Of a stretch of 64,000 nt of DNA, positions 1 to 64,000 are shown piece after piece. Under the pieces are notes generated by a model. It was not told where the DNA came from and did not search any database. It saw only the letters and a list, made by a program, of their open reading frames with translations. The position numbers and the translations under genes are program-made. The first letter of the stretch is position 1. Each line of letters begins with the position of its first letter. This DNA comes from Lepidodermella squamata (lineage: Eukaryota; Animalia; Gastrotricha), in assembly GCA_047495785.1 (NCBI GenBank), contig JBLDXI010000029.1:3100001-3164000 (forward strand), written 5' to 3'.

Positions 1-299
1 TAGCCAGGCATGGCTAGCGAGGCACGATAGGGGGCGTTTCCTCATCGCTTAATTATACATACCACCCAACCATATTCTTAAGTACCTTAATGAACTTCAA
101 AAACCCAGATTCAAATTTTCAAATTTTCCCGTTGGAGAAGGTCATTTCAGAGATATCAATATTAAGACAATGTTGGGGATTTGATTTGATATCAAAATCA
201 AAATCAAATCTCGCTCCCTCTAAAATCATTTCCTGCTCCCAAAATCAAATCTCAAAACACTGAAATCAAATCCCAAAATCGTTGAAATCTCTGGAAATC

Positions 300-1084
300 A
301 TGTAAGCTTCGCAGTCTGACTGCGACGAGGAAGATAGGCAGAGAGCTGCCGAAGCATCACGCATTAAACCGCCGCCGAAAAATTCGAAAAAGCAGCAAGC
401 TGCCTCATCGTCACCCAAAGAAGCATTTGACGTTGAAGAAGAATCTAATTCTGGCAATAACGGGAATGATAACAAAAAATGGACCGATGAACGGGTGTTG
501 CAGCGATTGCATTGTTCAAGCCAAAGAAATCCATGATCGATAAGGGGAAGGTGAAGGCGATGCCGATCTATAATAAAATCGGCCGGGAATTGTCAACCAA
601 CGAAGTTAATGTTACCGGACCTCAGGTTAAGTCGAAGCTTCTCGCCCTTAAAGCTTCTTTGACAAGCTATAACACCGCAACCAGCAAGACTGGCTCTCAG
701 GCCGACGAAATCGAGGAACCGCCATTTTATGAGCAGCTGAAAGATTTGTACGAAGATGACCCTTCCGTCAAACCCGTGACAAACCTGGCTCCAGGTGGCG
801 TTGTACGCAACGACGATGACGACTTTGCGTCGGAAAAGGAGGAAGAGTCGCAGTCAAAGAAGAAGTCTCGAAAGAAACCCAAGCAGCCGGAGATGACCCC
901 TTTTCAACAAAGCTTTCTCGAGGAATTCAAACAAATCGAAAAGCGCCGGGCGGACCAATACGACAAACTTCTGGCGATACTGGAAAAAAATGCATCGAGC
1001 GAACAGGGCACTCCGAAGCGTTCTCGTTCTGTCATTATTCAGGATGATTTGGATCTTCCGGATATTCCGGAACCTGATAGCTGA
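300..1084 (+). pseudogene. Harbinger Myb/SANT-like DNA-binding protein, disrupted
   Basis: ATG at 300 is followed by TAA. The frame reads ...KKWTDERVLQ, shifts near 504, then continues IALFKPKK...IYNKIGREL...TGPQVKSKLLALK...PPFYEQLKDLY, followed by an acidic/basic region and a coiled-coil-like tail. Confidence 0.75.
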
Positions 1085-1225
1085 ATCTTTGAATCGTGAA
1101 TGAGAAGATCTGTTGTACTAGAAGCAATTCGAGTGATAATAAATGCGGAAGAGTTTTAATCTCAACTATATGAAATGAGGTGTATATTTTTATGTTTAGG
1201 TTCATTTTACCAAGCATTATTCGTA

Positions 1226-2399
1226 ATGAATCCCATAGCGCTATTCATGGCGGCTAGTTATTTCCTGGGATCTTGTGCGCCAGCTGGTCTGATTTCTGAG
1301 GCATTACAGACGAAGAGGCAGCGGCGTAAACATTACCGTGTCCTTGGCTATTATGAAAGGGTAGTTCCCAACTATGATCCAGACGACTTTATCCTGCATT
1401 TTCGAATGACTCGTCGAAAAGCTGTGCAGCTGACCAATTTCCTCGTCAAACAAGGAATAATCATCTCCAATTTAGCCAAACGCCGACGTGGGCGGCCTCC
1501 GTTACCACCGCATGCAAAGGTATTGATGGTACTTCGATATCTTGGTACGAACGAAACCCTAGCAGCTATTGGTGACAAATGGAATGTTGCTACTTCGACC
1601 GTTTGTAATGATGTATACTAAGTCTGTCGTGGTCTATCCAGGTTTCAAAGTCGTTTCATACGATGGCCAAATCATGCTGAAATCGATGAAATTTCAAATC
1701 GCGTGTACGAAAAAACCGGGTTTTCTGGCTTCGTAGGAGCAATAGATGGGACTCACATTCAAATATCCGCGCCTACGAATCAAGGACATGTTTACACCAG
1801 TTACAAGAAGCAGTGCTCACTGCATATGCAGGCTGTTGCTGACGACCGTGGTCGTTTCATCGATGTGTTTATTGGTTACCCTGGCTCCTGCGGCGATCGG
1901 CGTGTTTACAATGAATCGCTGCTAAAGGAAGCGATACGAAACGATTCTAAAACGTTTTTTCCCAGCAACAAGCATCATTTAACAGGAGATAGTGCTTATC
2001 CCGTTCTCCTACACTTGATGGCCCCATTCAAAGAAGCCGATTTGAAGGAAGACCGAGAGAAGCGAACCTCAACCGTCTCTTAGTAAGGCAAGGGTTTGCA
2101 TTGAGCATGCCTTTGGCATACTTAAGGGTCGCTTTCGCCGATTCTTAAAAATGTCTGAATATACGGACATCAAACGTGCTGCCTATCAGTTAGCAGCAGC
2201 CTGTGTCCTGCACAATATTTGTCTAGACGACGGGGAAGACTTTTTTGTTCCCGATCCAGCTCTTGCTGAACGGCAGGTTGTTAACGACCGAGCTGATGTT
2301 CGCGAAGAAGTTTCTGGTGACCAGGCATTTGTTGCAGAGGACTTGGCGGACGACACTGAGGGTGAATTCAAGCGGTTTTTGCTCTGCAATGAGCTTTGA
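1226..2399 (+). pseudogene. Harbinger/HARBI1-type DDE transposase, disrupted
   Basis: Motifs FRMTR, LRYLGT, FIRWP, GAIDGTH, YPGSCGDRRV, GDSAYP, RVCIEHAFGILKGRF and ACVLHNIC are present. In-frame TAA at 1619-1621 and a frameshift near 2070. Confidence 0.9.
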
Positions 2400-2893
2400 A
2401 TACGCTGACGATGAGTGATGAGCAGATTTTCAGAATAAATTGCGAATTTTTATCAATACCTGCTGTGATTACACGTGTGATATTCATCCGATGTTGTGAC
2501 AAATAAAGAAAAGAATTAACAAAGAGCCATTCTTCTTAGAGCGTTGTTTATGATAAATGCCGTTGGGTTGAATTAAAAATCTTTAAAAGTGTGAAAAATG
2601 AAGGCTTCAGCGAGTGACGGAGAATCGACCATAAAATACAATTTTCTACAGTTTCGATAATTATGTACAGAAAAAATACACTTTATACCGTAGAAAAAAC
2701 AGCGCATTTTCGAACGCGTAGAAATTACAGTATTTTTTGTAGAAAGTGCTATTATCGAACGACAATACACAAAATACAGTATATACTGTTCGAAGTGTTG
2801 CGAATAAAAAAACCCCTCTGGGGTTCGAATTATGCAGCTTCTAATGTATTATAACCGGGACTGAGCCAAGTGGCCTTTTGGAGATCAACATTC

Positions 2894-4145
2894 CTAATCC
2901 AGCTGTCCACTCATTTTCAAAAATAGAAAAAGGTCGATGATAAGCAAAGAGAAAATTGAGAAGACAGTAACTGCCAAGTCGATAAGCCGAAGCTTAGTTA
3001 ATCGCAACTTACCGATGGCAACACGCTGCCGGCCCCATTTTGACTTGGCAATGTTGCAAGCAATCAGAGCGTAAATCGTCATCAGACAACAATAGATCAC
3101 TTTGATAGTAATCATAACGATCAAATAAACAGTTTGAGACGTTCGCGGAATCTGGCTGAAAACCAGAGCCAATAGAACTGATATGGCTATAACAACTGTG
3201 ATGCAATAAGTAGGCCTATCAGGGTGTTTAGGATTCATAATCAAAGCACACATCTGCAAGATTACAGTCGCAAAAACTGGGAGAAAAATATTGCCGACAT
3301 AGTAGTTATACCTTCGTTGCAGGGAAAATCTCATTGAAAGATGGCTGTACCTGCCCTTTAGGGAAATATTGTAAGCAGATGAGCCTCGTATTGAATCCCA
3401 GACGTCAGTATCAGAAACGAATGTTGCCATTGCTGTGCTAGCAATTGCGAAACTCGCCTCTGTTATTTTGAGAACTGAGACACTGTCCCTAGCTTCAACC
3501 TCAATCGAACAATCAAGTCTGTCGTAGGGGAAGTTGCGAATGTCAAAGCCGTAACAATACGTTTTAATAGGTTTGAAAACACGGACGAAGCCGTAGACAG
3601 GACTCTCTGATGCGGCGTAGAAAATTCGCAGATCTTCGCTGCCTAAAATGTCGCCCGAATCCATGCCATTCATGTGCTCAACAACAGGTCGCCACGATCT
3701 TGAAGTGTCACTTGGTACATATATCGTGTTTTCATTCGACATGCTAGGTACATCGTTCGTGCTCATTGTTTTGCAACCTGAAGGCGGCATGTACCAAGTG
3801 AGCCAATAGCTCGCGAGAACTGTTAAACTGATAAAGAAAATCTAGCGTTGTTCCTAAGCCGGAATCGGCTCACCTTTGAGAAAGATCGTCAACTTCAACC
3901 AATCTGTGCATACGCACATAGATTGAGATGTTGATGGGCAGGTCAGTTAGTCGGCCTTTGTACCCGAGCTCGAGGTCGAGTTCGATCTCGCGCGCAAGAG
4001 GACACGCGCTATTGAAAAAGTAGTCGGACATTTCCTTCGTGTAGCTCCGATTATCGATATCATCATTCGGATTTTGCAAAAATCCAGACAGCTGCGCCAC
4101 TGTAAAGTGTACAACAAAAAGGCAGATGCAAACGCTGATCGACAT
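2894..4145 (-). CDS. Divergent pentameric ligand-gated (Cys-loop) ion channel subunit; exons 4145-3874 and 3827-2894
   Basis: Signal peptide MSISVCICLFVVHFTVA. A 46-nt GT-AG intron (3828-3873) joins the frames. Contains LVEVDD, SWRP, Cys-loop CYGFDIRNFPYDRLDC, LQRRYNYYVGNIFLP, four TM helices and the M2-M3 loop IPRTS. Confidence 0.88.
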
Positions 4146-5539
4146 TTTCAGTATGTTGCAATTTTCAGACTCGATCTGATGCCAGCAGGTCGGATGCACC
4201 CATTCGAATTTAAGCGAATTAAATACATAATTTAAGCGTGAATATGTTGTTATTATCAGCTTAGACGGACGATTGCAGCGGCGTTGCCACTGGGCACGGT
4301 CGGTTAATCGCTGCAAGATACGCTGTGGTGCGTGATATCGTTTCATTAATTATGCAAATACTCGTAAATAACAAAAGCTGGATTTTTTTCCTGGACTCAT
4401 TTGCATGCCAAAAGTTGTTTTTTGTTGTTGTTTTTTACAAATTGTTGCATAGCTAATTAACCAATATCAAAATATTGCTTCCGGATTGCTGGATTGGGTT
4501 GGAAAAATTGCCGTCCCGAGATACCAATGCGATTGGGGGAAAATGTAGAGATATCAATAATTGTTCTCTCATTGGCAATTATTTTTGGGAAAACGTTAGC
4601 GAAAAACGGATTTATGAGGGGTTTCTTAATGATGAAATAGTCAGTTTTGATGAGCATCAATAATTGACTATCGCTTCCGGCGTGATTTTGCCGATGGAAT
4701 TGGGGACAAATTAGAGGAATCAATAATTCTTCCCTCATTCAACCCTTTTTGATTGAGATAGCGTTGGGGGTTGGGGATTTTTGAATGGGTTTTTAATGAT
4801 TAAATAGCCAATTTTTCTTACTATTTACTAGGAATGACTAATTTTAAACTCTTTTTAGAATAGCCAAGCGGAAATAAAAAAGCTAAAATCCCGTCAATAC
4901 TCGCTCAAAACTTGCTAACAGATGAAATTTGAAAGGATTCAGACATCGACCCTTGATATCAATTGCCTTTGCTCCCTCTCCAACACGGCCATGCAGACAT
5001 TTAGGGGCGTATTATTCCCAGTGACGGTTAAGAAAATGAGAGATCCGTCAGACAGTAAATTCGAAATAGCATTGAAATACCATCGAATGTCTCATTCATA
5101 TAGTGGAGTTTTGGGCGATATTGAGGCAACTGAAGCCCGTCAACAGCGCTACCCGCTAAGTCCCTCACGTCCCTGGAATTACTTTCTGATAAATACCGAA
5201 ATTTAATGCACTCGATGTAAATTAATTATAAGTAAATCAAGTTAAATTATTCCCAGTGGCTAGCTTGAGAGCGAAAATTTGATTGCGGCCGTGGCTTTGA
5301 TCTGGCCATCATGCATGGATAGATGGATTGAATGATGGATATTGGACTCTAAGACCAATTCTGGTGATTTAACGAGTGTGTTAGAGCTGTGTTAGAGAGG
5401 TGGCACAACAGAATAGAAAAATAAATTATAAGAATATACTCTTCTCCGTGCGTGTTTTTACTCGAAACAAAGCTAAGCTGGCGTCAACAACTGCTTAATT
5501 TCTAATAATCTTATCCAACACTTCGATAAGAACACTTCG

Positions 5540-5910
5540 AAACGCGGGCATTCCTCAAGGCATTGTCCCCCGCCTACTATTGTTTATTCTATTTTTGATT
5601 GCTACTGATGGCAAGTTAAATATTGGATGTTGCTATATGAACACAGGAACAGTGTATCGCCCAATGGCTATGCGTACACAATGTGAGTGACACACAGCCA
5701 AATTAAAGCGCGCGCTGTGTTCAAATAGCCAATCGAGCACACACAATGTGTACGCATAGCCAATAGGTAATACTCAATCCTGTGTTCACATAGCCATGTC
5801 CTTAAATATTGATTCCTCGCTTTATTTTGTTTGCTGATAATTACAACGTTTTCAGACCTATTATGACCGAAGAAGATACAAAAATATTGCAAAGCGATCT
5901 TGAAATTAAT
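5540..5910 (+). mobile_element. Degenerate CR1/L2-like LINE reverse transcriptase fragments
   Basis: GIPQG...LLFILF and FILFADNYNVFRPIMTEEDTKILQSDL resemble the LINE RT GVPQG and FADD...LQSDL motifs. Confidence 0.5.
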
Positions 5911-6853
5911 GGTTGGAAATCTAGCGTTCTTTGCATCGGGTCAAATGAAGAAAAAAATAATTGTGCAATAAATGCCAGGGATGAAACAACATTTTGCTGT
6001 CTTTGCCAAAATGACTAGTGATTTCAGGGAAAAAACGAGCGAAGCAAGGAAATTTTAAAGTTTGTTGACTGAAACACGCTCAAAAACCTCTGATAGCGGG
6101 CGAAATTTTCAATTCGTTGTCCGGTCTGGCCGAGCTGGGTGGGATAATACCCCCACCCCCTCTCAAAGTCGCACTGTTTGTCGCCGATAAACTAAATTTT
6201 CCCTAACACCGCGCAGATCTTGTTAACAGATGTGCTAGTCATGTGCTCCGTTATCAAAAGCGTTCAGATGTAATCGTAAGAAAAATGTGGCGTAGGTATA
6301 AAGCCTTATGTCTTTTGAATTAAGGGGTCGGTCTTGCTCAAGGCCTCCGAGAAACGAATGAGGAAGCTCAGATCGCTTGTAAGACACTGCGTCGCCTTGA
6401 GGCTGCCGTTAACGGAGTCCGGATTTCACGTTCGTTTTTGGCTTGTAAAGCTCGATTGGCTTGACGGGCGCTTGAGAAAATGGAGGTACTGGAATATTAA
6501 CTTCATTTCGTGTGCGTGCCATCTTCCACCGAGAGTGAGCTCTCAACCAGCACTGAATATTACGTGTAGTATTAGCTATTGAGTAGATATTGATATCCGG
6601 CCTAATTTACCGAAACTTTTGTCCTTTCTTTTCCTGCAAACATTTTCAATCGATGCCAAAACTACTGTATGCAAGATATTTGATGGACAGTTGAGGTGAC
6701 ATGCTGATCAAACGAAGAAATAAGCCAGCCGGAGAAAAAATGTTACGAAATTTCCTGACGTCACGTAGTTGCTCTGAATATTAAATGTACTGATCATATA
6801 GCAAGCCTCTGAATCAATAACAACAATTCTTTCAGCTTGAGTTATAATTTCAG

Positions 6854-9800
6854 ATGGCAATCGCCTTAGCTTTTCTATTAGTCGCTTCATCATATGTTAT
6901 CCCGCTAATCCTAACGCAAAGTAAGCAGTTGATCATTCGTAGGTCTCGATAAATGTTGGCTTCATCATTAACCTATAGCATGCTCCCCTGCTTGCATGAA
7001 CGGAGGCACGTGCATCGCGACAAATAGTTGCATATGTCAGCCGAGTTACTCGGAAAAAATCTGCGAAACTCGTAAGTTTTACTTTTTACCACAGTAATGT
7101 TTTGCCACTGGAATTACTTAACATCTCTCGTAGCGGTTTGCGCTGACACATGCAACCCGCCGACTTCGGGCTGCACTGCACCCAATGTCTGCACGTGTTT
7201 GGCAAGATTCACCGGCCCTCGATGTTCAGAATGTAAATTTGAAAATCCCGTTTGCGAATTACAGGGGGTACAAGGGGGTACCGTACCGCAGCCCCAGCTC
7301 CAGAGATCCGAGCAAGAAAACCCGGTTTGGCAAATTTCTGTACTTTCCAGCAAATCGCAAAAAGTGTGTTGACTTAAAGAAGGACTCCAAATTGTGGATA
7401 CTAAGTTTCTATTCAGGATTTACAATCTTCAAATTTTAGATCTTTAGGGAGTTTCCCATCCTCCTTGAAAGACAGGTAACCCCCAATTATCTCAAGTCTT
7501 ATGGAAATTTTGTATGCTTGCCGAATCAGAGAATAATTTCTGCGAAGTTGTCGGAAGAAACTAAACAATATAGTATAGTGGGTAATCGTTTTAACGTTCA
7601 GATATCAGCACACCTCTAACGGATCCTGACAACTACATTGAGCAATGGTCCTATCCGAACAATGCAAACTACAGCCTCTGGAAGTACCGTTATTCTGCGA
7701 CAGCACCCGGGCCTGTTTTACAGCCTAACAAAGCTGTGAGGCTGACTTTCGGCCAAGGCCCTCACAATAATGGCTACATGCTTGGGAAGGTACCATTCAC
7801 GCTGACAGACTTCAGCATCAACGCAACGATTTATTCGCACGAAGGCGCCAACTATTCCTTCACGGGTGTATATGTTGCCAACGAAAATGCACTGATTCCA
7901 AGTCCATCTGGAGGGGGTGTGTTGAACAGGCATAATAGCTTCATACAGTTTACAGCCATTTGTTGTGATCAGGCAACAACGTCGACCCTAGCAAGTTACG
8001 GGGTGTTATAACCGAATTTGGGTTCGATGGCACTACTGGGCTGATATCCGCATTTACAATGAAGAAAACGAATTACTACACGACAGTTACGAGAGTCAAC
8101 ACACGTTACCACGTCGGCATGGTCGTGCGCAACGGCCAATTTTGGGTTGGTGATAGCGAGATCCCATCGCCCATTCAACCTTTCATTGTGTTTCAGATCG
8201 ACCAATGCACGACGACTAGTTGTGTTTCGGCACACTCGGCTATTCCGAGTAACACCTTCCCGATTTCTGGCGAATCTGCCTACGTCGGCGTGTATGCTTG
8301 TGGCAACCACGTCGATGTCATAGACCTGCGAGTTTATTCGCTCATGATATGTCCTGTTACTTGCATCCGCGGCCACTGTGCTCCTGGACCAAGTGGTGGG
8401 CCCAATCAGTGCTACTGCAAACAAGGTTGGATGGGCGTTGATTGTTCAAAAAGTGAGTAGCTATGAAGGATTCTGTGAATCCTCGACCTTTCGATTTTCA
8501 GAAATTAGCCCGTGCAAAAATGGAGGGACATGTATAGGACCGGGCATTTGCAAATGTCCCAAGGGACTAACGGGAGATGACTGCAGTGAGAAGGGTACTT
8601 TGCCTTAGAAAACGTCTTTTCAATATTTATTTCTGTTATCATAGCTCGCCCTCAGTTTTATCTGCCTGAGAATTGCGGGAGGGGCTTTCGGTTGATCAAA
8701 GCAGACACTTTTCAAGAAATCATCGGCATTGACTTGAGGACCTGCTTGGACACGTGCTACAGAAGTGGCGCTTATCGATGCCGCTCCGCCTCATATAATC
8801 CGTCGAATGCAACGTGCTGGCTGAACACCGGGCACACGAACGAGCTGTGGGAGGGTCTCGAGGCTGCTCCAGGCTGGTTTTACTATCACTTGGTATGATA
8901 ATACACTAGAAGATGATGGGTATCAAAATTGTAATATTTCACTACGCAGGAGGCAGATGAGACTCCGATTTGCAGGGCCAACACTTACACTGGTAAAATC
9001 TGTTAGGTTGTAGACGACTGTCAACAAGTCATTTTCTTCGATAGATTGCACGCTGGTGACGCGGCTCGGCTTGGGTCCCGGCAGATATCGATTTCAAGCT
9101 GACATTGGCGATAAATCGTTCGAAGCTGATTGTATCTATCTGCCTAACAGCGTTTGCAACGCGACTTGCATCGGTGGCCCATTCAAGCCTACAGAAAGTA
9201 ATTTTTCCATCTCATTCAAATGACTCATTCTAATTTATAACGAATTTTGATCAGTGGTAATGGTATTTCATCGCCGAACCGGTAAGTCTGGCGGATTTTA
9301 AGTCGAAATAGCATGAAAGTCATTTAAATTAGCGCTAGTCGACTGGAATTACGGAAAAATGATGTACCAAGACTATAAATGGGGTAAGATCAATTTGATC
9401 CTAAAATGGCTATAGAATGCCGTAATCTTGCAACCAGGATTCGGGTCGAAAACCAACTCAACGCAATGGCTCGGTTTGGAATGGGCCAACCGCTTGATGT
9501 CAAACTATTTGATTGCAACTTCAGCGGACAAGACAAACTGTTTGAAAGTTGAACCCCTCAACAGCACTACGTCATTCCTTGTCGTTTCGAACCCCACCAG
9601 CAATACAGCGTGTTCTCGCTTTGTTTCTAGACAGGGCAAGGTGAGACTTGTGGAACTTGTGTCAATCTTAGAACTTCATATATATTCACTTTTTGAAAGC
9701 TATTCATAAAAAATCGATCCGTATGCTTGTGCCACGATGCGATGACTGATTACGTGGTCACATGTGGCTGCAACTACTACCTGTCGCGAAAATTCTACTT

Positions 9801-10480
9801 CGACGAGTACATCAGCCGTGTCGTTGAACGCTACGACCCACCCTGGTCTTACGGAACTCGCAGATGGTCTGGCAATGGGCAAATCAGAACGCCTGTTTCT
9901 GCTACTCTAGCTAAAACTTACGACGACGGTCTAGCTTTGGTTAAAATCCCGTGTAAGTTAACCCGAGTTTCATCTCGATGCGAATTCAGCTTTTCCCATG
10001 ACAGCAACTTGGTCCATCATCATGCAAATGGAAACATCAGCCGGTAGAATGGGCGGCTTGGTTTTCAAGGATTGCTATCTCGACAACGAAATCAATAGCT
10101 ATAGAATTGCCTGTGCCTCCACATCGAATGTTAGCTCTCATTTTTTAAAGGAAAACAATACAAGACCTATCACTGCTGTTTTCAGTCGCAGTCAACTTAC
10201 GCGCCAAGTGGAATGACAAGTGGGGCCTTGGCTCTCGAACTGCCTTTCTTAGCCCAGGACCGGCCGTCCAACTCGGCGACGTTCGGCGGAGGTTCCTGGA
10301 TGACAAACAACACGCTCATTGGCTTGGCGTGTTTCACTTGCATGACACCGTGAGCTTTTTCAGCATGCGAAAGACTTGACCTTTGACTGTTTTATCAGTG
10401 ATTCCTATGGGATAAATGGCTTTTCAACGGCGAGCAACTACAGCGGAGCTTCGTTGATTATTTTGCACACGCTGGCCTGA
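6854..10480 (+). CDS. Multi-exon secreted mosaic protein: signal peptide, 2x EGF, beta-rich lectin-like domain, 2x EGF, PAN/apple, fibrinogen-like (FReD) C-terminal region
   Basis: Signal peptide MAIALAFLLVASSYVIPLILTQ. EGF exons CSPACMNGGTC..., CNPPTSGCTAPNVCTC..., CIRGHC...CYCKQGWMGVDC and CKNGGTCIGPGICKC. PAN motif CLDTC...CRSASYN...CWLN. FReD-like YQDYKWGFG...WLGLE. Short GT-AG introns; stop TGA at 10478-10480. Some 3' exon boundaries are uncertain. Confidence 0.75.
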
Positions 10481-11161
10481 TTGTAAACTTGGTTCAGGCA
10501 ATGAATACGAAAGCTTTCGAGCTCAACTGCATGCTAAGCCTAGAAAAATATCCTATCTCGCGTAGATTGAATTAATTATAATATCTGCTTATTTCTGCAA
10601 TAGCTACTCTCATCTGTTGTAATTCAAAATACCTTTATAGCGGTTCATGAATGAACTTCTTACCTCATCGTTAATACTATAGCAGCTGGTAAGAGCAGCA
10701 ATCAACCAATCAGCGGGCGCGCTGGAGTTTGACTTTTTAGTAGTTACCAAATTCAAAAATTCAAAAATTCAGGAAACATTCTGGCTTTTTTACTGAATTT
10801 TCTCAAATTTCCGGAATTAATTGCTGCAGTAATTCATGATAATTTCATCGGCCAAATTTCATCCGGAAATGTTATCCTTCAAGCGATAGTTGACAGGTGC
10901 AATGACAGCGTTTGAATTCAGACTTCTTGCTATTCAATGTTAAACAGCGGCTCGTTAGATCTCCCAAGTATTGATAACACCTTAACCGCCCTTGTGTTAA
11001 GCTTTATCTGCAAAGCCAAATAATAAACAATATTTCACCCTTACTTTTATTCAAATAGAATTTCATAGGCTATAGGATAGATCAATTTTAAACAGCTATC
11101 AAGTTCGCATGCAGCCAATTCTCGGGGTGACCTGCATTCAATGTGATTTATCATGTTAGTT

Positions 11162-12338
11162 TCAGTGGACTGGCAGGATTGACTCGGGGCAGCAAAGGCA
11201 GCTACAATACATTATAGGAACTCCGCATATAACGAGACCAATGCAGGCAGCCAAGGCGATCCACAAGTAAAAATTGAGCTCTGAAATTAAAAAAAATAGG
11301 TAAATAAAAATAACTTGGAAATGTAAATAAAATGATCGATTCCAGGTATCGATTTTACAAATCACTGATTTTTCCGATAAAATCACAATTTCGAAGACCT
11401 AATAAGGATAACCCAAGGATATCACGTGAACAAATTATCAAAATTATTATCAAAATCGAATAATATCGAAAGGAAATTTAGTTCAAATTCAGAATTTTGG
11501 TTTGCAAAACTAGAGCCTTTTCATATGGCAAGGATGCGCCGGTCTCACCTGTAAGCAAAATAAATTTATCCTTAAATTATATAAATTTTAATTTTAAATC
11601 GAAATTCGCTCAGTTGTTGATTTTTTCGAAAAATACTTCGAATTAATAATTGAAAACTTGAATACCTGATTTATCAGAGCCGTCAATCGAAGACGTGCTG
11701 TTCGAATTGCTCGAAGATGGGGTTATTATTCGCTGATTATTGATCGGATTCGAATGGGCCCTACCCCTTGACAATCGCCGAACCTGAGATCGCTTCACTC
11801 GACCCAAAGAAGCCTCGTAAATCACCTCGCCAAAACACTCGAAAAATTCATCGCCGATTTGCGGAAATAAATCGCCAAAATTTTCGTTATTTTCCAACAG
11901 GTAAAAATCGAAAGAAGGCCGATCTCCAGTTTGATCAACGTAATAAAGCTTCATCATTTTCCGCGGAAATCTACCAGGGAATTTAAGAAACTGGCTCGAA
12001 TTTGATGAAAACGTGAGATTATCAGGGCACGAGCCAAGAAAACAGGTTAAATTGAATCGCGGGAAAAATCCGATAAATTCGTCCTCGCCATTTCCATCAA
12101 TTTCCGCCAAATATCGTGGGAAAATTGGCAGAACAACCGCCGATTTTTCGCGCTTTCCATCGAAATATTGCCGGCTAGCAGCGTTCGTGCTCGCAAAAAT
12201 GTGCATCGTCTTCAAATTCGCCGTACATTCATCGTCGATTTTCGCAATTGTAGCTCGGAAAAACATGGCTAATTCATGTTTCGAGAAAACGAGAATCGGC
12301 AGAGATAGCAAAATCGCGACAAGACATAAAATCATCAT
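11162..12338 (-). CDS. Unrecognised type-I membrane protein, paralogue 1; exons 12338-11666 and 11280-11162
   Basis: Signal peptide MMILCLVAILLSLPILVFS, Cys-containing ectodomain, basic RVKR site, Ser-rich stalk. A phase-1 intron leads to a TM exon (LWIALAACIGLVICGVPIMYC) with a Cys-rich tail. Confidence 0.65.
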
Positions 12339-12483
12339 TTTTAAACGAATAAAATTTCTAAAAAATTGGAATAATCTTGATAAAAGCAGAAAAATAATAT
12401 TTCTCATCATCAACCTGACTTTAAAATCAATCACATACAATCATTATTTCATCTTTCAGCTCATCATCGGCAATAAATCCCCC

Positions 12484-13568
12484 TTAAATCTTGGGGGAAA
12501 ATGTGCAAATTCTATAATTATACTTGTTTGTTGTTTGTTGGTAGAATTTGAGCGAATCGTCTTCAGGCCGCGCTGTTAGCAGTGTTTTGGCGCTGCTTTT
12601 TCTTCGATTCGTGACTTTTTTTCAGGCAATAATAGATGCCCCAAACAATCAAAAGTATAACCAAAATGCTCCAGACTAAAAAGCAATAATATAAAGAAAA
12701 TACAATTTTCAGCAGACCTCAAATTTGTATTGGAATTTTAACAAAAATCACAAAAAAATCACGCTTTACAACGCAATAAAAAAAATTGAAAAATTTTCCA
12801 GTCGTCATTTTCTTCTGCAATTCGGGCTTTCAAGTAATTAATTAGCTTGATTCCGGAAAAAAAACAGGGATAGCCTATAAATTACTTACGAATCTTCGTA
12901 ATTCGCTGAAATGATTCGTGGCTTCGAATAACTGCAGCCTGATATTCCAATGTTATATCTTTTGCCTTGTCTTCGTATTTCTTTTGAATTTCATAGTGGC
13001 CGTTATCCCATCCCTGGGCCTGAGCTTTGTCGATGCCACCATTCAGCACAGCCACGCTGCCTCGGCATTTTACAATCGATTGCTGGCCGTGATTCGAATG
13101 GGCCTGGTCATGCCCGGCGACGAGAGACAGCTTGAATTGAGCCGGATTTGCCGCCTCCTTATCGCTGCAAAGATCCATCGTCGAATTCCGGCCATATTGA
13201 CACGTCGAATTCAGCGATAAATTCGACGGTTCGAACCTCGGAAAATTGGGGCAAGACGGCTCGAGTGAATAACACGTCAAGCTCAGCTGCGGCAAAATCC
13301 AGCCAGAAAACTCGGGATCGTCACTCACGAGGTTCGCTTTACAAATTGAAATATTCGCTGAAAATTTGCTAGCAATTTCAGGGAAGAGATTCGATTCCGT
13401 CGAAGCGTGAATAACCAGGTTTGAGATATCGCCAGCGCAGTGATCATCGTCGATTGCTGGGATTGACATCTCCAAGTAGTAGAGCTGGGGTTCAGTTTTA
13501 GCAGCATTTGACCCAATTCCGATCATCAGCAGAGCCACAGCAGAAATCAGGTTCAATTGATACTTCAT
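12484..13568 (-). CDS. Unrecognised type-I membrane protein, paralogue 2; two exons
   Basis: Signal peptide MKYQLNLISAVALLMIGIGSNA. Shares IDD.C, HAS/FAS-T, EF.G..P..LTC...CP and C.G.V with paralogue 1. Donor near 12888 splices to a TM exon LWSILVILLIVWGIYYCLKK, ending TAA at 12484. Confidence 0.65.
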
Positions 13569-16099
13569 TTTATTACAACAGCAATTACAGCTTTGATGCA
13601 AAAATCTATAATAATAATAAAACAGGAAAGTAATAAAAACGCCACCTTAAAAATAATGATTGCGTCGCTTTTCTTTTCTGAGTACTTGCGAGGTCATCGT
13701 CTGCTTTTGCTTCTCAAATCGCGTGCCCCATTTTGTGTGTGCTTATTTTTTCGTGAATGAGCGTGGCGATAAACAACGAAAGTACCAGGCGATGTTCGCT
13801 TGGCAATTTTCAGCCATGAATTTCGAAAATACAGCTAACTGCCTTAAATCAGGACTAGCATGCCTTCATTCGCTGGAATAAGCTTGATTTCAGTTTAAAA
13901 AATTTCCGAAGGTGCAAAATAAAGCAGAGGCAAAAATGAACACGACAGTTCCTTCTGGATGCAAGGTCGAAATTCAGGTCAAAAAAGAAAAGAGCGGAGA
14001 AAAATGGTCTTCCTTTTCGTTCAAAACTCTCCAAATTTTGCTTTCTTTATTTTCGGCGGAAAATCGGAAGTCGGAAGCGCCGATTGGGAAATTTCTTGAA
14101 ATTTACGAGAAATCGAGATTTATCTGAATTCAAGGTATAATTCAATTCGAATAGGATCGCGAAAAGCTATCGGATGAATTTGTCGCAGAGATTAAAATTA
14201 AGAAAAATACATGAAAAATATCACAACTAAAAGTTTTTAAAAAATCCCGAAATACCATTCCATAAGAATTTGAACGATGGCACTGAAGTTGCTGGTGATA
14301 AACATTGAGCGAGAATTTCCAGAATTAACAGAAAAAAATTCGGAAAAAAATTAACAGATTGCCAATAATTTTTGCAGTCGGCCAACATCTTCACTGCTGA
14401 GTTAACTTGTAACAAAAGAGAAATTTAGTAAAAAATTCCACCTTAATAGACGACGCTGTTTTCGTTTGTTTGATTTTTATTGCCCATTTGAGAGGTCGCG
14501 TGTTTTTTTCTTTTATCGCATGAATCATGAATGAATTAGCGTAAGAAATAGAAAATGAACGCAGAAATCTCACGCCATTTAAGTAGGAAAACTTTGCGAT
14601 TTCACTTGGGCAATTATTGAATTGGCCACATTTTCCTGAAATTACCGATTAATCAAATGTAATGGAATCGGCATTCCTCTCTAATTGGGATCCGAAAGTT
14701 TTCTTCACATTTCAAGAAATCTCTTGATTGATTTGTTGAGATCTCATATCTCGATAATTTCAATCAGCAAAAAAACGCAAAATATGACAGATTTCACTGC
14801 ATCAGACAACAGCGATCCATTGCGCCGATTTATATGATGTAATTAAGCATTAAGCCCGGCCACATCAGTGAAAACAAACTAAAAAAGGGAAAACAACGAA
14901 AAATTGTTAAATATTTTCATTAAAATTTCGGGGTTTCTATCGAACTGAAAATAATTTACTAAATTATAATTTGACCGTAAAAACGTGTCTGTGTCATCCC
15001 GGTGACTCTGTCTGGTGAGCGATGGTTGCACTCACCACGTTGCAACGTTTTTCCATTTGTTCAATATTTTCATTTTTTCAATTTTTTCATTATATTTTTT
15101 CGGTTCTTTTTCTTCAAGCCAGGAATCAGGAATACAAGTTGAAAGATTACCACCTAAATAAACAAATAATTTGAATTTTTCATTGGGAAATTTGGCCGCA
15201 ATTACCTATAGCCATAACTGTGCGTCGCCGCAGGTCGCGTTTTACTATACAGCGTGTTCCAGAAGTTGTGCAACTATTTTTTAATTTCGCAAAATTTTGT
15301 AGGAAATTCAGCTAATTCTCCTATTTAAAACGTACCGATAGATCATCTATTCGCGATTTAACCAAAAAATTAATAATTTTCCGGGGAAAACCCCGATGAT
15401 AACGGCAGGTTCGGTAATTTTCGGTTTTCATCTGGTTTGATCCAATTTCTTCGGATTTTTTTAATTTTATTAGTATTCTCGTGAATTTTTTCAATTTTTC
15501 TAAAAAATTGTCGTTTACTTTCTTTGCCTGCGTAAAATACTGGACACAATGAATTATATCAACTAAGGAAATGATCGAAGGAAAAAAATATAATCCGAAC
15601 CTAAAACCAGGGCATTGGTCTGGATTTACATGGGCGGGTCGTTTTCACCGGCCTAAACTCACCTGAGAACATTAGCTTGCCGTGACCTCATTTAGGGACA
15701 TCTCCGTCGAAAAATGTACACGCACGATGGGGTCTGTTGAAGATCTAAATTTTCCCAAATTTCCTAAATTTTTTGAAGTTTGTGATCTGTGAGCTTGATA
15801 AGTCGTCAATTTTTAGCCACTTAGCAAGCTAAGGAACCTTTTTCAATCTAAGCTTTAGCTTCAAAAAGGTTCCATTAGCTTCAAACAGGTTAGTTTCGCC
15901 CCATACCAGCCTAATCCGTGGCTGAATCAGTTTCTGAGGTTTCATCAAAAGGTCTTGAAAACTTGGTTGAAATCATCTATTTGAAATCTAGCTTGAATCA
16001 TCCCAGCCCCAAGATTTAGATAAAAAACAATAAATTGCTGGCCAGTGTTAAATTTCTTAAATTAAAATCGAAAAATAATCTCATCGCAATAATAACTAT

Positions 16100-16850
16100 T
16101 CAGGCTTTCTTGTGGGGAATTAGTTTCCCCTTTAATTCCTGAATGATATGGAAAAATCGCGTTTTGCCATGTCATCGTCTGTTCTACATTTTTTGTTCTT
16201 TTTTTCATTTTCGAAAAAATTAAGCTAGACAATTTTAATTAGTCGTCGCGACGAGTGCGTCAAAGTTGAATACTTTTTTCAAACATTATTTATCCAACTG
16301 CTAGCAGGAGTCTTTGTCTCGACCGAAGGCGGGCAAAACGTGAGCTGGCGGCAGGTAATACAGCCGCGTCAATTTCATACAATTTCGCGAGCTGCTATCT
16401 GTCAACTCTTCCAGACAGCCAGTCAATTATATTAGGGCTGCGTTTTTAGTTTGTTTAGAAGTATAATTTATATTAAAACAACAACGTGATACTACTATAA
16501 GGAACTAAGCTACAAAAATAGTTGTAAAATTAGGGTAATCTCTTATAACCGGCAAACTACTCTAGACATCCATTCATCAACATCAGGGCAGTATTTGTAT
16601 TTGTGAAGAAAAAATAATATAAATAATAAAAAAATATCAGACAATGGTCAAAATTATATAATTAAAAGACATTATTTTGAGGTCATTCGATAATAAAATG
16701 ATTCAACTGGTGACGATACGCAATCGTTGGCACGGCCTGTATATTGAAAGGAGAAGGCACTATCGGGCTAGTTCGCCATAGTGTCTCTTCGAAGCAGATG
16801 AGCGAAAAGAGCAATGACAGCAGAGCAGCGCCATAATAACAGAAAAACGA
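16100..16850. repeat. Locally duplicated non-coding block; other copies at about 26320-26980, 34620-35045 and 38080-38600
   Basis: Shared strings such as gccgcgtcaatttc, tatctgtcaact, aaccggcaaactactc and aaaatatcagacaatgg occur in the same order in the copies. Confidence 0.75.
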
Positions 16851-17274
16851 TATAAGAGTTACTCTATGACTTAACCCAATTTTCGGAGCTGTTCATTCCA
16901 GCGATAGGACTCACCAAGCCATCAAAAGTTCGTTTCCAACTAAAATTCGAAACGATTAGGTGATTTTCAGATTTTTGCGACCTCATCATCTAGAACATTC
17001 GTTCCTTAGATTGATTCCAAAACGGAAATTCTGATTTGTAGCGCAGGAGATATAAGGAAATCCAGGAAATCCAAGTTTGAAGGATGAGATTTGAAGATGC
17101 ATTCGAGATTATGGCGAAAACTTGCTGAACTAAAATTCTTGGATATCATTGGTTTTACTAGAAGTTCAATCTCTTCTGTGCGATCAATCTCTCCGGAAAC
17201 TTCGGTATTAGACAAAAATATGTGAATTTGAGGCCCGTGTGTGCCTCCAATTGCAAGTTTGCCGTCTCAAGCAA

Positions 17275-17680
17275 AAATCGTGTGAAGTTAAATATCGCAA
17301 ATGAAAGCTAGACTGTGCTTTTTGGCAGTCCAAACTACTTGGAGTTGTTTACAAGTTTCGTAATACATTTTTTTCGCCCCAGAAGACGAACGTCTACATC
17401 ATTAACACCTTCCGTATTCATTCGAATAATTACATGTGTAACCTTGCATCAAATCTTTATGTTTTGCCTTGACCGATTTATTTTGATTTAGATTCAAGAT
17501 ACCTCGACAGCTTTGAAGCATTAAAGATTCCCCGTCCCACAATGAAGCATCTGTAACTTCAGGAAATCGTCGAGCTGATTTTATGGCGGTTCGTGCGAAG
17601 TATGTCTGTCATAAGGCGGCGCAGATATATATTCCTGGTGAAATGGCGCTAAAAGAATATCAGTCTTCTCATCTTTCCCC
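17275..17680 (+). promoter_or_regulatory. Conserved upstream/promoter block of the Cys-rich family; copies at about 28065-28477 and 39220-39643
   Basis: gtgaagttaaatatcgcaaatg, catcattaaca...ttcattcgaataat and a gcagatata(t/a)a TATA-like motif about 50 nt before the ATG recur in all three copies. Confidence 0.6.
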
Positions 17681-18543
17681 ATGGCTTACCTTACCCTGAC
17701 GATTCTCGCTGCCGCCTGTGCTGCAGTCACAGCCTGCCCAGCTTCGACGACTACAACACCGTGCCCAACTGGCTCGACTTGCTCATCAGGTCAAAGCTGC
17801 CTGAACACGGCCAATCCGTGTACTACAAGCGGCCAGAGCTGCCAAGCAGCGGTATGATCTAAACCTTTCTTGAGCATTCAATTCAATTCTTTCCTTTAGT
17901 CTACTTACCAATTATGCTCAATGACGACTCTAGGGACTGGCCCTGGGGTTGGTAAAACTGTCAAATTTTGCCACAACATCGCCGGAGCTTCGTGCACGGC
18001 TTATCTTACAGTATCACCTGCTGCTATGGTAATTATTTCAGTAACTCATCAGAACCCAATATCGATTCTTGCGGCTATAGGCTTCAACTGACTCGCCAAA
18101 CAGTTTCAGCACATTTGCTGCATGCTGTGCAGCCACACAGACTACTATCCTCGCTGGGTTCATCCAGTACGAAGTCCTCCCACAGGCGAGCAATGCCCCT
18201 GGCATTTTGACCTGTATCGGCGCAGCTGACGGGAATCCTTACAAAGTAACTGGCGCGAGTGCCAGTGCAACGGCTGGCGAATGCATTCGCTTCCCCAACA
18301 CTGCTAGCTCTGCTGGCAACATGGTTCTAACTAGCGGATTGGTGAGAGCAGGCGTTTTTTTTCCGTATCTAAGGTATAATAATTGATGTTATGTTACAGA
18401 CCACCGTTCCAGGGTCACAGTATGGCCAGTCTACATTCGCCGTTTGTTGCTTCTATCTCGGCACCGCACCCGTTAGACAAATTCCCACTTCAACCCCTGT
18501 ATACGGCTTAGTAATGGAAAGATGCTCCGCCTCTAATACTTGA
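17681..18543 (+). CDS. Cys/Thr/Ala-rich secreted protein, family copy A; exons 17681-17851, 17900-18028, 18081-18341, 18400-18543
   Basis: Signal peptide MAYLTLTILAAACAAVTA. Three phase-0 GT-AG introns give an open frame with motifs VKFCH, TFAACC, YEVLPQ, CIGAA, CIRFP, TFAVCC and YGL..ERC. Confidence 0.85.
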
Positions 18544-18604
18544 AAACACAACAAATTGATTGATTTCCTTCAATATCGGATTGAAAAACTGACTAATTTC
18601 ACAC

Positions 18605-18785
18605 AGTGGCGCTAAAATTTCGTCTCAAGAAACAGCTTATCGATAGTAGAAACTTCAATTCTTGCGGTAAATCGAAATTCTTGATAATTGCTCGCTGTTT
18701 GTCCTAATTTGGTAAATCATCCCCATAAACCAATATGCAGCTAGTTTTCATGGTCTCTCCATGAGACGCAATTTTAGCGTCATCA
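18605..18785. mobile_element. Small inverted-repeat element (MITE-like); matching copy at about 40876-41056
   Basis: cagtggcgctaaaatttcgtctca ... tgagacgcaattttagcgtca form imperfect terminal inverted repeats. It sits at the same position downstream of copies A and D. Confidence 0.5.
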
Positions 18786-19622
18786 CATTATTTAGTGAAA
18801 TATATTTTAAAATCGGCTACTGTAAGTCGAATAAACTCGATAAAAATGATGAACCTTTATCTTTGTTTCGATCCAAGGAAATGTTGACAAGTTCGACTGC
18901 GTGTCCACCGAGTTAGAGAGCCTATTCGGTGCCTGTTTGCGAGTTCACAATGTCTCATCCATTTTGGTGGTCATGCGCGTTATGACTAGATATGATGAAA
19001 GGATTCACTGCATGTATCGAGCTGTTATCAAACAATGGCGGATCGCCAAACTTGATACGACATTGGGCCTGAGTTATTGGCGGTAACTAAAGTGAGAAAC
19101 CTAAACATAGCATGACTGTTAACAAGTGCATAACAAGTGAGGTTGGCAAAATGTTTGACATTGTGAGATTTTAGTGCTACTCTCAAGATCAATTAACGAG
19201 CAGTCGAACGATATCAAACAGAGGGTGATATTTATCAGGGTTGCAGAGAAAATGGGAAAATTTACGAGCGAAATACATATTCGAACTTGGCCATTTTAAG
19301 CCATGAATATTTTGAAAATTCAGACAAGTCTCCATAAATCAGCGACTGCTGGCCCATTGGGCGATTATAGCATGTTATAGCACGAAAAAGGCAGCTCTAT
19401 TCGATGTAGGTGTGAGTTAGGAGTCTGGGAGTGATGAGGAGGTAGGTGTGGGTTACAAGTAATACAAGCATGCGATGATGATCTCTCGTCCAAAATTGGG
19501 AATGTCCGATTTGTGCTCCTCTATAGGAATTATTAATCGTAATCGACGATCGACTTAGCAAATTATCATCAGAGGTATAAATGCCGCCTTGGGCAATTGA
19601 CACCATCATCAAACTGGCCAGG

Positions 19623-19900
19623 TGTTGGGTTCTTGCCAAAGTGATCGTGAGAAGTGACACATAAAAATGACCTAATTAATAACCTCATTTCTCAGGCTCT
19701 ACTTACAGCATCATAACTACTAACCGTTGCAACTAACATTTAGAGAAACCAAATTTGTATTCGAAATCGGATTTACTGTGCCAAATCATACTTACCAAAT
19801 TGCTTATTAATTCCACTAATTCGCGATTTACTAATTAGGGGTTTATATGAATAAAATTTCATTTTGAAGTTTAATCGACTTTTGTGATCGAGTCTCAACA
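19623..19900 (+). repeat. 5' LTR
   Basis: Direct repeat of 24097-24374 with one visible mismatch (caaaG/Atgatc). Confidence 0.97.
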
Positions 19901-19926
19901 ATTGGCGACGCGAGAAAAACACCATC

Positions 19927-22900
19927 ATGAGTGACTTGGCCGCGATTTTGGAGCGTTTGACTACATTGACAGCTTCGCAGGCCGAGGCATTAGCCCAGCA
20001 TTCCGCTGCGCTCGACTTGTTGTCATCAAACAATGAAACCAAGGTTACAAAGGAATTTCCAGGGTTCGACCCGCAGTCCGAGATATGGGAAGATTATCAG
20101 GAACGGTTCGATAATTTTACGAAGGCCCACGCGAAATCGAAGACGAAAGCGGCCTATTTCCTGAGTTGCCAGTCAGAGGCGATTTTCAAGGAGATCAAAA
20201 CTTACCTTCAGCAACTGCCTTCCCCGAAAAAAGTGAACGATGCGACTTACGACGACATCACGGTCTTTATGCAGAAGCAGTACGACCCGAAGAAGTATGT
20301 CGTCCGCGAACGTCACAAGTTTTGGAATAATATTGGCAGAAAAGCGGGTGAGTCGATTCCTCAGCTGGTTGCCAGAATTCGCCAGGATGCGGCTACCTGT
20401 GGTTTTTCAAATATCACTAACCCCTTAGATGAAGCGTTGCGCACCCGTTTCATTTGCTCTGTCAAAAATGAAGCAGTCTTAAAGGCGATTTTCAAGATTT
20501 CTGATACTGATCTTTCATTTCAAAAGGCCATTGATGTCGCGCTTGAAGTGGAGGAGGCGGCGAAAGTTGCCAAGGAGACAGTTTCTGGCCCTCAATTGTC
20601 TTCTCAGTCAGTGCACAACGTGTCTTCGGATGGTCGTCGAGCTGGAGTCAAGAATAAGAACAAACGTCTGTTCAACAAGGGTCGAAGTTCGAAATTTCAA
20701 TCGTCGAATCGCGAATCTTGCCGGGCGTGCGGCAAATTCGATCATCATCGAAATACTTGCAAGTTCAAAAATGCTGAGTGCCATTTTTGTCACAAACTAG
20801 GTCATATTCAAGCGGCTTGTCTCAGTCGTCAAAGGGCTGATCGACAAACATCGTCTGTTCCTCAACCCGTCAATGCTATTCGTGCTCAGGGTGGCCGCTC
20901 TCTTCAGGTGATCGATCGCGAATCGAACTCGAGTGACGCTATTTTTCAATCGTTTTTAGTGTCCAATCGGTTAGTCCAGCTCGAAATTGACTGTGGCTGT
21001 GGGGTAAATTTCATTTCGACCGAGGTTTGGAAACAAGTCGGTTCTCCTGCTCTTCATCCCTGCAGCACTCGATTCGTCAGTGCGTCGAATCACCCGATTC
21101 CTGTTTCGGGCACAGTCGTCTTACCGGTCTGCATTTCCGGTCAGCAAAATGTTTCGGACGTTTTGTTTCATGTTTCTGCTCATCTTAATTTGCTTGGCCG
21201 TAGTGGAATTCTTCAAATAAATTTGTCTATTGATCAGTTGCTGGGAATAACATCTGGTTCTACTTCAACTCGTCAGTTTGTTTCAAAGATTTTTGATAAC
21301 ATTAAGCCGGATTCGGAACTACAAAAGGCCTGCCGCGATCTTTGCAATGAATTTCCGGAGTTTTTCAAACCTGAACTCGGTTGTTTGCGCGATTTTGAGC
21401 TTGAGGTTAAATTTAAGCCCGAGTCGGTGCCGGTTTTCTGCAAGGCTCGACCGGTTCCGTTTGCTCTTGAACAGGACCTGGTGGATGCCTACGACGCCGG
21501 GGTGGCTAAAGGAGTTTGGGAACGGGTTCAATTCAATGACTGGGGTACGCCGGTTGTTCCTATTTAAAAACCGTTGCTTCCTGGCGAGACTAAACGGAAG
21601 TTACGAGTTTGCGGCGATTATTCGGCTTCGATTAATTCTCAGCTTGAACCTCATCGTTATCCACTACCTCTTCCAGCTGATTTGATGCGGAAATTACGTG
21701 GCGGCTATGGCTATAGTCAGATCGATTTGGCCGATGCCTACAACCAGATTTGCTTGGGTCCAGTGTCCCAAAAACGGCTGGCTCTTTCAACTCACAAAGG
21801 GGTTCTTCTTCAAAAACGATTACCTTTTGGAATTACTTCAGCGCCGGGCTATTTTCAAGAAATCATGGATAAATTGACCAGCGATTTGCCTGGTGTTGCT
21901 TGTTTTCTCGATAACATTTTTGTGTCTGGGATCGATGCCGCGGATCATCTATCGAATCTACGTAGGGCTTTGAAGCGCCTGGTTGATAATGGTTTGCGTG
22001 GTCGATTGGAAAAATGCGATTTTGCCATGCCGGTCATCGCCTGTTTGGGACATTTTTTGTCATCTGAAGGTTTGGCAATTGGACCTAAGGTTGATGCGGT
22101 TTTGGCAATGTCTGCTCCGTCGGATGTGGGTACGTTGAAGTCATTTTTGGGGCATGTTCAGTTTTATGCAAAATTTCTTCCACCGAACTTGTCCTCCATT
22201 CTTGAACCGCTTTATCGTCTGCTGAAACTCTCTGAACCGTGGTCATGGGGTGAGTCTCAGCAAGCAGCTTTTGAACGGGTCAAGTGTCTATTGTCATCGG
22301 ATGCGGTTCTGGTTCATTTTGACCCGAGTAAGACTCTGGGTTTGGCTGCCGATGCTTCAGAAGTTGGGATTGGGGCCGTTTTGTTTCATCGATTTGAAGA
22401 TGGTTCGGAACGACCAATCGCCAATGTTTCGAAATTACTCAACAGCAGTCAGCGTCGTTATAGTCAGATTCAACGTGAAGCTCTGGCTATCATCTTTGGA
22501 TTGAAAAAGTTTCATCAATTCGTCTACGGTCGTCATTTCATCATTGTCACTGATCATAAACCTCTGTTGTCGCTTTTTGGCTTCGACAAAGCGACGCCGG
22601 CTATGGCGGCTAATCGTCTAGCCCGTTGGTCCTGGATTCTTCATCAGTATGACTACGACATCGAGTACCGAGCGACTGCCAAGCACGGAAATGCTGATGC
22701 CCTGAGTCGATTGCCTGGGTCGCCTGACAATAATTTTGATGGGGAGGAAAGTGCTGATGATGTTCAAATGGTTTGCCAGGTCAACTTGATTAGTCAGCAA
22801 TTAAATGCTATCAACTCGACTGGCCACGACCCATTGGTTTTGGTTCGTGAGTCGGAGAAAGATCCAGTGATTTCTTCGGTTATTCGCTTTGTGGAAAATG

Positions 22901-24057
22901 GCTGGGCGGAGAAGCTTAACGAGTCGAAGTTGCAAGAAGTCAAGGAATTTAAAAAGTTGTCAGATTTCCTATCAGTTTCGGGCAAATGTCTTTTCTATGG
23001 CTCTCGAGTTGTTATTCCGACTTCTTTACGTAGTCACGTGCTTGGAATTTTACATCTGGGTCACATCGGAATCAGGCGAATGAAACAACTGGCTCGAAGC
23101 GCTGTTTATTGGCCTGGAATTGACGCAGAAATTACCGAAACGGGTCAAAATTGTGTCTCATGTGGTGAGCATCAGAATTTGCCGGTTAAGGCGGCTGTTC
23201 ATCCGTGGATGTTGCCGGAAGTTCCGTGGAGCCGACTGCATGTTGATCATGCGATCAATTTTCTGAAAACGAATTGGTTGGTTGTAGTCGACGTTTATTC
23301 GAAATACCCATGTATTCACCCTACGAGTTCGGTGTCTACAAAATCAACGACAGATCTGCTTGACGGCGATTTCGCTCATTTCGGATTTCCTCACGCGGTG
23401 GTCACCGACAATTCAACCACTTTCACATCGGAGGAGTTCCAGGAGTGGTGCGAGGAGAAGGGCATTGTTCATCTATCTGGAGCACCTTATCATCCCGAAA
23501 CCAACGGTCAGGCGGAAAGAATGGTAGAAACGTTCAAACAGAGTATGAAGAAATCGAGCTTGGTTCCGAAAACTGCTCTGAACGAATTTCTCATCACTTA
23601 CCGTCGTACACCGCTGCCGAATGGTCATTCACCCAGCGAACTGTTGAATGGCAGACAAATTCGCACAAAAATCGATCTGTTGGTTCCATCACCGTTGCAG
23701 TTCGAACTGATGCGTCTCAATCGACGAACAAAGGGGCGAGCATCTGCGGAAATCAACTTTAAAGTCGGTGATCGGGTGTTTGCTCTGTACCATGGTCAGG
23801 TCCGTGACCGAGAACCAAAATGGTATTTGGCTGAGGTTCTGAAGGTCGAAGGCCCACGTACCTGTGAAGTTAAGGTTTTGCCCGACGGCCCTATTTGGCG
23901 TCGACACTCAGATCAGCTGAGACCGTTCAAGGGTCCACCCGATGTTGTGTCTTCACAAAGACCGCCGGTGGCGGAACCCGATTCGTCATCAAGCCCGATT
24001 GCGATATTTACTCGCGACAATCCTCGCCGCTCAGGTCGTTTGCAAGCGAAGTCTTAG
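19927..24057 (+). pseudogene. Gypsy gag-pol in a single frame with one in-frame TAA (21565-21567)
   Basis: Two CCHC knuckles, protease EIDCG, RT LRVCGDY / LPFG / FLDN, RNase H ADAS...YSQIQRE...TDHKPL, integrase HHCC plus D-D-E. Confidence 0.93.
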
Positions 24058-24096
24058 GTTTTCGAATGCCGGTACATTCTCAGCCAGCGGTGAAGG

Positions 24097-24374
24097 TGTT
24101 GGGTTCTTGCCAAAATGATCGTGAGAAGTGACACATAAAAATGACCTAATTAATAACCTCATTTCTCAGGCTCTACTTACAGCATCATAACTACTAACCG
24201 TTGCAACTAACATTTAGAGAAACCAAATTTGTATTCGAAATCGGATTTACTGTGCCAAATCATACTTACCAAATTGCTTATTAATTCCACTAATTCGCGA
24301 TTTACTAATTAGGGGTTTATATGAATAAAATTTCATTTTGAAGTTTAATCGACTTTTGTGATCGAGTCTCAACA
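24097..24374 (+). repeat. 3' LTR
   Basis: Direct repeat of the 5' LTR, followed by TSD CCAGG. Confidence 0.97.
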
Positions 24375-27300
24375 CCAGGTTAACATTTTCGAATTAAGCT
24401 GAAACGAATTTACCGAACTGGAAATCATCGAAAACTTCCCGAATTTCTACAAGGCGAGGAGCCAATTGCTAGAAACTGGGAAATACCGGAACGCTGAAAT
24501 TTCGCTTACTGATAGCTCGAAAACTACTTGTTCCTCTACTCGGTCGAATGAGAATTCGGGAAATACGATTGAAGGCGTTGCGTTGTTTTGTGTTGGGCTG
24601 GGAATGAAGTTCTGTGGTCGCTTGGGAAATGAGCTTTTCAAAAGATTTCCGATTGCAAAAAACGTGACCCGTAAAGCTGAGCTGGTTTTCAACTTATCGA
24701 TGATACGAAACCACTGCCCCGACTCCCGATTGCACTGCGACTCTAGCGGAGATGGTAGAATTCCCCAAAGCCAGCGATTCTTCCCCAGTACTCAATCTGA
24801 AAACAGCATGTCCGCGCGCTTCCCGCGATCGCTTCCCAAAAACCAATTGAGATCCTTTACAAATTCCTCGCGGATGAATCCCTGTGCGACGGCATTAAGG
24901 AGTTCATGAGGTTTTATCTCATGAACTCTCTGAAAACTCATTGAGAGAGCATCGTCGAGAGCATGTGGGCTGTGTTGGATCGCCATGCCTCTCATGACAT
25001 GCCAATCGGCGAGGCAGCAGTGGCCAAAGAACTATTCCTTCATTGGAACGGGCCGAACCTGGCTGGGAAAAAATAAGATCTGTTAATTAAATCAGCGTTG
25101 AATAGGCATTTTTCGAATGAGCCGTGGCATTTCCAACGTCGATCAGGCGATTCTCGAATTTCGTAAAACAAGTTCGTCGACCGAATTGTTAAAGAGGAAG
25201 GGCGAATCTAATTTTGATGAAATGACAAACGGCAAAGGAAAAGCCCTCAAAGAGGCGAGGAGAGTTGAGTGAAAAATAAAACTGATATCTGATTTGGATT
25301 AGTTAAACAGTTGATTTATTAAAATTTCGATTCCCCATTCAAACTTCCCACAAAAAGAGGGTTCACAGTCCTAAAACTTCCCACCATCAAAGGTGGCACG
25401 GTGGTACACTTTTTGCAGCCCTGGTCGTGTTACCCCAAACTAAGTTCTCAGTTATCGAATCTGAATATTAGGTAATGAAAGCTGTGCTCCTGTTCTTGGT
25501 GGAAAGAGGCGGGGTTCTTTGTTCTGTCATCGAAAATACATTATTCGAGGAAAAATATATTGAGAGTGGAAAATAAGTAATTCCGCATGAAAAGAGATAA
25601 CATTTTTATTATTCCGATAGATTCCGACGGTGTTTTGTTCCGCGTAATAGAGACGTTGTTCCGGTAGAAATATTTACGGCCCTTGCTTCGAGCCTCGCAT
25701 TTCTAGCTATTTTTTCGTACCCTGCTGAAGATAACATGTGAGCAGGCAAATGACTACGCAAGGGCGATCGAATCATGTAATTCACATATTGAATTCGCAC
25801 CAAATCAGCTGCATTGCTATCAGGTTGCGACGGCATTAGCTCAGCCGTAACAAGAAAAAACGACTCAGATTCAAATCAAGAAAAACCATTTTCCAGCTTT
25901 GAGCTTTGAGTGAACTTGTTTTATTCTGATGTTGGAGACACAGCGACACAGTACATAGTACCCATAATCGTAGAATTCGAACAACGTTATAAGGTAGTGG
26001 ACGCCTTAACGTTTCACCATAAAAAGCTATGCAACAATAATGATCTTAATGCCATATGCCATATACAGTGAATCCCCGATTCGGCGTCCTTCTATTTTCC
26101 GTCTACGGGAAATCCGGGTATGAAGATGAAAAATCTTCATTTTTCCCCGCAGCATAGCATTGCATGTAAATTGACCCGGATTATCCGTCTTTTCGGATTT
26201 CCCGCCCGATTTGTTGGCCGGCCCGTAGATGACGCCAAATCGGGGTTTCACTATAGTTATATTCGTCCTGACTTGGAGGTTGAATTTCCCGTTAAATGAA
26301 GGAAAACTTCTCTTGTGATAATTTTGTCTGTTCTACATTTCGTTTTTTTCATGTTCGAAAAAAATGAAGCTCGACAATAGACAATTTTAATTAGTCGCGA
26401 CGAGTGCGAGTCTTTGCGTCAACTTACACTATCGTTGAATTAATAATCTCAAACATTTTTTTATCCACGCTGCTGGCTGGGGTTTTGTCACGACCAGGCG
26501 GGCTAAACGGACGGCTTGCGTGAGCCGGCGGCCGCGTCAATTTCGTATTAACGGCGCTATCTGTCAACTCATCCAGACAGCCACTCTATAACATCAGGGC
26601 AGCATTTTTAGTTTATTTGAAAGTAGATAATACAGCAACAACGTGATACTATAGGGATCAAATACAAAATAGTAAAAACGGTGAATCTCTTCAAACATTC
26701 TGTAGACATCCATTCACGTCAGGGCAATTATGTAAAGAAAAAAAATTAAATAATAAAAAAATATCAGACAATGGACAAAATTGAAAGAAACAAATGTGAG
26801 TTCATTCCAAAATACAATAATTTAATAATTGATGATAAGCACCAATCGTTTGCACGGCCTGTAAATCGAGGAGGTAAAATTTACAGATAACAAGACAATT
26901 GTGCGAGTTCGCCAATGAGTCACTAATTCGAAGAATCAGATGTGCGAAAAGAGCAATAACACAAAGAGCAGTATGACATACCGTATTCCCTTGCAAACTG
27001 TGGCAGCCAATATAAAAGGTGGCACATCAACAATTGTCTGACAAAATCCCTCATAAGTATCATGACCTTCCTGGTCTTCCGAGCCCCAGCAGCCCACGTC
27101 GGGTTCCGATTCGGGAAATTTTAAACAAGCTATGAAAAAAATTATTACAAATGTTTGAAGTTAAAATTGGAAAGAACGAAGCTTTCATAAGCCTTGGGAG
27201 TCTCCATTGAGTTTCAAAATCACATTGGATGCTCATCGCGATGCCATTACCGCGATAATCATCTTAATTGAAAAATTAAACGTTCCCCAACTTTCCCTAT

Positions 27301-28477
27301 CCATTATTGGCACGCCTTTGTCCCCCGGGCATAGTTGTATACCAGTTCTCTTCTTCTATAACGGCAGTGCTACTGTTTGCATGTGAATACGGAAAGAGGA
27401 AAACGGGCTAAGAGCCGCGAAAAAAGATTGGATCAATTCTACCCTGAATGTGATGCTTGGTGCAGAAAAGTTTGAAAAATCCCAGATTTCAACGGTGTGT
27501 CTGTACGTGCAACAGCGATTTTGCGCAAAAGACGTACCACAAAAACACTTTCAAAAAAATGTTTGCAAAAACGAATTTTCCTCAATGAAAATAACATAGC
27601 AGTAGTCATGGTATAGTAATAGTAGCATTAGTAGTTAGTAGTATAAAGTATAAATCAAAATCCTGTTACTACTATATCATTTTTATAAGAGATAACGTGA
27701 CTGCGTTATATTCGTTATATGTTATTTTCATTGAGGATTGGAACTTGCTACAAACATCTCGTTTGTGCAATGTCTTTTGTGCAAGTACCAAGTAAATCAT
27801 TACAACATATAAGGATTTTCTCCGAAGATTCATTCGAGCTCATGGCCGAAATATTTTTCTTCTTAATATTCAATCTTCGCTTAATATTTTTGTTTAATTG
27901 TGTTAATGTATGCATTTTGATCTCCCCTATAAGTGGACAGTCTCTTCGGAAACATCCGCCCAGACCAAGATAATTCTATTTGATGCCGAGGAATTTTCGA
28001 TCTGAAATGCGCTATAATTAACGGCCACTAACCAAATTCAAATGTTCACACAAAAAGTAATAATCCTGTGAAGTTAAATTATCGCAAATGAAAGCTGGAG
28101 TGTGTTGTTTGTCTGTCAGAACCACCTGGAGTTTTTTACATGTCACATGATTGATAGCGCATTTTTTTCGCCCCAGAAGACGAAAGTCTATACATCATTA
28201 ACATAGTTCGTATTCATTCGAATAATCACGCGCGTAACCTTGCATCGATTTCTTGTTATTTGCTTTCACTGATATATTTCGATGAAGATTCAAAATACCT
28301 CGACAGCTTTAAATCGTTAAAGATTCCCCGTCTCAACATCACAGTTCTTAGAACCTTCGGAAGTTTCATAACGAATAAGGTAGTTGATGCGAAGTGCTTC
28401 TGACAAAAAGGCGGCACAGATATAAATTCCCGTCGAAATCGCGCTTCGGGAATAACAGTCTTCTTGAATCTTTTTCT

Positions 28478-29747
28478 ATGGCTTACTTTACTCTGACGAT
28501 TCTCGCTGCCGCCTGTGCTGCTGTTACAGCCTGCCCAGCTTCGACAACTACGACTCCGTGCCCAACTGGCTCCACTTGCTCATCGGGTCAAAGCTGTCTG
28601 AACACGGCCAACCCATGCTCCACTGGCTCTGCCTGCCAAACAACAGCAAACACCTGCGACGCCTCAACTAACAATTGCGTCGCTAAAACTGCCGATCAGT
28701 GCGCAACAAGTGGCCAGACGTGCCAGACTTCTACGGTAATTTTATGAGCATTTTGGATCGAAGTTGATCGGGTACTCAATTTCATAGCCAGCCCCATAAT
28801 CCACTATTTGCGCAACCATTTTCGATTACACGATTTTATTCGGGAAAAATAAGCTATTTCCAAAATAAACCTCCAAATAAACGCAAAAAACCCGGTGTAC
28901 ATTATCCAGCCGAAACCGATGCATCAAGTTTGAAATTTTCACCCGTACACTTTGAAGCCAGTTTTCTCAGCAACCATGAGCCGGCCTTCAAAGTGGTAAC
29001 GAAATCTCATAATGTCAGGCGTTTCGCCAAACCCCGCTTTTCACTTGAAGCTCATTTACTTTTAATTTAGAGGGATCGTGCCCGTTTTGAGTATTTTTTA
29101 TCAGTATTTACCTCGACCCTCCTCTATCGTGAAATATCTAGGCTTAATGTGCAATTTTTTTCCGCGCAGTCCTCATTCATTCAATGCAACATCGCAAGTA
29201 CCCAGGTCTCCGGTTCTGCTGCCCAGACCGATATAAAGTTTTGCATGTCAAACGGAGGAGCTTGCAACTCAATTTTGACCACAGCTGCGGCCGCTTCTCC
29301 TCCCGCTAGCTTCACGACTTTCGATTTGTGCTGCGCATCCACGACCGCAACACCTGCCAACATCAGATACGAATTGCTGCCCCAAACACCCCCTGCTTCC
29401 CCTGTGCAGGTGTGCGTCGGCGCTGCAACTAGCACTCCATACATTGTCACCAGTCCTTCTACTGATTCCGCTGGTGGCATGTGCGTCCGCTTCCCGCACA
29501 CCGCTGCTCAAAGCAGAGATCAATTGATCTCTGCTACTCTGGTGAGTTACTCTCGAAATACTACAGTTTTTGATTAAATTATGGTACCGTATTGTTACAG
29601 GCTACGAAAAATCGCGTCTACGCCTTCGCATCTTTCCACGCTTGTTGTCTTGCACTTGGCAATGCTCCGGGTGCTCAGTCGGTTGGCACAGTCGCAGCTT
29701 ATGGCTTTGCTTCCTTTGACAGATGCTTTGGAACCAACATTAGCTAA
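28478..29747 (+). CDS. Cys/Thr/Ala-rich secreted protein, family copy B; exons 28478-28735, 29170-29541, 29601-29747
   Basis: MAYFTLTILAAACAAVTACPAS; motifs IKFCM, TFDLCC, YELLPQ, CVGAA, CVRFP, SFHACC. Lacks the intron 2 seen in copies A, C, D and E. Confidence 0.85.
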
Positions 29748-30566
29748 AAGGCGTAGCAAGAAAGTAGCAACGCCTCACTGAAAAGAATAATCAACTGATT
29801 GATGTCATCAAATATCTGATAATGCGTATTCATCATCGCTTGTATTGATGCAGTTGCATAGATGAATAAATGCAGTTGATCGGACACGTTAGCACATGTA
29901 TGTGTGCCGAGATGCCTTGTCACAATTTATTTGCTTTCTTGATCGCGTGACCGAAGAAATCACTCGATTAGGGTAATAATCTGTGTACGTGAAAAGTGAG
30001 CATCTATCAACCTAAAAGGCATGGCTTCATAACAGCATAATCACGAAACAGCGAAATCTTTATAACGTTTTATAGTTTCAAACCAAGAAATAAGTGAGGG
30101 TTTATTACTGGCGAGGTACAATTGTAGGCTGTGGTAATATTTATTGGAATCTATCGTCATGAGATAAAAAATTAACTTGAAAAAGAGTTGAGAATGAAAC
30201 AACAGTCAAATGTCCCTTTCGAAGAGATCGTTTTCCTTTTTTCAATTCTTCCAGCCACATTCTTTGACGAGGTTTCAGCCTCGACGCTTTCGGGATTGCT
30301 TTCCACATAAGAGGAGAGTGTGCGATGAAAAAGTTCCAAATGAAAAAATGAAACATGTTTTGGGTTGTTCTTGGTTGGAAATGATGACAAGTCATCTCAA
30401 CTAACAGGCATTTATACTCGACAAATCAGATTTGAGCTTCGCATCAATTTAATTGAATGTTTGCTAAAACTAACTCGGAAATGCAATTAGTAATTTTCAG
30501 TCATGTGACAAGTGCAAACTATTTATTAAGAAACCAAGACACTAATTTAGACCTGAGATATTATTA

Positions 30567-30962
30567 CCGTACTGCCCGAAAATAATGCCAGCCTCGAATA
30601 AATGGCAGCCTCAAATAAATGTCAGAGGTTAGAGGTCGTTCGAAAGAATAAATGTCAGGCCCGAAATAAATGTCAGGTCAGTGGCGGGGACAATACTGAA
30701 GATCCCTAAAGAGGTATTTTAGCCATTTTGATTGGATATAATTTCTACTCTTGGCACTTAGAAAGGTCAGGGACCAATTTTTTGGGTAAACATACGTAGA
30801 ATCTCAGGGAAATGTATGCCATTTTGGTTATCTAGGCAATTACTTGTTTGTTCGGATAATTAAATGTCAGGCCCGAAATAAATGTCAGTCTCTTTTAAAT
30901 GTCAGAGGTTCATCAACGTTTGAAAAAAATAAGTGTCATGGTTTTTGTTCCGGGCAGTACGG
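30567..30962. mobile_element. Tc1/mariner-pogo-type MITE
   Basis: TIR CCGTACTGCCCG / CGGGCAGTACGG flanked by TA on both sides, with repeated internal AATAAATGTCAG subterminal motifs. Confidence 0.85.
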
Positions 30963-31074
30963 TAGTTCAATCATCGCAGGTAATTCGACGATCCAGACTC
31001 AAAATAAGACCAGCCAAAATGCTGTTAGACCATCAATTTTCCGGCTTCTCAAAACACTCCTCAAAACACTCACC

Positions 31075-32429
31075 ATGGCTGTTCTTGCCGCTGCTTGCAG
31101 CTCCGTTATCGCCTGCCCTCCGTCCACAACGACCACGCCGTGCCAGACCGTTTCCTCCGTTTGCTCTTCTGGTCAATCGTGTACTGCCGCTTCGTCTTCG
31201 TCTGGGGTAGCATCCACCCCGGAACTCAATGCCAAGGCACCCAGGCGTGCTCCACGGCGGTAATATCCATTCGCTAAATTATTGCCGTAATTTTATTTCC
31301 AAATTTAATGACACATCAAACCTTCCAATTGTGCACTGGCTCGACTTTCGGTACACCCATCTCTAAGACTGTCAAGCTATGCGTTTCTAACGGCCTGGCT
31401 TGCAGCGCCACTTTCGGCCCTAGCTCATTCACGGTAAGCAAGAGTATAGCCAATTCAAAGCAATAAATACCTTAAGTTGTGCTCAGCAAACCACTGCAAC
31501 TCCAACTGCCCCGAACACCTTCACATCATTTCCAGACTGTTGCGCCGCCGCAGCTCCAGCGGCGCCGAATGCCGCCAACATTCGCTACGACATCTTGCCG
31601 GGCCTCACAGCTGACGTAGCTCCAGCTCTGGCCTGCATCGGAACAGCGGATTCTACCCATTCAAGGTCACAGCTGCTACAGCCGACTCTAGTACAAAAAC
31701 TGCTAGCTGCGTTCGCTTCCCGCACACGTCCGTTGGTTCCACTAGTGTTGTTGCTACAGGAAGTGGAGTGGTAAGTTCCCATGTGATTCACCGTATTGAT
31801 CAATACCTAAAGATTTATTGTCATTGATAATTGTCATAACAGCCCACAGCTGGCTCAGTCGTGGTCTACACTTCGTACTTGGACTGCTGTCTCGGTCTAG
31901 GACAGCGCTTCTCAAACGGTGGGTGGTCGCGGGCCCTATTTCCGGGGGTCGCCGAGCCAGCTCGGGGTCGCGGGGGTCGCGCGATGATTCTGATAAAACT
32001 GAAAAACTACGACGATTTGATCAATTTTATGATCACTCTTGCAGAAATTTCTTCAAAAATAGCGTCAGCTAAAGCTCGCTTCGCTCGCATCCCACAATAT
32101 TTTGCTAAATACCGACCGAAAATGCAGCTAAGAACCTAATTAATGTAAAAGTTTCAAGAAATTTTCCGAAAAATGGATGCGAATTGGGTAATATTTTATT
32201 ACATTTACGTATTATTTCGGAATTTGCGGGACCTTTTCCTACACCCAAAAAGCCATAAAAAACTGAACAAAATCGATAGGGGTCACAGCCTGGTCAGAAT
32301 GTCCATTTTGGGGTCGCCAAGGGTCGGGTGTTGAGTAGCCCTGGAGCTCCCTTCAACAATGTTGTGAGGGTCGGGTTTACAAACGCCTATGGCCTCAGGT
32401 TGGAGCAATGCGAAGCCACCGCGCCGTAA
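31075..32429 (+). pseudogene. Cys-rich family copy C, pseudogene
   Basis: Homologous exons (TTTTPC, VKLCVSNG, SFPDCC, YDILP, CVRFP, YGLRLEQC) are present. There are frameshifts in exons 1 and 3, no AG acceptor before exon 2, and a MITE in the last exon. Confidence 0.75.
31903..32343. mobile_element. hAT (Charlie-like) MITE inserted in the last exon of copy C
   Basis: Ends CAGCGCTTCTCAAAC and (reverse complement) CAGGGCTACTCAACAC, inserted after GTCTAGGA. The exon resumes afterwards; the right TSD is degraded. Confidence 0.75.
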
Positions 32430-32999
32430 TAAAATTCAAACTGGAATGCATTCGTTGGTGTAGAGAAATCGAATGGTCGATTCGAGCTCATTTCCGCAGA
32501 AAATTATTGGTACACTTAGAAACCCATGAAACCCTCGAAAAATAATCCGGATCATTTCCCGCCAAGAACAAGCTAAAACATGTTTCATTTTTTTCATTTG
32601 GAACTTTTTCATCGCACACTCTCCTCTTATGTGGAAAGCAATCCCGAAAGCGTCGAGGCTGAAACCTCGTCAAAGAATGTGGCTGGAAGAATTGAAAAAA
32701 GGAAAACGATCTCTTCGAAGGGGACATTTGACTGTTGTTTCATTTTCAACTCTTTTTCAAGTTAATCTTAATCTCATGACGATAGATTCAAATAAATATT
32801 ACCACAGCCTACAATTGTACCTCGCATGTAATAAACCCTCACTTATTTCTTGGTTTGAAACTATAAAACGGTTTATGGATTTCGCTGTTTCGCCGCAATT
32901 GCTGTTTCGTGATTATGCTGTTATGAAGCCGTGCCTTTTAGGTTGATAGATGATCACTTTTCGCAGATTCACCCCTTGGACCTTCGAACAATCAAGGAG

Positions 33000-33385
33000 G
33001 ACATAAGGGTTCTTAAACATTGCTAAGTGTTCTCTTTTTATCGATGGTAGCTTTAAGGATAGGGTCGCCCGCGACCCGCGACTTAATTCTTACCCATAGA
33101 CCGGTCTCAGTTTCAGCCGTTATTCTAGCAGTTATCGATTTGCCATCCTGCCACATTTTCTTCTAAACTGGAACATCCCAAGGCAATCCACCGCGGTGCT
33201 GCAACAACTGTTCGATGGTTGCACTTTTTGGATGAATCTGCTTGTCGGGTAGTAGCCTCGAGAGCGGGTGTTCGAAACGAAGCATGCCCTGCTCTATGAA
33301 AATCCCGACCGCAGAGTCGCTATCATAGCTTTCGCGTTCGAGCCCAAGTGCCACTTGTCGGATTGCTGAACTTGAACTGTGCTGC
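33000..33385 (-). pseudogene. Truncated duplicate of the beta-lactamase-fold gene (part of exon 1 and intron)
   Basis: Matches about 43810-44200 (SDKWHLGSNAKAM, EQLLQHRGGLP, and intron sequence ggttcttaaacatt) with frameshifts and deletions. Confidence 0.85.
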
Positions 33386-33429
33386 AATAAAAAGGAAAAG
33401 CTGCTCGAAACTTCGAGGCTCTCTCAAGC

Positions 33430-33955
33430 AGAGGTCGTGAGGAAAAGCTACGGTCTTTTCGCCCTCGGTCTGTGTGAGGTCAGATGGAAAGGGATTGGAA
33501 AGAGGAACCTTGTAGAGGGGTCTGTCTTTCTCTACTTCGGGGAAGATCAGCATCAGGCGTCGGGCTGCTCCTCTCGAAAGATGCCGCTCACGCGCTGATT
33601 GACTGGATACCCGTCAGCGATCGCCTGATAGTCGCCATAGGTCCAGGGGTGGCACGGCAAGGTCACCATCATCCAGTGCTATGCCCTACAAATGTGGCGT
33701 CGGACGAAGAAAAGAAACCTTCCACGACATGCTTCAAGCGCAAGTAGAACATGTGCCAAGGCATGATCTTCTTATGGTCATGGGGGACTTGAACGCTAAA
33801 GTTGGATCAGATAATTCCGGCTACGAACAGTGCATGGGTAAGCACTCGCCGGGCAGCCGAAACGATAGCGGTGAGCGCTTCGTCGAATTTTGCGCAACCA
33901 ACGAACTGGTGATCGATGACAATTTGTTTCCGCACAAGGAGATTCACAAGCTCCA
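33430..33955 (+). mobile_element. LINE (RTE-like) AP-endonuclease fragment
   Basis: LGLCEVRW, GVGLLLS...VSDRLI, IIQCYAPTN, MGDLNAKVG, RNDSGERFVEFC, FPHKEIHK, with frameshifts. Confidence 0.88.
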
Positions 33956-34094
33956 TGTCAACCAAATACCCATGTTTTTAATTAGTTTCGGCTCATCCGC
34001 CCACGAGTCCTCCACAAAAATGAATCGAGGGGGAAAAATAATACGTCTATACACGTTATTACATTCCTTTATATGTGCGTTTCTGAGTGTTTAA

Positions 34095-34400
34095 GATATT
34101 TTCCGGATCCTGCTCAAGATCACACATTCAACATTCTTATGGCGCTCCACGAGAAGGCGCCGGACGACTTCAAGTCGATGTTAAAACTGAACGATCGCAG
34201 CCACGGCTATAACTGTCGCAATTTCGAGACAATGCTCAAACCGACCTTTACGACCGAGCGCGGCCAACTTAGCCTGTCTTACAGAGGCCCGCATTTGTGG
34301 AATGAAATGCCCTCGGTCGTTCACGACGCGCAGTCTGCAAAGGCGTGTCGCGAAGCTGCCTAGGCACATTTTTACGCCACAAAAGCCACACAACCATAGT
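34095..34400 (+). mobile_element. CR1/L2-like LINE ORF2 C-terminal fragment
   Basis: HGYNCRN...GQLSLSYRGPHLWNEMP matches the typical LINE ORF2 tail. Confidence 0.65.
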
Positions 34401-35042
34401 CAATAATTATATTCGGTTTTTTCCTCAATTTGTTGTGTCTGATTCTGTTGTTGGACTTACTACAATTGCATCGCACTTTCGAAATTTAATGTCATCTGAT
34501 TTGTCCTATGCCTCTGCACTCTGTCCTACGATTATATGTTTCTCTTTCATTCAACTTGCTAAGCTGCCCTCTTCTGGGCGATATGGCTTCTAAATAAATG
34601 AAAAATAAATAAATCAGGCACAGTGACTTCATCCTGCGATTTGTGGGGAATTAAATGATGGCAAAACGCATTTTCCGTCATGTTCTTGTCTGTTTCATAT
34701 TTGCTATTTTTTTAGGTTCGAAAAAATTAAGCCAGAAAAACTAGCCGCCGTGTCAATTTTATAAAGAAAAATATTTAAACCATTTAGGCGCATCCACTGC
34801 TAGATGGAGTCATTATTTGACGGCTCTTTAGCGTTACCTGGTGTGAGATAATAAGCCGCATCAATTTCACATTAAGCTCTTATATATCTGTCAACTATTC
34901 TATGCAGCTATTCAAACTTCTGGGCAACGTAATTAGTTTGTGTAGAAGTAAATAAAAAATACTACGAAAAATATACAATGGAGGAGCCAAGTGACGAAAT
35001 GGTAAAAGAAATTAAGGCAACCTCTTAACCGGCAAACTACTC

Positions 35043-37443
35043 AAGGAAAGCCAACAGCCAAAGCCCGGCATTAGCCGCTGCGGTTTGATTTATTTATTTT
35101 CTCCTGCCGTCCCAGAAAAGAAGTTCACTTCCCACAGATTGGACAGAAGTCGGGTCTTTGTAGATAGCCGTACTTCTCAGCATCGCTTAACTGCAATGAA
35201 CCACTTCTGCGGAGATTGTGGCGCGCGGCTGTTGCTAGAGGAGAAAGTTGCCGGTACCAAGGATGTGCCTGTCTTTTCCATGTGCTGTGGACGCGGGAAA
35301 TTTGATCTGCCGCCTTCCTCTCACCCATGCACCGACCTGATGGGGTGGCTCACTTCCACTCATCCAACCGCCGTCTCTTTCCGGCAGAGCATACGGGCTT
35401 ACAAGAACAACTTCGCATTTACTTCGATGGGTTTACAACTGGATCATAACGTGGCTAACAGTCGTTCAGGTCACTTCAACTTCCGAGTTCACGGCGAGAT
35501 GAGACATTTGTACGGCGCGTTAGAGCCGGAAGACGCAATTCCGAAATTTGCTCAGCTCTACATCTACGATTCTGATAACGAAATCAATACTCGATTAAGC
35601 CATATGCCCGACCTCAATCCAGTCATCATTTCAACGCTCAAGGAAATGATGCCCCAAGCAAACCGGTGTGCGAAGTAGGATCCGGAAGCTGAGGTGTTTT
35701 CTACTGGTTTTCTTGGACCCAGCCGAAGAAACCAACGGGTCCCCCTGCTGTTTTATCAGCCTTCCTCTGGTTGGTCCCGGAGCACCCCTGTACCGGAGCA
35801 CCCTAAATCAAACCCTTAGGTACACATTTACAAGTATGAGGCTGAATTATTGAGGAGTACAGACAACATAGCCTTGCTGTTGAAAACTGATCGTGAAGTA
35901 GATCGCCATCGCTAATATTTACCGAATGCGAAAGAGTTGGCTGTGATACTACCTGGTGCCGACTTGGACCCCGAGGCGAAATGTCGTGATATTGCTCTTC
36001 GTCTTCGAGGTGGTAATTTGAGTCAAATCAATGCGCGCAATGGGAATTACGACCCGCTACGTTATCCCCTTCTCTTTCCCCGAGGCGACCTTGGATACAC
36101 CGACGACATTGCAATCAATCATGGTTATCGTGGTAGCCACATCAGCGAGGCCTTCTTCACGCGCACATCCTTCTGATTATGACTCCAGAAGTAATTTTTT
36201 ATGACAATGTTCACATCAAATTGATTTTATTTGTGATACAGGTCATGATCAAACTTTGATATGGCACTCAGAGATCCGAAATTGCCGGTCGATGAAATCG
36301 CGAATTATCGTATCGACATCGCGGCTTTTGGGCTTTTCTCTTCACAGAGAATTTCCGGCCATTTGCTTGGTGTGCACTAGCCTAACGAGCAGCGAGCTGT
36401 ATTCGACCCTAACAATGCTAGCCCTGATCTCGCTGAGTTGGGTCGTACGAAGCTGAGAGCCTTTTCGAAATCTGCCAAACCGATCATCGTGCCAGTGTTC
36501 GAGTTGATACGCGAAGAAGCAGTATATGACCGCGAGCAGCTGAAAGCGTTTGCCCTCGAGATGACGCCTCCTGCTGAACGAAGAACAAAAGACGGCTAAG
36601 GACGAGATCGAAAATGCCGTATTTGACAATAACCAGCCTGGAGTTTTTTATGCTTCAAGCTCATGGCGGGTGCCGCAAAACATTTCTGTTCAACCTATTG
36701 CTTGCATCTGTTCGGTCACGAGGTGAAATCACCCTTGCGTGTGCTTCATCCGGAATTGCCGCCCTGCGGTCGAACAGCTCACGTCTGGTTTAAGATTCTG
36801 CTCAACGTACACGAGTGGCTTCTCCGATGGTTTAGCTGAAGGACCCGTAGCAATTGAACCCGATTCGATCACTTTACCAAAGCCAATCAACAACGTTGAC
36901 AACTTGAATGATTTGATTATCTACTCCAATCTACGGCGACTTGCCTACCCGCTACGCTGAGCCCAATTACTTGGCCGAACAGTTTCTCCTGGCTACTCGA
37001 AATGACGAGGTCAATTTGCTAAACGAGCGAATTTTGAAATATCTGCGCTGATCCAAATCTGCGTCAATTCTATCCTTCTGAGTGAATAAACACGTTCACC
37101 CCTCCAAGTCTTCCACCGGGCATGTTGGTTCTTAAAGTCGAGATTGTGCAATGGAAAGAGGCTGCGTGTTCAGCGGCTGCGACACAACGTTATTGAAGCA
37201 AAGATTCTCACCGGCGGGAACTTTTGCCCAAATTCCTCGAATTCCTTAATTGTGCAAACAAAGCGGTGATCTCCTTCAATATTTCAGATAATAAAACTCT
37301 ATTTAATGTACGTATTGGAACTCTTGCTCGGAAATAAAATGGGTAATAGCCTTCATTTGTGATGATTATATCGTCTTTTTATTAGAGCAACACAAGAGTG
37401 ATATGTAGGAGGCGTGCGAAGCATACGCCCGCGTCGTTTCTAG
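35043..37443 (+). mobile_element. Helitron remnant (Rep/PIF1 helicase fragments) with intact 3' end
   Basis: Motifs CGDCGA...CCGRGK, FRQSIRAY..FAFTSMG, PKFAQLYIYD, YDPLRYPLLFPRG, ASSGIAA and IPRIPL. A subterminal GC hairpin (about 37411-37429) precedes CTAG|T at 37440-37443. The flanks rejoin the repeat seen intact at 38460-38540. Confidence 0.9.
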
Positions 37444-39643
37444 TAATAATGAAAAAGATTAGACCGTTCCTAATTTACCCGAATCAGATCACAGTGAGTG
37501 AAACCTAGGTCGCCTGTAAGGGCGTAAAACCAGGGTTTTCCTGTCCGAGTATTTTGCTGCACGTAAAGACCACACCGAACCAGATTGCGAATAGATTCGA
37601 TCTGTTCCTTGAACAACAGTTTTCGATCGAGAATAAAGCCGTGCATGTCTCAAGTTGTAAGTTTCAAACTCGCTTGAATGGCGCGAATGTGATGTTTAAT
37701 CGGCTTAATACTCTCCTCAGAATCTTATCAACGCTTAAACAGAGGTGAACAAGGGCAATTCATAGTACTTTTGGCTTGAGAATTGTAGTGTTGTATTCAT
37801 TTTAATAAATATTGGGCAGTGCCGAAAAAATGGCAGGTCTGAATTATAAGGCAAGGGCTGCGGGTTGATTTATAAAATAAAATGACAAAGCAGAGCCTTC
37901 TGAATCGGTATAATAAGTTAGATCGGCTTGCAAACACGTTGTAGCAAAATCAAAGTGAATTGCGCCACGTGCAATTGTGCGAAGTTCAAATTTTTGAATC
38001 GAACGAACCTCGACATGGTATCACTTGTGAAAGAGCCGGTTGAGGCTTAGGCTGCAACAGTACCATGATGCGAATTTTTCCTGCGACTTTTGGGGAATTA
38101 ATTTCTAGTTTAATCTTTAATGATGGCAAAACGCCTTTTTCGCCGTGTTCTTGTCTGTTCAATATTTGCTAGTTTTTTTATGGTCGAAAAAATAAAGCCA
38201 GAAAAGCTAGCCGCCGTGTCAAATTTTACAAAAATAATATATAAACCATTTAGGCGCATCCACTGCTACCTAGAGTCATCACATGACGGCTCTTTAGCGT
38301 GAGATAATAAGCCGCATCAATTTCATATTAAGCACTATATACCTATCTGTCAACTGTTCTATACAGCTATTCAATATAACTTCTGGGCAAAGTAATTAGT
38401 TTATTTGGCAGTAAATAAAAAATACTAAGAAAAAAATATACAATGGAGAAATATGGCCAATCTCTTAACCGGCCAACCACTCTGAGCAGCCATGTATTTT
38501 TGTTTAGTGAAGAAATAATCTAAATAATGAAAAAGATTAGAAAAAACAATAAATACAGCAATTTGAGTTCATTCGATAATAGGAACATTAAATAATGGGT
38601 CCTCCTTTCATACCGGAACCAGATCACAGTGAGCGGAACCTAGGTCACCTGAAAATGGGCCTAAACCACTTTTCGGAACTTTCAAAGTAGCCATGGCTGA
38701 CCAAGATAGTTCTAAAAAAATTGCCATTGAATTCTGCGTAACTTTTAGAATCTTTGCGAGTATTACAAGTTTGGTTCTGTGACATGCAAATTTTGTTCCG
38801 CTAAACGTAACTTTGGTTCCGGTCATCAGATCATATGCGCGAAAAGAACAAGAACAGCAAAGAGAAAAACGAGATGAGAGCTTGGAAATAATGATTGAAC
38901 ACTTACTTCCAATGTAATGGTTGGCGCAGAAGATATATAAGAAAAATAAGAGAATTCAAAATTAAAGGATAACCTTCAAAGATTCATTCGAGATGGCATT
39001 AAACACACGGTGGACGGTGGACGAAAATTGATTTCTGGTTGATTATTTCTCCCTGTGGGTTTATGAATTTTGAAGAATCCTCCTAAAAGTGAACAAATCT
39101 ATCCGGAAACGTCGGTCTTGGGTCAACATTAGAGGCCCAGGAATTCTCCATTTCAAATTTGCGGCCAATAACTAGCGTTTTGTACTTATGGTTGAAATGT
39201 TCACGTCTAAAGCAACAATCCTGTGAAGTTAAATATCGCAAATGGAAGATAGAATGAGCTTTTTGTCCGAACTAGTTGGGGCATGTGACGTAGATATCCA
39301 AGTCACATGATTTGGAGTTTTTTACACGTTTCATAGTGCATTTTTTGCCCCATAAGACGAACATCTACATCATTAACAGCTTTCGTATTCATTCGAATAA
39401 TTAAGCGCCTAATCTTCTGTGGATTTCTTATTTTTTACATAGAATTACGTCTTTCGATCAAAATTCAAGAAACATCGCCAGCCTTTAAGCATTTACGATT
39501 CTCGTCCCGATGTTTAAGTTTGTAGGGCCTTTGGAAATTTCAGAGCGAATTATGGTGGTTCATGCGAAGTATGTCTGACGCAATGCGGTGCAGATATAAA
39601 TTCCCGTCAAAATAAGGCTTTATAAGTCGATTCATCTTTCCCA

Positions 39644-40797
39644 ATGGCGTACCTTACCCTGACGATTCTTGCTGCCGCCTGTGCTGCTGTCACAGCCTGC
39701 CCACCATCGACGACTACAACCCCGTGCCCAACGAGTGCTTCCGCCTGCCCGTCTGGACAAAGCTGCTTGACCGCGTCCACCCAATGCCCCACTGGCTCTG
39801 CCTGCCAAACGACTGCTGATACATGCAGCTCAGCATACAACAATTGCGTCGCTAAAACGGCCAATCAGTGCGCAACAAATGACCAGACTTGCCAGTCTGC
39901 GGTAATTTTATTTGCGATTTTGTTGGAAGTTGATCGGGTACTCCACATCATGCTAGTTTCATAATTTGCGCACCCATTTCTCGAGTTTTCGATTTTATTC
40001 GGGAAAAATTATCTTTTTCCAACCTCCAACCTCCAAATTTGCGCCTCCTCCTACTTGCCTCCTACTTGCCAGTCTGGGGATAGCTGCCTGAACACGGCCT
40101 TATCGGCGATATGATCGAAAACTTTCTCGACTATTATATTGAATTTCCCTCTATAGGCTAGCTACCAATTGTGCACAATGACGACACAAGGGACTGGTAG
40201 TGAACTAGCTCAAACCGTCAAATTTTGCCACAACGTCGCCGGAGCTTCGTGTACGGCTTATCTGACAGTAACACCTCCTGCTGCGGTAATTGTTTCACTA
40301 ACTCATCGAAACCCAATATCGATTTTTGTGGCTGTAGGCTTCCGCCGACACGCCAAACAGCTTCACCACATTTGCTGCGTGCTGCGCAGCCACGCAGACA
40401 CCTGCTAACGCTGCCTTCATCAAGTACGAAGTCCTGCCACAGCCGGCGAGAAATGCTCCTGGCATTTTTACCTGCATCGGCGCAACTGACGCGACTCCTT
40501 ACAAAATTACTGGCGCGACTGCTGGAGCAACGGCTGGCGATTGCGTTCGCTTCCCCAACACGGCTAGCTCTGCTAGTAACGTGGTTCTAACTAGCGGTTT
40601 GGTGAGAGCAGGCGTTTTGTTGCTGATCTAAGGTATAATTATTGATTTTACAGACCCTATCCGGATCGATGACATATAGCATGTCTACATTCGCGGCTTG
40701 CTGCTTTTATCTCGGCACCGCAGCCGTCAGATATACTCCTAGCATAGCCTCCGCATACGGCTTATTATTGGAAAGATGCGCCGCCTCCAATACATAA
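39644..40797 (+). CDS. Cys/Thr/Ala-rich secreted protein, family copy D; exons 39644-39901, 40157-40285, 40338-40601, 40654-40797
   Basis: Open spliced frame. Exon 1 resembles copy B; exons 2-4 resemble copy A. Confidence 0.85.
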
Positions 40798-41276
40798 TAT
40801 AAGGAATTGAATGATTTCCTTATATTGGCAAATCATCGATGAGTACAATTGACCATTGAGCTGCTTAATTTCACACAGTGACGCTAAAATGTCTTCTCAA
40901 GAAACAACCTAACAATGGAAACTTGTAATTTATGCGGCAAATCGGGCTCATTTATCACTTTATGCCCTCATTTACTAAATCATCTATACACACCAAAAAG
41001 CAGTTTTCTGGGCCGCTCAATTGTTCTACCTTGAGATGCATTTCTAGCGCTACTATACAGTGAAATATATATTTTGAATTCGACTGAATAGATGAATAAA
41101 CTCGATCAGTAATGGTGAATTCATATATCGACTGTTTCCACCGTGTTGAAGAGCTGCGAAGAGGCGATCACGTGTGTTACGGCTACCTATGTAAAAGGGA
41201 TTCACCAATTGCGTGAAGTGAAACTGGAAAATTACTTGAATTAAAAAGAGCCTAGTACAGGCGACAGACGTTCAGT

Positions 41277-41415
41277 CATAGCCCATAGCCTACACTTCAT
41301 ACTTGGCCTACTGTCTCGGTATCATGGCAGCTCCCTTCAACAATGTTGTAAGGGTTGGATTTACAAAAACCTCTATGGTCTCAGGTTGAAGCGATGCGAA
41401 TCCACCGCGCCGTAA
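41277..41415 (+). pseudogene. Isolated last-exon fragment of a copy-C-type gene, without the MITE
   Basis: Matches about 31840-31900 joined to 32344-32429 (gctcccttcaacaatgttgt...ccaccgcgccgtaa). Confidence 0.75.
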
Positions 41416-41669
41416 AAAATACTTCGAACTTGAAAAAATCGAATCTGGATTAGGAGGAGTACCTATGTCGCTTGGGATTTATCATTTGAACCTCGTTTTT
41501 GGATTCAGACCCTTTTTGTCAACAACCTCGGACCCAAATTAAAAGCGTTCAATTTATTGGCAAGTATAACAAACTCATATTCCTTTAAATTTAAACATCT
41601 TCAAACTTTCCAGGTGCGAAATTCACACGTTCTGATTCCATCCATTTCCTCCAGTTCTGATTGCGAAAT

Positions 41670-42686
41670 TCATTCTTCGAAAGTCGAAGCCCTCGGAAAT
41701 CGGTGCAGGCTGAAGTCGACAATCCAAACAATTTGCCAGATGGAGAAAAACACGGGGATCGGGGCGCTGTATGACATCTCGCGAATAGCTGGGTAATGGT
41801 AATTCCAAGCCAATGCATTCATTGCCATCAAAATCAGCGTTTCAATGAAAAAACACGCGAATACAGCTCGAACGCGATGAATAGATCGGTAAATTCGCTC
41901 ATCCGGCAACAACGCCAGTGCGACAACAGCATGCCAAATCGTGCCAGGCAGTAAAATTCGAAAATTGGCCCAGTGTTGGTCGGTGAATCGATTTTCACTC
42001 ATCAAACATCCGAAAATCAGGTAAATAATCGCGATTAAACTCAGTAAAAAGTGGAGAAAATTCAGGAAAATCGAAGAAATCGAACTTTTGCAGCAACTCG
42101 GTTTGTAGACATCATATCGATCATGCGTGACGTCTTCGATATCTTCAAAGTCAATCGAGCAAAATCGATGATTCGCGAAATCAATTAAGTGCAGAATTAA
42201 TAGAAAAATCGAAAATCCAATCGCGATTGTCATCGAATAATCCTCCTTAATTTTCGGTCCGAAAGGTTTGTCTGAAATCAGGGCAAAACATATCGTACCA
42301 GCCAGTAGGACCAGAGTTGTCATGACGTAGTAAGCCAGTGTTAACAAGACTTGGAAACAGTTTGAATATCGGCTTTTCAGCAGAAAAGAAGCCGTGAAAC
42401 ACGCGTACATGATGTAGGCGAATAGTAGGAAGGCTGAAGTTTTGAATTGCGATTGGCAGTTGGCCAAATTTTGCCCTTTGCAGTCGATGACGCAATCGAA
42501 TGAGAAATGAATCAGCAGAGTGATCAGAACTGTCAACGCAAGGCCGATTAAAGTTTTCAAAATAAAATTAAACGGCTGATTTCGATGAATTTCTGACGAA
42601 TTTCGGTCGATTTTAGGGTCGTCAGAATCGTTTTGGCGGGGTAAAAGTGGAGCTTTAGCTCCTTTATCGTTACTATGAGTTGGCAT
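41670..42686 (-). CDS. Intronless unrecognised ~8-TM membrane protein, paralogue 1
   Basis: 338-aa ORF with eight hydrophobic segments. Shares H...L.LP.D and W..D motifs with 46158-47105 and 56704-57657. Confidence 0.75.
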   Translation of the reverse strand: MPTHSNDKGAKAPLLPRQNDSDDPKIDRNSSEIHRNQPFNFILKTLIGLALTVLITLLIHFSFDCVIDCKGQNLANCQSQFKTSAFLLFAYIMYACFTASFLLKSRYSNCFQVLLTLAYYVMTTLVLLAGTICFALISDKPFGPKIKEDYSMTIAIGFSIFLLILHLIDFANHRFCSIDFEDIEDVTHDRYDVYKPSCCKSSISSIFLNFLHFLLSLIAIIYLIFGCLMSENRFTDQHWANFRILLPGTIWHAVVALALLPDERIYRSIHRVRAVFACFFIETLILMAMNALAWNYHYPAIREMSYSAPIPVFFSIWQIVWIVDFSLHRFPRASTFEE

Positions 42687-43015
42687 GGTTTTGGGAAATT
42701 GTTAAAATGGGAAAAATTGGGTATTTCCCAGCTGAAAAGTGCCCACCAGGTGTGGCGGTACTTAAATCGGGATTTTTATTGCATTTGAGGCGCAGGTTGT
42801 GTCTGAGCAATTAAAAACAGAAAATTGCTGTAACATCTGGCGCAATTCTTTCCAGCTTGAAATATATTTTCTGATAAGTTCTTTAAAATATGAATTTTCA
42901 AAACCAAATAATTCCATTATTTTTAATTAAAAAAATAGTTATATAATAAACTTTGAAACTTTCGAATCACATTTCGCATAAAAACTTTCCATGAAATAAT
43001 TAAATGAAAAATAGT

Positions 43016-44396
43016 TCAGGAAGCATATTTTTCCTGAAGGGCCTTTAGGGCTGAATTCAAGGCATAACAGGCTTCGTCAGTTCCGTAATTAATCGCGCAA
43101 GTCATCGCAAGATTTTTCATAGGAGCAACCCATGTCGTCAAACACCAAATCGTATTTGAACCAGTGTGCGAAAGAACATTGCCATCCGCCCAATTTTCCT
43201 TGCCAACAATCCAACCAGCAGCGTAATTTCCTGTCGGAGTCTGCAGTCGCTTCAAAGTTTCGGATGCCAGGATTTGGGTGTCCACACCCCTGCCGCCATC
43301 AAGATGGATTTGAAGGAACTTGCCGTAATCTTCCAGCGAACAATGAACAGTACCAGCCGGGCCAATCGAGGGTGGGTTGTCGGACTGAGGGTTGCTCGGG
43401 GATACTGGAATTGGACCTCTGCCACGGCTTTTTTCATGACCCCAGGGTTGGTCGATTAAATTCGACGTTCCAGGAGCTCCAAAGCCGCAGCTTGACATTT
43501 TTAATGGCGTAAAAAGGTGCTCATTGATGATATTTTCCCAGGTATCGTTCGCAGACCTCTCCAGAACAGCACCAACTAACATGTAGCCAGCGTTTGAGTA
43601 AATGAATTTCGTACCGGGCCTGAAAATGTAACATGGTATAAGCAAGTTCCTTCGAGATTCCCACAATTAAACTAAAACAGTGAAAATGTAGTGAAAATCG
43701 GTTGAAACAGGAGAATTACCGACAAATACCGAACTATCGGGTTTTCGGGATTTTCAGGATTCTCATCGATTTTTAGCAGATTCCCCCATCTTTGGGCCTT
43801 CAATCTTCCAAGGAAGAGGTTCTTAAACATTGATTGGCGTTCTCTTTAGCTATGGTAACTTAGGGTAATAGAGCGACCCAACATAATCCTTACGCATAGA
43901 CCGGCCTCAGTTTCAGTAATGATCGAACAGCCGTTATTCTAGCAGTTCTTGATTTGCCATCTTGCCACATTTTCTTCCAAATTTGTGCCGGGACATCCCC
44001 AGGCAATCCACCCCGGTGCTGCAACAACTGTTCGAGGGTTGTATCCTGTAATTCTGGATGAATCTGCTCACCGTGTAGTAGCCTCCCAAGCGGGTCTTCA
44101 AAGCGAAGCAAGCCCAGCTCGACAAAAATTCCGACCAGTGTCGCTGTCATAGCTTTCGCATTCGAGCCCAAGTGCCACTTGTCGGATTGTTGAACCCGAA
44201 TTGAGCTGCCATTTTTCCGAACGCCGGTAGCGCCAATGCCGATGGTCACTCCATCTTTGAGTACAGAGCAACAAAATCCAGGTGCCTTACTTGCCTGGCG
44301 GTAGGGTTCGATTAGGGAGGATAAATCGTCTTGAGCTGCTACTAAGTTGAGGGCAAACAAAGCAGTTATTACCCCTGCTCTGACGAAGAGAGCCAT
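43016..44396 (-). CDS. Secreted beta-lactamase/PBP-fold serine hydrolase; exons 44396-43894 and 43619-43016
   Basis: Signal peptide, SxxK (GSNAK), LLQHRGG, YxN (FIYSNAGY), GPAG and HTGSN. A 274-nt GT-AG intron (43620-43893) joins PVYA/PGTKF in frame. Confidence 0.92.
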
Positions 44397-44909
44397 GACT
44401 ATAGAAAAACTCACCTAAGGTAGTGGCAAGAGAGTTTTCTTACAGATGATAGTATAAACATGTATGGAATACCTTGCCAAAAAAGCTTGCGACCAGTCTT
44501 CAAATGGAGTAATGCTGCCTTTCTGCTACAATTCATAGGAATCACGTGACGTAGGTGAACAATACACTGCCTTAAGTTTTCATTAGGCCTGAGAGAATAA
44601 ACTATGAATAACTTTGATAATATAGTAGTCTTATGTGGGGATAAGCGATAAGATAGTGATGAAGTCTAAAATCGTGTTAGAATGATAGTGGAAAAGGGTA
44701 GAAAACTAAAAAAACCCTTCCACTTTCCAAGCTCTACGTTTTCTCTTTGCCACTTTTTGGAATTTTTGGGGAAATATGAAATGGCCTGGAATATATAATA
44801 AGCGAAGTAGCTGAGGGTACGAGTTTATCAGACCAAAGGGCCCCCTGTGGTTTTTATCTGGTTTTTTCTGACTTGGCATCTGGAGCTTCGGGTTACGGTA
44901 CCTCCTGTA

Positions 44910-45825
44910 CAGGGCCGGATTAACATTCGGGTGGCCCCTGGGCACTTTCTGGTTGGCGGCCCTTCTCTTCATATGTTTCCATTAAATATGTTTTCATACC
45001 TGAAGCCATGATCAAAGTCAATTTTCTCAATTTCCTGATTCATTAAACAATAATTCCTTCTAAAATTTAATTATGCTTTGGTATTTTGTTGCTACGGGCC
45101 ACCTAGTATTCTACATCATAGCTGGAGTTGGCGTTAATAAGTGCTTTCCATTTTCCAACAAAATAACCGCAAATTGGAACATTGTCCCATTACCACGAGC
45201 GAAGCGAGAAATTTTCCAAGAATATTCCTTAAAATCGTTTTTCTTATCGTTAACGACGCGCCAAAACAACCACTTAGATGACTCATTCGATCGTACTTTT
45301 AGTCGCCTAACGTAATGGTGAAGTACGTTAGGCCTTTTGAACACCGATTTTTTCCTAATTTCGAACGTACTTTTCTCATAAAATCTATAAATAGTAAAGT
45401 GGTTGTTTTGGCGCGTCGCTAACGTTATGCAGAAAATCCTTGCTTTCCCGTTTCATTCTGATTGAGTAAACTCGGAAAACATTGAGGCAAGAGGATTGAA
45501 CTCTCATTCATTTTTCATTCAAACCCCTAAATGAGTTTACGATTGTTCGAAATGAATTGCATAGGGGTAGTACTGATAAAAAAAGTGAACAAAAGTTGAC
45601 GAACTAGCGAGCGAAGCGAGCAAAATTTTAGCAAAATAAAAGAAAATAGGTTGATCCGGATGCTTGGAAAGCTTCTCAATTGCAAAGCATAACGACCTAA
45701 TAAAGGCCCAACAATCTTCCGGGAATGTTTAGTAAAAGCAAATATTTCACCACTTTCTGGCGGCACCTTTTGACTGGCGGCCCCTGGGCACGTGCCCTCT
45801 GTGCATATGCGTTAATCCGGCCCTG
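44910..45825. mobile_element. Non-autonomous hAT element containing an internal inverted repeat (about 45248-45276 / 45398-45425)
   Basis: Perfect 15-bp TIR CAGGGCCGGATTAAC and perfect 8-bp TSD CTCCTGTA. It is inserted in another dispersed repeat also seen near 7240-7345 and 50450-50590. Confidence 0.93.
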
Positions 45826-46157
45826 CTCCTGTATCCTGTACTTCGCACACTGGCTCCAATTATCCCGCGCATGAAGTAAAATTCTCGAGGTTGGGGGTAC
45901 GTTTATGTATTTTCAGCCCCGAATTTATTCGACCACCGACCAAAGGATTCTCATTATTATCCGAATCTCTCAAGGCATCCCTGTACCATCCCGTACTTCA
46001 CAAACTGCCGCTATCAATCTTTATCAATCTGTAAATTAGGATCCTCAAAGAAGTCTTATAGCCACGCCAATTGAATATATTTTATTGAATTTTATTTGTG
46101 CGCATGCATTGAATTTTAAGCCTTGAATGTCAAGCTGTGGCTGTTACATCACAACTT

Positions 46158-47105
46158 TTACTCAGAATCAGGAATTCTTTCGAATTGCTCATCATCACAA
46201 CACCAAGCATAACAGGCACGAATAATCAGATCAACAGACCAGAAAATGAGTTGAAAAGCCAAAACCGCACAAAATTCAGACTTTAAACTGAACAAAGGAA
46301 GGCCAACAATCGCATATATTACTAAACATGCGAGGAGAATAGCAGTGCTTAAACAATAGATGAACTTGATATGATGTTTTATAATCAACGCGCCTGTTTC
46401 GTCATCGGGTAAAAAAGCTAGGCCCATTAAGAAATGAGTTAACATGAATAGTGATATAAAATAATAAGCCCAACTGTGAAGATCCGGTCTGGCACACTGA
46501 ACAGCTGCAAAACCGAGTCCGTACTGGAATAATAAGACCAAAGCAAGAAAAGCCAAAGAAAGATGCAGTATTTTGAAGTTTTTAGCGAAATGGTATCTAC
46601 CAAAAAAAGATCGATCTTGAGAGCCATCAAAAAAGCCCTCGTACTGTTTGACTTTGCACGTAAAATTTGTTGTAATCTGAACTAGCTCAATGATTAACAG
46701 GAAAATATTGGCCAAGCTCAGAAAAATGATGAACCATTTATGGGTTGTTTGCAGAGACCAGTATACTTGTACGATTATGAGTATGCCGATTGATCCAACT
46801 GTGTTAAACGGCAAGTCTACTGATTTCCCAACAGATCCGTCCCAAATTCTCAGCTCATTTGCGAATGCGTAGGACGTGTAGAGGAATTGGAGACCCACCA
46901 CAATAAGGATTTCCCAAATGCGATCGAGTTGAGGTTGAAATCCTTTAGATTTGCCACAGTTGTTATGAAGAATCTCGAAAGATTGCCCCCAGACTACCAT
47001 CAGGCTGGACTCGCTGATTATGCATCTGATATAGTTGAGGAACAGCCCCCATTTCGACGATCGATACCTCTTGTAAATAGGAGCTCTCGCAGATTCTTGC
47101 TCCAT
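46158..47105 (-). CDS. Intronless unrecognised ~8-TM membrane protein, paralogue 2
   Basis: 315-aa ORF with YKRYR...LN..RCI.S, IIELVQ, HFLMGLAFLPDD and FWSVD. Confidence 0.78.
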   Translation of the reverse strand: MEQESARAPIYKRYRSSKWGLFLNYIRCIISESSLMVVWGQSFEILHNNCGKSKGFQPQLDRIWEILIVVGLQFLYTSYAFANELRIWDGSVGKSVDLPFNTVGSIGILIIVQVYWSLQTTHKWFIIFLSLANIFLLIIELVQITTNFTCKVKQYEGFFDGSQDRSFFGRYHFAKNFKILHLSLAFLALVLLFQYGLGFAAVQCARPDLHSWAYYFISLFMLTHFLMGLAFLPDDETGALIIKHHIKFIYCLSTAILLACLVIYAIVGLPLFSLKSEFCAVLAFQLIFWSVDLIIRACYAWCCDDEQFERIPDSE

Positions 47106-47751
47106 TTTCGTTCAAAAAATGATAAGGTTAGAACAAAAGAAAAGAATAATAAGTATTGATACTATTGGGTTGCGAGAGATCCGAATGATACCTACAGCGC
47201 AGGTGTTTAGAAGATTGGATGGATATAAACTTGGGGCGAGACGAAATTTATTGAGTGGAAACCGATTGGACCATATGCGACTGAAGGTGTTTACAGATTC
47301 AGGAGAGATTTTACCAAAATTTCCGGGAAAAACCCGAAAACCCCGATTTCGGTATTTGTTTGGTTTTTACCGGGATTGTCCGTTTTGTTCCCGTTTTTGA
47401 GTAGGTAGATAGGATTGCCTTTTCAATTCAAAATGTCATCGGGTCGAGAGCTTTGCTCAAAACAGGAAGGTCCCCAATACAAGCGAGTATGTCCCCTGAA
47501 GCTCCGAGAATTATCATTTTTATTCATTTTTATCATTGACAGATTTGAATAAATGCATCAACTGTAAATTGTAAACGGTGTATAGTGAATAAATTGAGTT
47601 CAACAAAATAATGGCGCGGTTTTATACACTGACTTTTTCTAAGTAATCAGAAAAATCCATTCATCTTAGTTCAAGTAATTTCTTAGTAAAAAGCCAGTGT
47701 TGTAGCACTCTGAAGACAGTGGTAGAATGAGACAGTGAAGTAACATATCAA

Positions 47752-48661
47752 TCAGTTTGTTGCATCCTGATGTTGCAAAGGCGGTGTGGGACAAGAAGCT
47801 TCGTCCATCCCAGACGCACTCTCATTCATATTCATCGATGGGTAGTCAACAGCACCGTTTTCGAACCGATCAGCGGTCACTTTCAGATTGTTCAGCCTGT
47901 CCTTGAACCTCCGATTTCGAAACCAGACCTTGATTTGCCGTTCGGTTAGACCGAGTTCCTTAGCTAGGACAGCCTTCCGAGCTGGACTGCAAAATTTGCT
48001 TCGCTCGTACTCCGCAGAAAGAGTCTTGGAATTAAAATAATTTATAAATTAATATAAATTAATTAGAAAAAATAATTAACAAGGTATTTTACCTTTTTCT
48101 GCTGATTGTTGAAGATTTTTCGAGCCTTCCCCGAATTGTGACTGGAGGGTATAACGCCTCCCTCGGGTGCTCTCTGAGTAAGAACAGGGTTCATGATGGG
48201 CACATTGAGGGGTGCTTCGATGTGGATTTCAGCGCTGGTCGAATGGGGTTGCATAGGAGCTGGTGGGGGCGGGGATTGAGGTGGGGGTTGTTCGACCCAG
48301 TCTTCCGTTGACATAGAGTTCGGTCGATGGGCGAATAGCCGGCTGTTGATCACCTCGAGTAAGGGGTCTCGAAAATTCTGCTCCTCGATGGGTTCTAGGA
48401 TGTTAAGCCGGTCGATAAGGCGGTTCGCAAACATAAACGCTGATTTGCTAAAGTTAGGAAATTGTTTTAAAGGTTGTGAATGTGACTTTGTCAGTGTTAC
48501 CTGTAGTCGACTGATGAAAGTTCAGCTCGGTGATCATGTGCGCGGTCATGTGCGGCTTTGTTGTCGATGATTTGAAGCAGGTCGGAGCATAGTACGGCTA
48601 CGTCGCTCATAACAGCCCCGACGTAGGCGCCAAGGGAAACCGATGAGTACTTGTTCGCCAT
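47752..48661 (-). CDS. Divergent ANTP-class-like homeobox gene; exons 48661-48501, 48447-48093, 48024-47752
   Basis: Spliced homeodomain GKARKIFNNQQKK/TLSAEYERSKFCSPARKAVLAKELGLTERQIKVWFRNRRFKDR, with a Pro-rich region upstream and phase-compatible GT-AG introns. Confidence 0.88.
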
Positions 48662-50699
48662 CTCACCTAGATTTTCTCAACGAAAATCTTAGGATGGAGA
48701 AATAGAAAATAAAAAAACAAGCCTATATCGAAATTGAAGGAAAGGATTAGTAATAGGATTGAAATAGGAATGAAATACAGCGGAATATTCAACTTATCAA
48801 GGGAAAATTCTATGAATCTGAAAAACTTCACAGAATATCACCATTCTAGTAACTAGTAACCAAGGCATAACTACATTCGGGTTGTTGGGGAAATTCGGGC
48901 TCTATGGAATAATTATTGAGACGAAATGCGTGTTTCTGGCCAAAAGCTGTTGCCTTATGAGAACCCCCTTTGACCTGCGAATCTCTTAATACTTAATAGA
49001 CCAATATTCATGCTCCAGGGAAATTCTTTAAACCGAAATTGCAAGGCGTTTATCTGGGCCCGATTAAAATAGCTATAAATTTTGTTCCGGTGCAATCGAT
49101 GCGAAATAGAAAGTTGCCTTTGCAAACCTTATCTAGTCTCTCAATATCATATGGAATACCATTTATTCGGTCGATCAGCAGTTTTTACAGATTAATTAGT
49201 GATATCTCTCGCACATAGAGGATCGGGTCTCACAAGATTTCTACGGCCCTTCCAAGGTAACCCGAGAGTTTCTTTAAATTCGTGCGAGAAGTCATGAGTA
49301 ATTTTAGAGTATGAAACGTGTCAGTGTATGATATGACTTCTGACTCATGCACTAATAATTTGAGAAGCTAATTTGTGGATACCTCACAAGCTTGGGACGC
49401 CTTCGGTGAGTGCGCCTAGACTCACCGAAAGGATTTATTCGGCCTAAAGAAAATTGGACCTAGTCAATGAAATAAACTGACTTTAAGGGATAAAATCAGA
49501 GCCTAAATCCAGCCTATCCTGAATGTGGAAGATATATTATTAGTAAAGCTCTCGTTATCGATCATACCATATTGTTCGCGAGGATGTGGTGAGCAAAATA
49601 TTGACCATGCGATCAATGTAACTCAAGAATTTCAGAAGTAGCTACTTGTAGGTTAGTATATACAGTTTTCAAGTAGCTATCACGGAAAAATGTATGTCTC
49701 AAAGGGTAAGAAATCATATTATCTAGCAAAGAGCATATATTATGCGAAGATGTGCAGCTAATAATGTAACCCCGCGCTAAGACAAAGGTTTAATTTCAAA
49801 ACCAGTATAAAAGCGAGCCACCGCGTCGAAAACAACTCTTCGCAGGGCTACTACCGGTGCTTCTCTCTATCCCGCGCGCGCGCGCGATGACCGTTTGGTT
49901 GTTCATTGTAAATGAAAATTTAGCCGTCATTCGCGCATTACGAAAGACGAGCGCGCGCGCGTTGTGTCCTCACTTCGCGACAATACCGGCGATAAAACGC
50001 CGATGCATTTGATGGCGACCAGACGCATCCACATACCTAATGGCGTTATACGTTGTTGCGTTGCCAACAAAGGCAATAATAGACGAATCTTCTCGTAGCT
50101 GAGGCAATAATATTTTTCTTATAGGTATATGTAACATTTAAGCGCGTGGCGAGTAGGTAATTATCCTGCCCGCGTGTGTTTTTTTTGGAGTAGAGAATTT
50201 AATAGCTGCGATTCTTGACGGTTTTGACGCGTCTTTTTCAGTCGACTAAAATTCATCTTCATTTGCGATCTCCTAAAACGTTTTTATTACCTCTCCATAA
50301 CAGCTACCTTAATTCTTAAATGTTAGACTAATGTTACTCTTTGAACCTGTAAGCTGATCTCCTCGGCTCAATTCATACTTAAATCATCCCAATTGGCTAA
50401 TTCTTCCCATTATTGACTAAATTAACTAGTTTTCAAGAAGTACGAAGTAGGATCCTCGCGCTGGGGTACTCACGTCTATTTTTGGCCCTGAATTTGTCGG
50501 ACCAAAGTGTTCTTCGGTCTGTGTGGTTTTCTGGGTTTTCTTGCCTAGACCTCTGGAGCTGGAGGGTTCTGTACGTCCTGTACTTCGCACCCTGTTCGAT
50601 CTCTGGCAGATGAATCCGCCATCTTAATTATTCTGAATTACTTTACTGACGAGGATTCTGCAAAATCTCGGACCCCAGAAATTCTCCATTTCTCGCCGG

Positions 50700-51200
50700 T
50701 AATAGGTTCCATGAAGTTCATTGAACTTCGCCTTTGCTAAGTTCAGCTAAAAAGCGATGCAAATAGGGTTTTCCTGGCTTTTTCAAAGTCATTATTTGCT
50801 TTGAAATGGCCTCTACTCCCATGCGCGAAGTACCTGGGAGAAAAGGGATATCGTCCCGCCAGTTCAAAAGGCCAAGGTAGGATCCAAAATAATCGCAGGG
50901 CAATACAACTTGGGCGCGAAAATTCTCATTAGCTCTAGGATCCCACTTCGCGAATTAGCTGAGGGTGGTATTCCAGGTGTCGAGGATAAGGCACCCCAAC
51001 ATCTAGATTCCCTCCAAACTGAGCGTCTTTTACATGATTTATGATTTTTTTCTGCCAATAGATTCATTATGAAGATTTACGTTGATATTCCATGGACGTG
51101 ATGCGCATTAAGAGCTAATAATCGGCACCTTTGATTCGGACTGCAAAATCCCGAAATCCCTTACTTGGCTTCAACGAGCGATGGAGATCCAGTTCCAGTA
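50700..51200 (-). mobile_element. Highly decayed LINE RT remnant
   Basis: Scattered peptides IILDPTLAF and EKARKTLFAS resemble the post-RT LINE region; many frameshifts. Confidence 0.3.
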
Positions 51201-53020
51201 AACTGCCGAAAAGGTTCCAATGGCACTCAAAATTGACTCCCTTATGGTTGCTAAGAATCATTAATCTACTGCGATCTTAAATGCGACCCTTCGATATGCG
51301 CGGCTGGAAACTTGGGATGGTTCTGGCGGCAATAAAGTATCAGAGGTCTAAAGTCGGAGGACACTCAGTTCCAGGGGTCAGCAAGCTATTCCTCCCGGAG
51401 CCATAGAACAATTGAGCCTTCAACAGAATTCAATAGATTCGCACCAAACCTCGTCCATTTGCACCTATACGGATCTTACCTTAGGGAATGGGGCGATTCG
51501 ATCCCAGGACCTTTGAGCCCGCGCTCGACCAGCTTGAGTTGAGGCAAAAACAACACACGGAGAGCGGCTATGGAGGAAAAAGATGCCGCTCATAAAGCCA
51601 TCTTAACATTAAAACATCGCGCCGGCCGTCGTGAACCTAGCAGAAAGGTAGGCTTTATTGACGCTATAACATTAGGGCAGCGCATTTGATACACACAGGC
51701 CGTAGGTATTGCACCTGCTTTCAACTCGAAGCGTGACTGGCTCTTTTCTCGTGTATAGCCGAGGGTGGTTGGCAGGATTTTAACGCGGCCTCAGCGCCGC
51801 GGCAAATTACCTTCGTGCGATTGCATTAGCTGTGTGGTGGTGCAACACAGCCCGGTGACGATTGGCCAGGCAGGGCTGCCGCTTTAAAATATGGCATGCA
51901 ATGGCTGAGAACCACAGTAGTCAATTCAACGATTCCTCAGGTAAAGCATTTCTCATCGGCTTATACATATACCTAACACTAACATTCCTGACCTCCACAG
52001 TTTCATTTCGAATCGAAACCATTACAGCTAAGATTCCGATTGGCTTGGAGCTGCTACCCCTAAAGCTGCTACTTGTGAGTAATTTTCTGATTAATTTTGA
52101 ATAATTTCTACTGAAACTTCTCAAGGCTGATACACCTTGGAGGAACAGGCTGATACAGGCTTGGGTCTAAGAACAAATTCAGCATAAGGCCCTGGTTTCA
52201 AGGGATCGATCGAAGGATCAATCGTTTCTGAATGGAACTCTCCAATTTCTTCTCTCATCCATATTCTGTATTGGTAAAGCTTCCTTTGACTCAAGGCTCC
52301 ACTTCTCAGCCATCATTTAAGGGGTTTTATATCGGATAAAGTACAATCTGTATGTTTAGAAATATATGAATTATGTGGGTTCCAATTGATACCAGTGGAA
52401 CCAAGGAATTGTTAGCTTTAATTTGATTCTCGTACTGGAATCAATCTGAGCTTTTTTGCTCTCGGGGTTATTAGTCTCTCAGTTTCACGTCTCTTGAAAT
52501 TTGGGTAGCTATTATTTTCCACTCATCCTTCTGAGGATGGAAGGTATTACATTGCCCATTTCGAAATTTTTTACCGTAGTAGACCTGAAGATCGTACCCG
52601 AGGAATGAGCCTCCACAACTGGCTGGGTCAGTCAAACGTAGAGACGAGATTAGCAAGAAAATGAACGGCTGAATCGTTAATACTCCCTTAGAATTACTAG
52701 ATTCATATCATCAGTAGCAGAATCATTATTTGGGATGATGAACAGAAGGTCGTTATCACTACTTCTGGATAATATAGTAAGTAGCGGGGCGGGGAAGAGG
52801 TGAAGGGGAAGGAGGAAGGGAAAATCTTTAGAAAATTGAAACTTGAGCGACATTAGCGCATCTGAGAGCATCTGAGAGGATAGAACTAACATCACAATGG
52901 AAGAGTTATCTATAGCGATGCAGTTGGTCGTGTGTTTTCATTCCCCTGTGAGTGTTGAATGTGGCGAAAGATTAAGAGTAATACTGAGCCGTGAGCCGTA
53001 CAACCGCTGCATCTATACAG

Positions 53021-54365
53021 AAGAAAGTTCGATTCTGTTCGATATTTCGATGGCTCAATCGGCCATGACTAACATTTACTATGAATTTATTTTTTCATAG
53101 TGAAAATGTACTGAAATTAGAACCTTAACAAGTATTACATGCGAGTCTGTTACTGTCGCCGACCTCGGGCATTGGTTGACACTCCGCACGCTGTTTTTCG
53201 CTCTCGACCCACCCTTTCTCCCTCATACGAGACAAAAAGGGAAACACTGAGGCCTCTCCAAGCTGCAATTGTGCTCAGCGTTACGCGGATAGAACTAGCA
53301 TCACATAGGAAGAGTCCTCTATAGCGATGAAGTTGGTCGTGTGTTTCCATTCCCGTGGGAGTGTTGAATTTGGCGAAAGATTAAGAATAAAACTTAGCCG
53401 TACAACCGTACGATCTATACAGAACTCGGTACTATACTGAAATTGTTCTTAGATGCACTTAATTCGCCTTTCCGTCTTTCCGAGCTTTCATATCAACCTA
53501 AAACAAATTAGGTGTTAAGGCTAGCAAAACTTCGAGCAGTGAAACTTCCTGTCATTCGATACGGTGTAGAGTGTGGGGTCTAGCGAAAATTAGCGCCAAC
53601 ATCTAATTTAAAATATGCTTTTACCTCTGATCTACACAGGGGTCGTAGAATTGGATGCGAAATTCCAAGCTAGATTAATCCTTTTTAACAGCACGATACA
53701 GTTTTTGCCACGCAGCTGTTCGATGTTGGTCAACAATCGGCAAAAGACAGGAAAGTATTTTCACGGCTTGTAGGCGTGAATTTTTCAGAATAAAAAGAAA
53801 TCGATTCCAATTAATTAAGAGATTGATAGAAGATTGGAAGAGCCACACTATGCTATTGAGTCAACAGATTAGGTTAATGATGCTGATGAGCCAATAAAGC
53901 TTGGCTTTTTTGCTGCCTTTATTGATATTGATATCCACGTACTATACTGAACTTGTTCTTAGATTCAAATCGTTAAATTGGGAGATGAATTGAAGAGCCA
54001 TGATGCTAATGAGTCTACAGATTCAGTAGCTATAAGGTATAGCGACCTTATTCCTCTTCTGTAGCCTAAATTCATAATCTTAACGTCTAAAGAAAGATCG
54101 ATTCTGTTCGATATTTCGATGGCTCAATCGGCCATGGCTATCATTTACTATGAATTCATTTTTTCATAGTAAAAATGTACTGAAATTAGAACCTTAACAA
54201 GTTTTACCAGCGAGTCTGTTACTGTCGCCGACCTCGGGCATCGGTTGACACTCCGCACGCTGTTTTTCGCTCTCGGCACACCCTCTCTCGCCTCATACGA
54301 GACAAACAGGGCTACACTGAGGCCTTTCCGAGCTGCAAATGTGCTCAGTGCTCAGCCTTACGCGG
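53021..54365 (+). repeat. Direct repeats 53021-53288 / 54089-54365, and about 52903-53020 / 53311-53423
   Basis: Near-identical blocks (gattctgttcgatatttcgatggctcaatcggccatg...gtgctcag). Confidence 0.85.
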
Positions 54366-55187
54366 TGAATCTATGGAAACTATGTTGGGAAATGCAAGAA
54401 AAGAGAAAACAATTTAAGAGGGCGAGAAAAGGAATTACTGTCTTGTCGATTGGAATTCATAGAAGTAGAAATATAGTATGTAATAGATTACCATTAACTG
54501 CCGCTAGTTTGCTTTGCAGTTTATTTAACATTGAAAGAGTTGTCTCGTCACTTGGGCATGCAGTGCCTGGTTTGTTTTCGAAAAAAGTCTTTAACAGTAG
54601 TCAGTATAGGATACGTATAGTATATATTATACTCTATTACTACTGATATTCTGGACTCTTGAGCTTCAGACCATTCTAGACCACTTGAACCGAGCAAGTC
54701 GAAATTTGAATTCCCAAGCAAAGGTTTTTAAGGAGTTCGTAGCGCATGAGAAGGTTTACGAAAAAGTATGATAGAAATACTATAACTAATGAAAAGTTGG
54801 GGATTGCTATGGGAAATAACATTTCGTTGAGAGACTGGGAACATTGGTATGGTATTTTAATAGCGAATACTTAGATTTAGAATAATCGACAATTTATGAT
54901 TCAAATTTGGGGAGACCTTCGCAATCTCAGGATGTGATGAGTCACCTTTCTCTTTCCCGTCGAGGATCCCTAACTTGGTTTAAATCTTCTCTGCCTTGTG
55001 AAGATTTCGGCTGATAATTCATTATAATTCAAATTGTGTGTTATTTTTCTGCTCGATACCTAACTTTATGTCTGTAATGAGAAGATATTTCAAATAAATG
55101 CGAAAAATATGTTGCCTATCAATCTTTTATTGACAAATGAATTAACGAAAATGAAAGCTTTAACTTCTCAATATTAAGCAGCTCTGT

Positions 55188-56117
55188 TCAATTACTGGAA
55201 TAACAAGCTTCCCAGCCTGAGATACCGTAAGCTGTTGTTGTGAGACTCCTCGAATCACCTGCCGTACTTCCAAGCGCGAGACAACATGATGAAAATGTTT
55301 CGAATTGATAGATACCACCTTTCACAGCCTAATTTCAAGAATTATTCACGAAAAATCAGGAAATCAAAAGTTTTACCAAACGAGTGTAAATCTGGGCTGA
55401 CTTGTTATTCATGGCCGTGTGAGGCCAGCGAATGCAGTAACCCTGTGCGGAATCGTAAGTTTCGCCTGTTATCGAATACGGCCGCGGTGAAGCCGCCCCG
55501 ACACAGGCGTAAACCGGGGAAAAGTCTTGCGGTATAGGTTCGAATCTGATATTTGAAGCGAACGATGTTGTAGAGGCGCAGCAAAGATCGAACGACGTGA
55601 AAGCTGGTGACAGCTGGCATTGAGCCAATTAGTTTCAAAGCCAAATGCGATCAATTTCAAGACTAACCGGAACTTTTGATCCGCCAGTTAAGACTTCGCA
55701 GCTAACATCAGGATTAGCTAGGCAGTATTTAACGACTTGCGTGAAATCAAAACCTCCTTGAGTGGGGATCTGGCAGAGATTAAACGACTTCTATATTGAA
55801 GTAAATAATCAGAAAAATTCATCGAAAATGCATTCGCCTCTCACCGGTACTTGGCATGTTTGACCCCCTGTACATGGATTAGCTGATGACAGGCAGCTTT
55901 TTGATGTATCCCGGCACGGATTCGTGGTTGGGACACAGCTTTTAGATTTGTCCATGCATAGATTATCCACGGATACGTACACCATGGTGCCGGGTGGTTG
56001 CGTGAATGGTACAAATGTCGAGGTATCTCTTCCAGTTGGGGCGCAAGCATTATTGCCTTTGACTAGTGATGACATTGCAGTAAGAACAAAGATTAACCAA
56101 GCTCGTAATTTCGCCAT
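55188..56117 (-). CDS. Cys/Thr-rich secreted protein, diverged family copy E; four exons
   Basis: Signal peptide MAKLRAWLIFVLTAMSSLVKG; motifs VKYC, SFDLCC, FEPIPQ, CVGAA, CIRWP, TFSSCCLALG and AYG. Same phase-0 intron positions as copies A and D. Confidence 0.82.
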
Positions 56118-56703
56118 TCCACATCTAAATTCTAGCAATTTAGCTGAAATTTGATCATTTTGTTACGGAAAGGGGTGAGAAAAATGTTGTTACGCATTAC
56201 GCAATCCATAGCAACGGTTGCTAGGTATTTCTCACGCAACCGGATTAGCATATGGTAACGCTATGGTAACGCGCCGGTGTATCATCTATCATATTTTCTG
56301 TTCATTTCAGTGAAATGAAGTAAAAATGGCCAAATTCAGTCTGAATAGCCAGGATGACAGATATAAAAGCTAGCATGTCAATAGTAATATTAACGCGATA
56401 GAATATGAAACAAGATAATGGCTACACTGCTTAAAAACGATGCTCACATGCCAATACTTGCATGTTAGGATGCTTTTGAAATGGTCAGTTACTTGAGAAT
56501 ACACTTTTTATCGCTACAAGCGACCAAGAAACGACACATAATTTAGCCTTTATTTTTAAACTTCGTTCTTACCCTTAATCTCAAGGTTCCTCATTGTTTG
56601 TGCAACTATTTGATGATTTGATTATCGATTATTTCTACGATTACATAGAAGGAACAATTTGCAATTGAAGTATTCTTGTTTTATTTGTCCAAATGTTGCA
56701 AGA

Positions 56704-57657
56704 TTAATGCAGGCTGCGATGTGCATACAATTTAGCTGCAACATCGAAAATCCACAGAACAAATTCAGCCCCGAGCAGGGCTAAACATTCTAGCTTGAAC
56801 TTGAAATTTCTCATCTCAGTAAAGTACAACAAAGCCAAGCTACAGAGAATCACTGAAAAATCGACCCCGTGAATAAGGACGTCCAGAATCGTTCCAACGT
56901 TATACAGCTTGTCCTTGGGCAACATCATTAGCGTGAAGAAAAAATGGCTCGAGAGAATGAAGATAGCTGGAATCAGTAAAATCGTTGTCACTGAATTCTT
57001 ATCTTTACTTACGCAGGTCAATGAATGTTCGCCGATTTCGTAAGCTAACAGCATTAGAATCACTGTCAACGTCAAACTGGCTCGAACAGCTTTCAAGCTC
57101 TGTTCGATACTTCTATAGCAGGAGAATTTCGATGGATTGATGAGTGAACTGGATCCGATTTCCAAGACTGAGGATTCAGCTGAAGGTTTGAATCGGAAAT
57201 TCGCCAATTGAACGATTTCAATGATGAAAAGAACGCCTGAGATCACAATAGCCGTGATAAGCAAAGGTTCCTTTCTACCAAAGTCGAAATTGGCCAGAGT
57301 GTAGTTTTCAGCGTAAAGTCCGGCAAGTAAAATCAAAGAGAAAACAATTTGTGTTCCAATGACGTTTGCAACTTTCCCAGCAGATTTATACGTCCATTTC
57401 AGGGCCATTACATAAGCGTAACCGGCATATGCCAGAATAGGGGCAAGTGTTGAAGCACTGGCCCACAGTAGGTGTAGCAAGACCTCGACATCTCTCGCAT
57501 TGCAGCCCTTCTTAAGTAATTCGAACATAACGAGGCTTACTAGAACGAAGTTTGAGTAGCTCAGGATGCATCGACCGGCGTTGAGGCAGACCGCGGCGAT
57601 CGAAAAGCGGTACCTTTTGTAGGAATAAGAGATGGTTTCTGAAAGAGGCTGGTCCAT
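56704..57657 (-). CDS. Intronless unrecognised ~8-TM membrane protein, paralogue 3
   Basis: 317-aa ORF with YKRYR...LNAGRCILS, IIEIVQ, HFFFTLMMLPKD and LWIFD. Confidence 0.78.
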   Translation of the reverse strand: MDQPLSETISYSYKRYRFSIAAVCLNAGRCILSYSNFVLVSLVMFELLKKGCNARDVEVLLHLLWASASTLAPILAYAGYAYVMALKWTYKSAGKVANVIGTQIVFSLILLAGLYAENYTLANFDFGRKEPLLITAIVISGVLFIIEIVQLANFRFKPSAESSVLEIGSSSLINPSKFSCYRSIEQSLKAVRASLTLTVILMLLAYEIGEHSLTCVSKDKNSVTTILLIPAIFILSSHFFFTLMMLPKDKLYNVGTILDVLIHGVDFSVILCSLALLYFTEMRNFKFKLECLALLGAEFVLWIFDVAAKLYAHRSLH

Positions 57658-58057
57658 TTTCTGAGCCTCGAAATGTGTTCCAACTCGCGAAATAGTATTT
57701 ACACTAGAGTGAGAGTTGCAAAGTTGAGATGTTGGAGTTATCTCTGTGAAATGTGTGCCATTTTTCGAATTTTATTACCTGTCTTTACTCAGCACAGATT
57801 CTACCATCTCGGGAGCTTGCGATGGGCCGCACTCTCACATAAAGTTACATATTCTGCTTTCCATCCAAATGGTTCCTTTGAATTGAGCATACCTTTACCG
57901 TACAAGACTTTCACAATGGAGAATGGAAGAAAAATGTAAAGAAATTTGTAAAGAATGTAACTTATTCGGAAATGTTTATGGCTAATAGCCAAAAAAGCTA
58001 AATAAGGCTACGGGAACGAGATTATTAGCAAGAGCATTTTGAGAAAAGCTATATATG

Positions 58058-58088
58058 TAACCCTAACCCCTAACCCATAACCCTAACC
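58058..58088. repeat. Short degenerate interstitial (TAACCC)n / TTAGGG telomere-like repeat
   Basis: taaccctaacccctaacccataaccctaacc. Confidence 0.6.
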
Positions 58089-59761
58089 ATGAAAGTTAAA
58101 TTTACCTGAACCTTACACTTTTTCCCTTCAATGACTTCAAATGCCTTGCAATGTATGTTCCAAATTCCAAATAGATCCGTCCTTCTTAGCCTGACCTCAA
58201 ATAAAGAGCGATCTCAAATATAAGACGGGGCTTTGACTCGGGTAGAAAAGAAGAACAGGCCCAACAATTCAGGCAGTACGATATATTTTATTCATAGCGT
58301 TATTCCACAGTTAGAGTATGCATTTTATTTCTTATTCGAATACATAGCGCAGCCTGTTTTTCCTACAAAGGTGGGATTTATTTTACGCAAATTTTTGTTA
58401 ATCAAGTCGCTGTTAATTCTTAAAAATAATGTTATCTCATCAAAATAGTTATCGGAAAAATAAAATAAGAGTAACGCGACCTTGACTAGCCGTTGCCATG
58501 GTAACGGGCGACGCCGCCGTAAAAATTTCTCGTTTTCGAGGTTCAACCAGCAACCCAAGGTCTGAACTCGGGTTTTGATGCATTTTAATGCCGATTTTTC
58601 TTTGCAGCAGTCGGAGATGTGCTTATTCTACCTGCTTGACACTTCAACCCAGGTTACTGAAGGTTCTAAAATGGAACTAGCAGGTTCCAGCGATGTATTA
58701 CAAACGTCCGATTTCGTGATTGCGGGTTACGAATTCTTCGATTTTCGATGCTTATAATTTTTCGTAAGTATTTAATTGCTCTTGGCTAATTTTCGATGAT
58801 TTATACCGCTGCAACCTTGAAATCGTCGCTGAAGCTATGAATTTAGCATGATGGGCGGCGGTTTTCCTATAATTTAACATTACCTCTATTTTTCTCTTAT
58901 GACCACAATTTTCATAAAATCGAAAACTTTGATAGCACATCTATTTAATAGTTTCGTGAGGTTATCAGTTACTTATTTTACGCTACGAATTCCTGCAACT
59001 ATTGGACGCGAAGTTGATGACTAAGTAAGTTTTCTGTCTTTATTGCAATAGACAGTCTACAAATAATAAATTAATTTAAATTATCACGTTCTTTCGAGCC
59101 AGAAATCTAAAACTTGATAATAAGATGTCTTTTAACTAAGCAAGTTGTCTACTAGTTAGAATAACCAAAAAATAATCATCAAAATGTCTTTTTTAAGAGG
59201 ATATTTCAAAGTAGAAAAAGTCTAGAAATTGGCGGCTTTTCAAGAAGAAAACATGATAGCGTGAATGAGCATCATCACTAGTACTAGTTAGTGATGTTTA
59301 TTCAAGAATTCCGAAACTTTGCCAAAAAATTCCGAAGTGAGGGTCGAGAGCTCGAAATTGAATTTTTTAGTGGAAAGCCAGAAAGCCAGAAAAGTCACTT
59401 TGAGCTCGCTAATCCCTCAGAGTGAATCACAGTAGAAGGAATTCCACGCTTCTGGCCTGTCCAGAAGCTTAGAACCCCTACTACTGTTAAGGTGGATATA
59501 GATGACCTGATAATCCGAATTAAATTAAATTGAAATTCAAGTGGCACAGCGTAAATGGGCGGACAAGGACCCAAGCCCTCCGCCCTAACGGATCATTTTT
59601 GGGGTTGAATCTGCCTGCTCTGATGATGATCCTGTGATCTGTCTCGAAATGGCGGTGTTTAGATCAATTTTTCTCTTTAAGCGAAAAATTCTGCTAAAGC
59701 AAAAGTTCTCTCAAAGCGATATTGCTCTTGAACCGAAAGTGGAACGACAGATTCATACATC

Positions 59762-60239
59762 TTATTTTATTGCAATGTAAAGAAGGGTCAAACAGAGTGA
59801 TAGCGCTGGTTTGATCATACTGCTACGAGGGCCGCCGTTCTTTTTGCTTGCCCAACTAGGACCGCAGTCCAAAGTTTCGGTGTTGCAAAAGTCAGCACAA
59901 CACTGGCAATAAGTTCCGGAACCATTCATTGTCAAATTAAGATAACTGACTCCCGAAGAGCAAGGCGGACTGTTCTTGTCAACGCAAGTGTATTGAACGA
60001 AGCCTGCGTTGCCTCCTTCGAACGAATAGGCCACTTTCTAATAAAGGGAAGATGAACAATTTCAAGCATGATGCAGCCATACATACCACACATTGAATGC
60101 AGCCGGTGGATGATCCTATCCCTGCCTGCTGCGTTCCTGTCAATGTTGAGTAGTAGCTCCCCTTAAAGTTTTGGAATCCCTGATAGCAGTTCAAAGCATG
60201 AATGATGGGCAACTGAGTGAGAATAAGAAATAACAGCAT
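59762..60239 (-). CDS. Ly6/uPAR/quiver-like three-finger protein, probably GPI-anchored; intron about 60038-60086
   Basis: Signal peptide followed by LNCYQG, C..C, terminal CCADFCN motif and a hydrophobic C-terminal tail. Confidence 0.78.
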
Positions 60240-60406
60240 TTTTGCAGTTGAACGTAGACTGATAATAAACAGATGGCATAACGCTGTGGCTTGATGCGTC
60301 GTTGCCTGGCTACAGTCTCCCAGTCGCTATGGGGAAAATCGATTTGCAGCTGCTCTCACCACGAACGCCGTCAGTGCGATAGCTTGGTACATTTATTGTC
60401 GTTGAC

Positions 60407-60981
60407 ATGATCCCATCGATTCTATATTTTCTAACATCTCTCAATGCGGTCTTTTGTAAGTTATTAACAGCATCAGTTTTTCTGCTGACAGAATCAGTTG
60501 CATAGGCTTGTCATGCTACTCATATAGCAGTGTCAGTCCCGGGAGCACACTCGGAATAGCAAAAAGCGAGTGCGATGCTTGCTGGGCTTTTCAAAGTGTT
60601 ACGACCGACTGTGACACCACATCAGCCACGAGAGTTGACCTTTTCATGCAATGTGCATGTCGAGCTGGATCCACTACCTGTACAGGTGTGAGACTCAAAC
60701 AAGATCAGTTTTGTGGATTCCAAAACTTGACGACAAATACGTGCTGGGGAGCTGTGAAGGAATGCGTTTGTTGCTCAAATAAATGCAATCATGAGGATTT
60801 CTGTATTCCACCAACCGATAAAAAGTTTTACCTTCTTACGACACCTCAAAGCGATACTACGTCACAGTCCAGTCGACGTAACAGCTCTAACGCTTTGAAA
60901 TTCAGATTCGTCGCCGCAATAATTCCAGCTATGATCCTGATCTCTCTTCATTCAAATTCAATTAAACAAATAATTTCCTGA
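60407..60981 (+). CDS. Ly6/uPAR/quiver-like three-finger protein, probably GPI-anchored; intron 60456-60505
   Basis: MIPSILYFLTSLNAVFC/LSCYSY, CDAC, CCSNKCN, Ser-rich linker and hydrophobic tail. Confidence 0.78.
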
Positions 60982-61029
60982 ATAGGTTTATTCTTGATAA
61001 AAGATTTCCGTCTCCATAAGCCTATTCAC

Positions 61030-61150
61030 AAAAGTTGAAAAAATAAAAAAGTTGAGACGCCAGTTGGAATCGAACCAGTTACTTTATTCGCACATGCAAC
61101 AACAAATTTGAAAAAATAAAAAACTTGTGACGCGAGATGGAGTCGAACCG
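61030..61150 (-). promoter_or_regulatory. Two ~73-bp-period repeats, each carrying a Pol III B-box and T-run on the minus strand
   Basis: GGAATCGAACC (61066-61076) and GGAGTCGAACC (61139-61149) are reverse complements of GGTTCGANTCC. Each is preceded by ttgaaaaaataaaaaa. Confidence 0.75.
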
Positions 61151-61191
61151 CATCCTTTATAAGCATTATAAGAAAGCGCATTTTTGTGTTA

Positions 61192-61515
61192 ACACCGTGG
61201 CGTAGTGGATAAAGTGTCTGCCCTAGCAGACAGGCCGTACCTAGGCCTTAAACGGGGAGTGATGCCGCTAACGTGTTTGCCCAGGCGGTTAAACTGAGCA
61301 ACGTCCTGGTACCGACGTAAAAAGGTCCCGTCCAAAGACGTAAAACTAAAACGACCTTGGTAGCGTCGAAAAACCTATCACGACATTTGTGAGGTCGTTA
61401 AAACTTCTATGTTAGGGAGATGAGCAACCAGTTCTCCACTGCGGTGAAAACTGCATGTTTTAAACTGGAAGGAAAGTCGTAGAAGACCTTCAGGCATCAC
61501 GGGGCGGAGACTTTT
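61192..61515 (+). ncRNA. Candidate structured ncRNA with tandem pseudoknot-like modules, possibly Pol III-transcribed
   Basis: A-box TGGCGTAGTGG (61198-61208), TATA-like tttataa/ttataa upstream, enclosing stem GTGATGCC/GGCATCAC, about 8 interleaved stem modules with TAAAC/AAAAC linkers, and T-runs at 61512-61515 and 61526-61530. Confidence 0.55.
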
Positions 61516-61576
61516 GCTTTCGCAATTTTTACTTACAGCATTATATAAAGTAATAAAAAGTATATAGGTTGGGCCT

Positions 61577-61658
61577 CGTCCCGTAGCTCAGTGGTTCACG
61601 CACTGGGCTTTCCGTTTTGAGGGTCGGGTTCGAGTCCACACTGAAACAGAGAATTTTT
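61577..61658 (+). ncRNA. tRNA-like Pol III gene (not a canonical tRNA)
   Basis: A-box TAGCTCAGTGG (61584-61594), B-box GGTTCGAGTCC (61627-61637), T5 at 61654-61658 and TATA-like sequence upstream. No acceptor-stem pairing. Confidence 0.6.
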
Positions 61659-61750
61659 CTTTCTTTTCTTCTCTTTCTTCTTCTTTCTCTTTCTCTTTCT
61701 TCTTCTTCTTTCTCTTTCTCTTTCTTCTTCTTTCTCTTCTTTTCTTTCTT
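61655..61750 (+). repeat. Polypyrimidine (CT/CTT) low-complexity tract
   Basis: About 95 nt consisting only of C and T. Confidence 0.9.
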
Positions 61751-61754
61751 TAGA

Positions 61755-62042
61755 TTAAAACTTTTGCTTTTTCATTATCCAACTTCCACGATCCGTACTT
61801 TCAATAATATGACTGCTCAGAAGCGAATTAGATTGTCGAATTTCGCCCACTTCACGAGAATTCAAACAGTAAAAGTCATTTATGATATTCAGTAATATAT
61901 TATTCTCCTCGGTGAAATCGAACACCCAGCCGTAGCAATTATCCATGTACATATCCAATTTCGATAAATAGAACTGAAGGCTTTTGAGTTCCTGAGGGCT
62001 TTTGGGGTACTTGATCATTTGCTCCATTTCAGCTATTTTCAC
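61755..62042 (-). CDS. Small hypothetical ORF downstream of PolB
   Basis: About 90-95 aa, co-oriented with PolB and starting 27 nt after its stop. No recognisable motif. Confidence 0.4.
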   Translation of the reverse strand: MKIAEMEQMIKYPKSPQELKSLQFYLSKLDMYMDNCYGWVFDFTEENNILLNIINDFYCLNSREVGEIRQSNSLLSSHIIESTDRGSWIMKKQKF

Positions 62043-62069
62043 CTTATCTTATAAGCCTCACTGCTTTAA

Positions 62070-64000
62070 CTAAAAGAGGGAATCGCTCCTTCTCATCAGC
62101 TGCATGAAATCAATCATGAAATGGCCGTGCGCGAAAGTGTTGATGCCATCATCACTGACCCATCGCTTATCATCATAGGGACACAGGGCAACCTTGGAAC
62201 TTTGCATCGTAACTAAGTTATGGGAGAATGATCGAATCTGATTGAAATTTATATTGACTACTTTCTTGTTCTTCACGCAATCCCTGTAATGGTCGAATGT
62301 CAGCTTCGACTTCACGCCCTGCCGCTTAACTCCCTTCGCCTTTTTTATTTCATCTTTTTCTGAGTACAAAATTGCATAGACCTTGGATCGTGCTCCGGCG
62401 AATTCTCGTATTACACGTCCCTTTGCTTCGTCTTTAAATACGCCGTTAGTTTTACAGTTGACAGTTGAGAATAGGAAGTGATCTTTAGGATAATCAGAGA
62501 AATCGAATAGGTTTTCGATGGGTTTCATGTCTGTGTAAACGTCTCCAGTTGTGATATGGTAGCACAACGAATCTGTGTCTGTGAAAAGAAGCTTAGCTTT
62601 GTCGCCGTACTTTCGTTTGATGACATTGTAGTGGAAGTCGTACATATGCACCTTGGACAAATCCAAAATGGCTGCTCCAACGATAATTGGTCGATCATAA
62701 AAGATCTCAGTTTTTGCCATTTCCACGCTGAACAGCTCGTCACTTATCTTCTTAGCGTCCTTGAATGTTGGTTTGTTTACGAGTTTCTGAAGCTTCTTAG
62801 GGCAAGTAACCAGTTTTAAGTCAATGCGATTCCGAACGTTCTCACAAGTTTTACCGAAAATGACGTTATTCATCAGTTTGAAAAACCCCTTCTCAAATTC
62901 ATTGCTAGCCTCTTTTCGCTTTCGAGTATTGAATGCGATATAGGGCTCGGCCCAATTGCTCTGTTTGAACTTCAAAGCTCGGTGCACCTTTTTCAGAACT
63001 AGACCATTATCAAGAGCTTGCTGTAGCGCGCGATAGTGCATGACGTAATGTTTCTTGTCGTTCAGGTTTTGTGTTAGCTTTTTCACCTTCGCCGGCCTGT
63101 TAAGTCCTAATTGCTTATGCAGATCTTGCATGTGAGGGCTCGGTTCGCAAAGAATATGCTCTGGACAGAACGGATAGTCATTATGTGAGTCATGAAGCCT
63201 TGCAGGATAGTCGATATCAACCTCCAGCATGTACCCGAATTCGTCTTGGTCCCCAAGTGACTTCACAAAATCTTTGGTGATTGTTTCAGGGCCAATCCAT
63301 TCGAAGTCTTTCTGCGGTAACCACTGGGTCATCGCGAAAGAATAAAGAGCGTTGGCGTCCCAATACATTATAAACGATTTCGGAGCATTTGCGTCATAGT
63401 CTGTCATACCCTCGTTATTAGCCTTCGCGTACCTCCCAGGAATAACAGCTATACCGCCTCTTATGCCTTTTTCAACGAATTCAAGCATCTCCTTATTATC
63501 AAAGAGATCCAGTTCAACACGTGTGTATTTCAACATCGCGTCCCAACTTAACCCAGGTGCACCTAAATAATGCGCCGGGTCCAGATCGTAATAGCTTTTG
63601 CAGGTGTCTCGAAAACTGTCAAAACAATCTGCTAACAAGAGAACATCTGTTTTCAAATACAGGTCGTGGTAGTCTTTCAGAGTTTTGCAATTCAGTTTTG
63701 ACCAAACGGCTTGTGCGTGTTCATAATCCTCGTCAGATATAGAAGTTATTTCGATTTTGTTATCATCAAGCGAACAAGAATTTAGTCTGCATGAGAAATG
63801 TGACTTATTCGGTAGCTGAGTTTCATTCAGTTTGTCGAGGCTATCTATATAATCGTACGGATACACTCCCTTACGAAGTAGCAGGGATCTTTGTTCAGTT
63901 GTGAACTTAGAAAGCTGTTCATCAAAATGAGCGAATCTCTTTCCCGATTTTTTCAGATTACTGACTATCTGGTCCAGGCTTTCACTCATAAACTGAAACG
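62070..64000 (-). CDS. polB: Protein-primed family B DNA polymerase (Polinton/adintovirus type), 5' part outside the window
   Basis: KGVYPYDY, YLKTDVLLLAD, IRGG, WDANALYSFAM, KLMNNVIFGK, FTDTDS, KAKGV and DDKR in an uninterrupted frame of at least 639 aa. Confidence 0.95.
   Translation of the reverse strand, partial: FQFMSESLDQIVSNLKKSGKRFAHFDEQLSKFTTEQRSLLLRKGVYPYDYIDSLDKLNETQLPNKSHFSCRLNSCSLDDNKIEITSISDEDYEHAQAVWSKLNCKTLKDYHDLYLKTDVLLLADCFDSFRDTCKSYYDLDPAHYLGAPGLSWDAMLKYTRVELDLFDNKEMLEFVEKGIRGGIAVIPGRYAKANNEGMTDYDANAPKSFIMYWDANALYSFAMTQWLPQKDFEWIGPETITKDFVKSLGDQDEFGYMLEVDIDYPARLHDSHNDYPFCPEHILCEPSPHMQDLHKQLGLNRPAKVKKLTQNLNDKKHYVMHYRALQQALDNGLVLKKVHRALKFKQSNWAEPYIAFNTRKRKEASNEFEKGFFKLMNNVIFGKTCENVRNRIDLKLVTCPKKLQKLVNKPTFKDAKKISDELFSVEMAKTEIFYDRPIIVGAAILDLSKVHMYDFHYNVIKRKYGDKAKLLFTDTDSLCYHITTGDVYTDMKPIENLFDFSDYPKDHFLFSTVNCKTNGVFKDEAKGRVIREFAGARSKVYAILYSEKDEIKKAKGVKRQGVKSKLTFDHYRDCVKNKKVVNINFNQIRSFSHNLVTMQSSKVALCPYDDKRWVSDDGINTFAHGHFMIDFMQLMRRSDSLF

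Follow-up and report, generated by a model that had tools for sequence, protein, structure and literature searches.

What kind of genetic element is the stretch of about 320 nt that adjoins the protein-primed PolB (pPolB) gene in the 64-kb window of DNA analysed here? Polintons are proposed relatives of adenoviruses, and a preliminary description had seen at 61192-61515 a Polinton-encoded non-coding RNA made of about eight small pseudoknots in tandem, possibly an analogue of the adenoviral VA RNAs. In this study, we re-examined the region and find that it starts with half a tRNA, which is followed by five modules whose letters have diverged from one another (Table 1). By sequence, these five modules fit the definition of an H-type pseudoknot, with two interleaved stems, a loop 1 of at least 1 nt, a loop 2 of 0-1 nt and an A-rich loop 3. 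The modules previously placed at 61265, 61301, 61352 and 61380 were recovered by our detector, which added a further one at 61232. However, the count of about eight does not hold. The proposed CAC/GTG module is a 3-bp stem without a loop 1, and both it and the CCAG/CTGG module fail the hairpin test described below, which leaves five modules and one truncated one. The truncated one, M4, lies like the CAC/GTG unit outside the classical H-type definition and looks like a partial duplicate. The 8-bp stem that had been proposed to enclose most of the array does exist and has a pair probability of 0.54 in the nested ensemble, but it uses C61265-C61266, which are also part of stem 1 of M2, and it is one of 12 helices of at least 8 bp in the unit. 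The longest uninterrupted helix in the unit has 10 bp, and no ATG-led open reading frame of at least 30 codons is present on its plus strand.

Table 1. Features of the array and its surroundings (window coordinates).
Feature	Position	Strand	Remarks
tRNA 3'-half remnant 1	61031..61087	-	B box 61066-61076, then T-run
tRNA 3'-half remnant 2	61104..61178	-	B box 61139-61149; divergent from array
TATA-like elements (two)	61156..61171	+	about 33 and 24 nt before predicted start; putative promoter elements
tRNA-Arg-like 5' half (head)	61191..61231	+	A box 61198-61208; D-arm remnant; anticodon arm reduced to hairpin with 4-nt loop
M1	61232..61256	+	stem 1 AGGCC/GGCCT; stem 2 CCT/GGG; linker TAAAC; stem 2 alone p 0.14
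Enclosing stem	61259..61500	+	GTGATGCC 61259-61266 / GGCATCAC 61493-61500; 6 bp if M2 forms
M2	61265..61301	+	stem 1 CCGC/GCGG; stem 2 of 7 bp with 1 mismatch; linker TTAAA; p 0.010
M3	61301..61330	+	stem 1 ACGTC/GACGT; stem 2 of 6 bp with 1 mismatch; linker AAAAA; p 0.033
M4	61329..61352	+	hairpin CGTC/GACG with 4-nt loop; two A-tracts; stem 2 impossible
M5	61352..61380	+	stem 1 CGAC/GTCG; stem 2 TGGTAG/CTATCA; p 0.007
M6	61380..61409	+	stem 1 ACGAC/GTCGT; stem 2 weak; p 0.33
3' domain	61404..61492	+	several competing hairpins; internal T4 61458-61461
Predicted Pol III terminators	61512..61530	+	T4 at 61512, T5 at 61526
Degenerate tRNA-like unit	61577..61658	+	A box 61584, B box 61627; internal T4 61615, T5 61654
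Pyrimidine microsatellite	61657..61750		
Small ORF, 90 aa	61755..62027	-	downstream of pPolB; homologue search empty
Spliced Ly6/uPAR-like gene	60408..60981	+	signal-peptide exon, short GT-AG intron; neighbour
Protein-primed PolB ORF, 3' part	62070..63998	-	open to window edge

The evidence that the modules are more than chance hairpins comes from their pairing statistics. A strict detector of H-type modules with A-rich linkers found three modules in 61192-61515; 600 dinucleotide shuffles gave at most two each, and the reverse strand of the same region gave none. A relaxed detector, which was tuned after the sequence had been seen, found five (61232, 61265, 61301, 61352 and 61380) against at most two in 1500 shuffles in which the A-tracts were held fixed. 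Over both strands of the window it found 26 modules, and more than two per 330-nt tile occurred in only three tiles of the plus strand and in none of the minus strand. The pattern exceeds all the shuffles as well as the remainder of the window. In order to avoid circularity, modules were also defined without stem 2; in this test, a hairpin of at least four Watson-Crick pairs stands directly before six of the 11 A-tracts, against at most four in 3000 A-tract-fixed shuffles, and five of these six hairpins have loops long enough for a second stem. When the stem 2 strands were permuted among modules, the assignment of each strand to its own partner ranked first of 120 permutations, both by energy and by pair count, and none of 5000 joint loop shuffles matched it. 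In a common register 27 of 33 stem 2 positions are paired (permutation mean 16.2); column 4 is a mismatch in four of the five modules while the remaining columns are paired in 26 of 28 cells, and the base pairs vary between modules, with two to four different pair types in each column. The innermost pair of stem 1 is C-G in all six hairpins. Taken individually, stem 2 is significant only in M2, M3 and M5 and not in M1 or M6. The earlier suggestion of selection on a repeated pseudoknot layout is thus backed by the own-partner pairing within the array together with the hairpin and A-tract test, and it is very probable that the fold of the array is under selection.

The energetics are less one-sided. 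The nested minimum free energy (MFE) of the unit is mildly unusual (z -1.9), and for the whole array a crude energy with all pseudoknots formed amounts to -79 to -91 kcal/mol against a nested MFE of -104, which favours nested folding under a model that applies a flat pseudoknot penalty and leaves out base triples, coaxial stacking and Mg. By the same crude energy, the predicted pseudoknots of M2, M3 and M5 each beat the best nested fold over their own span. Stem 1 of M2, M3, M5 and M6 has a probability of at most 0.05 in the global nested ensemble. Since the stems of the modules are similar, helices across modules are possible, and a 10-bp helix between M5 and M6 comes to -16.0, compared with about -9 to -12.5 for both modules. 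Folding during transcription would be expected to favour the local modules.

Several signals suggest how such an RNA could be made. The A box that had been reported at 61198 is present (TGGCGTAGTGG, 61198-61208), as is the TATA-like sequence before it (TATAA at 61158 and 61167), and the 5' end of the unit is predicted at about 61191. The head retains both strands of the anticodon stem, and M1 occupies the position of the T arm. The head is identical in 23 of 28 letters to an intron-bearing tRNA-Arg(TCT) called by ARAGORN in L110, the one viral contig that matched a degenerate pattern made from the head; the ambiguity letters of this pattern were taken from the tRNA consensus, so that this comparison is biased toward tRNA, and the Rfam tRNA model gave no match at the head. 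No B box is found inside 61191-61530. T-runs do follow the array as had been noted. For human Pol III, termination has been reported to reach 18-75 % at T4, depending on the cassette, and 74-95 % at T5 (PMC5725217), values that hold for the human enzyme. Transcripts of about 270, 325 or 340 nt could therefore arise, and each of these predicted lengths contains the five modules. The internal T4 at 61458-61461, which had been raised as a possible early stop, is present but matters little because all five supported modules lie 5' of it.

The missing B box may have been replaced from outside. The B-box motif GGTTCGANTCC occurs exactly three times in the 64 kb, where 0.08 occurrences are expected, at 61066 (minus strand), 61139 (minus strand) and 61627 (plus strand), and all three lie within 450 nt of the start of the unit. 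Two of them sit in duplicated tRNA 3'-half remnants that are 82 % identical to each other over 57 nt, and the third in a degenerate tRNA-like unit; ARAGORN and Rfam call no tRNA in any of these. Remnant 2, which has no A box upstream of it on the minus strand, aligns with the anticodon, the intron and the 3' half of the intron-bearing tRNA-Arg(TCT), so that it may descend from the same type of tRNA as the head, which is oriented the other way. Borrowing of boxes has a precedent in Leishmania, where a divergent tRNA-like sequence supplies those that drive the U2 snRNA (PMC4950102). The earlier proposal of a Pol III unit is backed by its tRNA-derived head and TATA elements as well as by the terminators and the three flanking B boxes, and on these sequence signals transcription of the array by Pol III appears likely.

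Whether the array belongs to a Polinton is a separate question. The window is animal DNA, as seen from its short introns, a ligand-gated channel gene and transposons. The ORF at 62070-63998, which we take to be a Polinton protein-primed PolB, has its best database matches at about 50 % identity, the named ones coming from corals and molluscs, and relatives 38-50 % identical in viral and metagenome contigs; Pfam gave no match on this fragment. In one sequencing run (X1), from which the window itself may derive, 0.73 of the sampled words are present. Twenty-one other runs stand at 0.05, and three of these together with one same-study run at 0.00 contained nothing on the locus; runs at these levels are no evidence for habitat or expression. 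Compared with the main X1 variant, pPolB shows 15 synonymous and 8 nonsynonymous differences, and 15 of 23 silent against an expected 20 % (p 4e-6) means that pPolB has been under purifying selection. Over 60388-61071 the X1 contigs have a depth of 713-730, and over most of pPolB one of 732-765, compared with 136-166 in paralogous X1 contigs; being depth and not copy number, these values are only a hint on Polinton membership. A gap at 61148-61652 in the X1 contigs, which hides any variation within the array, carries no weight since the records are filtered, and from the share of 0.73, set against about 564 of 1171 word starts in the covered flanks, it follows that X1 holds part of the unit.

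Maverick ends have been described as carrying (AGT)2 or (AG)3 motifs (PMC8097293). Such an element is expected to have terminal inverted repeats and a 6-bp target duplication. AGTAGT at 60149 falls inside a coding exon, and the plus strand has no other from 60155 to 62070. A 55-bp palindrome begins with the AGTAG at 59431. One X1 contig departs from the window at 59430, just before this AGTAG, and this departure, seen in a single contig with 22 loose letters, is a possible element junction. The palindrome itself (59431-59486) runs from AGTAG to ACTACT with very high X1 contig depth and is a candidate element end or else belongs to a small repeat family; loosely similar AGTAGT...ACTACT units are found at 27601-27673 and 54596-54644. 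No Polinton terminus enclosing the array could be located in the window, and the opposite end lies outside it, as would the integrase, ATPase, protease and capsid genes of a Polinton, which are to be expected past position 64000. To the left of the unit, a second Ly6/uPAR-like gene (about 59762-60240, minus strand) is divergent to that at 60408-60981 (plus strand), and both have signal peptides and hydrophobic tails. The best Atlas match of the plus-strand gene is a uPAR/Ly6 cluster at 0.90, just below the threshold for recognition. Among the listed sites, the Ly6-like genes differ from the main X1 variant by 9 silent and 11 replacement changes and are thus faster than pPolB. They are either cargo or host genes, and if inside the Polinton they would be intron-bearing cargo. 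A Polinton origin of the array, as previously suggested, is therefore plausible from the like depth on both sides but is not established, given the lack of a terminus and the Ly6-like genes of host type on the left; on balance we lean moderately towards the array lying inside a Polinton.

The wider window holds further elements. An LTR retrotransposon at 19620-24374, with two identical 281-nt repeats and reverse transcriptase, RNase H and integrase domains, is a recent insertion. At 29991-32962, some 2.2 kb are bracketed by long inverted repeats, which amount to about 600 nt in pieces and reach 98 % complementarity, and this is likely a DNA transposon; a Myb/SANT-like ORF beside a DDE-like ORF with in-frame stops (491-2399) may represent a Harbinger-like transposon. 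A beta-lactamase-family (PF00144) gene lies in two consecutive ORFs at 43016-44396 (minus strand) of this animal genome, a Cys/Thr-rich secreted-protein gene is present in three dispersed copies (17000-18500, 28000-28700 and 39200-40800), and three unrelated-looking ORFs for multi-pass membrane proteins (41670, 46158 and 56704) have no Pfam match. At 58492-58505 there is a perfect palindromic motif, GTTGCCATGGTAAC, which we assume to be an RFX X-box-like motif as is typical of ciliary gene promoters.

The preliminary description had pointed to related Polintons as a place to seek further copies of the array. We scanned 107 PolB-anchored loci (1 + 26 viral, and 80 of 571 confirmed metagenome stretches from 16 of 64 parts), with L002 and L003 left out, some loci being the same contig twice and many having little DNA past PolB. 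None of these distant loci has more than two modules per 330 nt, six reach two and four have one B box; blastn found no homologue of the array among them, and ARAGORN called no tRNA in the 26 viral ones. Against phages, blastn gave no match below E 0.3. The 18-nt head pattern matched twice in viral contigs, both times by chance and neither in a tRNA, and there were no matches to the gapped head pattern in metagenome contigs or to the degenerate head pattern in genome contigs. Within the 64-kb window there is no second copy of the unit. An Rfam search of the unit returned nothing at E up to 10, the VA RNA family included, and a search of 6 kb and three short stretches returned only chance matches of snoRNA, miRNA and similar types. 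As no homologue was found, the array is at best restricted to one lineage, and the evidence for covariation comes entirely from within it.

Known classes of RNA were also considered and rejected for the unit. An intact tRNA gene was dismissed, as ARAGORN found no genes in the 64-kb window, Rfam found none and the unit lacks a cloverleaf with an anticodon loop and a T arm. A likeness of M2 to SRP helix 8 is not accompanied by an Rfam match or an outer stem; a telomerase RNA would need a template, a frameshift signal an ORF and a miRNA precursor a long hairpin, and none of these is present. Hammerhead and HDV-like ribozymes and a preQ1-type riboswitch were rejected, with no hammerhead core or HDV-like loop on the plus strand and no match in Rfam. 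In the literature surveyed, which included few subscription papers, no non-coding RNA was described for Polintons or Mavericks. Judging from its sequence, the array is a real, uncatalogued structured element, apparently of the tRNA-derived Pol III RNA kind, at a single locus.

The explanation that we consider best, at a little short of an even chance, is that of a Pol III gene, probably carried by a Polinton, whose RNA of about 270-340 nt would stack H-type pseudoknots and, as a decoy or scaffold, engage one protein in several copies. Given the rest, such a role would be as probable as not. From the anatomy of the array, its pairing statistics, the tRNA likeness of its head and the B-box cluster, we infer the following course. 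The unit would have originated from a tRNA gene in which duplicated modules took the place of the T arm. Its own B box would then have been lost and TFIIIC sites borrowed from the flanking tRNA remnants, two inverted upstream and one downstream, while the A box and TATA elements would fix the start near 61191. The RNA would end at the T4 at 61458, the T4 at 61512 or the T5 at 61526, with five modules in each form. Each module would present the same surface, formed by the innermost C-G of stem 1, an A-rich strand over the minor groove and the mismatch at pair 4 of stem 2, and such a repeated identical surface would suit a repeated protein site. The likeliest ligand would be a host translation or RNA-surveillance factor.

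Features of this putative RNA are found, in other combinations, in several known systems. The TMERs of gammaherpesviruses are Pol III RNAs of viral origin that occur in clusters and join a structured body to a tRNA-like head. They carry a whole tRNA-like fold and pre-miRNA hairpins, whereas the array has half a tRNA and no long hairpin. In TMV the tRNA-like 3' end is aminoacylated. The TMV upstream pseudoknot domain (UPD) acts in cis within the 3' UTR of this plant RNA virus, in front of that tRNA-like end, and consists of three consecutive pseudoknots that bind eEF1A, structure and not sequence being what matters (PMC4683447). It shares with the fold predicted for the array consecutive small pseudoknots joined to a tRNA-like part; however, in the array this part is a 5' half placed in front, the array lies in a DNA element, there is no CCA end and no Rfam family matches. 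With VA RNA I the array has in common a location beside a protein-primed PolB gene, Pol III signals, a proposed tRNA origin and, if its modules fold as predicted, pseudoknot pairing with A-minor contacts (PMC6599070). VA RNA I, however, works through a 22-bp apical stem, carries a single ancillary pseudoknot of 3 bp and has its A and B boxes within the gene, whereas the array has five repeated H-type modules, B boxes outside the unit and a predicted transcript. As VA-I needs a continuous duplex of about 20 bp, which binds PKR (PMC6599070), and the longest helix here has 10 bp, the array is not a VA RNA and cannot work as VA-I does. The proposed analogy therefore holds for origin and polymerase but not for the duplex or an internal B box. 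In trypanosomatid snRNA promoters, as in the array, boxes lie in oppositely oriented tRNA-like sequence upstream of a Pol III RNA gene (PMC4950102), but there both A and B boxes are upstream, whereas here the A box is internal, the upstream boxes are B boxes only, and the promoter is a predicted one in an animal host. Finally, BocaSR is likewise a Pol III RNA from a non-coding end region of a small DNA virus; it differs in its length of 140 nt and in coming from a virus without its own polymerase, and its abstract does not mention repeated modules (PMC11194592).

Several other explanations have to be weighed against this reading. The same structured Pol III RNA might be encoded by the host, from a gene among the clustered tRNA remnants next to the Ly6-like genes, the Polinton having inserted or been truncated alongside. 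This would fit the two spliced genes of host type to the left of the unit, the presumed RFX X-box-like motif at 58492 as a sign of nearby host DNA, and the lack of AGTAGT on the plus strand between 60155 and 62070, and equal depth would also be expected if everything here were single-copy. However, the paralogous X1 contigs at 136-166 against about 730 for the block, the contig that leaves at 59430 and the absence of an intact tRNA gene from the window speak against a host gene, and we regard it as unlikely. Even less probable in our view is that the element works at the level of DNA, with a cluster of TFIIIC boxes serving as an insulator or Pol II barrier and the array being an old tandem repeat between them that forms nested hairpins or no fold at all. 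In its favour, exact B boxes stand in tRNA folds that have otherwise decayed, the energy model prefers nested folding and the MFE z-score is only -1.9. Decay, however, would not preserve the pairing of each loop with its own partner through changed pair types, nor a fixed geometry or the G-U wobbles seen on one strand.

A 3'-UTR element of the upstream Ly6-like mRNA, enhancing translation or stability like the tobamovirus UPD, is suggested by the position of the array on the same strand, 210 nt past the stop codon, and by the resemblance of its small edge-to-edge pseudoknots to the three consecutive ones of TMV (PMC4683447). Yet AATAAA at 61042 and 61115 precedes the array, which also has its own TATA, A box and T-runs, and this makes the idea improbable. 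The chance that the unit is a tRNA-derived SINE, or a SINE-like insertion with a repetitive body, seems slighter still; while its head is tRNA-derived and a microsatellite adjoins the tRNA-like unit that comes next downstream, it contains no B box, has no second copy in 64 kb and ends in T-runs and not in an A-tail. An RNA for the element's own replication or packaging, binding pPolB, a packaging ATPase or the terminus, can be likened to the packaging RNA of phage phi29 (pRNA). Such a role would agree with a position in non-coding DNA past the polymerase gene, and BocaSR is a precedent for a viral Pol III RNA with a part in DNA replication (PMC11194592). However, a core replication part should not be absent from 107 related PolB loci, and we give this role an equally small chance.

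If the array is, as we prefer to read it, the product of a Pol III gene carried by a Polinton, it might further be viewed as an invertebrate counterpart of VA RNA. It would be the first Polinton non-coding RNA gene to be described, encoding a tRNA-born Pol III RNA of stacked, diverged pseudoknots, with B boxes taken over from inverted halves of tRNAs, that relies on multivalent display and not on dsRNA mimicry; this wider view we put forward as a tentative one that is more doubtful than the reading on which it builds. VA RNAs have been proposed to originate from hijacked tRNAs, and a Pol III RNA in which half a tRNA is still recognizable would, if true, capture a moment of that process. Polinton activity could then be followed directly with such a marker, and the array would offer a naturally occurring series of one pseudoknot fold in which covariation is built in. 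Should the array prove to be a host gene, it would still represent an uncatalogued structured RNA architecture in an animal.
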